The translations under genes were made by a program, and so were the position numbers. A DNA stretch of 63,326 nucleotides, filler included, from Globobulimina sp. (taxonomy: Eukaryota), in NCBI GenBank assembly GCA_003354225.1. It is 46 parts of 46 records of this genome, joined end to end, with 100 filler letters (N's around TTAATTAATTAA, not from the genome) between each part and the next. Parts side by side here need not be neighbours in the genome. Positions count along the whole stretch, not along the records: positions 42,757 to 44,034 come from PIVH01019552.1; positions 44,135 to 45,412 come from PIVH01019553.1; positions 45,513 to 46,790 come from PIVH01019554.1; positions 46,891 to 48,168 come from PIVH01019555.1; positions 48,269 to 49,546 come from PIVH01019556.1; positions 49,647 to 50,924 come from PIVH01019557.1; positions 51,025 to 52,302 come from PIVH01019558.1; positions 52,403 to 53,680 come from PIVH01019559.1; 38 more parts are not named here. One strand, 5' to 3'. Positions 1 through 63,326 of this stretch are shown one piece after another. Below the pieces are notes generated by a model. That model searched no databases and had not been told where the DNA came from. It saw only the letters and a list, made by a program, of their open reading frames with translations. The stretch's first letter is position 1; each line of letters opens with the position of its first letter.

Positions 1-1
1 G

Positions 2-649
2 GAAATTATAATCGCATGCCAATATTTGTAAATATGTAGAACCATCGCCTTGACACCCATGGAATTGATACGATGCCTCAAATAGGCGATCATTGTCACA
101 TTGCCCATACAAATATGTATTTGTCCAAAAATACGATCCAACGCCATCACCGTCACCGGATTTTTTATTACAAAATATCGCTTTTGAGGTAGCGCCATTA
201 TCATCGCAGATTGCAATCACTTCGATATCTTCTGCATAAACGGAGTGATTATAGGTACACGCCGATGCATTCACGATTGGATGTTGCCGAACCCGTAATA
301 TTTCACAGCTTGATTCTTGTTCTTCTTCTTTTGTGTTGTCGCATAATATACGATAGGGCGTGCTTACAATTCTGGTTTGGTTCGGCGTGCCCATACAATC
401 GATCTCATTGAAATCCTCCCGAAATGCGGTATAGCCGCCTACTGAATTATTGCCATAATCTGATTCTGTGGATTGAATACAATAATAACGATATGATGTT
501 TTCTGTAAATCATAATCTATCTCCGAATGATAACAAATGTCAAATGGTCTTTTAGTTGATGAGGGACTCGATGATTGATAATAATGGCTACATTTACTGT
601 ATACTGATGGAAATATGACAGCGAGTAATACTAAATGAAATCTAATCAT
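2..649 (-). CDS. Secreted cysteine-rich protein, 3'-partial (missing from the ORF track)
   Basis: ATG at 649 opens MIRFHLVLLAVIFPSVYSKCSHYY (signal-peptide-like); the frame stays open for 216 codons to the window edge with many spaced Cys. Confidence 0.75.
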   Translation of the reverse strand, partial: MIRFHLVLLAVIFPSVYSKCSHYYQSSSPSSTKRPFDICYHSEIDYDLQKTSYRYYCIQSTESDYGNNSVGGYTAFREDFNEIDCMGTPNQTRIVSTPYRILCDNTKEEEQESSCEILRVRQHPIVNASACTYNHSVYAEDIEVIAICDDNGATSKAIFCNKKSGDGDGVGSYFWTNTYLYGQCDNDRLFEASYQFHGCQGDGSTYLQILACDYNF

Positions 650-749
650 GTTGCTGCTGCTGGACTATGGTTTATATAATGTCTAACAAAGTTTGAAATA
701 TTTAAAAAAAAAACTTTAACTCCACATGTTTAACTTGCTTTAATTTTTA

Positions 750-1280
750 ATGGCAAACAAAAATTCTCGATGGTCTCAATATGAAGATGAACTTCTGTGG
801 AACTGTAGGGATTGTTCCGTCCCAGAATTAGCTGAAGCCTTTCGAAGAACCAATGGAAGCATTTGCTACAGATTGCAAAATCTACGTAATCCAGCACATA
901 CAGCAAATCAAAGATTAATGCTTCATTGTTTAACTCTAATCGGACAACGGTTTGTATTCTTCAATTCACGTTTTTATTCGTTTATTGTCAATCAAATAAT
1001 GTGTATGATAGTGTAATTCATTGTACTTCATCCCATATACAATCGCGGGATCAACAAGTGACGGAATTAATGAATAGTGGTAGCCCATGGCGAGTAAAAG
1101 ATGATATTTGTATTAAAGCAAACAGAGATTGTTCGTATCAGGCTTTAGCAAAACATCATTCTCGAACTGTTGGATCAATTAGGACAAGAATGGGAAACTT
1201 GTTTGATCCAAACCATTCTGCATCGCAAAGGTTACTTAACCCAAAGAAAGAAAAGAAAGGAAAGGAAGAAAAGGAAGAAA
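750..1280 (+). CDS. Protein with two Myb/SANT-like HTH repeats; intron 950-1011; 3'-partial
   Basis: RWSQYEDELL...ELAEAFRRTNGSICYRLQNL and PWRVKDDICI...ALAKHHSRTVGSIRTRMGNL are paralogous repeats; a 62-nt phase-2 GT-AG intron joins the two listed ORFs in frame. Confidence 0.7.
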
Positions 1281-1380
1281 NNNNNNNNNNNNNNNNNNNN
1301 NNNNNNNNNNNNNNNNNNNNNNNNTTAATTAATTAANNNNNNNNNNNNNNNNNNNNNNNNNNNNNNNNNNNNNNNNNNNN
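1281..1380. other. Artificial contig spacer N44-TTAATTAATTAA-N44 (first of 45, recurring every ~1380 bp)
   Basis: Identical 100-nt spacer at regular intervals; the TTAATTAATTAA core has stops in all six frames; contig lengths fall from 1280 to 1278. Confidence 0.99.
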
Positions 1381-2603
1381 GCTCTTGAATATATTTTTTT
1401 TGTTAATATTGTCACAAAAATACGAAATTGATACATTGTTAATCCTCTCAATAAACCTAATTTGCCTGCGACTGCTTCGTCTTTTTCATCTGCGTCTTTT
1501 TTCTCCTCTTTTACTTCTTCTTTAATCTCAACATTCAAAGCGATATTTGTTTGTTTTGCTTTTAAATGTTGCAATATATCCCATTCATATTCTGCTTTTT
1601 TCTCATCGTCGTTATTCGTATTAAACTCTCGAAACTGTAACATAAATTTTGCATTTTCTTTTTTATCTAAATCTGATTTCCATGTAATAACCGCTTCGTT
1701 TTCAATAAACTCAATTTTTGTAAAACTAATGTCCGCATCAATAATATTATCAATTTGCTGCATAAATACTTTAAAAGTTTGCGTTTCATTCGCATCGTAT
1801 TCAATTTTCGTTTCTGTCGGCAATGACATATCTTTATCTAAATATATTTTATATTTTACTAAGCCTTGCTGTGACCCGTCAATATGTTGTGTGACAGCAC
1901 CATGTTTTCTGGAAATATCTAATTTTTTATCATTTAATAATCGCTTAAATTCTTCATCTGATTTTTCTAAATGTTGTAATGCTTCATTTGCCACAACCGA
2001 TTCATTTTTAATCATCGACAATTTGCCATTTGTGACCGTTTCTAATTTATGTAATGTAATATTCTGTTGATCCTTCATTATATTTGACAATGATTCATAA
2101 TATTCGTTGATTTCAGATCTAATTGTTTTTGTATTTTTGTATATATCTTGTGTGGCAACTTCTAATTTGTCAATATTATGCTTGACCGTATCCGTGTTTC
2201 CTTGGAGTGCCAAGAGATAATTGTTGTGTTTTTCCGTCAACACAACAAAGCCCGATGCACCAGAACCGGAAGGATGTTTTTGAACGCCCGAACCATCAAT
2301 GTCACGAAATTGGTTTACAATTAAACCAACTCTGTAATTCTTAATTCCTAAATCTTCTTTTAAACACGACTTCAAATACTCTTCACTCAATTTATACAAC
2401 GTGTCATAATCAATGCCTTCTTCATCTAATTTCGCTTTGACTTCTGTCACATGTTTGGCTTGTTTTAAACATGAATTTAAAAATACAGTCAGTTTATCGC
2501 CCTCTGCGTCCTGTTATTATTTTGAAATTATAATATGTGTTGATGGGTGTCATAGGTGAGCAAAAGAGAAACAAGATACCATATTATCAGTCGATGAAAA
2601 CAT
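1381..2603 (-). CDS. SAM-like + coiled-coil + FN3-like protein; intron 2579-2511; 3'-partial
   Basis: Exon MFSSTDNM splices in frame to the 373-aa ORF; SAM-like DTLYKLSEEYLKSCLKEDLGI, long heptad region, FN3-like ITW...LRGLTMYQFRI. Confidence 0.6.
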
Positions 2604-3294
2604 GCAATTCCTTGTTGCAAAGTGATCAAAAAACTGTGCAATATTTATTATTTACAAATTNNNNNNNNNNNNNNNNNNNNNNNNNNNNNNNNNNNNNNNN
2701 NNNNTTAATTAATTAANNNNNNNNNNNNNNNNNNNNNNNNNNNNNNNNNNNNNNNNNNNNAGAATAGGAAAAATATATTTTCACATAAACTAAGAAATAA
2801 TGCACCACGATTAGTGGATGAATTGGTTGATGTACAATTTCCTGATCAATCTCCACAAATACAAGCAGAGACACATAGTGCGCAACCCATTGGAATCGAT
2901 GAATTGCAATTACCAAATGCGCACGCACAGATTATGTGTATTTCGCATAGTTTCCATGAAGATGTCCGGGAGCATAAACCGAATCGTTTACCATTCAGAC
3001 ACGCTGTATCCGACAATCCAAAGAGGTGTGTTTTGTGTGTGGTATTTTGACTATTTTCGGATATGTGTTGACCTAAAAACGTTTTTCATATTTATATGTT
3101 CAGGTATTTATTCACTCGAAAACGTTTTTGTAATGTTTGATATATATTTGTTTACAAAAACGTTTTTTATATTTATGTTTTCGGAAATTTGTTTGAATAA
3201 AAACGTGTATGTATTTAGTTCGGATGTTGGTGGGTATAAAAAAAATAAAAATAATAAATTTTCGACACCAAAAATATCGCATATCGCAGCAAGA

Positions 3295-3645
3295 ATGAGT
3301 GCGCGACTTAGTTCATTCGGATTATTTATTAGTAATAAAGCATCCGTTGAACCTAATCTTGAGACAAATTTAGCAGAAAACATTGACGAAGAAACTAAAG
3401 AAAATCTGAAGAATAATCCTGCACCGAAACCAAAAGAAGTGGGATTAAAAGATTTTGTACATATTGTAAATGAAATAATTTTGGTTGTACAGTCGTTAAA
3501 TCATCAATCGATATCCAGATGGAAGAAAACCGAACAATTCCTAGACTTAAAAGAGAAAATCGATTTGAATCTGTTAGCATCGCATGTTTCCAGTCCAACC
3601 ATCGTAAATAGTGCGACTATGACAAACACTCCATCTTCGAAATGA
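3295..3645 (+). CDS. Hypothetical protein (only the 3' part of ORF 2818-3645 looks coding)
   Basis: MSARLSSFGLF... has protein-like composition; the upstream part overlaps AT-rich AAAACGTTTT repeats. Confidence 0.3.
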   Translation: MSARLSSFGLFISNKASVEPNLETNLAENIDEETKENLKNNPAPKPKEVGLKDFVHIVNEIILVVQSLNHQSISRWKKTEQFLDLKEKIDLNLLASHVSSPTIVNSATMTNTPSSK

Positions 3646-4251
3646 AATAATAAATGTTAACGTTGTCTTAGTATTATTTATATCTCGTTTTTGTTGCTTT
3701 TGTTTTTAATTTTATTCGTTTATTTTAACGTGTTGTCTTATCCTTAGATAGATATTGTCATTTCTTCGAGTAATCTGACAGTATTGTTTTGATTTTTTTT
3801 TGATGCTTTTTTTTTCTTGTTTAATTGATACAGTAATTCAAAATATAATATAAAGAACCTGTTGTACTTTTTGTCAAAATCTGTATCAACCAATTCGTGT
3901 ATATTCTGTATCCCTGGGACCAGTAGAGACCTCTGGTACCAGTCACATGTCCTGAAATAGGGTGGAAATTTTACCTTTAGCTGCGCATAACCGTCAAGGG
4001 AGTTTTGTATATTTCTGAAAATTATATTTCACTTCCACCCNNNNNNNNNNNNNNNNNNNNNNNNNNNNNNNNNNNNNNNNNNNNTTAATTAATTAANNNN
4101 NNNNNNNNNNNNNNNNNNNNNNNNNNNNNNNNNNNNNNNNTTTGATACATTTTTATAAAATGGACTGTAAAACTGCAGTAAAGGCAATTCATGACAAAAA
4201 ATTCCCAGTGTTAACAAATAACAGTTTTATTAAGCAAATAATTAAATTTGA

Positions 4252-5184
4252 TCAATGACTTCTTCCTAACACATGATCCCATGGATACGCCTTTTGATAT
4301 TTTGTGGGTAATAATATTTTACATTGAATTATGTCATTCAGATCGCATCCCTCGCCATAATATTTTAAATCCATTTTGGCAGATCTTTTCATACAATTTA
4401 CAACATCGTCATATTGCCCTAAATGCAATTTGGATTCGGCCACTTTCATATAGGCCTGCGATAAAAATGGCGGGTATCCATTAAAATGTTTCTTTAAAAT
4501 ATCAACCATTTTAGTACTACATTGCAATATTTTATCAACATTCATTTGTTGAAAGCATTTTTCAATCTCATTTTCTAAATTTTTATATTTTTTTCTAAAC
4601 TCATCGCGTTTCTTAAAATTTATACATTCATTGCATTTACATATAAATCCATAATTATCCGCAATATATTTCTGTCTCTTTGGGTGATCAGACATAAATA
4701 AATCCAAATCAATGTATGAATGTGTTATTTCCTCTCCTTTGCTAATACCAAATAAAGCAATTATTTTATTGATATTTGCACCATTCTGAGTATGACCAGC
4801 CCCATCCACAAGAATTGAGTTAGGAAAACACGAATGATTTATCCTGGAAATAGTTAAAAATAAACCAGATTCATATTGCTCATCATCAGTAAACATATAA
4901 GCATTGGTTCTATAAACACCAACACAATGATTGACTTTATTGCTATCATTCACATTGTCATGCAATTCCAACACTTTTTGTTTGTCGTCGTTTGTTAACA
5001 ATTCAAATTGTTTATTAATGCATTGCTCTGAACTTTGACCATTTCGATATTGTTCTTTAGGTAAATTAATGATAGATTCTTCCAAAAGTATTACAGTTCC
5101 CGATGGAATATCTGTTAATGCAAACATTGCAAATCCTCCTCTCTCATTATCAACAAATTTTATTTCAAATAGTGACTCATTCAT
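4252..5184 (-). CDS. SET-domain (SMYD-like) lysine methyltransferase with C-terminal helical/TPR region
   Basis: GGFAMFA..DIPSGTVIL, SRINHSCFPN, GEEITHSYID, post-SET YGFICKCNEC. Confidence 0.92.
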   Translation of the reverse strand: MNESLFEIKFVDNERGGFAMFALTDIPSGTVILLEESIINLPKEQYRNGQSSEQCINKQFELLTNDDKQKVLELHDNVNDSNKVNHCVGVYRTNAYMFTDDEQYESGLFLTISRINHSCFPNSILVDGAGHTQNGANINKIIALFGISKGEEITHSYIDLDLFMSDHPKRQKYIADNYGFICKCNECINFKKRDEFRKKYKNLENEIEKCFQQMNVDKILQCSTKMVDILKKHFNGYPPFLSQAYMKVAESKLHLGQYDDVVNCMKRSAKMDLKYYGEGCDLNDIIQCKILLPTKYQKAYPWDHVLGRSH

Positions 5185-5520
5185 ATCGTTTTTGCGTTTG
5201 TTCCTTGAAATTAGCTATCATCAAAATTAAATAAATGATGAATCATAAAAAAAAAATGCAAATCGAAACTTTGAGATTTGAAGGCTTTATTAATGCTGTT
5301 ATCTCAGTATCTGATGCTTTGTGCTCCTGCTTGCAATCAGTATCATTATTGAGAGCATTTATAATCTGAATTGGATACCGAGCTTGTTGCCATTGAAAAG
5401 GACCTATAACCATTGCTTTCNNNNNNNNNNNNNNNNNNNNNNNNNNNNNNNNNNNNNNNNNNNNTTAATTAATTAANNNNNNNNNNNNNNNNNNNNNNNN
5501 NNNNNNNNNNNNNNNNNNNN

Positions 5521-6507
5521 ACATTGGCTGATATTTTTATGAATATTAACGAGAATGGTTTATATATTGGCTTGTATGATGAGTATGAATTGAATACTGA
5601 TAATATTATGGTTGGTTTTAACAGTATGGACTCATTGATTGCCTTTCCATTTTTTGTGAAACACGAAATTGAGTCTCCGCCAACAAATAATGAGCAATTG
5701 CGACGATATTTGGAAGCGTATCTTAATGACACGACACAAATTGATTTGATTCAAGACGTATATTATCAAAGCAGTGATTATGAATCGTATTCATATTTTA
5801 ATGAATCAATCACAAATTATTCGATGTTATGGAACTCAATGAATGCGGATGTTTGTTATATTTGTCCTGGAATGCAGTTCACGCAGTTATTAGAGGAAAA
5901 CGGTGAAAATGTGTATTTGTACAATTTTGTAGGTCCGTCCTATCCATACTATGTGCCGCATGGTGGAGAGTTACCATTTCTTTTCAATAAATCGGCAGAT
6001 GCTTTACTTGTATTTGGAACTGAATGGAATTATCAATTGTCATATTTTATGACAGAAACTTGGAGAAATTATGCAATTTACGGCGTACCGAATTCGACAG
6101 TTTTCCCACGTGAATGGAATCCATTGTGGATGGATGGGACAGCAATAACCATTCAAGATAATAATGGAATCATTCAACAAAATTACATTGCAAATTATAG
6201 AAATGGAGTGTGCAGTTTTTGGATGAATGAAGTTGGAGTGCACATTTCATCCAATTTATGTTTACAAACACGTGCACCAGCTAACAGGAGTACTCCCGTG
6301 AGTACTCCTAACAGTGATGATGATGTAGAAATTAGTGGATTTACACTGGAAACATGGATGATTGTGACTGGTGCAGTGGGTATTTTAGCCATTGTTGTTG
6401 TGTGTTTTGTTGCGGTCGTAGTAATGATGAAATGTTGTAAATCAAGTAAGGATGAAGGGGAATATTCTGTATTGTCTAATGAAATGCCAAAATATGGCGC
6501 AACATAA
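5521..6507 (+). CDS. Type-B carboxylesterase/cholinesterase-like, C-terminal half with membrane anchor; 5'-partial
   Basis: ADVCYICP, VYLYNF, VPHGGELPFLF (catalytic His motif), W.NYA..GVPN, then a TM helix and short tail. Confidence 0.88.
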   Translation, partial: TLADIFMNINENGLYIGLYDEYELNTDNIMVGFNSMDSLIAFPFFVKHEIESPPTNNEQLRRYLEAYLNDTTQIDLIQDVYYQSSDYESYSYFNESITNYSMLWNSMNADVCYICPGMQFTQLLEENGENVYLYNFVGPSYPYYVPHGGELPFLFNKSADALLVFGTEWNYQLSYFMTETWRNYAIYGVPNSTVFPREWNPLWMDGTAITIQDNNGIIQQNYIANYRNGVCSFWMNEVGVHISSNLCLQTRAPANRSTPVSTPNSDDDVEISGFTLETWMIVTGAVGILAIVVVCFVAVVVMMKCCKSSKDEGEYSVLSNEMPKYGAT

Positions 6508-6930
6508 TTTTTTGTATTCGTATATTTTATGTATTACTATTTTTATTTTTTTTTCTTACTATATAGCTATATTTGTAATTATATAAATAATATAATTTGA
6601 TCTTCTTCAAAACGATACATGAAAAGTAGACATGAAAAGTAGCACTTTACTTTTTCCATGAATTTGCGCAATAAATGAGTGAAAATAGGCACTTATTATT
6701 TTAATTTTACAAACAACACAAGAAAGACAACAAAACAGTCAGAAAATTCGCCATACAAAAAATTAATTGCTTGTGACAATAACAAAAGAAAATAATATAA
6801 NNNNNNNNNNNNNNNNNNNNNNNNNNNNNNNNNNNNNNNNNNNNTTAATTAATTAANNNNNNNNNNNNNNNNNNNNNNNNNNNNNNNNNNNNNNNNNNNN
6901 TTCATACATTTCATTTTTATTCATTTTCAA

Positions 6931-7521
6931 TTACCATTTAATAATTTCACACAAATTTTTTGGTAAATATGATCTTGAAATAGATATTTTCTTTGCTTCT
7001 GTTTCTAATGTCAATGGACAATAATTATTATAATTCTTTGATACGAAATAATCAATGATATTATTTTTATAATTAAGAGCCATTTGCTTCATACATTTAT
7101 TAATATTTATCGTCTCCCACAATGTATCAAATATCCATTTAAATAATTTTTCAGAGATATGATTACGTCGATTATATGTTGGTGTAATCCGTGTCGTTGG
7201 TATGAATACAATAATATTGGCAGTACATCGATTATAAATATCAGGATTAATAATTTTAATATTTTCAATATCATATAACAAAGAAACAGGATCTGAATCA
7301 TGTTTAATACATTGAATAATATCATATTTAACTATTTTTATATGATTTTTATCAAAAACATGGATCTTTTTGCTGTATAATATGACCCAATCACAATATT
7401 CACAACTTGGATGATGATTTTTAGCACATATTAATGCAAAATATAAACATGGACTTGGTTTTATTAATGATAATTGATATCCATATTCATTCTCATAGTA
7501 TCGAAACCAATTACTATCCAT
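6931..7521 (-). CDS. Hypothetical protein
   Basis: Intronless ~190-aa ORF in very AT-rich DNA; no family recognised. Confidence 0.5.
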   Translation of the reverse strand: MDSNWFRYYENEYGYQLSLIKPSPCLYFALICAKNHHPSCEYCDWVILYSKKIHVFDKNHIKIVKYDIIQCIKHDSDPVSLLYDIENIKIINPDIYNRCTANIIVFIPTTRITPTYNRRNHISEKLFKWIFDTLWETININKCMKQMALNYKNNIIDYFVSKNYNNYCPLTLETEAKKISISRSYLPKNLCEIIKW

Positions 7522-7560
7522 ATATCATTACACAAAAAATAAAACAAAAAAAAATAAAAT

Positions 7561-8180
7561 TTATCTCAACTTTTTATTATTTTTATCAACATCTTCATTG
7601 CACTCATCGCCACTGTCCACAGCAGAATCATTTAAACCATCACCATCCATATCACTCAAACCATCAAACGCAAAACAATCTAAGTTGGTAATATTATTTG
7701 TTGGCTTTGTTTTTGACTCAGTAATAAAATCAATATTATTAATATTTCCATCCGAATCATTCATGTCTAAATCTCGCAAAATATTACATTCATAGTCAAC
7801 CATATCCTGATTAGCCATATCCGAATCAGGCATATTCGAATTAGGCATATCCGAATCAGTCATATCTGAATCATCCATAGCAATATCAATACCGTTATTA
7901 TTCATTATAACCGGAGATAAATTAATATTTTTATTATTTTCAATAACTGGTGCAATTCTTTGTAAATGTTTTTTAGTTTTTTCTTTTTTCATTTCTTTTT
8001 CAATTAATTTTCTCGTTTTTTCATACCATTTTTTATGACTCGCTGATTTTAAATGTTGTATAAATTTATAAGGTTGCGGTATTTGTGTCTTCCCTCCCTT
8101 TTTTTTACATTTCTCCCCTTCATTACATACCAAATATTTTACTTTATCCATTATCTCAACTTTCATATTTAACTCAATCT
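7561..8180 (-). CDS. Hypothetical protein with C2H2/U1-like zinc finger and DSDM repeats; 5'-partial
   Basis: CNEGEKC...FIQHLKSASHKKW; 15-nt tandem repeats encoding DSDMx. Confidence 0.55.
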
Positions 8181-8280
8181 NNNNNNNNNNNNNNNNNNNN
8201 NNNNNNNNNNNNNNNNNNNNNNNNTTAATTAATTAANNNNNNNNNNNNNNNNNNNNNNNNNNNNNNNNNNNNNNNNNNNN

Positions 8281-8867
8281 ATTGGCAAAATTATAATTAT
8301 GAGAAAGAAACAAATCCAAAATCTTCTCTGCAAGAAAACGTTTGCAAATTTATCCGATATATCGGGAAACATAAATATTATAACTTGCGGCATTAAGTCA
8401 CCAATAATTATCAAATGCGAGCAACACCCACAAAATGTTGCTAATGCAATTGTTAAATCAGATATTAATTGTAATTGGGGAATAGTTACACTGCTAAGAT
8501 TAAAATAAGACGCTGACAAAGATTGCGTCGAATTATTGTATATTATCGCTGCGGATGCTTGTAATTGAAACGTAAATGCACTAATTACACCACATACAGT
8601 TAATAATACAATGGAGGATAACCATCCTATTTCATTCACAGCATACGCTAATCCTAAAATTCCTGCACCAACTAAACCATTGCATAAATTTATAATTGAT
8701 GATAATATAGTCGCTTTTTGCGGACATTGTTTCAATTTGGATGGCGTTGTATCAACTGTTGAACAATTATTTCCTATGTCTTCTAAATTACTGAATAATG
8801 AATCGTTGGTAATTCCACTGGTGTTGAGTTTGGTATCTCGTGTAGTGAATGAAATACTGAAATCCAT
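8281..8867 (-). CDS. Amino acid transporter (Aa_trans, SLC38/AVT-like), N-terminal part
   Basis: ATILSSIINLCNGLVGAGILGLAYA...GW and HLIIIGDLMP; probable ATG at 8867 (MDFSISF). Confidence 0.9.
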
Positions 8868-9420
8868 GACAGCCAAACTGAGCCAAAGCCAAAAATGCTT
8901 TGTCAAACATGAACCTTCAAATTAATTCTCATTTTAATGTTTGTATTTATCTCTTGTTATCAGCATCTCCCTGGTGTGCGTGGATGATCTAAAAGAAAGT
9001 ACGGGGAAAGTGTATGGGAAAGTGTATGTGGGAAACAATTTGTGATTTATTGATTGCATATAAATAAAATGTATCATTTATATATTTATCAAAATCATTC
9101 TTACTTTTTTCTAAATAATTATTAATGGATAAATCAATAATATCGACATATATCTACATTGCTTACAGTGCCGTACTTTCAACCAAACACATCTACATTT
9201 CAATGTGGTTATGGTTCGTACGATGGAAATAAATGTTTTGCAATGAACATTCAAACACTTGCGACAATCAATTAAAATTAATGATTTTCCGATTGGCACA
9301 GACATCCGCAGCTGCGTACGTTACAAACGATAATTTTGCAAATTTACCAATTATGATACAAATTTGTATACATTATCAAGTTATTATTACTCTGTACGAA
9401 TACCTGATCATTACCAAACT

Positions 9421-9560
9421 ATGAATATCACTGTGTTACCAAAAGAATTATTAACAAAATGTTGTCATTACTTGCGTGAAGATGACATTTTTAAATTTTC
9501 GACAGTAAATAAATATTTTAATACAATCGGCATGGATAAAAATGCAATGAGTCAACTCAG
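9421..9560 (+). CDS. F-box protein, N-terminus only
   Basis: MNITVLPKELLTKCCHYL...FSTVNKYFN fits the F-box consensus. Confidence 0.75.
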
Positions 9561-9732
9561 NNNNNNNNNNNNNNNNNNNNNNNNNNNNNNNNNNNNNNNN
9601 NNNNTTAATTAATTAANNNNNNNNNNNNNNNNNNNNNNNNNNNNNNNNNNNNNNNNNNNNTCATGTTGTTGTGCAATATTTGTTTTATTAGAATTCACAT
9701 CCACTCAAAAAATTTTTACGTTAAAAGAAAAC

Positions 9733-10940
9733 ATGTCTGCGTCTGAATCCAAGAGCGCCAAAAAGAAGAAAAAGAAGACAGTTTTACGGGTTAAACGTAG
9801 GTTTGCTGATATAGACGCTGTAGATACAATTGGTGTGTAACTGAGCAAAGTATAATTTACATTTTCGTTATGTTTGTAATCCTTGCACCATACACAAATA
9901 AACCAGTTTTATCTCAACCATTACCAAAAAGACAAAGAACTATTCCATGGAATGAATTGACTGAATCATTTGATAAAAAATTAAAAATTATTAACAGTGA
10001 TAATAATGAAACAAAAACAGACAGCGATAAAACGGCAAATTTTGATTTTGATTTTGATTTTAACGACAAAACAGAACATAAGAGACAAGTGTTTCGATTG
10101 ATTTCTTCTGATTCGATTTCACGAAGTTTTCAGCGAAGCAATTTTAATGAAAAATATTCAAAAAATAGGAAATCACAAATATTAAAACAACGACGATCAA
10201 ACAGACAAAATTATTTTGAAAAAATTGAAAAAGAAATAAAAGAAAAAACAAATACAAATGCAAACATATTGCAACATGAAGACTTTTGCAGTGATAATGA
10301 TAAGAATGCAGTTGTAACCAATAAAAAAAGCAAAACAAATAATAAAAATATTAAAATGATTCAAACAAAGTTGTTGAAGAAACATAAATTTTGTCGCAGC
10401 ACAAAAATTGTGAGCAAAAAAGAAATAAAAGATCACCAAAATAAGTTAAAATTAAAAAATAAATCATCAAACAGCCATTTCAGTGATGACTGGAATAATA
10501 ATAATTTAATCGCAGTTCATCATAACGGAGAAACCATAAAAATGAAGAACTTTATCAATGAATATGAGTGTTTCAATGGTTATTCACCAAAAGAAAGCTT
10601 CCGAGGAATAAATATAATCGATATTGATGATGGATTACCCAATGACGATCATAATGGATATGACGAATATGATTATTATGAATTAGACGAAGAAGCAGAT
10701 GCTGATCAAGTTCTTGCCGCCATTCAAACGAGAAAAGCAATCAAACAAAAACAAGAAATAAAAGAGAATGAAAATGAAAATGCAAATAACAAATTGGATT
10801 TAGAATGGAAGCTGGAAAAGATAAAAAATAAATATTTAGACAAAAAACATTTTGATCTGAATTATGAAGGACCGTCATTTGGATTTAAACATTGTTCAAA
10901 AGAAAGCGAGCAAGCCCGACACATTGAGATTGAGACAAAT
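9733..10940 (+). CDS. IWR1: IWR1/SLC7A6OS-like RNA polymerase II nuclear import factor; intron 9833-9906; 3'-partial
   Basis: The spliced N-terminus TVLRVKRRFADIDAVDTI-VLSQPLPKRQR resembles the IWR1 motif VLRVKRKR..EP..ALVL..KR; later VFRL and YDEYDYYEL motifs. Confidence 0.6.
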
Positions 10941-11040
10941 NNNNNNNNNNNNNNNNNNNNNNNNNNNNNNNNNNNNNNNNNNNNTTAATTAATTAANNNN
11001 NNNNNNNNNNNNNNNNNNNNNNNNNNNNNNNNNNNNNNNN

Positions 11041-11987
11041 TGCGCCAAGTAACCGACTGTCAAACCAACCAAACAATAAATAGACAACGCAGCAAATCCG
11101 CCGTGAAACCATGCCAGATTTAGACCAGCAATGGCTTGTAATTGTGTGGGTAAATAAGAATATCTGTTACATCCTTCGTGAGAGTCTTAAAAAATTGGAC
11201 GAAAATGTGTTTCTATGTACATGTGTAGAGAGCAAATATAATATAATATAATAATTAGTGCGAAACCTCGAAAGTGCATCACAGGCTCTGCTACGCCGTA
11301 GAAATACAAACCAATTCCATAGCCAGCACTGAAAAGCATTGAAAACCAGGAAACCATGTTATATTTTGGCTTTTCGTTCTTTTTGCCCAATTTAATTTGA
11401 CTGTATTCGGGATGCCAAGCTAAGAAAACCATAAATATTGGAAAGATGCATAAGCTGCCAATGTATAACCAACTGAATGTTTGGATGATCCATGTCTGGA
11501 TATTCCACAATATGTCATACGAATTTTCATCAAATAAACACCAAAAAGTAAATCCCCAAATTACAATGGTTGATGCAATAAATACCTAATTATAAATAGT
11601 ACGTACAATATATAAAATAATACGTATACGTACACTTTAAATAGAATTAACTTTAGGATTTAAACCGTAACGTATTGTAAAGTGGCCACAACCACATGAT
11701 CCACCACACCATGACCCATTATTTTCTTGGTTCTCTATATCTTTTTGCTTTGAATCTATAACCTTCAAATTTGAATCGACACTGCTACATTTCGAATGTG
11801 TGGATGATGCCACATTGTGGTATTGTTTGGTAGGAGATAGTTTCTGTGATTGTAATATGGAGACATCATTTTTTAACGCATTAATCTCATCTCTTAATGT
11901 CTGCATTTCTTGTTGCATTTTCAATGTAGCTGACTCCTTATTAATTTGTGACAGTTGGAGTGTGTCTGGCGGTTCTTCGTCCATCAT
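11041..11987 (-). CDS. BCCT-family (betaine/carnitine/choline) transporter; introns 11651-11586 and 11266-11186; 3'-partial
   Basis: LNPK|VFIAST, FSWLYIGS, IKLG..NEKPKY, SWFSMLFSAGYGIGLYFYGVAEPVMHF; both GT-AG introns restore the frame. Confidence 0.92.
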
Positions 11988-12135
11988 ACAACTAATTAAA
12001 AACGATCGAATGTTTTATTTATGTTAAAAACACCACTAGGCGGCGCATGGCAGCTTGATCTGTTACGTTTCATGCCACATATTAGACATTTGTCACGTCA
12101 CAAAATATGGGTTTCTGTCACGTAGCATTTGTTTT

Positions 12136-12319
12136 CAGCGGCACTCTATCCCTACAATTTGGTGTACACTGCATTTCCAGTCATGTTTGCTGCAGTATTT
12201 GATCGATATTATTCCAAACAAATTGCTAGACTCTGTCCAGAATTGTACGAGAATGGTCTGGCAAAGAACATGTTAACTTTTTGCAATTTCTGGGTAGTTC
12301 ATCTGAGGGTCATTCTTTT
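12136..12319 (+). pseudogene. P4-ATPase (phospholipid flippase) C-terminal fragment
   Basis: YNLVYTAFPVMFAAVFDR....LCPELYENG; the preceding FSG motif is in another frame and there is no upstream gene body in the contig. Confidence 0.7.
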
Positions 12320-12419
12320 NNNNNNNNNNNNNNNNNNNNNNNNNNNNNNNNNNNNNNNNNNNNTTAATTAATTAANNNNNNNNNNNNNNNNNNNNNNNNN
12401 NNNNNNNNNNNNNNNNNNN

Positions 12420-13698
12420 GTTTTTTCCGGAGGCGCTGGATTGTCTGTACCGGGAACTCTCGCATTGGATCTTGATTTAGCACGCATTGAATACAAGATC
12501 CAACAAGGAAAGCGAGGCCATGTGACCTACGCCAGTATGATGTCGATATCATTAATTGGCGCATGGACATCAACGGTGCTATTGGTATGAAGTACATTAT
12601 GCATTTAATCTATGTACTAATCGAACAATGGATAATTTACAGGCTTTTCTCATCGCGGCCATCATTGCATTCTTTACATTCATTCCAAATAATATCAGCA
12701 TGACACTAAACAATGGAATCTTATTCTTGCGGTCCATCACCGATGGATACGAACTGGCAATGCAAAACTTGCCACCATGCCAAGCAACTTCGTCACTAAA
12801 ACAATACTTTTCAAATGCACTTGAAACGTTTTATGAAATCCCATTTCCTATAATTCGGAAACAGTTTGATAGTGATACCGTCAATGCGTTATTCCCGATC
12901 CTCGCAGAAACGCCAATTATTGCGTACGATGTACAAGATATGATCTGGTTTGTTGGCAGCGTTTGGCGCTACATTTTTAGCGTTACCTCGCCCACCGATT
13001 ATATATTTCCAAGTGACAGATATTATCCATGTTAAGTACTTGTATATCTCCTCGTAATTAATCCTGTGCTGTGCTGTGCTGTTTGATTGCTAGTTACTGT
13101 GATATTGAATGATGCAAACGATACTTATTCAATCAATGGTGAATTTGTTGATTTATCTGCATTGTTTCCGGGCGTATTCGCGAAGCGTACAGAAGCTGAG
13201 AATGTAAGTCACATTCTCAGTTTTGATAATCGTTGGCATGTTTACAGAGTAATAACGGCTGTGAGAAGTACAGAGGAATTGCAAGATATACACAACAGCA
13301 TTTTGAATATTAGCGTACAATCAGTGCAGTTTTATGATCCTATGTACAATCAAGTTATTGTACTGAACAGACGTGGTCCGGATCCTCATCATTTTGTTCA
13401 TTCGGATGGATTATTTGATCTACAGTTTGTAGAAACAAATTGGACATTGACTGGTCCAAATATTAGCAGAACAGTGCACGGACTGCAACCTTTTGCATCT
13501 TTATCTGGAAACTTTGCAGAGGAATCATTTGGAATACATGTGCATGAAATTGAAGTCAATGTAACTGGTCCAAATGCAACAGAGCTGAATGGTATTTATT
13601 GCAGAATCAATTCCGCTGATCAATGGAGGTCAAATCAATTCAATTTATATGACCTCTCAGACCAAATAGATGCTCTATCCACATATATTAAAGTGGTA
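12420..13698 (+). CDS. Multi-exon hypothetical membrane protein, internal fragment
   Basis: Consecutive open frames separated by AT-rich GT..AG segments (~12585-12642 and ~13031-13093); no family recognised. Confidence 0.5.
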
Positions 13699-15359
13699 NN
13701 NNNNNNNNNNNNNNNNNNNNNNNNNNNNNNNNNNNNNNNNNNTTAATTAATTAANNNNNNNNNNNNNNNNNNNNNNNNNNNNNNNNNNNNNNNNNNNNGT
13801 CGAATATCCACTATAGTACAATAAATAATGACTCAAGAAAATTAACTACAGAAATGCACATAATATAGCTAACTACAATAAAATAACACATATACAAGAC
13901 AAAATTTACCATCGCCTCATATTGATCAGCCATCAACCAAAAGAAAGTACCAAATGTCTTTCATCATTCGATCAATAACTCATCGTAACAATTGAATGTA
14001 CCAGGATCTGTATTGAATATCAACTCTTTGCTCGTTTGCTCATTAAGTGCACTGGCTCATTCAGCTCATTCTATCACAAGAGACGGTTTGATGTTAAATA
14101 GTCGGCCGACGTTTACCGCTCTGTTCACTGTCTGATTCCACTCTCCACAAAACGCCCCTTCTACCTCAACCATATGATCTTTCTAAAGCTTCCAACATCC
14201 TGAATCCGCCGACAATATAACATTCACATCCAATGATAACCCGACAACATGTTTGCAACCATGTAGAAAGTTCACCATCAGAAAGTGATTAACATGCTTT
14301 GGGCTGAGAGATACTGAAAGTTGTTGGTGAGTAGGAACGCTGTCTCTTCAACTCTTCAACTCTTTTAACTCTTGACTCTTTTAACTCTTGACTGTATTAG
14401 GGTACGCCTAACACCATGAATGAGTTACTAAAAAATAAAGGAGAATATTACATAGAATCTAAAAAGAAAATATAATATCTGAAAGAAAATTTATATAGCC
14501 TAAAATAAAAGTATAATGTTCTTCCTGATTTACCATTGCCTTGCCATAACATCTTGGTCGATCATCGTGGACATCTGGTCAAACAATAGTGTTACTAAAA
14601 GAAAATATATAAATACACAAATTTTACTTGGGGATGTATTACAAAATGATACTTATAAAGGAAATTACATAATAAGGGGACGTTACAACAAAGCTACCAA
14701 TGCAACTACACTCCTATACCTAAAAGTTAATATCACGCAATATATACATATAATATTATACAATACATATCAAAACTTATCAATCCTCAACAGAAAAACG
14801 ATTTTTACATGCAATATAAATTTTTAAGAAAGAATGTTCACAATATACATTAAAATCAAACAGCAATAATATTAAAAAATGCAAATATTGTTCCTTTGAC
14901 CTTACACATTCCCATACCACGCTGGATATTTGTTGTTGCCACTGTTCTTTCAGTTCCATGATTCTAGCCAAAATTTGATCTGTCAACTGTCCAGATTCTG
15001 TTTGCACACTCTGTTTGTTCTTTTGCAGTGCTTGTTGTTCACAGTCAATCTCTTGTAATTCCACTGCTTTATGTTTTNNNNNNNNNNNNNNNNNNNNNNN
15101 NNNNNNNNNNNNNNNNNNNNNTTAATTAATTAANNNNNNNNNNNNNNNNNNNNNNNNNNNNNNNNNNNNNNNNNNNNGGTCTGTTAAATGGGAATTGTTA
15201 TATATGTAAAATTAAATAAAAGTTATTGTCCATATCGAAATTCGTAAATAAAACATTGCAGCATTAAAAAAATACCATTCATAGCGTACGTGAATTACTG
15301 CATAATAAAATAAAGAATCATTTTAAAAAAAAAAAACATTTTCAAAAACCTAATTCAAA

Positions 15360-16115
15360 TTGAAGCCCACAATCATTATTACTGGCGGTGCTGGAGGATT
15401 GGGTCGAGGAATGGCGATATCCATTGCTTCTTTGAAATGCTATAAATTGGCGTTGGTCGATATTAAAAACATGGATGAAACAATAAAATTATGTCACGGA
15501 GTTAATGAATATATTGAAATAAAAGCATATCAGATTGATATTTCAAACTCAAATGATTTAAAACGTACAATAAATAAAATCAATGCAGAATTTGGTCCAA
15601 TATCAAGTTTAATTAATAATGCAGGATTAATATATTTGAATGAAATAGATTCATCAACCATAGATTTGTCAGAAGCAGATAACATTTTAAATGTTAATTT
15701 AAGAGCAGCAATACATTGTACATCTCACTGTGTGCCATATATCAAACAGACCAAATGGCAATATCCACATACTCAGTGTGCAGTAATTGTGATGTGTTCA
15801 GATACGTCAACGGTAAGAGCTGTAGGTAAAGATAAAGGGATTTATGCTTCTACAAAGTGGGCACTTTTAGGATTTACAGAGTGTTTATTTGATGAGTTGC
15901 GTGAGTATGGAATAAAAGTCAGCGCCATATTACCTGGATGGGCCAATACTGATCAACCACGAAAATATAACCAAGGTAAGGTTAATTGGGAAAAATGTGT
16001 ACAGCCCTCTGACATTGGAGAAGCTGTCAAATATATATTGACTTGTAGTGATACTGTATGTCCATTTAAACTTTGTTTATGGCCACAAAGAAATCCTACA
16101 AAATCAAAACTATAA
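15360..16115 (+). CDS. Short-chain dehydrogenase/reductase with C-terminal PTS1 (SKL)
   Basis: TGGAGGLG, INNAG, YASTK, PGW, ends SKL*; no in-frame ATG is visible at the 5' end. Confidence 0.93.
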   Translation: MKPTIIITGGAGGLGRGMAISIASLKCYKLALVDIKNMDETIKLCHGVNEYIEIKAYQIDISNSNDLKRTINKINAEFGPISSLINNAGLIYLNEIDSSTIDLSEADNILNVNLRAAIHCTSHCVPYIKQTKWQYPHTQCAVIVMCSDTSTVRAVGKDKGIYASTKWALLGFTECLFDELREYGIKVSAILPGWANTDQPRKYNQGKVNWEKCVQPSDIGEAVKYILTCSDTVCPFKLCLWPQRNPTKSKL

Positions 16116-16585
16116 TTTTAATCATTCTCTCGTTTTGTAATTTATATCTCGAACGTGCAAGAATGTCAAATGTTTTTCAGTAATGCTAAAACTTAATTGC
16201 ATGCAAGACCAAACCGGTCGATTACATTACATATCGGATTTAGAGTATACAGTGCCATTTATTTAATTTATATATTTTATTTCGAAAAGTGAACAATCAC
16301 AATGAATATAACAATCATTAATATATATTATATAAAAAATTACTTTTCAGGATGTTAAAAATTACTTTTCAGGATTCTTTTTGCACTTTTTTTGTCATAC
16401 AATCCTTGAGCCACAATCAAATTCACAACGGATGCAACAGAAACTGATTCGTTTTGNNNNNNNNNNNNNNNNNNNNNNNNNNNNNNNNNNNNNNNNNNNN
16501 TTAATTAATTAANNNNNNNNNNNNNNNNNNNNNNNNNNNNNNNNNNNNNNNNNNNNTTACAAATATATTTTAATAAATAAATAAG

Positions 16586-16957
16586 GTGTATTGTTTTGGA
16601 GAGAATGGGTCGTATCAATGTGGCAATGGTTCAAATGAAACTGTATGTTTACCGCAACCAAATGAAACATTAAAAAAGGAAACAATTATTGATATTAAAT
16701 GTGGTAAGTCTCATAATATTGTTAAAACAGTGGATAATAAATATTATTTATGGGGATACAATGGATATAATCAATGTTAAAATCCGGGATACAATGGATT
16801 TATGGGGATACAATGGATGATTTTTTGTGATGCAAATCCGCCGTCAAATATTAAAAAACCATTATTATTTAATTCAAATTATTTTGATACAGATGAAGAA
16901 ATACTTGAAATGTATCCTGGATCCAATGAAACACGAATAATAATTTGTAAACTTTAA
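16586..16957 (+). pseudogene. RCC1-repeat protein C-terminus disrupted by a ~40-nt insertion
   Basis: VYCFGENGSYQCG, IKCGKSHNI, LWGYNGYNQC, then a stop inside the inserted duplication; coding sequence resumes IFCDANPP...EMYPGSNETRIIICKL*. Confidence 0.75.
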
Positions 16958-17066
16958 CGAAGATGAAAAAAAAGTGACTTTTTTTGTATATTTTGTTTGG
17001 TGGCTAATATAAACTATAATTGTCTAAATTTATATTGAGTTAAATAAATAAATTTATATTATTTCC

Positions 17067-17218
17067 CTGTAGATTGGTTAGAAATGATTTGGTGGAGACG
17101 CGTACACCTTGCCATGCGTGTAAATGCCGGGGTGCGTACAAGCGTACTCTACCTCGTATTTATATTTCTGAGATCGATCTGAAATTCTGATCTAAAGTAC
17201 TTTTTAACCAATCTACGG
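17067..17218. mobile_element. Putative MITE (~150 bp)
   Basis: GTAGATTGGTTA (17069-17080) and its reverse complement TAACCAATCTAC (17205-17216) bound a more GC-rich core in AT-rich DNA. Confidence 0.5.
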
Positions 17219-17432
17219 CTAACATTTACAGCCTCAAAAATACGCGTTTGCTGCTCTGAGGGCAAGGCACTGTACACCGGCAATATTATCAACGGTTCTG
17301 TGAAAACACCAACATATCGCCACTGGGCTCCGTTTTCTGTTTAATTATATAATGGATAAAAAAGGTGTTGGTTATAACTTATATTTAAAGTGAAGGTGTT
17401 GGCACAATAACTTTTTGAAAAAACGTGTTTAA

Positions 17433-17835
17433 TTATTTTTCTTGCTTAATCTGTTGAATATGTTTTTGTCTCAATGCAGGAATATTGGTAGGTCTTCGAA
17501 TTTGGGCTGTTTCTCTCGGCGGAACTGATGATTGCTTGCAATTGTTTATACTTTGTATGCTTTGTACACTTTGCGTATCATCGTTTAGTGCATTATTATT
17601 ATTATTCTGTTGATAGTTATCCTGTGTAACAGTTTGAACCCATTGATAAAATGCTGAATATATTTGTCGCAATTGTTCATATTTTTGATGTTCCACCATT
17701 TGATGGCATCGTTTCCTTTCATTCCTTATTTGTTCTGATTTTTCTTGCGCTCTCGTTTCCAAATCAAGATGGGATGCTTTTATCTTATTTTCAATGGCAG
17801 ATACCGCGCTTTTTACTTGTTGCACTGCATCATTT
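17433..17835 (-). CDS. Coiled-coil protein, C-terminal fragment
   Basis: Q/E/K-rich heptad ORF open from the contig edge. Confidence 0.5.
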
Positions 17836-17935
17836 NNNNNNNNNNNNNNNNNNNNNNNNNNNNNNNNNNNNNNNNNNNNTTAATTAATTAANNNNNNNNN
17901 NNNNNNNNNNNNNNNNNNNNNNNNNNNNNNNNNNN

Positions 17936-18420
17936 AACCGCGCCATTTGAGTCTTGTTCGTCCGTCATCAATGCCAAGTAATTCGCAATGAAGGATTGCA
18001 TATTGAAATTGATACAAAATGTGTCGGCGCTCAGTGCCGCATCGTCCATCCAACCAAGTCGCGATCTCTCATCTCTTTGATTACAATCAGTGGCTACAGA
18101 TTTTAAATTGGATAATTGACCATTTATACATCGGTCATTCACTGTATTGAAGGTTTGATCCGACGACGTCCAATTTGCACGCATTCCGACATTGGCAGAA
18201 ACCTCTAATTTCTCAATGTCATTTACAGTGAGCGTACGGGGATAACCCCATACTTCCATGTATCTAAAACCTGCATGGTAAAGAAGGGCGTATAACGTCC
18301 TGAGGAATTGCCACCGGATACAAACGTATCATAGTGCTGCGCAGTGCGTAAATTACCATAATATAACTCACCATTTGCTGTTGCTAAAATATTTTGGAAC
18401 GCTGCAGATCGACAAATGGA
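17936..18420 (-). pseudogene. GH78 alpha-L-rhamnosidase remnant
   Basis: NLRTAQHYDTF, PFFT-[frameshift ~18272]-GFRYMEV, ATDCNQRDERSRLGWMDDA (canonical PTDCPQRDERLGWxGDA). Confidence 0.8.
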
Positions 18421-19893
18421 ATGTTCAGAGTTGGATGAACTATAAACAATAAAAATTCTGCTCACATTGATACCTTTAAATTTAATATTCCATATGAATT
18501 AATTATTCACTCTGTGTTTGTCATAGATTTGAATCATTGTCACATTTTTTTATTCCAGATAAGACTTATGTTTTGAAACATAAGTTTGTTAAAACTTGTG
18601 TTTGTTGATGCATACATAAACTGTGCACAAATTATTTTGATTTTGTTGTAAACGTTGGTCATGAGAAACTCAAGTTCAGATCGCAGTTTATTCTGAGTCA
18701 CTAAAATCTCTAGCTTGCCATGCTCAAAAAAAGTAAAAAAAGATAGCTCTGGTTTTTCAAAAATGTAAGCTTTCATGTGCTCAAACATTGAGTTTGAAAT
18801 AAAATGTGGATGTGTTAGTAATGCATGGGATATTCGAACTGGAAGTAGTAGATTGGACAGACTTATTTATTGTGGATTTTTGTTATAATTGTTTTGAATT
18901 ATTTTATAGAAACAACTCAAATGATTGGAATGTCAAACCATTTGAAACAGACAGAATCATATCAAATGGTAAATTGTTTCTGCGCGTTCCAGTGTTGTTA
19001 ACTGATTACACTTGGCACTGAAACTTGATGTTGACTCTCAAAAACCTGTCCGCATTTTGACAGACAAAAAGACCGCAAAAAATGCAAAAGACCACAAAAG
19101 ATGTTGCGTTTTGAAAGGAACAAGTTTTAACAGTCAAGTTCAGCGACTCTTTCCTTTGGCAAACAAACAACAGACAGCAATTACAATCAACAGTCGCATT
19201 AAAGAGGAATGGAANNNNNNNNNNNNNNNNNNNNNNNNNNNNNNNNNNNNNNNNNNNNTTAATTAATTAANNNNNNNNNNNNNNNNNNNNNNNNNNNNNN
19301 NNNNNNNNNNNNNNTATTGTTTCTGAGAAACGAAGGCAAACCTATATAATTTTTGCCTTTGTCAGTCACCAGAAACGGTTTGCATCTACCTTACCCCAAT
19401 AAAAATCTGACGCTGAAAACCGGATGCTCTTTTCAATATAAAAGGTTACGTTCCTGAACCAAACAGTAACAAAATATTTAGTTACAACTTACAATGTACC
19501 AACAATGCATACTCAATGCACTCCAAAATATCCATATAATAAAATTAATTAACAAATTGTAATTATTTAAAATGTAAGCTTATCAAATATCGATCTCATT
19601 AATTCTTCTCCAGACTTATTACAGATTGATAGTCCTTGGTATATCGTTTTTAGCAGTGGGTCTAAATCCAATCAGGACCAACGTCCGATTCCAGACTCAC
19701 AGATTGCTTGGACATCCCTGTGAGAATTAAGACTTAAGAGTTTTTATCTACACTTAACTAACTAACTAACTTTAACTTTAACTAACTTTAACTAACTATT
19801 TAATCTGTACTTTTCCAGTAACTTCTACAAACAAATCCCTTCGTGTTGCAAGTGTTTCGATTGAAATAAATAAATAAATACCTTAATTAAATA

Positions 19894-20593
19894 ATGTCAC
19901 AAGATGAACCAGGATCTAGTAAGCCTATTGACAATATACCAATGGCTAAGCAAGCATTAGCTCAAAAGCGTGATGTGCGTGATTTAAATACTAGATTAGA
20001 AATGTATGTACGAGCGCAAGCAGAAAAAACACGAAACGTAAATCAATTAAAAAACCAATTAGCTAAACAAGAAATGGAATTAAACGCCAAAATCAAGCAA
20101 CAACAGTTACAATTTCAAGATAATATCGAAAAATTAAGAAAAGAAAATGAAAATTTAGCATACGACAATAAATGTACTCATCAAGATTTAACAAATGCGA
20201 CTTTGTATGTTCCCTTTATTTTGTTTCCCGAATTAAATCCGTATGCAATTTCTTGATTTTTCAACTCAAAAATAAATAATACACATAAAATCTACTAAAT
20301 AGTTCAAAAAAAGAGTTAGAAGATCGATTATTATCATCAGAAGAGAAGAATGCTGCATTAACCTCAGAATGTGGTAATTTTCGTGTTGATTTAAATCGAC
20401 ATAAACAAGAATTAGACGCTCTACGTAAAGAATACGCATCCATTAAATATAAATATGAGTCGTATGAATCAGAACGAAGTTCGTTTGAAGACCGAATGAA
20501 TAAACAGAAAATTAAAAATGAACAATTATTACGCGAAGTCACCCAAAAAGAGACCAATTTAAAAGCTGAAAAAGAGACCTTTTCCCGTGTAAT
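19894..20593 (+). CDS. Lamin/intermediate-filament-like coiled-coil protein; intron 20205-20302; 3'-partial
   Basis: Short head, then QKRDVRDLNTRLEMYV (IF coil-1A consensus EKxxLxxLNxRLAxYI) and a continuous coiled coil; the phase-2 intron restores the frame. Confidence 0.65.
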
Positions 20594-20694
20594 NNNNNNN
20601 NNNNNNNNNNNNNNNNNNNNNNNNNNNNNNNNNNNNNTTAATTAATTAANNNNNNNNNNNNNNNNNNNNNNNNNNNNNNNNNNNNNNNNNNNNT

Positions 20695-21972
20695 ATTTCT
20701 GAATATGCTGATTTGAAAATTAATAGCCTTGAACTTGATGATATTACAACAACAAAAGTTAATCTAGAATTAGATCAGGTTATTAATGAATCAAAGGAAA
20801 CTATGTTTACAGACTCTGTTTTCACTGGAACAACAGATGTGGCTGATTTAATTATTAGAGGAGATATAAATCAAATATCTGGTGATGACTTAATATCTCA
20901 AGCAACCAAGATAGAGGTTTCAGACCCTTTGACATTGTTGGCAAAAGGAAATATTTCAAATGCCTATGATATTGGTTTCTTGGGCGAAAGAAGTGGTGAC
21001 AATGTTGGATTCATTTGGGATGAATCTGAAGATGAGTTCACATTTGTAAAAACTACAGATGATGGTTCTGTTTCTGGAAATGTTACTATTTCTGAATATG
21101 TTGATTTGAAAATTAACAATATTAGTGTGGTAGGAAAAACAATAAATGCACTTGAATCAGACATCTCTTCTGGATACAGATTTTTTCACGATACAGATAA
21201 TAAAGTTAAAATGCAAGTAAGAGGGGTGTCTGCTGATATTAATTCTGGATGGAATGATGTATTTCATATTGATGAAGAGCTAGGATGGTTTAGATTGCAA
21301 AAAAATCTTTTTGTTACTGGTGCCACTAATCTTACTGGTACAACAACAATTAAGGAAACTCATGTTCAAGGCAATTTATACTTTAGTGGTGATGGTCAAT
21401 TAAATGGTCGAGATATAGGGGACTATATTTTAAATGATAATACTGCCTTAGTTGATTCTAGAACTTGTGACAATACATTTGATGATATAGCTACAACAAA
21501 AATTAATTTAGGATTAGACCAGGTCACCAATGAGTCTAAAGACACCATGTTTGAAGTGCCAACATTTACAAATTCTACAAATACAACAAGTAAAGTTCAG
21601 TATGGAGCTACATCTGGTAGAATGTACATGAGAATATATGATGATACTGGTGCCACTGCTTTAAATATTTTAAGTTCGACTGTTGGTGGTATTCAAGGTA
21701 CTTTTACAAAAGGTGGTTTAGATGTTGCAGGAAGAATTTATTCTAACTATGCTGCTTCTTTTATTAGAAGCAATGGCAATAATAAAACAGTTGTTACTAA
21801 AGAATATATAGATACTTATTTTGGTTTAGACAAAGCTACAATGTTTACTGATTCTGTATTAACAGGAACAGCTGATGTAGCTGATTTAATTATTAGAGGA
21901 GATGTAACTCATTTAGGAGACACCCATATATCAGAAGCAACTAAGATAGAGGTTTCAGACCCATTGACATTA
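20695..21972 (+). CDS. Virus-like (phage/NCLDV) fibre or structural repeat protein, partial at both ends
   Basis: Contig-spanning intronless ORF; modules IEVSDPLTLLAKGN..DIGFLGERSGDNVGFIWDESEDEF and LGLDQVTNESKDTMF are duplicated internally; CpG is very rare. Confidence 0.65.
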
Positions 21973-22543
21973 NNNNNNNNNNNNNNNNNNNNNNNNNNNN
22001 NNNNNNNNNNNNNNNNTTAATTAATTAANNNNNNNNNNNNNNNNNNNNNNNNNNNNNNNNNNNNNNNNNNNNTCTGCTCTCCAGCTTGCCGTCTGCTCGA
22101 GTGAGCTGCTTCTGTATGAGCAGTACGTGGCAAGAGTCCCATTCGAATCGCTGCTCCAGATGATACACTATCGTGATTGACTGATCGTTCCTTCTTGGCT
22201 CGTTGCCGCTTCTGTCTATCCATTCATCGTTTCTCCTCTTCTTCTTCTTCTTCTTGTCTCCTTTCTTCATCTCTTCCTTGTTTCCATTCCAATATCATCT
22301 GTTTCCATTCTTTCCGTTCTTGTATCCGACATTCTTCCTCTTCTTCCCGTTCTTGCTTCCACTCTGACAGTAATCGTTCGGCTTCTCGTCTCCATTCCCA
22401 TGTGGGTTCTATCCATGTCACTTGAGTGTAGCCTGTTGGAACTTCTCGTTGTCGGTTGCCATTGGTCTGTCCGTATCGTCGTTGCTGTGTCATCCTGCAC
22501 TTGTCCATCATGCACCAAGGTCAGGTAGTAGGCTCTTCTCGCC

Positions 22544-22568
22544 AATCGATGCCGAAGGTTCTCCACCA
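22544..22568 (-). other. Primer-binding site, tRNA-Ala-like
   Basis: TGGTGGAGAACCTTCGGCATCGAT begins 2 nt after the LTR; it resembles the complement of the eukaryotic tRNA-Ala 3' end (TGGTGGAGAATGCGGGCATCGAT). Confidence 0.7.
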
Positions 22569-22570
22569 CT

Positions 22571-22747
22571 TGAAGGGCCAGAGAGACGCGTGTGTGTAGA
22601 AAAGCAACCTTTACTAGGCGCTACAAAGGACAACAATGTAAAATACTAACAAAGGGCGGCTTATATACTAGGCAGGAAATGCCATACCTAGAATGCGCAT
22701 AACTACATATTTATCATAGATCACATATCACAGGGGCGGCTCCTTCA
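22571..22747 (-). repeat. 177-bp LTR
   Basis: 6-bp terminal inverted repeats TGAAGG/CCTTCA; internal TATATAA and AGTAAA on the minus strand; flanked by PPT and PBS. Confidence 0.85.
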
Positions 22748-23124
22748 CTCCCCCCTTTTGAGTGGCGTTTCTTGGCTGTTCTGAGTCGACCTTCTGTCCT
22801 GAATGTTTGATCTTTGGTCGACGTCTGGCTAACATTTGAATTCGTGATCGTCTCGCCATGCTCTGATGATGTGATTCGTCTGATTTGTATCTGACCTTCC
22901 AATCTCGACGTTTCCATTGTTGGTGTCGTCGCCATACCTTCCATTGGGGTGTCTGCCAACCGTTCTCCCCTTCTTGACCATTCTTCTCATGTATCCATCC
23001 TTTAGTGACTGGTTCCTTTGATCGTTGGGGATTTCCACCCATCCACCTCCTTCTGACTTGGTCCATATTTGTTCGATGCCTTTTCCTCTTCACTCGTCTC
23101 ATTCCATGGACCTTCATCTGTCGT

Positions 23125-23318
23125 TGTGCCACTCCAGGCTTAACATTTGAACGATGTGCCACTCCGGGCTTGCTACGACTTGCCATACATGAACGATTTG
23201 CCACTCCGGGCTTGCTACACAAACGATATGCCACTCTGGGCTTTGCATCTGAACAATGTGCCACTCCGGGCTTGCTACGACTTGCCACACATGAACGATT
23301 TGCCACTTTGGGCTTTGT
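23125..23318. repeat. Coding minisatellite with 30- and 42-nt units
   Basis: Six TGCCACTY(C/T)RGGCTT cores; all unit lengths are multiples of 3 and encode KPGVAxR on the minus strand. Confidence 0.9.
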
Positions 23319-23451
23319 ATGGACTTGCTCGACCCATAAGGGTTTCTTCTTNNNNNNNNNNNNNNNNNNNNNNNNNNNNNNNNNNNNNNNNNNNNTTAAT
23401 TAATTAANNNNNNNNNNNNNNNNNNNNNNNNNNNNNNNNNNNNNNNNNNNN

Positions 23452-23616
23452 TAAACATATTTCTTCATCATTATGATTGCAGCCTAATTCCACCGCATCA
23501 CAACAAACTGAGCCACAATCAGCACATAAATATTCTTCGATTCTTATCTCCTCTTCAAATAATTGCCTATTCCATCCTTTATTATTCACCTTTAGCAATG
23601 AAAGTACTTCATTCAT
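23452..23616 (-). CDS. TRAF-type RING finger protein, N-terminus
   Basis: GWNRQLF...EYLCADCGSVCCDAVELGCNH. Confidence 0.7.
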
Positions 23617-24053
23617 CTGACCACTTAAAAAACATTTAACAAAAAAAAACAGCCTCTGTCTGGAAATTTAGGTATTTGAAAGTAGCAACATCGTAGCGTT
23701 GGCGGTGTCGACTCGAAAGTGCGATGTAATATCCATATAGGGCGGCATTTTTAGTTCGCACCAGAATTTTAGTATTGGTTCGCGCCGAAAACACTTTACG
23801 GATCGCCCTCATATTAGTATCTTAGTGAAGTTACTGAAGTATAAAAATGGAAACGGAGTCAGATTTTTTCTGGAAATGAGTAAATGACAAATTGATAGCA
23901 AAGCAAACAACATCCAAACAATCCAACAAAACAATAGAGGAGAAAACAAAAGTTGAATAAAGGAATTCTATGCAGACTAAGCCACAAAAAGTCGTATATT
24001 TTTATCCAATAACAAACATAAAATACATAATACAAAAAATAAATTTATTTAAT

Positions 24054-24730
24054 TTAATCCGACTCTTCTTCCTCTTCATCCGTCGCTTGCTCGGATAACA
24101 CGTCCAAGTAATCCTTCTCTAAGAAGCCCAAATCCTCTCTGGCTTCCGCGAATTCGCCCTCTTCCATTCCCTCCCCGACGTACCAATGCACGAAGGCGCG
24201 CTGCGAATACATCAAATCGTATTTCTTGCTGATTCGCTCACTGAACACGCGCGAAATGGCCGTATTGTTGCCGATCATCACAATGTTCCTCTTTGCCGGC
24301 GCCACATCGTCGTCAGGCAACACAGCTGGCGGCTCGTCGTTCAATCCGACTTTGAAACCGGTGGGACACCACTCGACAAAGGTCACTTTCTTGTTGGTCT
24401 TCAACCATTGCACCGTCGCGTTGGCCTCCTTCGCCTTGACATCGCCGCGGTAATTCACCGAAATCGCCATATATTTATCTTCCTCGGCGTCAAAGTCGGC
24501 GATTCTGTATTAAAATATTCTATTTTAGTGCGATTTTGCGCATACAAACCGTACTAAACTTGGTGAAGAAATTCTGCGCAGAAAAGCACGTTTCAGTGAT
24601 TCCCTGAATGTCACAGCGCGCAGTTTCCATCTTCTTGGGGGTCACCACCGGCGCCATGGCGGTGATCATGAAATGTAAACGCGGGAACGGCACTAAATTG
24701 GTCTGGAACTCGTTCAAATCCACATTCAAT
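24054..24730 (-). CDS. tubA: Divergent alpha-tubulin (retarian alpha2-type), C-terminal half; intron 24559-24505
   Basis: [55 protein letters not shown]; divergent [23 protein letters not shown]; ends EEESD with no terminal Tyr. Confidence 0.95.
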
Positions 24731-25318
24731 NNNNNNNNNNNNNNNNNNNNNNNNNNNNNNNNNNNNNNNNNNNNTTAATTAATTAANNNNNNNNNNNNNN
24801 NNNNNNNNNNNNNNNNNNNNNNNNNNNNNNATGTGCATATTTCATTTAGCGATTTGAGTGCATTCAAGACCTCAGAGATAATACCGCCGGTAGCTTTTTT
24901 TCATAACAATAATTAAATCTTTTCTGAGTTTTGGAAAACATTCTATGTTATCTTCCGTTATCTGGTCACAACAACGTACGTTTCTTTGAATGTTTTCAAA
25001 AATAGCATCGTTCGGATTTGTAGCAGTAATGCAAGATATAACCAATGACTAATTTTGTACATTTCATGACGGAAATATCTTCTTCAAAACTTTCGAAACC
25101 AGTTTAAAATTTATTATTATCATCATTTTATATATAAACAACAAAAAACAGTCAACAGCAAAGGAAAAAAAGACAGCAGTAAAGGAAGAAAAAAAAAGAA
25201 AACAAAACTATAAAAAAAAAAAAGACAAAAAAAAAAAATAAAAAAAAAATTATAATCTAAACACTTACTAATATTAATGTAAAATATATAGAACACCACA
25301 CAATATTCTTTATCTATT

Positions 25319-26109
25319 TTATTTTTGTGATGGTTTGGGTGGTAATTGCTTCCCGTACACATATCTCGGCTCCCCATTGATTTCGCTATTTTGAATATCA
25401 CTTTGTGATAACTGCGGATGTCCATCTTCGGGAATATCATACCACGCACATTTGGATGCACAAAAGATATGCAACACTCTCACATTTAACCACCATGCCT
25501 TCGCATCCATATCATCCAAATGTTTTATTGCTGGGCCATCAAACAACGACGGCGTCAGCCAAATAGTATCGGTTTGAAATCCATATTTTAAGCTAAGATT
25601 CGCTCCACAATTACTACAAAACGATCGCGTCACTTTATTGGATGATTTATATTTGCTCTGCTTTCCATTCTTAACAAACCTGACATCGCGTTCTAAGAAC
25701 GGAGTCCATGTCGCTGACGCAGAGCCATGCAATTTGCGGCACATTGAACAATAACAATGTTGCAACTCTTGCGGCAATGACAATAATTCATACTTAATTG
25801 CGCCACATTGACACGACGCCTTAAGCACTCCCTCCCGGCGTCCCGTGGTGGCGGCACCCCCTTTTTTTTTATCCTTATCCGGCGGAGGAGGTTTGAGCCC
25901 AAACTGTCGTGTATTTTTTTTACTTTTTGCCATTGACTTCATTTTGAATATCGAGGGTATGGATTTAACGATGCTGTAATCTCTATTATGCGCTGTTTCT
26001 GCAGATATGAATAAGCACAAAAACAGCCGAAATTATATGGAGTATATAGTACAAACTTGGCGGTGGCGGCGGTTTGGATGATGCGGTGAGTGCGGTACGT
26101 CCACCATTC
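25319..26109 (-). CDS. GFA/CENP-V (Mss4-like) zinc-binding protein; 5'-partial; probable intron ~26056-26000
   Basis: ASCQCGAIKY, HCYCSMCRKLHGS, RSFCSNCGA, HIFCASKCAWY. Confidence 0.88.
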
Positions 26110-26211
26110 NNNNNNNNNNNNNNNNNNNNNNNNNNNNNNNNNNNNNNNNNNNNTTAATTAATTAANNNNNNNNNNNNNNNNNNNNNNNNNNNNNNNNNNN
26201 NNNNNNNNNGA

Positions 26212-27488
26212 CGACGCCAAAATCAGCAGTCAGTATCAACATTGTCAATGATATATTACGCAGAGAGAAAGCAAATAATTACAATACTATTCATAATTTC
26301 CACTGGCTATTAAGTCTTTGTCGTTTATGAGTGAGAGTCGGAGTCGAGCCGAGCAGAGTCAGAGTGTAGTGATCGAGTTGACATGGTTTTAGTGATCGAG
26401 TTGAGCCGAGTGACTTTACTATTATTATCAGCTAACCAAACCCATGACACTCGATCACTACACTCTGCCCGGCTCTGACTCTGACTCATAAACGACAAAG
26501 ACTTAATTAATAGTATTTTTGTGTTTATTCATATTCAAACAATATTTATGGCCATTAATGGATACAATAAATGATAACGCCAAGTCCCGTCATGCTCAGT
26601 TCGCAAAGATTATAATTGTTGCAATATTATTGTTTATCCTCTCTAACACTAAAACTTTATTGATGGCGTACTCAAATAACAAGATTGACGATGTTCTATC
26701 GCGTGTTGCTTCCAATTTATATATATTCATTTATGAGAAAAGTCTAAGTTTGGATTTGAATGAATGTGATAAAAAACAAGTTGTCAGCATTGTTGGTACT
26801 GACATTGAAGCAATAAAGAAGGGTTTATGGTTTTTTTTATCTGGCAGCTCTGGAGTTATTTTAATTTTATTTGTTTCGATGGTTGTGATATATTTCATGG
26901 TTGGTGTGAGTGGTATATTTGGCATAATGTTTTTGATATTTATTGCCATTCCATGCCAATTATTGGTCGGTTATAAATTAGCACATTATGGTAATTTAGG
27001 AAAACATAGCACTGATAATAGAATTCAATTAATCACAGAATTAATTGGCGGTATTCGAGTCTTAAAACTATCGGCCTATGAACTGCCATTATTACGCAAA
27101 ATCTTCGAATATCGAGATAATGAGTTGAGGCACATTAAAAAGAGCAATTTTTTTTTATCATTGATCATTTTAACAAATTTTTTAGGCCCTGCAATAATGT
27201 TATTTATCACATTAATGGTTTACTGCTTTGTATTTGAGCATGAAGTAAATACAAACATCGTAGTATTTATGTTGATGCTTTTTGGAATGCTACAATTTAT
27301 GACCAAAGGTGTGCAGTGTATATTAGTTTGATGATTTCCAAAATTCATTCAGCATTTGCTAATTATATAATTTTGTTATTTTATCAGCCATTCCACTCCT
27401 TATTGGCCACACCATCTCTATGTTGGTTGCATGCGGTCGCATAGACGCTTTTTTTCAACGTAAATCGATTGAGATTGCCGAAAATCAA
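26212..27488 (+). CDS. ABCC/MRP transporter TMD1 fragment, interrupted by a MITE; intron 27309-27387
   Basis: IYEKSLSL, TDNRIQLITELIGGIRVLKLSAYE, RDNEL and, after the intron, LVACGRIDAFF; it may be a pseudogene. Confidence 0.8.
26314..26502. mobile_element. MITE with long TIRs and TTAA (or TA) target duplication
   Basis: GTCTTTGTCGTTTATGAGT...ACTCATAAACGACAAAGAC flanked by TTAA on both sides; inner inverted repeat AGAGTGTAGTGATCGAG/CTCGATCACTACACTCT. Confidence 0.9.
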
Positions 27489-27589
27489 NNNNNNNNNNNN
27501 NNNNNNNNNNNNNNNNNNNNNNNNNNNNNNNNTTAATTAATTAANNNNNNNNNNNNNNNNNNNNNNNNNNNNNNNNNNNNNNNNNNNNC

Positions 27590-28867
27590 AAAGAGAAATG
27601 GTTTCCCACTCACAAAATGAAGCAAATCACTCTCCTTTTAAAGCAATTGCAATTTGATGATGGAGACAATGACAATGACCACCACCACGACAACGACCAC
27701 GACCACGACCACGACGACAAACATCACCATCACACAAACAAACATCATAAAAATAAAAATAAACATCATAAGAAAAAAAAGAAAAGGAAAAAAAAAAGAC
27801 ATCATAAAAAATCAATAAATGAGAGTGGCAGTCAAGATATCGGATTATTAAAATCCTTGCAATCCTTAACCAATGACAATGAGAATGCGAATGATGAGGA
27901 GGCGGCGGAGGAGGAGGAGTATGATGAGGATGAGGATGGCTATGTGGTGCATGGGGATGGTGATGAGGAGGAGGATGAGGATGAGGATGAGGATGACATT
28001 CAAATTAAATTTGAGAGATTAAAAGCTGCAAAAAGACAAAATAGAGAAAGAGAAAAAGGAAAAGAAATTGAAAATAATCATAAACGTAAATTAATGGATC
28101 CGCATTCATCTCCTTTTAATACAAAACAACCACAAAGTAAAAGAATGAAAATTGAAACTTATAATAATAATAATATTATTCATCAAAATGGAAATAATTC
28201 AAATCCGCACATAAATTACAATCAATACCAATCGCCGAATATGGTCCAAATCCCACAAATACACCAAATGCCACCACAACAACCACCACCACAACCACTC
28301 CAAATACAAATACAGCCGCAAGCACCACAACAGCCACAGCCACAGACACAGCCACAGACCGCCACTGCGCCAATACAACAAATGCAAACACTGCAAACAA
28401 TAAATAGATACCAATACGATCGGCAGCAGCAACATCCGCATCCGCATCCGCATCAATATCATCATCACCAGCCACCACCGCACCATTTATACCGTCCACC
28501 ACCGCCGCAGCCGCAGCCGCAGCAACCGCCGCATTTGAATTTGAATGTGCATGGTATTGGTTGGGAGTTGTCGCCGGATCAATGCCTAATATCAGCGGAT
28601 CGATATCGTGTGTTGTCGTGTACCATTTATGTCGGCTTTTGGAATGATGTGCATGTCGACATTGACAAATTTCCCCCCTCGCTGTCCGAATGGCTCGAAC
28701 GCAATCAGTTCCTTGTCTTCGGTATGTGAAATACTTGGTGGCAGCCTCGATGCAATAGTTTGATCCATACACCTATAGATACCTTTTACGGTCGTTCCTC
28801 CCGACCGGATGCGGTGACTGACTACGACATCACTCATCTCACCGGCGACCTAATGGGACTGCTCGAC
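27590..28867 (+). CDS. Low-complexity (H/K/D/E/Q/P-rich) protein, internal fragment; probable intron ~28723-28778
   Basis: Long open frame with basic NLS-like, acidic and QP tracts, followed by a globular segment. Confidence 0.65.
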
Positions 28868-28967
28868 NNNNNNNNNNNNNNNNNNNNNNNNNNNNNNNNN
28901 NNNNNNNNNNNTTAATTAATTAANNNNNNNNNNNNNNNNNNNNNNNNNNNNNNNNNNNNNNNNNNNN

Positions 28968-30246
28968 GGACCATTCGCGGAACAGGACCCCAAACGGACC
29001 GTCTTTTGTCATGAAATGGTACAAAATCTTCCTACTTCAATGGTGAAGGAGGTGGTACACACCCTCAACAACACTCCTCGACCTAAAATGGCTGGAAATG
29101 ATATCGAACACCCGATCTGTCGCGCCATGCAACCATTTGACAATCCAGACGATCTGGCCCACCAATTGTTGGTTGAACATTTCGCTGCACCCGACACTCT
29201 CTACGGACTTAAGTCCCAGCGACCCGATTCCCGACACCAACGGAGAAAATAGGCCTTACAGCTTTTTAAGAAAATCTCACTCAATTCATGGCACAAGAAC
29301 AGGAAATGCATGAACGAGAGATCGCCCAACAGATCAGTCGAGAACTGCCATCAACCGCTCAATCTAGTCAACAGCCTATATGGATACTGATCAACCAGGA
29401 GCATCTGGATTCCAAGTCGCAGTAACCGATACAGATCAACCTGGAACTTCTGGATTTCAAGTCACCATTCCAAACACCAGTCAGCGTGACGCCCAAAACA
29501 CTAGAACCATCACTCGTCGGGACGACTCAAGCTCGGAAGGGGGAAATGTACAAAACCCTCAAATATGACTATTTACAGGATCAATGGCCATCTTTTGTAC
29601 TACTAATCACTCACTGACGGCTGGTCCAGCTTTCTATACCTCAAGTTTCATATCTCTCGCTCAAGCCCTGCCATTTGTTGGTTCATGATAAATTGTGCAA
29701 AGATGAATTCCGCGCCTCCTGCGCCTAAAACTTACACAGATTTGTGTAAGTTTGGCCTAAATCCCGCCCCTTTTGGTCATGTGATGCAGTTAAGAACCAA
29801 CGCATTTGATATAATATTGATTGATTTGTTTTCTCTTCTGTTTTGAATAATACTTTTATGCCCATAACTAATCAGTTCGTGCTTGTGGTTTGTAACAAGA
29901 AAGTTGTGTCAAATATTTTTATTTTGTTACGAGCAATAATTCAGTTTGGATTGTCCTCAACCTTGAAACTCCAACGATAATCACCATATAAGTTGTGGAA
30001 AGAAGTCGTAGGACTGATCAAGTTGGACATTCATTATCCTCAAGCATTCTTCCTGGACTTTGACATCAAAACGAGCGTCCAGTAGGAAACGGAACCTAAA
30101 ATATATGTTGGTTGTTATCTGTACGTGCACATTGGTAGAAAAGTGTCGTACATTTTGGAGGTTCTAACCGCTCTCTACATCCATTCACTGTTGCCAAGGA
30201 TTGTCAACCAACTCAAAAGGGGGAGGTAGACATCTCAAAGCTGAAA
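28968..30246 (+). mobile_element. Second LTR retrotransposon junction: 3' internal region, PPT, LTR, PBS
   Basis: PPT GGAAGGGGGAAA (29535-29546), LTR TGTAC...GTACA, then TGGAGGTTC (30156-30164) complementary to the tRNA-Gln 3' end. Confidence 0.75.
29547..30152 (+). repeat. 606-bp LTR
   Basis: TG...CA ends with a 5-bp TIR, directly after the PPT and 3 nt before the PBS. Confidence 0.72.
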
Positions 30247-30521
30247 NNNNNNNNNNNNNNNNNNNNNNNNNNNNNNNNNNNNNNNNNNNNTTAATTAATT
30301 AANNNNNNNNNNNNNNNNNNNNNNNNNNNNNNNNNNNNNNNNNNNNAGCTACTTTTTGCGAACATTTTTCAGTTTTGATAAGACCGAAATCACCGAATAT
30401 ATCCATTGCAAAAATGAAAAAAAGCAGTACTGTACATATTGAATAAATTAACGATGTATGTAACTGAACGAAATGCATACAAAGGAGGTGGGGGAGGTAA
30501 ATATAGGAATATATCGTTTAA

Positions 30522-31079
30522 TCATTTGATGCAAAAAATAGACTTTTTATAATGATAAGGAATTAAATCACGACAATCCCTATAATTTGTCCAACATTGC
30601 TCACAATGAAAATGCCCGTTGTCATTAATTTTTCCCTTTACAAATACAATTCCAGATGGCATATCAAATAATAATATATGTTTCCTGACCACTTTGACAG
30701 AACCACTATTATCTACTTTGCAAACTCTTTCCTGAACCTGTTGTGGACAGTTATTCATATTGTCGCAAAATGATCGCCGTGGCATTGCATCTCTATAGTC
30801 GCGCTCTCGTGAATATTTTATGCATTCATAGCACCAAAATAAATCCTCTTCGATTTCCATATCATTATTCTTATTTTTTTTATTAAAATCCATATTGTCA
30901 TTGAAGAATCCATTCACATTATTCCTCCCACATTCAATGCAACATGGTGTACCATCACGATATTTCAATGTAAATCTTGTTTTTTGTCTCGACCTTTCCC
31001 TTTCTCTATAATCATCATTATATTTATGGACAGATTCACTATCATCTTGTTTATGTTCGTGTTTTTGTTGGATATCCAT
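30522..31079 (-). CDS. Hypothetical protein with CxxC zinc-binding pairs
   Basis: Probable ATG at 31079 (MDIQQKH); CIECG, WCYEC, HCEQCW. The ORF-track extension to 31331 is the antisense shadow of the ABM gene. Confidence 0.6.
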   Translation of the reverse strand: MDIQQKHEHKQDDSESVHKYNDDYRERERSRQKTRFTLKYRDGTPCCIECGRNNVNGFFNDNMDFNKKNKNNDMEIEEDLFWCYECIKYSRERDYRDAMPRRSFCDNMNNCPQQVQERVCKVDNSGSVKVVRKHILLFDMPSGIVFVKGKINDNGHFHCEQCWTNYRDCRDLIPYHYKKSIFCIK

Positions 31080-31130
31080 TATTTTTGACACAACTTTAAA
31101 ACTTTTGGTGAAAATTAAAACGTTGAGATC

Positions 31131-31625
31131 ATGGCTGTTGTAGTTCTTTGTCAATATTTCTTGAACAAAGATAAAATTGATCAGTTCGTCGATGGTGCTT
31201 CGAATCTTGTCCGTATAACAAATACTAATGACACAGGATGTATTTTTTATAATCTCCATTCTGTTCACACCGACAAAAAAACATTTTTTATGGTGGAAAA
31301 ATGGAAATCCATGGAAGATTTGAGAAAGCATTCAAAATCTGAGCATGTCCGACAATTTCAAGAAAAAAGAGCATCGGGGAAATATTTTAAATCAGCACCA
31401 ATTATCAATGTATTATCTGATGCAGTGTATAATATTTGTAATGATAACATTGATCATAATGCAAAAAGTACATTTATTGCCATTGTAAAGAATGACATCA
31501 AAGATGATAAAATTGATTCGTTTATAGGTGCGGGATTTGAATGCGTTGTTGGAACAAATAAAGAAAAGGGATGTTTGGCATATAATATGTATCAAGATGT
31601 AAGAAATAAAAATAGTATATATTTT
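31131..31625 (+). CDS. Tandem ABM (antibiotic biosynthesis monooxygenase, YgiN/LsrG-like) domain protein; 3'-partial
   Basis: TNTNDTGCIFYNLH....FFMVEKWKSMEDLRKHSKSEH and a second copy TNKEKGCLAYNMYQD. Confidence 0.88.
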
Positions 31626-31731
31626 NNNNNNNNNNNNNNNNNNNNNNNNNNNNNNNNNNNNNNNNNNNNTTAATTAATTAANNNNNNNNNNNNNNNNNNN
31701 NNNNNNNNNNNNNNNNNNNNNNNNNCAACTA

Positions 31732-32743
31732 ATGCAAGATGCAGTGGATGATGCCTTACCAGGATCGTTTACAATGTTTAAAAACGATGGCTGTGTAGCC
31801 ATGCAAATTATGGGTGATATATACCCAGGATTTATTGATCAAAATACAATAAAATACTTAACCCAAAATTATACAACAAAAGCAAATCAAGTTTTCATTG
31901 TCACCTATCCCAATTCCCAAATCAGGAACGACATGGCTACAAAAAATATGTGTTGAACTAATGAATCAGCAGAAAAGTACAGAGATTGAATTGTTTAAAG
32001 ATGGTAATTGGAGACATATTGTTTGGATGGAAACCTATTTCGCTCAGCATGGTCTGACTAAATTTAATAAATATATCCAGCAATTTGACAATACGCTATG
32101 TTTTTGGAAGACTCATGCTCCATTTCATTTATTTCCTGCTCAACACATCCATCCTCAAACAAAGCTCATTGTGGTATGCCGAAATCCGAAGGATACCGTT
32201 GTTTCCGCGTATAAATTTTTTAGTATTGAGCCCTCATTGCGATTCGAAGGCGATTTTAACAGTTATTTTAAATATTGGATGATGGGAATGATGATATTTG
32301 GAAATTGGTTCGAATATTACAGTGAATGGTATCGCATATATAAATATAAGAAAATTAAGAATGATATATTATGGATTTACTATGAAGATTTGAAAGATAA
32401 TCCATTGCATGAAATTGAAAAAATTGCCAAATATTTGGGGAAATATAGGAATTTGGGAGACAATGAGCAGGAAAGAAAAGTAAAAATTAAACAAATTGCT
32501 AAAAAAAGTTCATTTAATAATATGAAGTTAATGGCAGAAACAGGAAAAGTTGATATTGGTGTCGGAGCTGACTTTTTTAGGAAGGGAGTTGTCGGCGATT
32601 GGAATAATTTTATGTCACAAGAACAGAGTGATACCGTTGATCAAATGATACGGTGTAAATTTTATGAAACGGATTTTAAATATTATATGGATTTAAAGCA
32701 ACAATCGTCTCAACCAAACATGCCGCTGAAGGCCAAACTATAA
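31732..32743 (+). pseudogene. Cytosolic-type sulfotransferase with C-terminal PTS1 (AKL), frameshifted by a 7-nt duplication
   Basis: TYP/KSGTTW split by TTCCCAA (31914-31920); KTH, RNPKDTVVS, YEDLK, FFRKGVVGDW; ends AKL*. Confidence 0.88.
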
Positions 32744-32951
32744 TACACTCTGTCCGAAGACTTTTGTTTTTATTTAATTATCTGAGAAATTTGTTATAAC
32801 TCTGTCTTGGGTTTGAAAATATTTTATGCACACAATGCAGATCAAACCAACCAAACTACCAACAAAAACCCATAAATTAAAATTATAGATTTATCTTTTT
32901 TATTGTTGTTGTTTTTGCTTATCTTTTTAATCTTCGTTGTTTGCTTTACAA

Positions 32952-33004
32952 TTACTCATTAGCTCCAGGATACATATCAAGTATTTCTTTGACTTTATCA
33001 AAAT
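32952..33004 (-). CDS. 3' end of an RCC1-family paralogue
   Basis: FDKVKEILDMYPGANE* is close to FDTDEEILEMYPGSNE at ~16883-16930. Confidence 0.6.
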
Positions 33005-33104
33005 NNNNNNNNNNNNNNNNNNNNNNNNNNNNNNNNNNNNNNNNNNNNTTAATTAATTAANNNNNNNNNNNNNNNNNNNNNNNNNNNNNNNNNNNNNNNN
33101 NNNN

Positions 33105-33397
33105 TTTTGCTGATATATTTTTTAACAACTGTTTTAAAAACGGTATGTTGCCTATTGTGGTAGCCGCTGATGTTGTCGATCGGTTGTTTGAGGAAATGTA
33201 CGCCACTGAAAGCTATCAATTAACCATTGATCTGCAGGCGCAGTTGATTCGCAAGCCCAGTGGCGAAGAAATTGCCTTTGAAGTAGATGGTTTCCGAAAG
33301 GACTGTCTGCTCAAAGGTCTGGATGATATTGGAATTAGTTTGCAGGACGCAGATGCTATACGCGAGTTTGAACTCCAGTGGCAGAAAAAGTCTCCCT
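33105..33397 (+). CDS. leuD: Bacterial 3-isopropylmalate dehydratase small subunit, C-terminal fragment
   Basis: FADIFFNNCFKNGMLPI, LTIDLQAQ, FEVDGFRKDCLLKGLDDIGISL; proteobacterial style; breaks off just before the usual terminal PW. Confidence 0.93.
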
Positions 33398-33492
33398 TGA
33401 TGTTTTGGTGGTTCCAGACTACGACCAGATGACCTTTTCCTCACTAAGCCAAAGTTCCCGTCCATGGCAACTGACATCACACTGGTGCTGTC

Positions 33493-34383
33493 ATGACCCT
33501 CTTTCTCCTACAACATATTAATGTGAATACACGCGCTACGCAGCGACGACACAGTGCCAGTTTTAGTGACAGTTACGAGACAAAAGAATCCGACTCCGGC
33601 ACAGATTATATCCAATCGGACAGCACAGACAACACTTTAAGTGAAAGCGAATCAGAGACACAATCTTTATCGCAGTCACAGTCTGTATCCAAATCGCAAT
33701 CTAGATACAGTTTACATAAACACATAATTCGCAAGAAAAGCACACCACGCACCACCATACACAATATATATAACCGATGGAGTCACGAAGCAGACTCTGA
33801 GCCAAAACGACTGAAAAGAATAAATGATATGGGTATATATGGTGGGCGCACTCCAAACACATTCAGCGAAGTTCCAGCTACATTCTACAACATCACACCC
33901 GATATCACGCCCAGACATTCCATGTTATTGGAAGGCCGGCAATCCATCATTAAGGAAGAACTGGTGATGGCTGATCTGGACATCATTTATTATGATAATT
34001 CCATGTCGCAGTCCAACAGCAAGTCAATATCGGTCAAAAAAAGCAAACCTTTATTGAACTCGAATCAGGCGAGAAAGAAAAAGAAAAAGAAGACTAACAA
34101 GGGCACATTTTCTCGCGCAATCAAGTTTTGTTTTGTTTTGTGGTTATGTTTGTACTGTTAATTTGTTTACAAATACACCAACAGTCAACAATACAGCTGC
34201 GAGCTGTCGAAACCTTCGCATTTATTATTGATTTCGCAGCGCGAATGCGGCAAAACCAAGAAGTCGACGATTTTACTCAAACAAGCGCTGAAAAGAGAGA
34301 TATTATTCGTTGGTTTGACCGATGTTATGATTGACAAAATGGTGGAGAAAATGTACCAAATTGTCGTCCCCAAAAATAAAATA
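33493..34383 (+). CDS. Eukaryotic protein with S-rich region and start of a cNMP-binding domain (PKA-R/PKG-like); intron 34125-34184
   Basis: The phase-2 GT-AG intron leads into KTKKSTILLKQALKREILFVGLTDVMIDKMVEKMYQIVV. Confidence 0.65.
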
Positions 34384-34553
34384 NNNNNNNNNNNNNNNNN
34401 NNNNNNNNNNNNNNNNNNNNNNNNNNNTTAATTAATTAANNNNNNNNNNNNNNNNNNNNNNNNNNNNNNNNNNNNNNNNNNNNCGCTTCCAAACAAGCAC
34501 CATACATGGAAATTATGGAAAATTTAAACTATGAAACAAGCCAATATATGAAA

Positions 34554-35198
34554 CTATGAGTAAGCAAAAATTGCTATTTGTATCCAAGGGCTTATCATCA
34601 AACAAAATACTATAATGCTCATACAATTCATCAAAATATTTCTTGATTTTATCCAATCTTTATTGAGATCACAATATTGTTTGCTAAAAATTGCGGTTTC
34701 AACAACAATCTCACCGCCAATAAAAAACCACCACGCATTAAACGAATCTAATAATCTTAAATAATCTGAACATGAACCATTTGCGTTTAAACCTTTCGTA
34801 GAAGGTACTTTGTAACCAAATAAAGCGAATATAAAGAACCACATTCTGTATAACATCGAAGCAATAGACATAAAAAATAATCTCAACGCCCATCTTTTAT
34901 GTAATTCAATATTTTTATTGTATCGAATATAATATATTGTGTATATTGCAGTGATAAAGAACCAAACACCAAATGTTAGAAATGCTATGCTCATATTGAT
35001 GCCACCAACAGTTTCGAAATTATTAATTGCAACAAACAAACAGCCACAAACAGATGTAATTAGCGCTAATATGATATCTATTCTACCTAAGATGCGATGT
35101 AACGTATAATCGAATGGTTTTCTTAACCTCGGATGAATTTGTAAAATTCCGATTGCCATTGTAAATAAACCACAAATAATATGTACCAGCATGAACAC
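34554..35198 (-). CDS. DUF2306-like membrane protein; 5' end unclear
   Basis: HIICG...GILQI..RLRK....LHRILGR and IELHKRWALR, with several TM helices. Confidence 0.8.
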   Translation of the reverse strand: MFMLVHIICGLFTMAIGILQIHPRLRKPFDYTLHRILGRIDIILALITSVCGCLFVAINNFETVGGINMSIAFLTFGVWFFITAIYTIYYIRYNKNIELHKRWALRLFFMSIASMLYRMWFFIFALFGYKVPSTKGLNANGSCSDYLRLLDSFNAWWFFIGGEIVVETAIFSKQYCDLNKDWIKSRNILMNCMSIIVFCLMISPWIQIAIFAYS

Positions 35199-35456
35199 TC
35201 TGTGATATCTCCGATTGTCGCCTAAATGACAAAATATCAGACCAAAATATCAGTGATATTTTCAAGATTTGGGTGCCGAAATCTGAAAATATCATACATA
35301 ATTCACATATTTACGTCAATTGAATTTGGTCTCATGCAGTCAATTGAATTTGGCTTGTTAGTACTAAGCGAAATGTTTTGTTAGTGAGTTTTTGTCAAAA
35401 ATAACTCAAGAATGACAAGATGAATGAATTTTTCCGAAGAATTTTATGTTAATTTT

Positions 35457-35691
35457 AGAGGAAATCTGAGATATCATAGGCATATTACGGTTTATTGGGA
35501 CAAAATATCGGTTAAATATTTTCGTTTATTCGGAATATGGGACTGATAGATATTTTTTGTTTATCGGGATATCGCGACCCCTTCGGGGATCGCAATACCC
35601 AAAAACCAAAAATATCAGTCCCAATTCCAAAAAACGAAAATATCACCGATATTTTGTCCCAAAAACCATAATATCCTATTAATATTTCCTC
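35457..35691. repeat. Long imperfect palindrome (foldback element)
   Basis: ~110-120-nt arms around CCCC-TTC-GGGG (35578-35588), e.g. GGGACAAAATATCGGT / ACCGATATTTTGTCCC. Confidence 0.85.
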
Positions 35692-36300
35692 AAATATTTT
35701 AAGATCAATATCCATGAATTTCTTATTGTTTGCCATGGTTTGAAACGGATAAAATATTCTCTNNNNNNNNNNNNNNNNNNNNNNNNNNNNNNNNNNNNNN
35801 NNNNNNTTAATTAATTAANNNNNNNNNNNNNNNNNNNNNNNNNNNNNNNNNNNNNNNNNNNNCGATGTGTCCTCTGACCACGATGACGCCAATAAAATAA
35901 AACTAAAACAGCATGTTGCACCGCCATTGTATTCTGTATTAGTGCCTATAAATAGTAATAATGCCATTCAATATGAATTTTTATCGTTCAATCCGTTATT
36001 TATTAAACAAAATATGTTGTCCTCAATCACTCAAAAATGATCTATTGTATTTTGTTTTTGTCAGTATTTTCTTGTTATTGTTGTAAAAGTACGTTATAGT
36101 GTTTTATCATATGTCTACGTGTGCCACTCGTATCTATTTTTTTTAGTTATTAATAGTTTACTTTATAAATCATACAATGATAAGGCTGGTGAGGAAAATA
36201 GCAGTTTGCAAAGTATTCTTGTTATACTTATTTGTCATTGAAAACTACCTTAACAGCAAAACAGAGTAATGAGTGTTTTCACTGTTTTCAAAAAAAACAT

Positions 36301-37141
36301 ATGAACCACTTTACTTTTACTAATACAACCACTACTACGACCACTATACCACTGAACACGAACAATACCATAACAAACAATGTACCACGCAAACACCATC
36401 AAAACAAGAACCAGATGAATCAGTCTATGCCCATTATGCACAACACACATAATCTGATGAATAATAAAAAACACAATTACGCAAAATGGAGACCAAACAC
36501 ACCAATCAATACACAAACACCCAAATACAACAGAATCCATTACAAACGATCATCGCCTATCTCATACACAACATACACACCACGCACACCACCGTCACAG
36601 CCATGCATTGGAATACTAAAATGGTTCAATCCCAGCCAACAATATGGATTTATCGAGTACCAATCCACCGACTTATTTGTGCACGAATCCGCATTTAACG
36701 TCGGACCGCCACAAATCGCGCATAGTATCGGGCAATCTGTCACCTTCAACATCGACACCTATAACGACAGGAAAACGCAAAAAAGCAAACAAAAAGCCAT
36801 CAACGTCATCATTAACAAAGCAATTCCAAACAACACGGCAACATCGCCCAACACCACCTATCTCGGTACGTTATTGTGGTTCAACGAAGATACTAAATTC
36901 GGTTTCATTCAATGTGACGCCCAGAACACCGACTTATTTGTACATGAATCTGAGTTGAAATTTGAGCGAAAATCCATTTACAAAGCGATGAGGTTGCAAT
37001 TTGAGATCGAAATATACCGCGATCACTGGGGCAACGCCAAAAAAAAAGCCATCAATGTGAACGAGATGGAAACCGCGCAAAATCGCACTATGTCTCTGGC
37101 CATGGCGAATGTGCACGTTTCTGTTCCTGTGGTGAGATCGG
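36301..37141 (+). CDS. Tandem cold-shock-domain RNA-binding protein; 3'-partial
   Basis: GILKWFNPSQQYGFI...DLFVHESAF and GTLLWFNEDTKFGFI...DLFVHESEL. Confidence 0.9.
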
Positions 37142-37309
37142 NNNNNNNNNNNNNNNNNNNNNNNNNNNNNNNNNNNNNNNNNNNNTTAATTAATTAANNN
37201 NNNNNNNNNNNNNNNNNNNNNNNNNNNNNNNNNNNNNNNNNAAAAATTCCTAAGGAAATCTTCGCTGGGTAATATATATATTAGCTCTAATCATATATAT
37301 TAGCTAATC

Positions 37310-37342
37310 ATATGCGTATCTCTTATCGGGAACACTACTGTA
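37310..37342 (-). mobile_element. Tc1/mariner-pogo-like TIR end, left of the F-box pseudogene
   Basis: Exact 33-nt reverse complement of 38347-38379; ends ...ACTACTG-TA. Confidence 0.75.
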
Positions 37343-37458
37343 GTGGGACAAAATTCAATCAGGCCTTAGGTCTGATTCCAGCTCACAGATTGTTGGAACA
37401 ACCCTGTGAGTGAATTTCAAATCCGAATTTTTTTCCTCTGTCAGTTATACTGTAGACC

Positions 37459-38330
37459 ATGGAAACCAGACATTCTTTCTACAAAAACTGCTTACAGGAA
37501 AGCGTTGGGTCAACTGAATGTTTCAATGGTTTAATTTCAATATTACGGGTTATTCCTCTTAATCATATTAAACATTTCATTAGTCAACAAATCGAGGAAT
37601 TGGATTCAAAATGTTGTAAGGAATTTTATTATACAAAAATGCCATTAATGAAATATTCCCTTCAGACATCATTCAATATATTTTATCATTCGGTGGCTTA
37701 TATCATACGAAAGCAGTCAGTAAAACATGGAAACAATATTCGGAGCAAAATGAACGAAATCATTTAACAAAATTATATTCTTCAATCAAGGAAATTAAAT
37801 CTCCAGTACAATGTGATGAGAATATGAATAAAACTTATATTATTCATCCAAATCGTACAAAATTACATAGAATTGAGAGTGGATTGGGATATGTCGGACC
37901 AATGGTTAATTGATATTGAAGAGACATTAAAGATTTGCAATTCCGGTGACAGATTATTAGTTCATTCTGGTGTCCATAATATACCAATTGCGCTCTCAAG
38001 AATGGGTCTCAATATGCAATTATTTGGTGTCGGAGCAGCTGTAACGATATCGATTAAATCTTGGGGTGATTTTAATTTGTGGTTTGTTGAAAAAGTAATA
38101 AAACGCGATATTCGAAAATGCAACATTACAGTTAGATAATTGTGAATTTAATGCAACTGCCGCAGTTTGGGCAGAAGATGGATCGTATTTAAATGTTAAT
38201 AATTGTAGATTTATTGGACAAGGACCATACAACGGTTTGACAGGAATTAAGTTATCGCCGTTTGCAAAAGAGGTAAATATTATTGACTGTACTTTTAAAA
38301 ATTGTGGCAATCCACAGCTACAGGCCACAC
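37459..38330 (+). pseudogene. F-box + parallel beta-helix protein with several frameshifts
   Basis: F-box NEIFPSDIIQYILSF...KAVSKTWK is out of frame with the ATG; SGDRLLVHSGVH; xxNCxF beta-helix repeats in another frame. Confidence 0.75.
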
Positions 38331-38346
38331 ATTAAAACAATACGCA

Positions 38347-38379
38347 TACAGTAGTGTTCCCGATAAGAGATACGCATAT
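38347..38379 (+). mobile_element. Tc1/mariner-pogo-like TIR end, right of the F-box pseudogene
   Basis: TA-CAGTAGTGTTCCCGATAAGAGATACGCATAT; TA target followed by a CAGT terminus. Confidence 0.75.
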
Positions 38380-38834
38380 TAGTACTAATATATATATTAT
38401 ACTGCTAATATATTGAATAAATGGTGGACCTAGTTTAGGCGATAGCCCTATAGCTATTCTGTCCAGACAAAAAAATCATATATTAAATACTTTGCAGGTA
38501 GTAATGAAGTAGCTCCGTACNNNNNNNNNNNNNNNNNNNNNNNNNNNNNNNNNNNNNNNNNNNNTTAATTAATTAANNNNNNNNNNNNNNNNNNNNNNNN
38601 NNNNNNNNNNNNNNNNNNNNAAAAGAAGAAAAAGAAGGAAAAGAAGAAAAGGAAAAAGAAGAAAAGGAAGAAAAGGAAAAGGCAGAAAAGCGAGAGAGAG
38701 AGAGAGAGAAAAAAGAGAAAGAGAAAGAGTCTGAGTCTGAAGATTGCAGTGTTTGGAATAATCCAAATATAGAACATATAATTGGCAGTAACCAATTGTC
38801 AGTGACTTGGGCGCGAAAACTGTTCCCTTTGGAA

Positions 38835-39377
38835 ATGAAAAAGAATGCGGCAAGAAAAGAAAAGGAAGAATGTAAATTAGTGTTTACTAAGAAAGAAGAA
38901 ATGATGCACGAAATGAGTGTGGCATTGTTATTGCCGCCGTCGTCCTCCTCCTCTGGCTCCTCATTGTTATCTTTGTCGCCATCTCAGACAACGGAAGAAG
39001 TGCAAGACGTGCAATTGCCGCAAGACGCACCGTCTCGGTCTCAGTCTCAATCGCACTCAGTGGCCGTATCAGTATCGGAGTCGTCGGAAAACAGCAACAT
39101 TACCAATACCAACAGTTATTATAAGCCATCTTTAGATGCGCAAGAATGGAGAGAGAAGCAAATAAAAATAGGCAAAGAGACGGTTGGATATAAAAATTAT
39201 ATTCAAAAACATCCAAATAAAGATTTGAGATTTCGATTGGGACATAATTTGATATCAACCCCTGACTCAAAAGAAAAAATCGGAAAAAAAAGATGGTGCG
39301 GAAAGTACAATAAATGGAGAAAATTCTTACATAAATTTGATTTTAATTCTTTTAATTCTCAACAACAACAACAATAA
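38835..39377 (+). CDS. SLBP: Histone mRNA stem-loop binding protein
   Basis: REKQIKIGKETVGYKNYI...TPD..K.GKKRW.GK..KWRKFLHKFD matches the SLBP RNA-binding domain (RQKQI.YGKNT..Y..Y...TP....SRRSW.....WK..LH.WD). Confidence 0.85.
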   Translation: MKKNAARKEKEECKLVFTKKEEMMHEMSVALLLPPSSSSSGSSLLSLSPSQTTEEVQDVQLPQDAPSRSQSQSHSVAVSVSESSENSNITNTNSYYKPSLDAQEWREKQIKIGKETVGYKNYIQKHPNKDLRFRLGHNLISTPDSKEKIGKKRWCGKYNKWRKFLHKFDFNSFNSQQQQQ

Positions 39378-39999
39378 TTTATTTATTCTTATTTGACATA
39401 GCTTTGTATCATTTCTCTCATTTTTTTACGTTTGGTTTGTTTGTTTTTATATTAATTATATTATTATTTTTTCTTTTGTTTAAGTATCTATTTAACAGTA
39501 CACAACATTTTTTTGTTTTGTTATTTAATCATTTGTTTGTTTTTTTCCCTGTAATTCTGAAAAGACTCTGACTTTCTAAATAGTAACGCAGCAATATCTA
39601 CTACAGCTACAGTAGCAGAACCAGCGGGAGCTGCCAGCAAATAATCTAAACTGTACTCAGTGGCTCGGAGTAAGCCAGAAATGCCCTGAATCTATGTCAT
39701 GATATTAAGTAAGTTCCCATTGAGTAAGCTAGGAACCACTGGCCAGCTTTTCGTAAATTGTTTATGGCCCGGGATTATAATATCGGATCGGATCACTTAA
39801 TGAGCATTGAGCAATACATGTATTATAATTACATTACATTAAAAAAACAAACACTCTCATTTTTGTTGTTTTGATTGCAATAAATGTTAATTTGTTTGAN
39901 NNNNNNNNNNNNNNNNNNNNNNNNNNNNNNNNNNNNNNNNNNNTTAATTAATTAANNNNNNNNNNNNNNNNNNNNNNNNNNNNNNNNNNNNNNNNNNNN

Positions 40000-40265
40000 A
40001 CACAACCTGCCACAAGCACCGCGCCCACCGCCCCGGCCACCGCCATGGGCATCGCCCAACCGAGCTGCCCAGCAGCAAACGCGGCATGCAGAACACCGGA
40101 CAATCCAGCGAACAGGCACAGCCCAGGCACGCCCGCCATGGCCGCCAGACCGACCATCGACATCGTGCCGACCACCGGCATCGCCCGCCACAAACCGCCC
40201 AGCCGCCCTGGCTCGGTCGTACCGGCACGGCTATGGATCACACCAAAAGCGAAAAGGCACGTCCA
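40000..40265 (-). CDS. High-GC bacterial NuoM/MrpD-type proton-translocating membrane subunit fragment
   Basis: GVIHSRAGT....LGGLWRAMP.......AAMAGVPGL..FAG; much more GC-rich than the adjacent DNA. Confidence 0.75.
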
Positions 40266-40414
40266 AACAAACAATACGAAACATTTCAGCCATTTCTTGT
40301 CTGGCAGTAGAACTGGAAGAGCTTTCAAGTGGGTGTTTAATTTTGGTTGATTGCTGACTGTTGGCATTATTCTGAGAATACTCTGAATACTCCGAATAAA
40401 AAAATCACACATTT

Positions 40415-41199
40415 TCACACATTGGCAACAAGTTTTGTATATTTCAAAGTATTAATGGTAGCCTTCACCATTTCTTGGCTAGATCCAATATTGCTGATCA
40501 TCACAGCTCTCGAGTTCATTTCTCCCAAATACCGTCTCATGAATCTGGTCAAACTACTCTGACGATATGGAATATGATATCTGTTCCCTCCGCTCAAGGC
40601 ACGAATACACTCTTTCAATGCCATCAATGCCATATTAATTTCCTTCCTCTCTTTCTCTTCCTTCAGATCTCGTTTGCCTTTGGCATCTCTACCAAACTCA
40701 TTTCCCGCCAAATCCACAAAAACCATGGTTTTGCCCACAATGGGCTTAGTTGCGTCGTTCATTAATCCCCACAAAGTACCCACACTTTTCTCTGTATTCC
40801 GATAATGATCCAACATTTTCTCATATTTCCCGATCGCTACATTCAATCCGATCCAATCTTTCTTATATTTTTCAACATCGGCATCAAACTGCTTTGGTGC
40901 ATTTCTTCGCAAAGCACTGCTTTGCGTTTGTTTGCTTCCTTGAATCACTGCAGATTTTATGGTTGTATACCACAACAAATCAGACTCAACTTCGACTTCT
41001 TCGGCGCGCAGTTTCTCCAATTTATGTGATACCACTTCATATTCTAAAAAAGCATGAGAGCGGGAAGACTTATCATGAATCGTACTGTTGCCACAATTGC
41101 GGGATTTAATTCCTTCTTTAACCACCTCACAAAGCTGCGATTCATTGTTAATGCGTACTGTGGTAATTGGATAAGCTCTGATTTTGCCATCAGCGCAAA
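40415..41199 (-). CDS. Kinesin motor domain (kinesin-13-like), C-terminal part; acceptor AG at 41201-41200
   Basis: HDKSSRSHA (switch I), FVDLAGNE (switch II), EINMALMALKECIRAL, HIPYRQSSLT, TINTLKY. Confidence 0.9.
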
Positions 41200-41378
41200 C
41201 TAAGTATATACAATTAATATATATCAACAGCTCCATATTTGACATAAATTAAACTGTCATACATTTAGGCCTCAGTCGNNNNNNNNNNNNNNNNNNNNNN
41301 NNNNNNNNNNNNNNNNNNNNNNTTAATTAATTAANNNNNNNNNNNNNNNNNNNNNNNNNNNNNNNNNNNNNNNNNNNN

Positions 41379-42325
41379 TCCAGATTTTTATGTTTAATAA
41401 ATTCAATTTCTAATCTCTCAAATTTCTCCTTTTGTTGTTGTAATTGCTGTCGTAATGAGGTTTCATTCATTTGCTTCTTATTTAGCGCCTCTTTTAAGTC
41501 AACTACGGTGTCAACTAAATTATTGTGGCTCTGTCCACGTCTTTTTATTTTTTCATCTCTTCGAATCCGTTGGTTTTCAATGTTTTTGGGTCCGTTTGAT
41601 TTATTAATATTAAATGTCAACGTGTCATGTTTCATAAATGACCGTTTGCCAAAACTGTCATTGATTGTATTGGTTGCCGGGGGTATATTGTTATTGTTAT
41701 TTTGTGGTTTTTTTGCATTATAATTATTATTATTAAGTCTTTTATGCATGATTTTATTCAATTTCTTAGCTAAATCAGATTGTGGGCCAACAACTTCATT
41801 TAATTTATACGCCAAATTTTGCGCCGATCTTGGCTCATTTATACGAATTGGTGTGTTTGATGGAGAAATGTCTCCGTTGTCATCAATACTACCAACTATT
41901 AAACGAGTGCGTTTTTTAAATGTTTTACCATCATCGCTAAGATAATGGGTGTCGTTATTATTAATTGTGTCATTCTTTAATATCTCATTTAATTCGGGAT
42001 TTAATATCACTCTCAATGCTGGTTTGTATTTATCGCCTAATTCTAATATCGTTTCTCGTATTTTTATACATTCCATTTTATATTCGTTTCCATCTTTCGT
42101 ATGTAATTCGTACATTAATTTAATGAAATTCTGTTTACTGGATATTCTATAATCATTGTCTGCAAATAATTGACCAATTCTTTGTGCTAAGAAGGCTTGT
42201 GTTGTTGCACTGGATGTGGGTAAACCTAACCCCATTTCATAAACTAATCGCGCTAATTTCCATTTTTGTAGTTTTTTCAATGTGATTTCACCACAAAGAA
42301 ATCTGATTTTTTCATATTGATTCAT
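41379..42325 (-). CDS. Hypothetical protein with C-terminal coiled coil; 3'-partial
   Basis: More than 310 open codons in AT-rich DNA. Confidence 0.6.
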
Positions 42326-42327
42326 TT

Positions 42328-42656
42328 TTGTTAATAGATTTAAATCTAATTTGCATTATGATCATCCTTATTGTAATAATATTATGCTTCTGTTTTTTTG
42401 TCATTATTTGTTTTTATCAGAAAAGAAATTCGGATATTAAAAGAGGGAAACGTTTGTTTTCTGAGAATAAAAATCTTTACACGCCATTAATAGAAATGAA
42501 TGGTGATATATTAAAAGAAGAAAGAAAAGAGACAGAAATTATTTTGTCAAAGTTATTAAAAAAATGGAATTTAAATCTGTATATAAATATGTTAATATAC
42601 GAGGAAGAATATACAGAGGTTGAAGATTGTATTGATTTAACATTAAATGAATTAAA
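42328..42656 (+). CDS. TM helix + SAM-domain fragment
   Basis: Hydrophobic helix, then LSKLLKKWNLNLYINMLIYEEEY..VED..DLT..EL (SAM-like). Confidence 0.6.
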
Positions 42657-42825
42657 NNNNNNNNNNNNNNNNNNNNNNNNNNNNNNNNNNNNNNNNNNNN
42701 TTAATTAATTAANNNNNNNNNNNNNNNNNNNNNNNNNNNNNNNNNNNNNNNNNNNNTAAAGTAAATGTGAAAAATTCGCCGGTTTCATTATTGGTATAAA
42801 TTTTAAATGGTTCCGTAGTATAACA

Positions 42826-43911
42826 CTATCTCATCGCTTCTATTTGTTTTTCATTCTTTAGTTGAACAATTTCATTTCTATTAAATTTTAAAGTTGTATG
42901 TTTACAACAAAAATTAATCATTCTTTTATTTTCTTGGTTGAACTTTTCTAATAAAAATCCATAATTTCCTTGTGTCCAAAAATATTGCGATAGTTTGGAA
43001 TTCAATTTTTGAATTTCTTCATTATTAATAAAAATATGAAACGTATCTTCATCAAATCTTTGCATTTTCCGTGCATCATAATTTTCAGGATTTAAATAAT
43101 TTGATATCATATTATTAAGCATACACTGCATATAATTCAAATTACAATTTTCTGCATATTTTTTATTTTGTAAATAATTATTAATAAATTGTACATCATT
43201 TGTCAGTAATTCCGCGTTGCAGTCATTATAAAATAATGCTCCTGATATAATTTTTTCGAATAACCGGAGCGCACAAACTTCGACAAAATAAGATCTGTCG
43301 ATAATAATATCAACAATATTTAATTTCGCTGATAACAAAAATCTCTCTTTTTCATTGGGATAATTTGAGAGGGGAATCATATCAAAATATCTGGGCATAG
43401 CGTCACCTGCTTTTAATTTAACAACAATCCCATCAATGGAAGCAAAATTCCGTGCGACAATATTTGAAGTTGATGTGGATAATGGAGCATAATAAAAATT
43501 TAAAAATGATGAAAATAACAACTTACAGCTCATACCCGTATAAATTACATCATTTTCATGCAATAAAGTACCAAAAATCCTGGTCGCATCCCATAAACAT
43601 GTCATCCAATTAGCAATATATCCATGTTTTTTCTTAATATCCCGGTCACTTTCATTTGCATATACTTTTCGACATTGCTCTTTAAATATTTTCTGAGCTT
43701 CCGTTTCATTGCAATATACTAATAATGATATTATATGATCAATACTCATAGTTTCACCTTCTTTGATGCCCAGTTTTTCTGCATTGCCACCTATTGTGGC
43801 TGTAATTCTTTTGCTAAATAACTCTGTCTTTAATAAAGTGCTAGCTTTGATATATAAATCTTCATACTCTTGCTTTGTAAATTTATAATATGGATTACCG
43901 TAGAATGGGTT
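42826..43911 (-). CDS. ADP-ribosyltransferase-fold (R-S-E clade-like) domain protein; 5' end missing
   Basis: HIISLLVYCN, IYTGM, APLSTSTS..VARNFA..GIVVKL, YFDM..LSNYPNEKERFL; the frame is open upstream of the listed ATG to ~43911. Confidence 0.65.
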   Translation of the reverse strand, partial: NPFYGNPYYKFTKQEYEDLYIKASTLLKTELFSKRITATIGGNAEKLGIKEGETMSIDHIISLLVYCNETEAQKIFKEQCRKVYANESDRDIKKKHGYIANWMTCLWDATRIFGTLLHENDVIYTGMSCKLLFSSFLNFYYAPLSTSTSNIVARNFASIDGIVVKLKAGDAMPRYFDMIPLSNYPNEKERFLLSAKLNIVDIIIDRSYFVEVCALRLFEKIISGALFYNDCNAELLTNDVQFINNYLQNKKYAENCNLNYMQCMLNNMISNYLNPENYDARKMQRFDEDTFHIFINNEEIQKLNSKLSQYFWTQGNYGFLLEKFNQENKRMINFCCKHTTLKFNRNEIVQLKNEKQIEAMR

Positions 43912-44795
43912 TCAATTGTACATGTAATTTTCGATAAAATGTTTTGTTCGCTCATCCTCATTTCGTGAAAACCAAATTGGGTATCATGAGCCAATATTGG
44001 TATTTTACGAATGAGAACATATGCAAAAATTAAANNNNNNNNNNNNNNNNNNNNNNNNNNNNNNNNNNNNNNNNNNNNTTAATTAATTAANNNNNNNNNN
44101 NNNNNNNNNNNNNNNNNNNNNNNNNNNNNNNNNNGCAAAGTATGAATGAGATTGATAATCACTTAAATTTTCAGGATGATATTAATGGATTAACTGCATC
44201 GCACTCACACTCACAGTCACAGTCGCGACCCACTTCACAATCACAGTCTCGGTCCACTTCGCATATTGACACAGTTAAACATATAACATATTATATCATT
44301 ATCGTTATTATCAGTATCGTGGTATACGTAGCGTTGTTATATGGTGAAGTGGGTCGCGATATCTATGATGAGTCCTCATCTCAATCTCAATCTCATTCTC
44401 AGTCTGAATATGAGGTCGAGGATGATGAGAATGGAAATCTAATGTTTGCTATTAGCAAAATGACACATTATGAGCCTGCTGTAAGTGATAATATTCCCTC
44501 TTCAAATGATGGTGATGGAAATCGTGAAGGCAATTCAAATCTTTTTCGTTTTTAATGTTTTTTATGTACGTTGTGTTAATTGTTTGCATTATTTTTACTT
44601 ATTTAATTTAAACAAACTTCATCAATTTTGCTTTGAAATTATTGTTTGTTTGGTTCTCTGTGAATTTTAATTCATTTATTATCAGTTTAATAAGATACTT
44701 AATCCATTCCACTGCTATATTTTGGTGTGGAATTTTGAATGTTTTTTGTTTCACTGTTCGGTCAGCTTTATCTTCCAAGGCAACATTAATTAACA

Positions 44796-45180
44796 ATGAG
44801 TGAAATTCTTGGCAACATAATCAGAAATATTCTGATGATGATGACAATTATATTTTCCTATGTATTTGCAACGGTCATTATTTATTATTACCGCAGATTA
44901 CGAAGAGAATTGCATTTAATGATGCTACAAAAACGGCATCCAGAAATATTACAGTTACAAATATACGCAGCTGTATTAAACTTATTATTGGCAGTTCCAT
45001 TTTTTGCGGGTTGATTTTTGTTCGGATCAAATATCAAAAGACAATCAATTAATAATTCGTTATATAAACCATATGCTGTGGCCAATTGGTGTATTATATT
45101 GGGCATTTATTGTAGTTTGGAGGGCATGGCACATTTATTTTGATTTAAAACAGTGGATGGAAATTTTATTTGGACCAAGA
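44796..45180 (+). pseudogene. Multi-TM receptor-like fragment with a frameshift at the T-run near 45000
   Basis: Successive TM helices with LQKRHP and WRAWHIYFD, split across two frames. Confidence 0.45.
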
Positions 45181-45512
45181 AATTTATTTTCATCACGTAT
45201 TTATTATATATATTCATTCTCGTCATATTATTCGCTGTGGTCATTGACACCGAATGGTTTTTATTCTGACATTTACTAAGCACTTTATTGTGTTGAATTT
45301 CGTCTAAAAGTATCTACGACGAATCAAAAATCATATTTAGGACAATCTAAAATCGACTCGTCCCGATTTACTTTTTTCAAGAATCGATATTTTTTGAAAT
45401 CAAGTAAAAAGCNNNNNNNNNNNNNNNNNNNNNNNNNNNNNNNNNNNNNNNNNNNNTTAATTAATTAANNNNNNNNNNNNNNNNNNNNNNNNNNNNNNNN
45501 NNNNNNNNNNNN

Positions 45513-46790
45513 ACGATGACGTATCCAGCATTGATGGCGACGAAGATCACGATAACCCCGCCACCAACAACCGTAACCGCAACAGCAACGGCAACAACAC
45601 CAGCAACGCTAACAGTCTTTTACCCGAACTACAGCCGCAATTTGCAGTGAGTAATGGCCGCGGCGGCTACAGTCCAGTGACATTGCTACCGCCTGTGTTG
45701 CGCAGCTGTAATGCCATAAACTTAGAAATACGTCGCTTGCAGAAGAATTACAACCGCGATGTGATGGGCATTAAGTATGAGGCAGATGAAAAGAAACAAG
45801 ATGATGGCACTCAATCCATGAATGTTGATCCCATGGACATGAGTATGGAGAATAATGTTGAGGTTGAGATGGAGGTTCAAACCATTGTTGCCGATCGCAA
45901 TGGGAATATATTATCCAATGTGTTGTCCAATAATCTTGCGCCTATATCGCCATCACAGCCACAGCCACCGTCTGTGAATAATACGAATTCGAACCAAACT
46001 ACGCAAGAAGAGCAGAAAACAGCCACCGCAACACAGCCACAGTCACAGTCACAAGCAGCAGCACCACCGGCACCGCCCAGAAGACGCGAATATTTATCCA
46101 ATTTATTGGATTCATGGGACAGTTTTAATGAGGTTGTGTTTGGTCTGCAAATGGATGAGAATATAGATAATGAGATGGATGAAGATAATGAGATGGAGGC
46201 CTATGGCGATGAGGAGATGAAAGGGAATAATAACGAGGCATTGGATGACATGGAGTATAAAGGGGTGATGGGATTCATTGACAGTGTGTTTGATGAGTTG
46301 GTGGATTATCAAAATAGCATTGAATCTGGATTGAATAATGAGATTATTGAGCAAGAGGCAAAGGAGGAGAAGGAACAAAAGGAGCAAAAGGATGACGATG
46401 ATGATAATGATATGGAGATGCAAGGCAATGAGGAGCAGGATGTGGATAAGAAAGGTAAATGTATGCATGGTTTGAAAGGATATAGGAAAGACAGGAAAGA
46501 TGTGTTAAAGAAAAAGGTTGAATCTGCCGGTAATATGTTGGTAGAGATTGGTACCGTCTTAGCGTCATTGGGCCATATGATTAATAAAATGGATTTGCAC
46601 AGAAAGACGACACGGAATAGGCTGCGTATTACGGGTTTGAGCAATATATCGCATGTGGTACGGACCGCTGTGCCCGTCGAGATATCCACCATTGTGTCGA
46701 GGGGGATTAATATTGGACAACAATTCCAACAAATGCGGCAAATGGCCAATGCCCAACAACAACCACCGCTAATGCCTCCAGTTTCTATTC
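45513..46790 (+). CDS. Acidic/Q-rich protein, internal fragment (weakly BAG6-like)
   Basis: Long ORF; AGNMLVEIGTVLASLGHMI loosely recalls a BAG6-family helix. Confidence 0.55.
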
Positions 46791-46891
46791 NNNNNNNNNN
46801 NNNNNNNNNNNNNNNNNNNNNNNNNNNNNNNNNNTTAATTAATTAANNNNNNNNNNNNNNNNNNNNNNNNNNNNNNNNNNNNNNNNNNNNT

Positions 46892-47662
46892 ATAAAAACA
46901 AAAACTCTGAAACGGATGGCGACAATGCCTACGCCATGTTTTGCCATGGAATCAATCCAGTTTCAAGGTAATATTTATCTCATTGGTGGGTATGATGGTA
47001 CCCGGTATATTGAGACGATTCTGGAGTTTAACCCTAATTCACACACCTTTAAAAAAATTGCTGAATTGCCAGCTCCACGAGCTTTTGGTGCAGCTGCGCG
47101 TATAGAAAAGAACCTGTATTATATCGGTGGATGGGATGGACGAGCATATGTAACTGATATTCTAAAAATAGACTTGGATCAGTGGCGTGTGACGACTGTC
47201 GGACACTTACCGGCCCCACGGGAATATCATGAAGTTGTGGCGCTAAACGACCACCTTTATGTTATTGGTGGGCAAGACAGGGATGGCAATAACTATTCGG
47301 ATGTACTTGAGATCGACCCGAGTACAGGAGAAGTCATACGAACAGCAGCCCTTCCCTCTGCTAGGGCTCACGTGAATGCCACGGTACTAAATGACAAAAT
47401 TTATGCTTTTGGGGGCTGGAATTATAAAGCATTAACCGATGTTATGGTGGTTGATCCTTCTGCAGATGCACTCGTTGTGGATGTTGTTGCCCAGCTACCA
47501 AAAGGTCAACATAAAAAGGCAGTCGTTGGATTGAACAAGCAAATCTATACAATTGGAGGCATTGGAGACGTTTCCGGTCACCAACTGGGAATTTTTCATA
47601 TGAAACCTGAGACATGGGAAATGGAGGCTATCCGTTTGAAAAGCTTTGTCTGGTGGGAATAA
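46892..47662 (+). CDS. Kelch-repeat protein, probably bacterial; 5'-partial
   Basis: Five YxIGG/FGG Kelch blades with LPxPR; intronless, with higher GC than host contigs. Confidence 0.9.
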   Translation: MKTKTLKRMATMPTPCFAMESIQFQGNIYLIGGYDGTRYIETILEFNPNSHTFKKIAELPAPRAFGAAARIEKNLYYIGGWDGRAYVTDILKIDLDQWRVTTVGHLPAPREYHEVVALNDHLYVIGGQDRDGNNYSDVLEIDPSTGEVIRTAALPSARAHVNATVLNDKIYAFGGWNYKALTDVMVVDPSADALVVDVVAQLPKGQHKKAVVGLNKQIYTIGGIGDVSGHQLGIFHMKPETWEMEAIRLKSFVWWE

Positions 47663-48268
47663 GATCATATGGATAGATCTGGTTTCAAACACACATGACG
47701 AGATCAGAAAACATAAAAACAGGATAAAAAAGGAATTCCGGGGATTCCGAGACAGCATACCTATTTCAACAACCAACATGCACCGGATTTCACAGGTGAT
47801 GTTGGAGAATATGGGGTCATCTTGAATAGTGAATAAGGAGAACTCCCGGGCTAGCTAGCTTAATTAAAACAAGCAAAATGCTGTGATCAAACCGTAGATT
47901 TCAATAACCGGGTGTGACCGGTTATTTTTGAGTTAACCAAGACATCGGGTACGGGTTTGATTCGTGTAGAGTCTGACAAAATGCCAGGAAACCACCTGGC
48001 AGCCTCAAAGATTGAATATTTGATATTTTACAAGCATATGCTATAGATATAATCATGATTCCGTTTAGCCCAAAATTCACTATAACTAACCACATGACAT
48101 CGGCCATCACACAAATTGAACGGGCCAGGGGTTTTCTGGAAGCTGCTCACCTCTCCGATGACTGGGTGNNNNNNNNNNNNNNNNNNNNNNNNNNNNNNNN
48201 NNNNNNNNNNNNTTAATTAATTAANNNNNNNNNNNNNNNNNNNNNNNNNNNNNNNNNNNNNNNNNNNN

Positions 48269-48572
48269 GAATGAATATATTGATCATGGAGGATATAATA
48301 TTTTTGATCATGGTTTAGCTCGGCTGTTCTTTCGAATATTGGACAATATTCATACTGAAAAAACAATTGACTTTTTAGGCTTAAACTTCTAAACACTTCT
48401 TTTGTGATTGGCAAGGTTTTTGGGTTAGCTAGAGTGGTTTTCAACTTTGAATACTAGGATTCGAAACCTAGGTGGACTTTTTTCAGTATGAATATTGTCC
48501 AATATTCGAAAGAACAGCCGAGCTAAACCATGATCAAAAATATTATATCCTCCATGATCAATATATTCATTC
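48269..48572. repeat. Perfect 95-bp inverted duplication (48269-48363 / 48478-48572)
   Basis: Exact reverse complement that starts at the contig edge, with a 114-nt spacer. Confidence 0.95.
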
Positions 48573-49018
48573 ATTTCATGTTTTAATAGACTGCTTACTT
48601 TGTCCCTTTCTGACCATATTGTTTGTAAAGTCACAGACTAGATATTTTAGTGAGAATTCTCTGTACATCTGATGTTTTTTATTCTTATCAAACCTAAGTC
48701 AAACATGGAAACGCTATGTATATATTGCAGAATTATAAAGCAGTGCTGATTAGATTGATACAGTTCGTGTAAATGTTTGTGTAATCTTATCATATTGTTG
48801 TTGTCGTAGTGCGGTCCATTCTCTACGTAAATGATAGCATAAATTATTAGAATATGAATGTTTCAACGCATTGACTTTTGTATTATTATAACGATTTTAA
48901 CCATATTTTTATATTCAAAGTACAGTTATGATTGGTATACAAATGAATGTATGAATCAGTATGATTGTCAATATTCGCAATATTACAGAAAATACATTGT
49001 TTTGGGATTGTTTTTCTA

Positions 49019-49235
49019 ATGGAATTCGATCATCAAAAAATGTTTGATAATAATTATAAATGTGCTCTTAATAAGACAACGATAATATTAAATCATGAAC
49101 TTGCTCGAGGAGCACACGGTGCGGTGTATTTAATTGATGGATGGTGAATTTGAATCTTCAAATGGTTATCCATCAAAAGTCATAGATGAAAATTTGTGTG
49201 AAACACGGAATTCGGAATTAAATGCATTGTGAATG
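49019..49235 (+). pseudogene. Protein kinase N-lobe remnant
   Basis: ELARGAHGAVYL, then stops and a shifted IKVI...SELNAL. Confidence 0.55.
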
Positions 49236-49300
49236 AATGAGAAGGAATTTTAAATTAATACAATGAATAACGCAAATAATCAAAAAAACGGCGTTGTTCG

Positions 49301-49546
49301 TTAATAACCACGATATCCATATGCTCTTTGATAGGCTTCATCGTAAGCATTCGGATCAAACAATACGATGTCTGCTTCATCCTCATCTTCGTCATCATCA
49401 TCATCATCGACATCGACATCAATATCGGACAATTCCTCATCATCCAATTCAACATCATTCAAATTATCCAAATCATTGCTATCACCAACATCATTATCAA
49501 TATTATTATCTTCTAGTTCTACTTCTATTTGTTGCTGTGACTGTGT
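49301..49546 (-). CDS. Acidic C-terminus of an unknown protein
   Basis: 82 codons open from the contig edge, D/E-rich, ending AYGYRGY*. Confidence 0.55.
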   Translation of the reverse strand, partial: TQSQQQIEVELEDNNIDNDVGDSNDLDNLNDVELDDEELSDIDVDVDDDDDDEDEDEADIVLFDPNAYDEAYQRAYGYRGY

Positions 49547-49646
49547 NNNNNNNNNNNNNNNNNNNNNNNNNNNNNNNNNNNNNNNNNNNNTTAATTAATT
49601 AANNNNNNNNNNNNNNNNNNNNNNNNNNNNNNNNNNNNNNNNNNNN

Positions 49647-49970
49647 GGATTCAGCTGAAATATGTTTTGTGGGTATTGGTTATATGGACGAACGCAAGAT
49701 ACATGTCAATTTCGGTCCAGCGATTTCGAAACCGGAGATTCGCGGGGTCCCGAACTTAAATAGGAATAGTTATAGAACCTTCAATATTGGTCCGATTGGG
49801 GTGAAATTTGTTTTGTGGGTATTACATAGATGGACGAACACAAGATACATGTCAATTTTGGTTAGGTGATTCCGGAAGCGGAGATTCGCGGAGTCCGGAA
49901 GTTAAATGGGAATCGTTATAGAACCTTCAATAATAGTCAGATTAAGCTGAAAGTTGTTTTGTAGATACTA
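49647..49970. repeat. Satellite with ~146-147-bp unit (~2.2 copies visible)
   Basis: (C/G)TGAAA..TGTTTTGT at 49655, 49801 and 49948; AGATACATGTCAATTT, GGAGATTCGCGG and TTATAGAACCTTCAATA each recur. Confidence 0.85.
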
Positions 49971-50651
49971 TCGGCATTTTACATGGCTCTGCCACCTTTC
50001 CTTTTCAACACTTCAATTTTTTATTTCATTTTGTCAATTAAGTTTCTTGTTTACTAATATATATATATATATACGTAATAATGTTCCGGATTTTATGCGT
50101 TCAAATTAAATTGTAAATCATCTCCAAGGAGCAAGTACAAAAGAGAAATAATGACAGTCTTTAATAATACCGAATGATGAATGAATGAATAATCAATTTC
50201 TGCACTTTTATTTAAGGAACTTGTTGATACAATCGTGATCATTGGTGACAGGACAATAATCGTAATGCGATAGATGCAATAATTATTTTATATAATAACA
50301 ATGCATAATAGAATACAGTATAAATTTTGCGTGATCCTTTCTTTGTCAAATATGTAGGTTTCAGATATAGTAAAAAATATTCACTTGAAAGATCTTGTTG
50401 ATTGAATCTATTTTGTTCGGACGCCATGGACATAGTTTAGCATAAACATTCAATATTCATGAAATTTTTATGCCATTTTCTTGTTTTTTTGTACAATTTC
50501 TGAAAAAATGAATTTTGTACATGTTGTATATTTAATTGGCTGCAAGCAGCCATAGAAAAAAAAGGATATCATTAGGGCAAAATGCGCTTCGCGCACAAAA
50601 AGGGCTTTAATGTTCTCCCGTGCAAAAATAGAGATACTAAAAGAATACATA

Positions 50652-50890
50652 ATGGAAAGCGGTTTGCATGGAGCGTAGAAAAGTAGAGATACAAGAAGAA
50701 TTAAAAGCTGTTTGCATGGAGCGTAGAAAAGCAGAGATACAAGAATAATGGAAAGCTGGTTTGCGTGGAGCGTAGAAAAGCAGAGATACTAGAGAATCGA
50801 AAGCTGTTTGCATGGAGCGTAGAAAAGCAGAGATACTAGAGAATCGAAAGCTGTTTGCATGGAGCGTAGAAAAGCAGAGATACTAGAGAG
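50652..50890. repeat. Minisatellite, five ~47-49-bp units
   Basis: AAAGCTGTTTGCATGGAGCGTAGAAAAGCAGAGATAC repeated head to tail. Confidence 0.95.
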
Positions 50891-51160
50891 CTCGTGCTCG
50901 CGGATTAAATCGTCCTCGCAGATTNNNNNNNNNNNNNNNNNNNNNNNNNNNNNNNNNNNNNNNNNNNNTTAATTAATTAANNNNNNNNNNNNNNNNNNNN
51001 NNNNNNNNNNNNNNNNNNNNNNNNTGACAGAGTTTTTAAAAAATCAGTACTTATCGGAGAGGCCTATTGCTTGACTAAAAAAAAACATCTTTGAAAATCT
51101 CACTTGTAATTTGCAAACACAAAAAAAGGATAAATAATTAAAAAAAACAATGCATTTCAG

Positions 51161-52302
51161 TCAGGGAGAATATCTGGCAACCCAAGCAAGCAAATATTTT
51201 AAATCGATCACCATATATTTCAGAGCTTGCGTCCAATTCTCCTCCGTAGACTGCGCAAACCGAATGGACAGAAATTTCTTATTTTTAATGTCGCCAATCT
51301 GATGTCCATTGATCTGATACCTTAAATAGAATTTGTTGTCTTGGCTGATCATCCACACTGCGAATTGTTTGATGCATTGCAAGAAGCATTCCAATGCTTT
51401 GTCGCATTGTTTGTAGCCAAACAAACCCGTACTGCCATACATATGATGTATTTTCTGTGTCTTTTTCTCGCAAATATAGCTGAAGGAGCCCATGGGATAC
51501 AACTCATAGATTTTAAATTTGAAGTTCTTAGACTTGCAGCGCTGCGCCAACACGTCCAACAACAACACGCATTGTCCCAAACCAGTGTTGATTTCCTCCC
51601 ATTCCACGCAGACCGAAGGCAAGCGGCCCAATCGGAGGCCGTTGATAGTGCCAAAATGTCCGTCATGGTAAATATGGAAAGCATCGTCAAAGACATTGGT
51701 CGATTTCATCAAATCCAAATGAGTGCTGATTCTGCGCATTTTCTGCCGCACCGCGGCGTGCTGCATAGACAGATTCTCGATGGAATACCAAAAGTCATTG
51801 GCGTCGCAAAAGAACATCTCCTCGAACTCATTCATGCGCTGAGCCTCCATCTCAAGTTGCTCGAATTCCAACTTTAAGCGCTGTTTTTCCACGCAAATGT
51901 TTGCTAACTTTCTTTCTAATGCTTGCGCCTCGGAACTGTACTGTTTTAGGCGCGCTTCTTCCTCATTTTTATGTTGCTTTTCGTGTTCATTTTGCTCTTC
52001 GTTTTCATTCTGCCATTGCGAGATGAATGCATTTAATGTTTTTTTCTCTAAATTCAATTCTTCAATCTCGCTGTCTAAGCCTTTCATGATTTTGTCGCTG
52101 CAGTCGGAACATAAAGGATGTTGTACGCCGGCATGGCCAGCGGTTATTTGCAATATACACTCCAAGACATTTAGGCACTGCGCAAAGTCATTGGCATTCA
52201 ATTTATTGTTGTGGTTAGGCTCAGGTTCGGAGCTCAACCCATCGCTCTTTCGCTCCTTTGCATCGTCCAAATTATGTTTCTTGTTGTTATTGTTATTGTT
52301 GT
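51161..52302 (-). CDS. ATG6: Beclin-1/ATG6; 5'-partial
   Basis: HPLCSDC, coiled coil, TNVFDDAFHIYHDGHFGTINGLRLGRLP...WEEIN.GLGQCVLLL, WTQALKYM. Confidence 0.96.
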
Positions 52303-52402
52303 NNNNNNNNNNNNNNNNNNNNNNNNNNNNNNNNNNNNNNNNNNNNTTAATTAATTAANNNNNNNNNNNNNNNNNNNNNNNNNNNNNNNNNNNNNNNNNN
52401 NN

Positions 52403-53680
52403 GATCGGTCTGCATTAATAATGATTTCATATGATGATAATGCGCGTTTATATTATGATCAGTGGTTTCGGCGCCCAATCTTGCATTGAAGTCACCAATC
52501 ACCAGTATGTTGTCAGATTTGTGTTTGAAGCGCTGTATGTCAGATGTTAATGTATTATAGAATTTGGTGCTTCTTTGGGGGTTCTCTGTGCTGTATGGAC
52601 GGACATAGTTTATTGAGAGGTAAGTGGGCTTTGTTTGGTCCTCAAAGTCAATGGAGAGCCACACAGTGTTGAGGCCCCTCGGTTTGTGGATGTAATGGAT
52701 GGTATTTTTTAAGTGTCTTTTTTTGTATATTATCACGCCTCCAATTCTGGCTTTGTTATTTGTTAATGTTGGCGGTTTGTGTGCGATTAATGTGTATCCA
52801 GGGACCACCCAATTAGGCCGTGTCATGGATCTGGTGTCTATTAAGCAGATTATGTCAAGCTTATGTTGGACAATTAGCTGTTGCATGTACGGGTGTTTGT
52901 GTTGGGTTTTGTATTTGGTGGAACCATTTATGTTTAAGAAGCCTATGGTTAATTGTTTCAATGTTATTTTGGTGGCAGTCATGGGTTCGATGTGTGGGGC
53001 ATACATTTGGAGGAAGGGGAACTTTTGTATGATGTTCGGTAGATCCTCTTCTTTGTATTGGTCATTATTTAGATGCGTTTGGAGGATTTTATGGATTAGA
53101 TACTTCTTATAACGCTTCAGGTTGTCGTGCGTGGTGCGGTGTTTGGTGACCGCATATTTGAACATCTGAGTTAGAGCCAGAATGGCGTTATTCTTCATGT
53201 TGTTGATCTGGTTGGCTCTGTTCAGTCGGTATATGTTGGTGCAATTGAATCGCTGTATGGACTCCCAATGGGATAGGATCTGACGATGGTTTTTTGTATC
53301 TGGGACATTCCATCGGATGTGATACTTATTATGTTTTATGGATTGTTGGACTGTGGGCTCGCCATCAATGTATTCGAAGCGGTTTATGAAATCATGGATG
53401 TCTTTGATCACTGCCGGGTCTCTGTTGTAAGCATGCAATTGTACACACGGTATCTGTTCAACTGTGGGGTCTGTGTAGGGGATGCCTTTGAAGCGGAGTT
53501 GGACATTTGGTGGGAAGTTATGTAGGATGTGGTATTTTATTGGATTATAGCGATGGACTGGCATACGGAGTGTTATCCAACGAAGCGATTTATGCATTAT
53601 AATTTTGACATATTTGAAATAGTTTCTTATGGAATGTTGATGTCTCTCAATGTATTCATAAAGGATATGTGTGTGTTCTG
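52403..53680 (-). mobile_element. Non-LTR retrotransposon ORF with an APE (EEP) endonuclease, open across the whole contig
   Basis: IGFLNING, DIICLIDT, GGVIIY, YVRP, LVIGDFNARLG; strong A/C skew on the coding strand. Confidence 0.85.
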
Positions 53681-53781
53681 NNNNNNNNNNNNNNNNNNNN
53701 NNNNNNNNNNNNNNNNNNNNNNNNTTAATTAATTAANNNNNNNNNNNNNNNNNNNNNNNNNNNNNNNNNNNNNNNNNNNNA

Positions 53782-54603
53782 TTTTCGATAAGTTTTTTAG
53801 TATTAGCCATCTTATTAACGATATATCATATAGTAACCACATATGTTTCCACAAAACATTTATGTGACCCAAAATTCTTACACAAACATCCATCAATCAT
53901 GTTGTCATATTTATTATTATTTGTAGTATGTATAAGTGGTATTAGTTTAACAATGGATAGTGTGATAATCACTCATTTATGCTCAGCGGCACAATATTAT
54001 GGCCCTTCATTATATTCTATATTCAAAACCATTGTCTATTTAATATTAGGAGTGCGTATTTACATCACTTTCAAAGATTCCATGTACGCCTATAACGTCC
54101 CGCGATTAATAGCATGGTCAGTCCTGTTAACAGTATGGACATTATTTAATGTGATTGCTGGTAATCTAACGGTTGAATCACAGATGAAAAAGGAAGAGAG
54201 AAGTACCAAATGTTTAGTAATACCTTCATTTCTCTACATTGTGTCGCAAGCATTGTTAGATTTGACCTCTGGCGTTGTGAATTGTATTTTATTTGTACGG
54301 CCCATCTGTAAATTATATGCCTTGGCCGGTACCGACAATATAAACATTAAAAAAATCGCATATAAACAATGCATTCTATCATTAATTACAATCTTATCAA
54401 GTATAATATCAATGGCTGGCATTGGTGCATTCAGTAACATCGTTCCTGTGTTCGTAGCATCGGATATGTTAATATCGACATTGTGCGTGGTGTTGATGTA
54501 TCGGTGGAATGCGCGCCTCACTGAAACTATTTGTGGCTGTTGTATGCCAAGGGAAGATATTATACAATTGGAGGATGTGGTACTTGATAATGTTAATTCA
54601 TAA
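53782..54603 (+). CDS. Serpentine (7TM, GPCR-like) membrane protein; 5'-partial
   Basis: About 7 hydrophobic helices, extracellular Cys pair, RIYITF, LFVRPI, C-terminal CGCC. Confidence 0.7.
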   Translation, partial: FSISFLVLAILLTIYHIVTTYVSTKHLCDPKFLHKHPSIMLSYLLLFVVCISGISLTMDSVIITHLCSAAQYYGPSLYSIFKTIVYLILGVRIYITFKDSMYAYNVPRLIAWSVLLTVWTLFNVIAGNLTVESQMKKEERSTKCLVIPSFLYIVSQALLDLTSGVVNCILFVRPICKLYALAGTDNINIKKIAYKQCILSLITILSSIISMAGIGAFSNIVPVFVASDMLISTLCVVLMYRWNARLTETICGCCMPREDIIQLEDVVLDNVNS

Positions 54604-54787
54604 TATTGGTCTTTCTAAAACATTGTCAGGGATCACAGCATATAACTAAATGTAATATAATCACAGCAAAGCTTAAATATTGAATGTTAATCCCAACCCT
54701 TTTTTTGTTTGGTTTGTTTTTAATACCACTCTATTTTTAAGATCTTGAGTGTATATTTACCAAAAAAAACGCCAGTAATTAGTATAT

Positions 54788-54939
54788 TATTCATATTCAA
54801 CTTTTTCGTTTCGAGGATGAGTAACGTTTCCGAAAACACAGTTTTTGGCCGAGGGGGTGGTGGGTGGGGAGCCTCCAAGGCCAAAAACTGTGTTTTCGGA
54901 ACACGTTACTCAGCCAAGATAAAAAGTTGAATATGAATA
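54788..54939. mobile_element. Hairpin MITE-like element with G-rich loop
   Basis: TATTCATATTCAACTTTT/AAAAGTTGAATATGAATA and CCGAAAACACAGTTTTTGGCC/GGCCAAAAACTGTGTTTTCGG arms. Confidence 0.8.
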
Positions 54940-55158
54940 CGATGCTTTATTCCCAAAAATGACCATACAATTTTTTATATCATCATAATAATAAAAATAA
55001 TATATGCTTTCTGCTTTTTTGATTGAGTTTATGGGAAAAAATTGAAATACAAACATCCNNNNNNNNNNNNNNNNNNNNNNNNNNNNNNNNNNNNNNNNNN
55101 NNTTAATTAATTAANNNNNNNNNNNNNNNNNNNNNNNNNNNNNNNNNNNNNNNNNNNN

Positions 55159-56256
55159 ATTGTCGTCATTGTCATTTATTAAATCGACCCGATGCAATGC
55201 TAAATATATTAAATTATTTGCATTGATTTTTGTATTAAATAATTGTGGATCGAATGTAAAGTCCAATTGGATGCTATCCACACAGCTAAAATATGGCAAT
55301 AATTTTAGAAATAAACTCTCATTCTCATAGCTCCGGATATGAATAAAATGTATATTTTTTATTATTTTCTCCTGCGATATGTAGCAAACCATTTCTTTTA
55401 ATGCATTTTCATCACAATCCCATAACATTGGATCATCTAAAAACAATTTAGTGCAATAAATATCTGACATACAATCCAAAACATTGCCAAATATCCAAAT
55501 CTCGCGATATTTATGGTTCAATATAAACCGATTATGATTTGGATTTGGATTTGGATTATTTTTAGATTTTGTATATCGACACAATATCTGTTGGGGGTAT
55601 ACATTGATGGTATAATATCGAAAAAAATATTCATTATTTATACATATTTGACGAAATAATTTACAAATTACAAAAAATTTGTTAAATTCATATTTATTCA
55701 TATATAGAAAATGCATTATTTTGATTAATATGTTTTCATTTAATTGCGTTATTATTTTCTTATCATTGGTCGCTTTAATATTCATTGCGTTCATTAATGA
55801 GGGCTTCATTGGCGACGAATGAGCGCGCGGCTTAAAATACGTTTGTTGCGCCGTCGAATATGTTTTTTTCATTGAAATTGCCGTCGAACCCGTTCTTTTT
55901 TTATTTTTATAATTAGCATTTTTGTTTGTGCGCATCCGAATATTTATATGTCCATTGATTACTTGCTTTATTAAGTCACACCATTCTGTTTTTTCTCTAT
56001 TTGAAGATACAGCAAATTTATATGTTCGCGCTGGTGTTTCTAAATAAAATCCATTATCAAATGTTTTGCCAGCATCACCCGCCAATTTTATTGTTTCTTT
56101 ACCACTTAATTCAATCACACCTTTCAAATCATTTTTTTTATCATTACGAAAATATTCTAAAACGCGAGTATCGTACAACACCAACCATCTTTTATTCCAT
56201 GTTGGACATCGTTTTGGTCCACATTTCTCGACCCAGCCTTCTTTTATACTTGACAT
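55159..56256 (-). CDS. PH domain + F-box + probable LRR protein; 3'-partial
   Basis: IKEGWVEK....WNKRWLVL...YF...KGVIEL...TPARTYKF...EKTEW (PH); ITQLNENILIKIMHFL....ICKLFRQI (F-box). Confidence 0.8.
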
Positions 56257-56688
56257 GTTTTTCAACTCTCACTCTCACTCTGAATAATATATAATATAAT
56301 CTCAGATCAGATCAGATCAGATCATATTAAATCATGTCGTCATGGACTTGTCCACAGTGTACATTTTCGAATGAATCAGGATTGGCTTTAAACTGTACAG
56401 TCTGTGGATTTATAAAACCAAGCTCAAACGGGTGGANNNNNNNNNNNNNNNNNNNNNNNNNNNNNNNNNNNNNNNNNNNNTTAATTAATTAANNNNNNNN
56501 NNNNNNNNNNNNNNNNNNNNNNNNNNNNNNNNNNNNTCTTTTATTTTTTTTTCTGTGTTGTTTTGTTATGTAATTTGGATATTTTATAGTTTTGTTATGC
56601 TTTCCAAATCTGATAAAAGAGCTAGGTTTCTTATGCATTATGTGAAGTAGTTCCAACTTGCACCCCAGCGAAAACCTACTTTTTTTGA

Positions 56689-57483
56689 ATGAGAATCGGT
56701 GTTCCCAAACAAGCGACAAATTTATTGCGAAAAAAGCAAAATGAATGGAGACAATCGTTGCCACCAATATTAAAATTGGAAATATTGAAAGGAAAAGAAA
56801 AAACTAGAATTAAAAAACAGTTTTTACGTTCAGGTGTGGATTGGATATGGGATAAACCAAAAAATATATCATGGTCATATTATTTACCAGTACCAGGGAG
56901 AACATCTGATCGTAAGCCACGTATTAAAGCACAAAGAATTGCAGAAGCAATGCAATCAATGCCAGATTTAATTGCAGAATATAGGGAACAACGGAGGCAG
57001 TACAATTTACAGATTAAACTTGAAAAAAAACAAGTCGATGAAAAAAATAAATTGATAAATGCAGCGTCGACGCGATTGACTGATTTAAGAGAATTAGTGA
57101 AAGAATTTGATATTTTGGATGATTCATTCTTTGATGGTGATGATAATTATTACGAGTTATTATTGAATAAAGAGGAAAATAATGACAATAATGGAAATAA
57201 ATGGAAAAATATTGAAAATAAAAGGAAAAAAACATCGGAAAAATTCAGAAAAATGCTTACTAAGAAACCATTGTTGTCCTCTAAACTTGATACAATCAAA
57301 GAGAAACTTGACAAATCGCGAGAATATGAAAAACTAGACCCAGAAGACGGTGATTATGATGATGGGAGAACATGGACTTCACGGCGCAGTGAGAAGGAAT
57401 TAGCGTACATACAACAATTAGCAAATGAACCAAATATTGAAAAAGAACAAGAAAAACACTCCAAAAAGACAGTTAAAACTTAA
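56689..57483 (+). CDS. Mitochondrial ribosomal protein mL59-like, with charged C-terminal extension
   Basis: PGRTSDRK....AQRIAEAMQSMPDLIAEYRE resembles mL59 (KG.K.ER....R...I..AM..MP..I.EW); the 5' end is uncertain. Confidence 0.55.
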   Translation: MRIGVPKQATNLLRKKQNEWRQSLPPILKLEILKGKEKTRIKKQFLRSGVDWIWDKPKNISWSYYLPVPGRTSDRKPRIKAQRIAEAMQSMPDLIAEYREQRRQYNLQIKLEKKQVDEKNKLINAASTRLTDLRELVKEFDILDDSFFDGDDNYYELLLNKEENNDNNGNKWKNIENKRKKTSEKFRKMLTKKPLLSSKLDTIKEKLDKSREYEKLDPEDGDYDDGRTWTSRRSEKELAYIQQLANEPNIEKEQEKHSKKTVKT

Positions 57484-57523
57484 AACTATCCAATTATACA
57501 AACTACAAACTACAACCTACAAC

Positions 57524-57814
57524 CTACACACCGACCACTAAATTTGAAAGGATTGCCGCAATTAATTGTGGCCCAAAAAACACCGACATAGCAAGACATA
57601 TAAGGCAACAAAAACAACCACATATCTTATAATAAAGTTTATCCCCTAACAATTGTTTTAACATTGAAAACGGATTCAGTGACCATCGGAATCTACCTTC
57701 CGGATCAGGTAAATACGGATTCATATTTGGATCACCACGACCCAATCCAGCTGGGAATTTATTAGCTTCTTCCTTTGTCATTAACTCCATAGAAACTTGC
57801 AATTTTCCTTGCAC
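57524..57814 (-). CDS. Ferlin C-terminus with tail anchor
   Basis: GKLQVSMELMTKEEA...PAGLGRGDPNMNPYLPDPEGR..W.LNPF followed by a TM helix. Confidence 0.9.
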   Translation of the reverse strand: MQGKLQVSMELMTKEEANKFPAGLGRGDPNMNPYLPDPEGRFRWSLNPFSMLKQLLGDKLYYKICGCFCCLICLAMSVFFGPQLIAAILSNLVVGV

Positions 57815-57914
57815 NNNNNNNNNNNNNNNNNNNNNNNNNNNNNNNNNNNNNNNNNNNNTTAATTAATTAANNNNNNNNNNNNNNNNNNNNNNNNNNNNNN
57901 NNNNNNNNNNNNNN

Positions 57915-59192
57915 GTTTTTTTATTGGGATTTTACAAGACACTACACGGGAACAGATGCGCTGCTTGCATCAAATGCACTGCGATCGACTGACTGGGATG
58001 CGATGAATGCATTTAACGGAGAGTATTCAATCTATGAACCAAATCCGGATGGCACATTATCCAGATCAGCCATCAACGTATGGATACCATGAAAATGAGC
58101 CTATTCGAGAAAGCAATTTAAGTGCAATTATGATTTATTGTGGTGAGGATGTTAAGTGTTTCTATTTCTTTTTTACATCACATAATACATTAAAATTGTC
58201 CGTCTATAGAAGTTTCAAGAAAAGTTTAGTAGAACATATCGAGCAATGGAAAAGGATGAAAAATTCCAATCTATAAAAGAACGGCATGCCAATTATTATC
58301 ATTTTGCAAAGCTTTTGCGAGAAACAGTTGAAATTTATGGGGTCTCTTATATGGATGGAGCGATACATACATTCTATCATGGCATTGTTGGCGAGATGGT
58401 ATTCCATGGGATGCAATGTACGATATTTGGTCCATTATCCACAACTTCTGAGTTATCGGTGGCGGAAATATATTTCAGTGCTTCTGGTTTGATATTAGAG
58501 TTAGTGCCAGATCCTCATCTCAAATATTTTGAGTGTCGTTCGTATTCATTATATCCGCATGAATTTGAATATTTATTTGTTGGTGGAATGGCTTTGATGA
58601 ATATAATGAATATAACAAATACAATCACCGGGGAAGAATTCATTGATTATGTGCAGATATTACGAATTATTGATACAATGACAAATGGTGTTTATTATGA
58701 TAGCGATCCAACCAATATTCATAAAATGAGAAATAAAGAAACCGATGAATGGATTGTAGATATTGACAATTTGGGATTTACTGATATTCCAAACAAAATT
58801 AAAAAGCCAACATTGCAATTTTTGCAATATCGAATGGATAAATCTACTAAATATAATGACAAATATTTTATTAAGTTATTAAACAAAATGTGTAGCCATA
58901 AAAAGTCGATTGCCATAAATTGGCAAAGTATTAATGTTGATATTTTAGAGCAAGTTGATGATTGTGGCGGATATATTGGATTTAAGTTTGTTCGCTCTAT
59001 GATTTGTATTATGAAGAATGGGAAATATGACAGGATTGATATAAAAACAATGTATCAAATATTTCCAGCAACAATCAATATCATTATATTTAATCTGCCA
59101 TTTATTAGCGAGGATTATTTAACTGATATTTTAAACTTTATTCAAAATGAACAGGAATCGAAGATTACATGGTTTGAATTGGCACTTTGCGA
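57915..59192 (+). CDS. Second ADP-ribosyltransferase-fold domain protein; intron 58151-58209; partial
   Basis: LSAIMIYCGED|KFQEKFSRTYR, FYHGI, FGPLSTTSELSVA..YF...GLILEL, YFEC..YSLYPHEFEYLFVGG. Confidence 0.68.
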
Positions 59193-59621
59193 NNNNNNNN
59201 NNNNNNNNNNNNNNNNNNNNNNNNNNNNNNNNNNNNTTAATTAATTAANNNNNNNNNNNNNNNNNNNNNNNNNNNNNNNNNNNNNNNNNNNNACTGTACA
59301 ATAATTTTGATTGACACTCTGTTCATCGCTTCTTTTTGTGATCTCATAAATGATTCTAATATGGCATCACCATCGACACATTTTGAATAATTTCCATTTT
59401 CATCCACACAAATAAACCCACCCAAAATATCAGCATCGTGTTCGTTGCTAATACCAATACACTCAACATAGGGCACTGTCGGCATTGTTTTTATCGACTT
59501 CGCCATCAGAACACATAATTAATGTAATCTTTTTCGCATGTCCATTGTTGTATGTGTTTACCACCTGGTTGGGCCATTAAATGCAAGGATAGTTGCAGTT
59601 TTTGGGTTTTTTTAATTTTTG

Positions 59622-60570
59622 ATGTCACTAGTTAATGAAAAGGAAGTAAACACGAATTCATTGTATGTAATTGGTTGGAATGCCAGTGGCGAACTCGGTT
59701 CAAATCATCAAGAAACTGTGACACAATTAACTGCGCAGAATAATGAACATAGGATAACAAATGTTGTCGGTGGTTATCGATACAGGATTTATAGTGATGA
59801 AAATGGAAATTATTTTTCTTGTGGTGGTAACACATGGGGTCAATGTGGTATTGGTACAAAACAGGAGTCCATTGTTAAATTTACGCCAGTGACATATTTC
59901 AAACAAAACAAAATAACTATAACAAAAGTCTGTGCATCACACTCTGGGCATTGTACATTCTGGATTTCGGATAAGAATAAAGTATATGGCAATGGTTGGA
60001 ATAGTCGCAATCAATTAGGTATTGGTGATGCAAATGATAGATATGAACCAGTGCTGATACCACGTTTGCATCATATAATAGATGTAGTGGCCGCTAGCCG
60101 TTACTCCATAGCATTACATTCAAATGGTTCCGTATATTCAACATCATACATTGAAGCATCTGATTCCGCGACAAATGCAGTCGGTGGTAACGGTCATGGT
60201 AAAAATAACCAAGACAATGGTGATTCGATTGGTGAATGGAGACAAATTGAAAAATTAAAATTGAAAAAAATAATTAAGATTTGTGTGGGAGAATATCATT
60301 CAATGTTTCTTGATTCCAGCGGTACTCTATGGGGTTGCGGCTCAAATATTGGCGGCATGCTTGGTCTATCGAGTAACGAGCAACATGGTGAATATATCCC
60401 TACGGAAATTAGATACTTCACCCAAAATAATATAAAAATAAGAGATGTTGCCTGCGGATCTGGTCATACTTTGGCTATTGATGCGAACAAAAAGGTTTGG
60501 TCATGGGGCATCAACACATGCGGTCAATGTGGACATAGTGCCGACATCAAAACTACTTACGTCCCAAAAA
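59622..60570 (+). CDS. RCC1-repeat protein; 3'-partial
   Basis: Repeated GxNxxGQxG, CVGEYHSMFL, VACGSGHTLA, VWSWGIN. Confidence 0.92.
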
Positions 60571-60672
60571 NNNNNNNNNNNNNNNNNNNNNNNNNNNNNN
60601 NNNNNNNNNNNNNNTTAATTAATTAANNNNNNNNNNNNNNNNNNNNNNNNNNNNNNNNNNNNNNNNNNNNAA

Positions 60673-61869
60673 ATCTATTGCCCATCATTAATATTAGCGA
60701 TATGCTGGTTTGGTTTGGGTTTATCCAGCATCGCAGTTGGAGTTGCATACAATTTAACGTTTCTAATTGTTATACAATGCTTGTCGGGCATCTTCGTGGC
60801 GCCATTATTTTTAGGCGCAGCGAGTGATGCCCAATTACGATTTGGTAATAAACATTTAGCTCTGACCATGGCAGTAATTATAGGCTCTGCGTTTTGCGCA
60901 GTTTTAGTTGGCGGCGTGATTCAAGCTGTCTTGTTTGATGAATATAATGTGTGGACACATTTTTTCTTTGGATTAGGTGCGTTGTGTATACTGACGAGTT
61001 TTAGTATATGTCTTGCCAGAATATGTGAATATAATCGTCATAAAAACAGAATGTATAATCAACCAGAAACTGATACATTTGATGATATAAAAGTGTTGTT
61101 GGAAACACCGCGATCAGATGCAATGTCAAAACCATTTAATTATTTTGTTTATAAGCATTCACATATTGATAACGAATTATTTAGCAAACAAAGTAAAATA
61201 AAACAATTATTGAATGCGTTTAAAATGGTGATCACAAATCCGGCGAATTGGGTGGTTGGAATACACGCATTCTGTGTAAGTGCAATACTTTTGGGATTGA
61301 ATGGACTTTGGTTCATTCCTTATTTAATGGAGAAATTTGATTATTCGCGGACATTTGCAACAGTTATCAATGGTTTATATTTTGTTTCGTCTGCATTTGG
61401 TGGCATTGTTCTCGGTAAAATAGTTTCATTGCATCCAAATAAAAGAAAACAAATTGTAATATTATGCACCTTTTTAAATGCATGTTCAATGATTATTATT
61501 TATATTGCAAATAAATCGACACACTTTGTCATTATAATATTATTGAATTGTATTTCCGGATTTGCTACAATTTATTCAATTACTTTTTCATTGCTTCGTG
61601 AATATAACGCAAAAGAATGTGGAGATACAGCAACAGGATTTGCAGGATCTGTTGGCAATTTGTCTGGTTTGTTGATACCTTTTCTTATTGGCGAATTAAT
61701 GGATTATAGCTGGGCTGGACGGGGTGGAAATGATTTTGATTTAGAAACAAATGACAGACATTATAGCGTTGATGATTATAATTTTGGATTTTTAGTATTG
61801 CCGTGTTGTTTCGTAGTACAACTTATCGCTTCATTTGCATTGAAACAACCATTGGATACATTTAAATAA
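60673..61869 (+). CDS. MFS transporter; 5'-partial
   Basis: Two bundles of TM helices with a central loop; GLWFIPYL and REYN....TATGF motifs. Confidence 0.85.
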   Translation: MYCPSLILAICWFGLGLSSIAVGVAYNLTFLIVIQCLSGIFVAPLFLGAASDAQLRFGNKHLALTMAVIIGSAFCAVLVGGVIQAVLFDEYNVWTHFFFGLGALCILTSFSICLARICEYNRHKNRMYNQPETDTFDDIKVLLETPRSDAMSKPFNYFVYKHSHIDNELFSKQSKIKQLLNAFKMVITNPANWVVGIHAFCVSAILLGLNGLWFIPYLMEKFDYSRTFATVINGLYFVSSAFGGIVLGKIVSLHPNKRKQIVILCTFLNACSMIIIYIANKSTHFVIIILLNCISGFATIYSITFSLLREYNAKECGDTATGFAGSVGNLSGLLIPFLIGELMDYSWAGRGGNDFDLETNDRHYSVDDYNFGFLVLPCCFVVQLIASFALKQPLDTFK

Positions 61870-62048
61870 TATACATTTTTAACTACAAATTTAACTACAA
61901 ATTTTGTGTCAGCCGTTTATTTTATTCTATTTTATTATTCTATTACATNNNNNNNNNNNNNNNNNNNNNNNNNNNNNNNNNNNNNNNNNNNNTTAATTAA
62001 TTAANNNNNNNNNNNNNNNNNNNNNNNNNNNNNNNNNNNNNNNNNNNN

Positions 62049-62822
62049 CGGAAACTGTCCAGCATTCGATGTTGAATAATATGAAATGATGGTCATTTCA
62101 GACATGGATAATTTGTCAGTTTTTTGCCGTTCTGACTGTGTTACTTCGGCAGAGCCTTTTTCGTCTCTTACAAACAATATTACCCAAACAAATGAGTTTA
62201 GAGCAAATAGACCACCAATAAGGCACGGCAATAAATATGCATATTCTTCAAATATCCAAAACTGCAAAACTGAATCGGATGGTCGATGATTACCATTGAC
62301 ACCATTGGCTTCCTCCAAATCATACGATATTACCAATAAACCACCGAGTGATGAGGCGATGATTGATCCCGCACCAAATGCAATCGAAATAATTGAAAAT
62401 GAAAACCCTCGGTTCTGACGATCAGATATATCCGCAATCCATGCCTTTATCACACCCATATTGCCACTCATTGTGCCGGCCACACAGCGAGCAATCAGTG
62501 CCATGGCATACGAGGTGCTCACACCAAATACAACCAACGCAACACTGCTACAAAGTATACCAATCAACAGTGCACTCCTTCGGCCATACACATCGCTGTA
62601 CCAACCCCACAAAGCTGAACTTATAAATTGACAAAACATGAAGCTGGCTGACAACAACCCAGTATAAAATCCAATATTTTCTTCAGCAATTCCAAAATCT
62701 CGTATCATAAACACAACAAACGGTACTATCACCATGATTTGATATGCTTCGCCTGCCTGGACAAAAAATACTGTCAACAATTTCCAATTCGTCACAGTTG
62801 ATTGCTTCTTTTGAGGCAGCAT
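62049..62822 (-). CDS. MFS transporter (ZIFL/DHA1-like), N-terminal half
   Basis: PFVVFMIRDF, GFYTGLL, WGWYSDVYGRR (motif A), RCVAG..SGNMGVIKA..ADI. Confidence 0.92.
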
Positions 62823-63326
62823 TAGGGCTTTCCGATATGTACTGAAAATGTCTTGCTGTTTGAAAAGTTTTTTCTTTTTTCATGATCATATCGAACACCT
62901 CTGCAAACTGTTAATATTTGGTGATTTGCTGCTGTGCAAGGATAGTTTTGTTGGTGATTTGCTGCTGTGCAAGGATAGTGAGCAATATCTGACTGCTAAC
63001 TGTCAGATCATAAACAAAAAAACAAATAAACTTTGAAACAAATAAAGCCAGTCAAATCTGGTTTATTATTACTGCCATACGAGTATAAATTGGGTTGATT
63101 CGCTTGGTTCATAGTTTGTTGTTGTTGCGGTATTTACTGCTGTTGCTGTTGCAGTAAATACTGTTTTATGGTCAAATGATGCATATTTTGTCTTGTCCAA
63201 ATTAATTATCCAAATTAACTAATCCCAAGGCCATACTACATACATCATCTTTTTTCCCCTTTTCTGTCTGCTTATTTTGTTTGGTCGGTTGTAACTGCGT
63301 AACCGTGGCAGTGACAGTGTTCTTTG

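What the first reader, a model, noticed from the sequence alone, without database searches (positions are those of the whole stretch)
42826..59192. Recurring family of toxin-like ADP-ribosyltransferase-fold genes (42826-43911 and 57915-59192)
Seen: two unlinked contigs encode divergent paralogues with the same motif order: [HL]xxxhhhYC, F..xR, Y[HT]G, PLST[ST]S..VA..F, G.hh.L, YF, S.YP.ExE.h. One has a spliceosomal intron, so it is eukaryotic. Established: aromatic-R-G / STS / ExE is the signature of R-S-E mono-ADP-ribosyltransferases (C3, VIP2, ecto-ARTs), and ExE is typical of Arg-modifying enzymes. Here the first Arg is replaced by His or Thr. Inference: two hits in 46 random contigs imply a very large, fast-evolving expansion, possibly an immune, prey-killing or signalling effector system. 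I do not know of any functional characterisation of it.
Basis: partly seen in the sequence, partly recalled or inferred. Interest (0 to 1): 0.8.

Follow-up and report, generated by a model that had tools for sequence, protein, structure and literature searches.

The report
Foraminiferal ADP-ribosyltransferase family lacking hallmark arginine
Two short contigs of a foraminifer encode distant members of a very large, apparently undescribed family of intracellular proteins whose core domain has the fold and catalytic motifs of arginine-type ADP-ribosyltransferases but lacks their hallmark NAD-binding arginine.

Summary
Contig A (42757-44034, gene on the minus strand) and contig B (57915-59192, plus strand) encode paralogues that are 23% identical (E 2e-11).

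An AlphaFold2 model of A's first 240 residues, built with 79 relatives, is confident (pLDDT 91.9). Its best structural matches are all R-S-E-clade ADP-ribosyltransferases. The top match is rat ART2.2 (Z 11.5-12.5), followed by a bacterial toxin/immunity ART, XopAI, HopU1 and ExoS.

In 145 aligned domains, the STS serine is kept in 142 and the ExE glutamates in 140 and 145. The beta-1 arginine position is Thr, His or Cys; Arg occurs in 2 of 145.

The family has 1,496 representatives at 50% identity. All 22 named proteins among 30 looked up come from the foraminifera Bolivina and Nonionella. Relatives are long proteins that also carry PH, FYVE, kinase, CAP-Gly, EF-hand and UBA domains, and few have a signal-like N-terminus. 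This points to cytoplasmic enzymes rather than secreted toxins.

The 59-nt GT..AG intron in B appears removed in contigs of three public runs.

Enzyme activity is untested. My literature searches found no description of this family.

The parts
43222..43911 (-). Gene A, ART domain (residues 1-230 of the open frame)
   Evidence: HMM of 98 relatives gives 273.7 bits. The AF2 model has pLDDT 91.9. VIA-align gives Z 11.5-12.5 to ART2.2.
43534..43542 (-). Gene A, beta-1 motif Y124-T125-G126 (Thr where R-S-E enzymes have Arg)
   Evidence: Read from the sequence. It lies in strand E122-127 of the model. The family column reads T54/H53/C22/S8/V3/R2 of 145.
43471..43479 (-). Gene A, S145-T146-S147 (STS motif)
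   Evidence: Lies in strand E144-147, which is followed by helix 150-156. S145 is kept in 142 of 145.
43345..43353 (-). Gene A, E187-K188-E189 (ExE motif)
   Evidence: E189 opens strand E189-192. E189 is kept in 145 of 145 and E187 in 140 of 145.
42826..43221 (-). Gene A, C-terminal region (residues 231-361) and TAG stop; no known family
   Evidence: Shared by a subset of relatives, for example P0001 aligned over 5-353 and P0145 at 47% identity. The Atlas gives no lead, best score 0.79.
58054..58150 (+). Gene B, upstream exon (ends ..IMIYCGED)
   Evidence: Matches HMM positions 169-211, E 6e-4. Contigs of the public runs fit from 58054 onward and carry other sequence before it.
58151..58209 (+). 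Gene B, 59-nt phase-0 GT..AG intron
   Evidence: A frame change occurs. The joint 58150->58210 'skips 59, GT..AG' is seen in X6, X8 and X5.
58210..59192 (+). Gene B, main exon: rest of the ART domain plus a C-terminal region; open at the contig end
   Evidence: HMM score 137.6 bits. Closest relatives are P0155 at 40% and P0157 at 54% identity.
58375..58383 (+). Gene B, Y-H-G (His where R-S-E enzymes have Arg)
   Evidence: Read from the sequence.
58438..58446 (+). Gene B, S-T-T (STS motif)
   Evidence: Read from the sequence. Aligned to A's STS motif.
58561..58569 (+). Gene B, E-F-E (ExE motif)
   Evidence: Read from the sequence. Aligned to A's E-K-E.

Best explanation
Both genes encode members of a very large, foraminifer-rich family of mostly cytoplasmic multidomain proteins. 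The conserved ~230-residue core is a divergent ADP-ribosyltransferase domain of the R-S-E (cholera-toxin-like, ARTC) clade.

The domain keeps the STS motif on beta-2 and the ExE motif at the start of beta-5, but has Thr, His or Cys in place of the beta-1 arginine.

I infer the following. The domain is catalytically active and uses NAD+ to mono-ADP-ribosylate intracellular targets, most likely arginine side chains given the ExE motif. It may also have some NAD+ glycohydrolase activity. The variable flanking domains (PH, FYVE, CAP-Gly, kinase, EF-hand, UBA, SAM, MYND) would direct each paralogue to membranes, the cytoskeleton, Ca2+ signals or ubiquitin pathways. Conserved basic residues in the N-terminal helices (R81, R/K95, R/K104) may take over the NAD-phosphate contact of the missing arginine.

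Shown here: homology, fold, motif conservation, family size, taxon, domain fusions of relatives, and the intron. Inferred: catalysis, arginine specificity, the compensating arginines, and the signalling role.
For: Fold:
- The AF2 model with 80 sequences has pLDDT 91.9 and pTM 0.87.
- Foldseek's top hits are ART2.2 (E 1.9e-4), ExoS, Vis, Plx2a, XopAI, C3, HopU1 and VIP2.
- An exhaustive VIA-align run over 48,161 chains gives ART2.2 Z 11.5 (173 aligned, rmsd 3.1), 6drh_B 11.3, XopAI 10.8 and HopU1 10.5. Twelve chains reach Z of 8 or more.
- NAD(H)-bound ART2.2 reaches Z 12.5 and 12.2. Viral ARTs top the viral structure library.

Sequence links:
- 9 of 80 family members match Pfam PF01129 ART (best E 1.5e-6) and 1 of 80 matches PF03496.
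- The Atlas best hit scores 0.96 to a PF03496 cluster with 175 shared features.

Motifs sit on the expected elements. Y-T-G is in strand 122-127. STS is in strand 144-147, followed by a helix. E189 opens strand 189-192.

Selection on catalytic residues, among domains with a median 29.7% identity: S145 142/145, E187 140/145, E189 145/145, plus Y124 133 and G126 135.

Intracellular context of relatives:
- PH in 6 of 49, and one each of Pkinase, CAP-Gly, EF-hand, UBA, SAM, TPR and MYND.
- FYVE, PUB and VWA, one each of 80.
- PH+UBA, MYND and EF-hand in individual proteins.
- Only 8 of 161 have a hydrophobic N-terminus by a crude test.

Family size and taxon:
- 1,496 representatives at E<=1e-3, 495 at <=1e-10 and 22 at <=1e-30.
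- Of 30 looked up, 19 are Bolivina argentea, 3 Nonionella stella and 8 unnamed ENA contigs.
- The window's beclin is 73% identical to Ammonia sp. and 58% to Reticulomyxa filosa.

A spliced form of B is present in contigs of 3 of 4 runs laid.
Against: - A and B themselves match no Pfam, NCBIfam or PDB sequence at useful E-values. The family profile finds only a weak PDB sequence hit, 2kxi_A at E 0.09.
- The defining beta-1 arginine is absent. In other ARTs, loss of triad residues goes with reported inactivity. The abstract listing for PMC2576468 describes human ART4 as apparently inactive.
- I could not obtain model coordinates, so there is no residue-level superposition and no NAD placement. 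That STS and ExE line one cleft follows only from their positions on the canonical strands.
- Foldseek TM-scores are modest (0.34-0.45).
- Gene A has no resolved 5' end. A TGA closes the frame five codons before the first conserved residue, no AG lies between them, and the first ATG is M55. A could therefore be a truncated or dead copy.
- The domain architectures come from transcriptome-predicted proteins of other species, not from this genome.
- The signal-peptide test is a hydrophobicity heuristic.
- The runs that show splicing are only guessed to be RNA.
Confidence: 0.72

Rival explanations
1. NAD+-consuming conflict or immune effectors. The ART domain would act mainly as an NADase or self-directed toxin module in a diversified innate-immunity or cell-death repertoire. 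The variable N-terminal domains would act as sensors or adaptors.
For: - The expansion is very large and divergent: 1,496 representatives with median identity 29.7%.
- The best structural match, ART2.2, and several bacterial toxin/immunity ARTs are close in fold.
- Six relatives carry two ART domains.
- Lineage-specific bursts occur. A is sister to a clade of 14 proteins, of which the 10 that were looked up are Bolivina proteins; the joint clade of 15 has support 0.93 (names).
Against: - The fused domains seen (PH, FYVE, CAP-Gly, kinase, EF-hand, UBA) are general signalling and trafficking modules. No NACHT, TIR, death-fold or LRR-type domain appeared in the 137 scanned proteins (8 + 80 + 49, with overlap).
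- A near-invariant ExE favours transfer to arginine over plain hydrolysis. This rests on established knowledge of R-S-E enzymes and was not tested here.
Confidence: 0.2
2. Catalytically dead pseudo-enzymes. The domain would serve as an NAD/ADP-ribose-binding or protein-interaction scaffold, because the NAD-binding arginine is lost.
For: - Arg occupies the beta-1 position in only 2 of 145.
- Vertebrate ART3 (K-L-V) and ART4 (G-S-E) are precedents for deviant triads (table passage of PMC7955679).
Against: - E189 is invariant (145/145), E187 is kept in 140/145 and S145 in 142/145, across paralogues that share only about 30% identity. Such conservation is not expected once catalysis is lost.
- The replacement is restricted to T, H, C and S rather than random, which suggests a functional alternative.
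Confidence: 0.12
3. Secreted or injected prey-killing toxins, analogous to bacterial C3, VIP2 or ExoS.
For: Fold neighbours are mostly bacterial toxins and effectors. Foraminifera are predators.
Against: - Only 8 of 161 relatives have a hydrophobic N-terminus and 15 of 161 have a TM-like segment (crude test).
- The domain sits a median of 289.5 residues from the N-terminus, behind cytoplasmic modules.
- No translocation or receptor-binding domains were detected.
Confidence: 0.05
4. ADP-ribosylation of non-protein targets (nucleic acids or small molecules), as in pierisin/scabin, RNA-targeting Rhs ARTs or Arr.
For: ART-fold enzymes with such targets appear lower in the match list: Scabin Z 6.3 and Arr Z 7.3.
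Against: - The closest matches are protein-modifying enzymes (ART2.2, XopAI, HopU1, ExoS).
- ExE is typical of arginine-directed enzymes (established knowledge, not tested here).
Confidence: 0.08

Closest known systems
Vertebrate ecto-ARTs (ARTC; Pfam PF01129), represented by rat ART2.2 (PDB 1gxy, 1og3, 1og4)
   Same: - Best structural match: Z 11.5-12.5, 170-173 residues aligned, rmsd 3.1.
- A eukaryotic R-S-E-type fold that includes the N-terminal helical part.
- STS-type serine and a catalytic Glu on beta-5.
- 9 of 80 family members reach PF01129 at E<=0.01.
   Different: - Sequence identity is 13-14%.
- The beta-1 Arg is replaced by T, H or C.
- The family is not made of ecto-enzymes. Most relatives lack a hydrophobic N-terminus and are long multidomain proteins.
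- A and B themselves do not match PF01129.
Bacterial R-S-E effector and toxin ARTs: 6drh_B toxin/immunity pair (recalled as Tre1/Tri1 of Serratia), XopAI, HopU1, ExoS/ExoT
   Same: Z is 9.4-11.3 over 159-175 residues. They share the core topology. Several are arginine-directed (recalled).
   Different: Those proteins are secreted or injected single-purpose effectors that keep the canonical Arg. The foraminiferal proteins are endogenous, carry an intron, and are fused to eukaryotic signalling domains.
C3/VIP2/iota-type exoenzymes (Pfam PF03496)
   Same: - Z is 7.5-8.4.
- The Atlas best cluster is PF03496, score 0.96.
- The stretch from STS to the F-containing loop to GIIL resembles the C3 STS/PN-loop region (recalled, by eye).
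   Different: The structural match is weaker than to ART2.2. There is no beta-1 Arg. C3 has QxE, whereas this family has ExE.
Phage T4 ModA/ModB ADP-ribosylases
   Same: hhalign puts the family's STS region and E-x-E in register with ModA (E 0.006) and ModB (E 0.12).
   Different: The statistics are very weak (probabilities 6% and 0.5%). Only the C-terminal half aligns.
H-Y-E clade (diphtheria toxin, PARPs)
   Same: The Y-H-G of gene B, and of 53 of 145 relatives, resembles the aromatic-H-G beta-1 motif of this clade (recalled).
   Different: The second motif is STS rather than Y. Structural scores are much lower: diphtheria toxin Z 6.2 and PARPs 5.1 or less.

Membership tests
ART superfamily, R-S-E (cholera-toxin-like/ARTC) clade | ART fold (split beta-sheet NAD-binding core) | tested here: met
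   The model has pLDDT 91.9. All top matches are ARTs: ART2.2 at Z 11.5-12.5, and 12 representative chains at Z>=8. Foldseek's best E is 1.9e-4.
ART superfamily, R-S-E (cholera-toxin-like/ARTC) clade | Arg on beta-1 (aromatic-R-G) | tested here: not met
   A has Y-T-G and B has Y-H-G. The family column reads T54, H53, C22, S8, V3, R2, others 3, of 145.
ART superfamily, R-S-E (cholera-toxin-like/ARTC) clade | S-T-S motif on beta-2 | tested here: met
   A has S145-T-S in strand 144-147. S is kept in 142/145, T in 128/145, and T or S in 143/145. B has S-T-T.
ART superfamily, R-S-E (cholera-toxin-like/ARTC) clade | Catalytic Glu at the start of beta-5, here as E-x-E | tested here: met
   E189 is kept in 145/145 and E187 in 140/145. 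E189 opens strand 189-192. B has E-F-E.
ART superfamily, R-S-E (cholera-toxin-like/ARTC) clade | The three motifs line one NAD+ pocket | tested here: inconclusive
   Only the secondary-structure placement and whole-domain superposition scores are available. I had no coordinates and no NAD placement.
ART superfamily, R-S-E (cholera-toxin-like/ARTC) clade | NAD+-dependent ADP-ribose transfer or NADase activity | not testable with these tools
   This needs an enzyme assay.
Pfam PF01129 (ART, NAD:arginine ADP-ribosyltransferase; vertebrate ecto-ART type) | Match to the family HMM | tested here: not met
   A and B have no match at E<=10. 9 of 80 relatives match at E<=0.01, best 1.5e-6. Whether any reaches the gathering score was not shown.
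Pfam PF01129 (ART, NAD:arginine ADP-ribosyltransferase; vertebrate ecto-ART type) | Extracellular or GPI-anchored enzyme with a signal peptide | tested here: not met
   8 of 161 relatives have a hydrophobic N-terminus (crude heuristic). Cytoplasmic domain fusions are seen. The N-termini of A and B are not on the contigs.
Pfam PF03496 (ADPrib_exo_Tox; C3/VIP2 type) | Match to the family HMM | tested here: not met
   A and B have no match. 1 of 80 relatives matches at E 4.6e-4. The Atlas feature search points to a PF03496 cluster at 0.96, which is a lead only.
H-Y-E clade (PARP/diphtheria-toxin type) | H on beta-1, Y on beta-2, E on beta-5 | tested here: not met
   H is present in B and in 53 of 145 relatives, but beta-2 carries S-T-S rather than Y. 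Structural Z is 6.2 or less, against 11-12 for R-S-E enzymes.

The most novel reading that the evidence does not exclude
Foraminifera run a kinome-scale cytoplasmic arginine-ADP-ribosylation system. Hundreds of paralogues per species would carry an ARTC-type domain with a re-engineered NAD site ([T/H/C]-S-ExE, with the phosphate contact supplied from the N-terminal helices). Each would be targeted by PH, FYVE, CAP-Gly, EF-hand, kinase or UBA modules. Together they would act as a major writer system for membrane and microtubule dynamics of the reticulopodial network, or as a diversified NAD-based self-defence repertoire. No other eukaryote is known to use ARTC enzymes in this way.
Probability: 0.3. 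Interest if true: 0.8.

Novelty: new variant of a known kind. Interest (0 to 1): 0.62.

Why it matters
Intracellular ADP-ribosylation in eukaryotes is attributed almost entirely to PARP-type (H-Y-E) enzymes and sirtuins. ARTC-type enzymes are known as vertebrate ecto-enzymes and as bacterial or phage toxins.

A family of over a thousand divergent, cytoplasmic, multidomain ARTC-like proteins in foraminifera would be a second, independent way of building an ADP-ribosylation signalling or defence system.

The systematic loss of the hallmark arginine, with strict retention of STS and ExE, is a natural experiment on how the NAD site of this fold can be rebuilt.

The family also offers a concrete handle on the little-known cell biology of an ecologically important protist group. 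The relevant tools would be an HMM, antibodies against Arg-ADP-ribose, and recombinant domains.

Tried and rejected
- Direct sequence searches found nothing useful for A or B: Pfam, NCBIfam and PDB sequences. The word-index protein search with A found nothing. With the family profile it found only 10 proteins, all EukProt.
- The family profile against PDB sequences gave only 2kxi_A at E 0.09, over the PlSTT..vA..F motif. I recall this entry as the Neisseria ART NarE, but the tool calls it 'uncharacterized protein'.
- Single-sequence AlphaFold2 of A failed (pLDDT 33.7).
- No genome is held for this window, so copies in the organism itself could not be counted.
I did not pursue it.
- I considered that the TGA closing A's frame upstream might be a sense codon. 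I rejected this. TGA ends 10 of the 28 frames of at least 150 codons that close within their contig, each followed by a short frame.
- I considered a frameshift or an upstream exon in another frame of contig A. The HMM of the extended family found nothing significant upstream in any frame.
- hhalign of the family profile against T4 ModB and ModA gave in-register but statistically weak alignments (E 0.12 and 0.006). These are not used as evidence of homology.
- The Atlas search with A's C-terminal 130 residues gave a best score of 0.79, which is no lead.
- No RNA holder is listed for contig B. The runs laid are only guessed to be RNA.
Only contig B could be laid, so gene A has no read evidence.
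- X7 did not show the intron joint.
- The review that defines the ART clades (Aravind et al. 2015, PMC6126934) is not held. I saw only its summary in a passage of PMC7955679. Supplements were not consulted.

Full report
**What the window is**

The 63,326 bases are 46 contigs of 1278-1280 bp joined by N spacers. No whole genome is held for the window.

The finding concerns two contigs. I call them A (42757-44034, GC 28%) and B (57915-59192, GC 33%). The ten contigs between them are unrelated.

The organism is a foraminifer:
- A beclin gene on another contig (51164-52300, minus strand) is 73% identical to a protein of Ammonia sp. and 58% to a partial Reticulomyxa filosa protein.
- Every named relative of the family described below comes from foraminifera.

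**Checking the observation**

Contig A has a stop-to-stop frame at 42826..43911 on the minus strand, 361 codons. Contig B has a frame from 58210 to the contig end, 327 codons. A short upstream piece lies in another frame and ends at 58150.

The two proteins are homologous:
- BLASTP gives 23% identity over 165 residues, E 2e-11.
- Against an HMM built from 98 relatives, A scores 273.7 bits, B's main exon 137.6 bits, and B's upstream piece 7.2 bits (E 6e-4).
- No further copy is in the window.

A 59-nt phase-0 GT..AG intron at 58151-58209 joins B's two frames. It restores the family spacing between the YC motif and the F..xR motif exactly; I read this by eye against the consensus. Contigs of three of the four public runs laid on contig B, from three studies, carry exactly this joint ('skips 59, GT..AG'). 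One of them is a 1,144-nt contig. The runs are only guessed to be RNA.

**What the domain is**

Direct searches with A or B found no Pfam, NCBIfam or PDB sequence match. A word-index protein search also found nothing.

An exhaustive HMMER search with A against 1.84 billion cluster representatives found 1,496 proteins at E<=1e-3, 495 at <=1e-10 and 22 at <=1e-30.

I aligned A's first 240 residues with B and with 78 of the 150 listed hits. These 78 were the hits of 760 residues or fewer that cover the domain. AlphaFold2 on this alignment gave a confident model, with pLDDT 91.9 and pTM 0.87. The single-sequence model had failed at pLDDT 33.7.

Fold comparisons:
- Foldseek against the PDB ranks ART2.2 first (E 1.9e-4, TM 0.39-0.45). 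ExoS, Vis, Plx2a, XopAI, C3, HopU1 and VIP2 follow.
- VIA-align against 48,161 representative chains, run independently of Foldseek, gives ART2.2 Z 11.5 (173 residues, rmsd 3.1). It gives an ART toxin/immunity pair (6drh_B) 11.3, XopAI 10.8, HopU1 10.5 and ExoS 9.4, with 12 chains at Z>=8.
- H-Y-E enzymes score much lower: diphtheria toxin 6.2 and PARPs 5.1 or less.
- A second look at Foldseek's list puts the NAD(H)-bound ART2.2 mutants at Z 12.5 and 12.2.
- Viral ARTs top the viral structure library.

Sequence-level bridges exist but are weak:
- 9 of 80 family members match Pfam PF01129 at E<=0.01 (best 1.5e-6), and 1 of 80 matches PF03496.
- The protein-language-model Atlas gives 0.96 to a PF03496 cluster.

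**The active site**

In my alignment of A with 144 domain hits, these residues are nearly invariant:

| Position | Residue | Kept in (of 145) |
|---|---|---|
| 189 | E | 145 |
| 187 | E | 140 |
| 145 | S | 142 |
| 143 | P | 140 |
| 124 | Y | 133 |
| 126 | G | 135 |
| 59 | H | 135 |
| 66 | Y | 138 |
| 81 | R | 132 |

In the model, Y124-T125-G126 lies in strand 122-127. S145-T-S lies in strand 144-147, which is followed by a helix. E189 opens strand 189-192. This is the canonical beta-1, beta-2 and beta-5 placement of the R-S-E triad, as I know it from established descriptions of the fold.

The position between Y124 and G126, where R-S-E enzymes have the arginine, reads T 54, H 53, C 22, S 8, V 3 and R 2 of 145. 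The loss of the arginine is therefore a property of the whole family, not of these two genes.

Strict retention of STS and ExE among paralogues with a median 29.7% identity argues for an active enzyme. I propose that conserved basic residues in the N-terminal helices (R81; R/K95 in 125/145; R/K104 in 135/145) replace the phosphate contact. This is inference. I had no coordinates and could not place NAD.

**Context of the domain**

The contigs are too short to show neighbouring genes, so context comes from relatives. These are mostly long proteins, up to 3,071 residues. The domain lies a median of 289.5 residues from the N-terminus, with 220.5 residues following it. Six relatives carry two copies of the domain.

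Pfam scans of relatives found:
- PH in 6 of 49, and one each of protein kinase, CAP-Gly, EF-hand, UBA, SAM, TPR and MYND.
- FYVE, PUB, VWA and MYND, one each of 80.
- PH+UBA, MYND and EF-hand in individual top hits.

By a crude hydrophobicity test, 8 of 161 relatives have a signal-like N-terminus and 15 of 161 have a TM-like segment.

This pattern fits cytoplasmic enzymes aimed at membranes, the cytoskeleton, Ca2+ and ubiquitin pathways. It does not fit secreted toxins.

**Size and age of the family**

Of 30 hits looked up among the best 150, 19 are from Bolivina argentea, 3 from Nonionella stella and 8 from unnamed ENA contigs.

A and B belong to different deep branches. In a FastTree of 168 domains, their last common node holds 158 tips. 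A is sister to a clade of 14 proteins; the 10 of them that were looked up are Bolivina proteins, and the joint clade of 15 has support 0.93. B sits in a separate clade with support 0.99. B's closest relatives are 40-54% identical and share its C-terminal region.

The family therefore diversified before these foraminifera split, and it also expanded within lineages. Two copies in 59 kb of random contigs agrees with a very high copy number, but I could not count copies in this genome.

**Literature**

- Full-text searches for Reticulomyxa or foraminifera together with ADP-ribosyltransferase or ADP-ribosyl returned 1, 2 and 9 papers. None is about this family.
- The one relevant paper, PMC4245714, treats PARPs only (passages read).
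- A passage of PMC3482391 lists eukaryotic occurrences of Tox-ART-RSE as fungi, insects, molluscs and plants, not Rhizaria.
- A passage of PMC7955679 summarises the three-clade scheme. Its table shows deviant triads in human ART3 (K-L-V) and ART4 (G-S-E).
- The review that defines the clades is not held and may mention related protist families. Supplements were not consulted.

**Open points**

- Gene A's 5' end is unresolved. The family has about 140 more conserved N-terminal HMM positions that are absent from contig A. A's frame is closed by TGA five codons before the first conserved residue, no AG lies between them, and the first ATG is M55. TGA is an ordinary stop in this window. A may continue in an exon off the contig by an unusual junction, or it may be a truncated copy.
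- Upstream of 58054, all four runs carry sequence different from contig B and give zero depth over 57915-58043. Either another intron ends there, although the contig has GC rather than AG at that point, or the contig is chimeric.

**Verdict**

These are divergent members of a huge foraminiferal family with an R-S-E-type ART fold and a [T/H/C]-S-ExE site.

I rank the family as a new variant of a known kind. Catalysis, substrate and biological role remain to be shown.

Noticed in passing
window 57915-58053 (contig B, upstream of the first supported exon): All four public runs laid give zero depth here. Their contigs carry a different, mutually consistent sequence immediately before 58054 (loose ends of up to 183 nt). 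The window contig has GC, not AG, at 58052-58053. This could be an unusual splice junction, a structural variant or a chimeric contig.
   Followed up: partly
window 43897-44034 (contig A, upstream of the open frame): Gene A's frame is closed by TGA five codons before the first family-conserved residue. There is no AG acceptor between them and no ATG before residue 55. The roughly 140 N-terminal HMM positions conserved in relatives are not found in any frame of the contig. The copy may be 5'-truncated, or its exon structure may be unusual.
   Followed up: partly
window 52403-53680 (minus strand): An open frame spans the whole contig (425 codons). By eye its motifs look like an AP-endonuclease-type domain of a non-LTR retrotransposon (..GDFNARLG..). 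It was not searched.
   Followed up: no
window 20694-21972 (plus strand): An open frame spans the whole contig (426 codons). It is built of long internal repeats (..MFTDSV.TGT.DVADLIIRGD.. recurs) and looks fibre- or adhesin-like. Its origin is unknown.
   Followed up: no
window 51164-52300 (minus strand): A beclin/Atg6 gene (Pfam PF04111 and PF17675 on its relatives). It is 73% identical to Ammonia sp. and 58% to Reticulomyxa filosa. I used it only to place the organism among foraminifera.
   Followed up: yes
relatives P0041, P0076, P0079, P0084, P0089, P0141: Six family members carry two ART domains in one protein of 1,520-3,071 residues. This recalls the duplicated ART domains of binary toxins, but here within cytoplasmic-type proteins.
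   Followed up: no
window 22073-23351 and other contigs with GC 41-48%: GC content of the contigs ranges from 26% to 48%. This may reflect compositional heterogeneity or mixed origin of the assembly.
   Followed up: no
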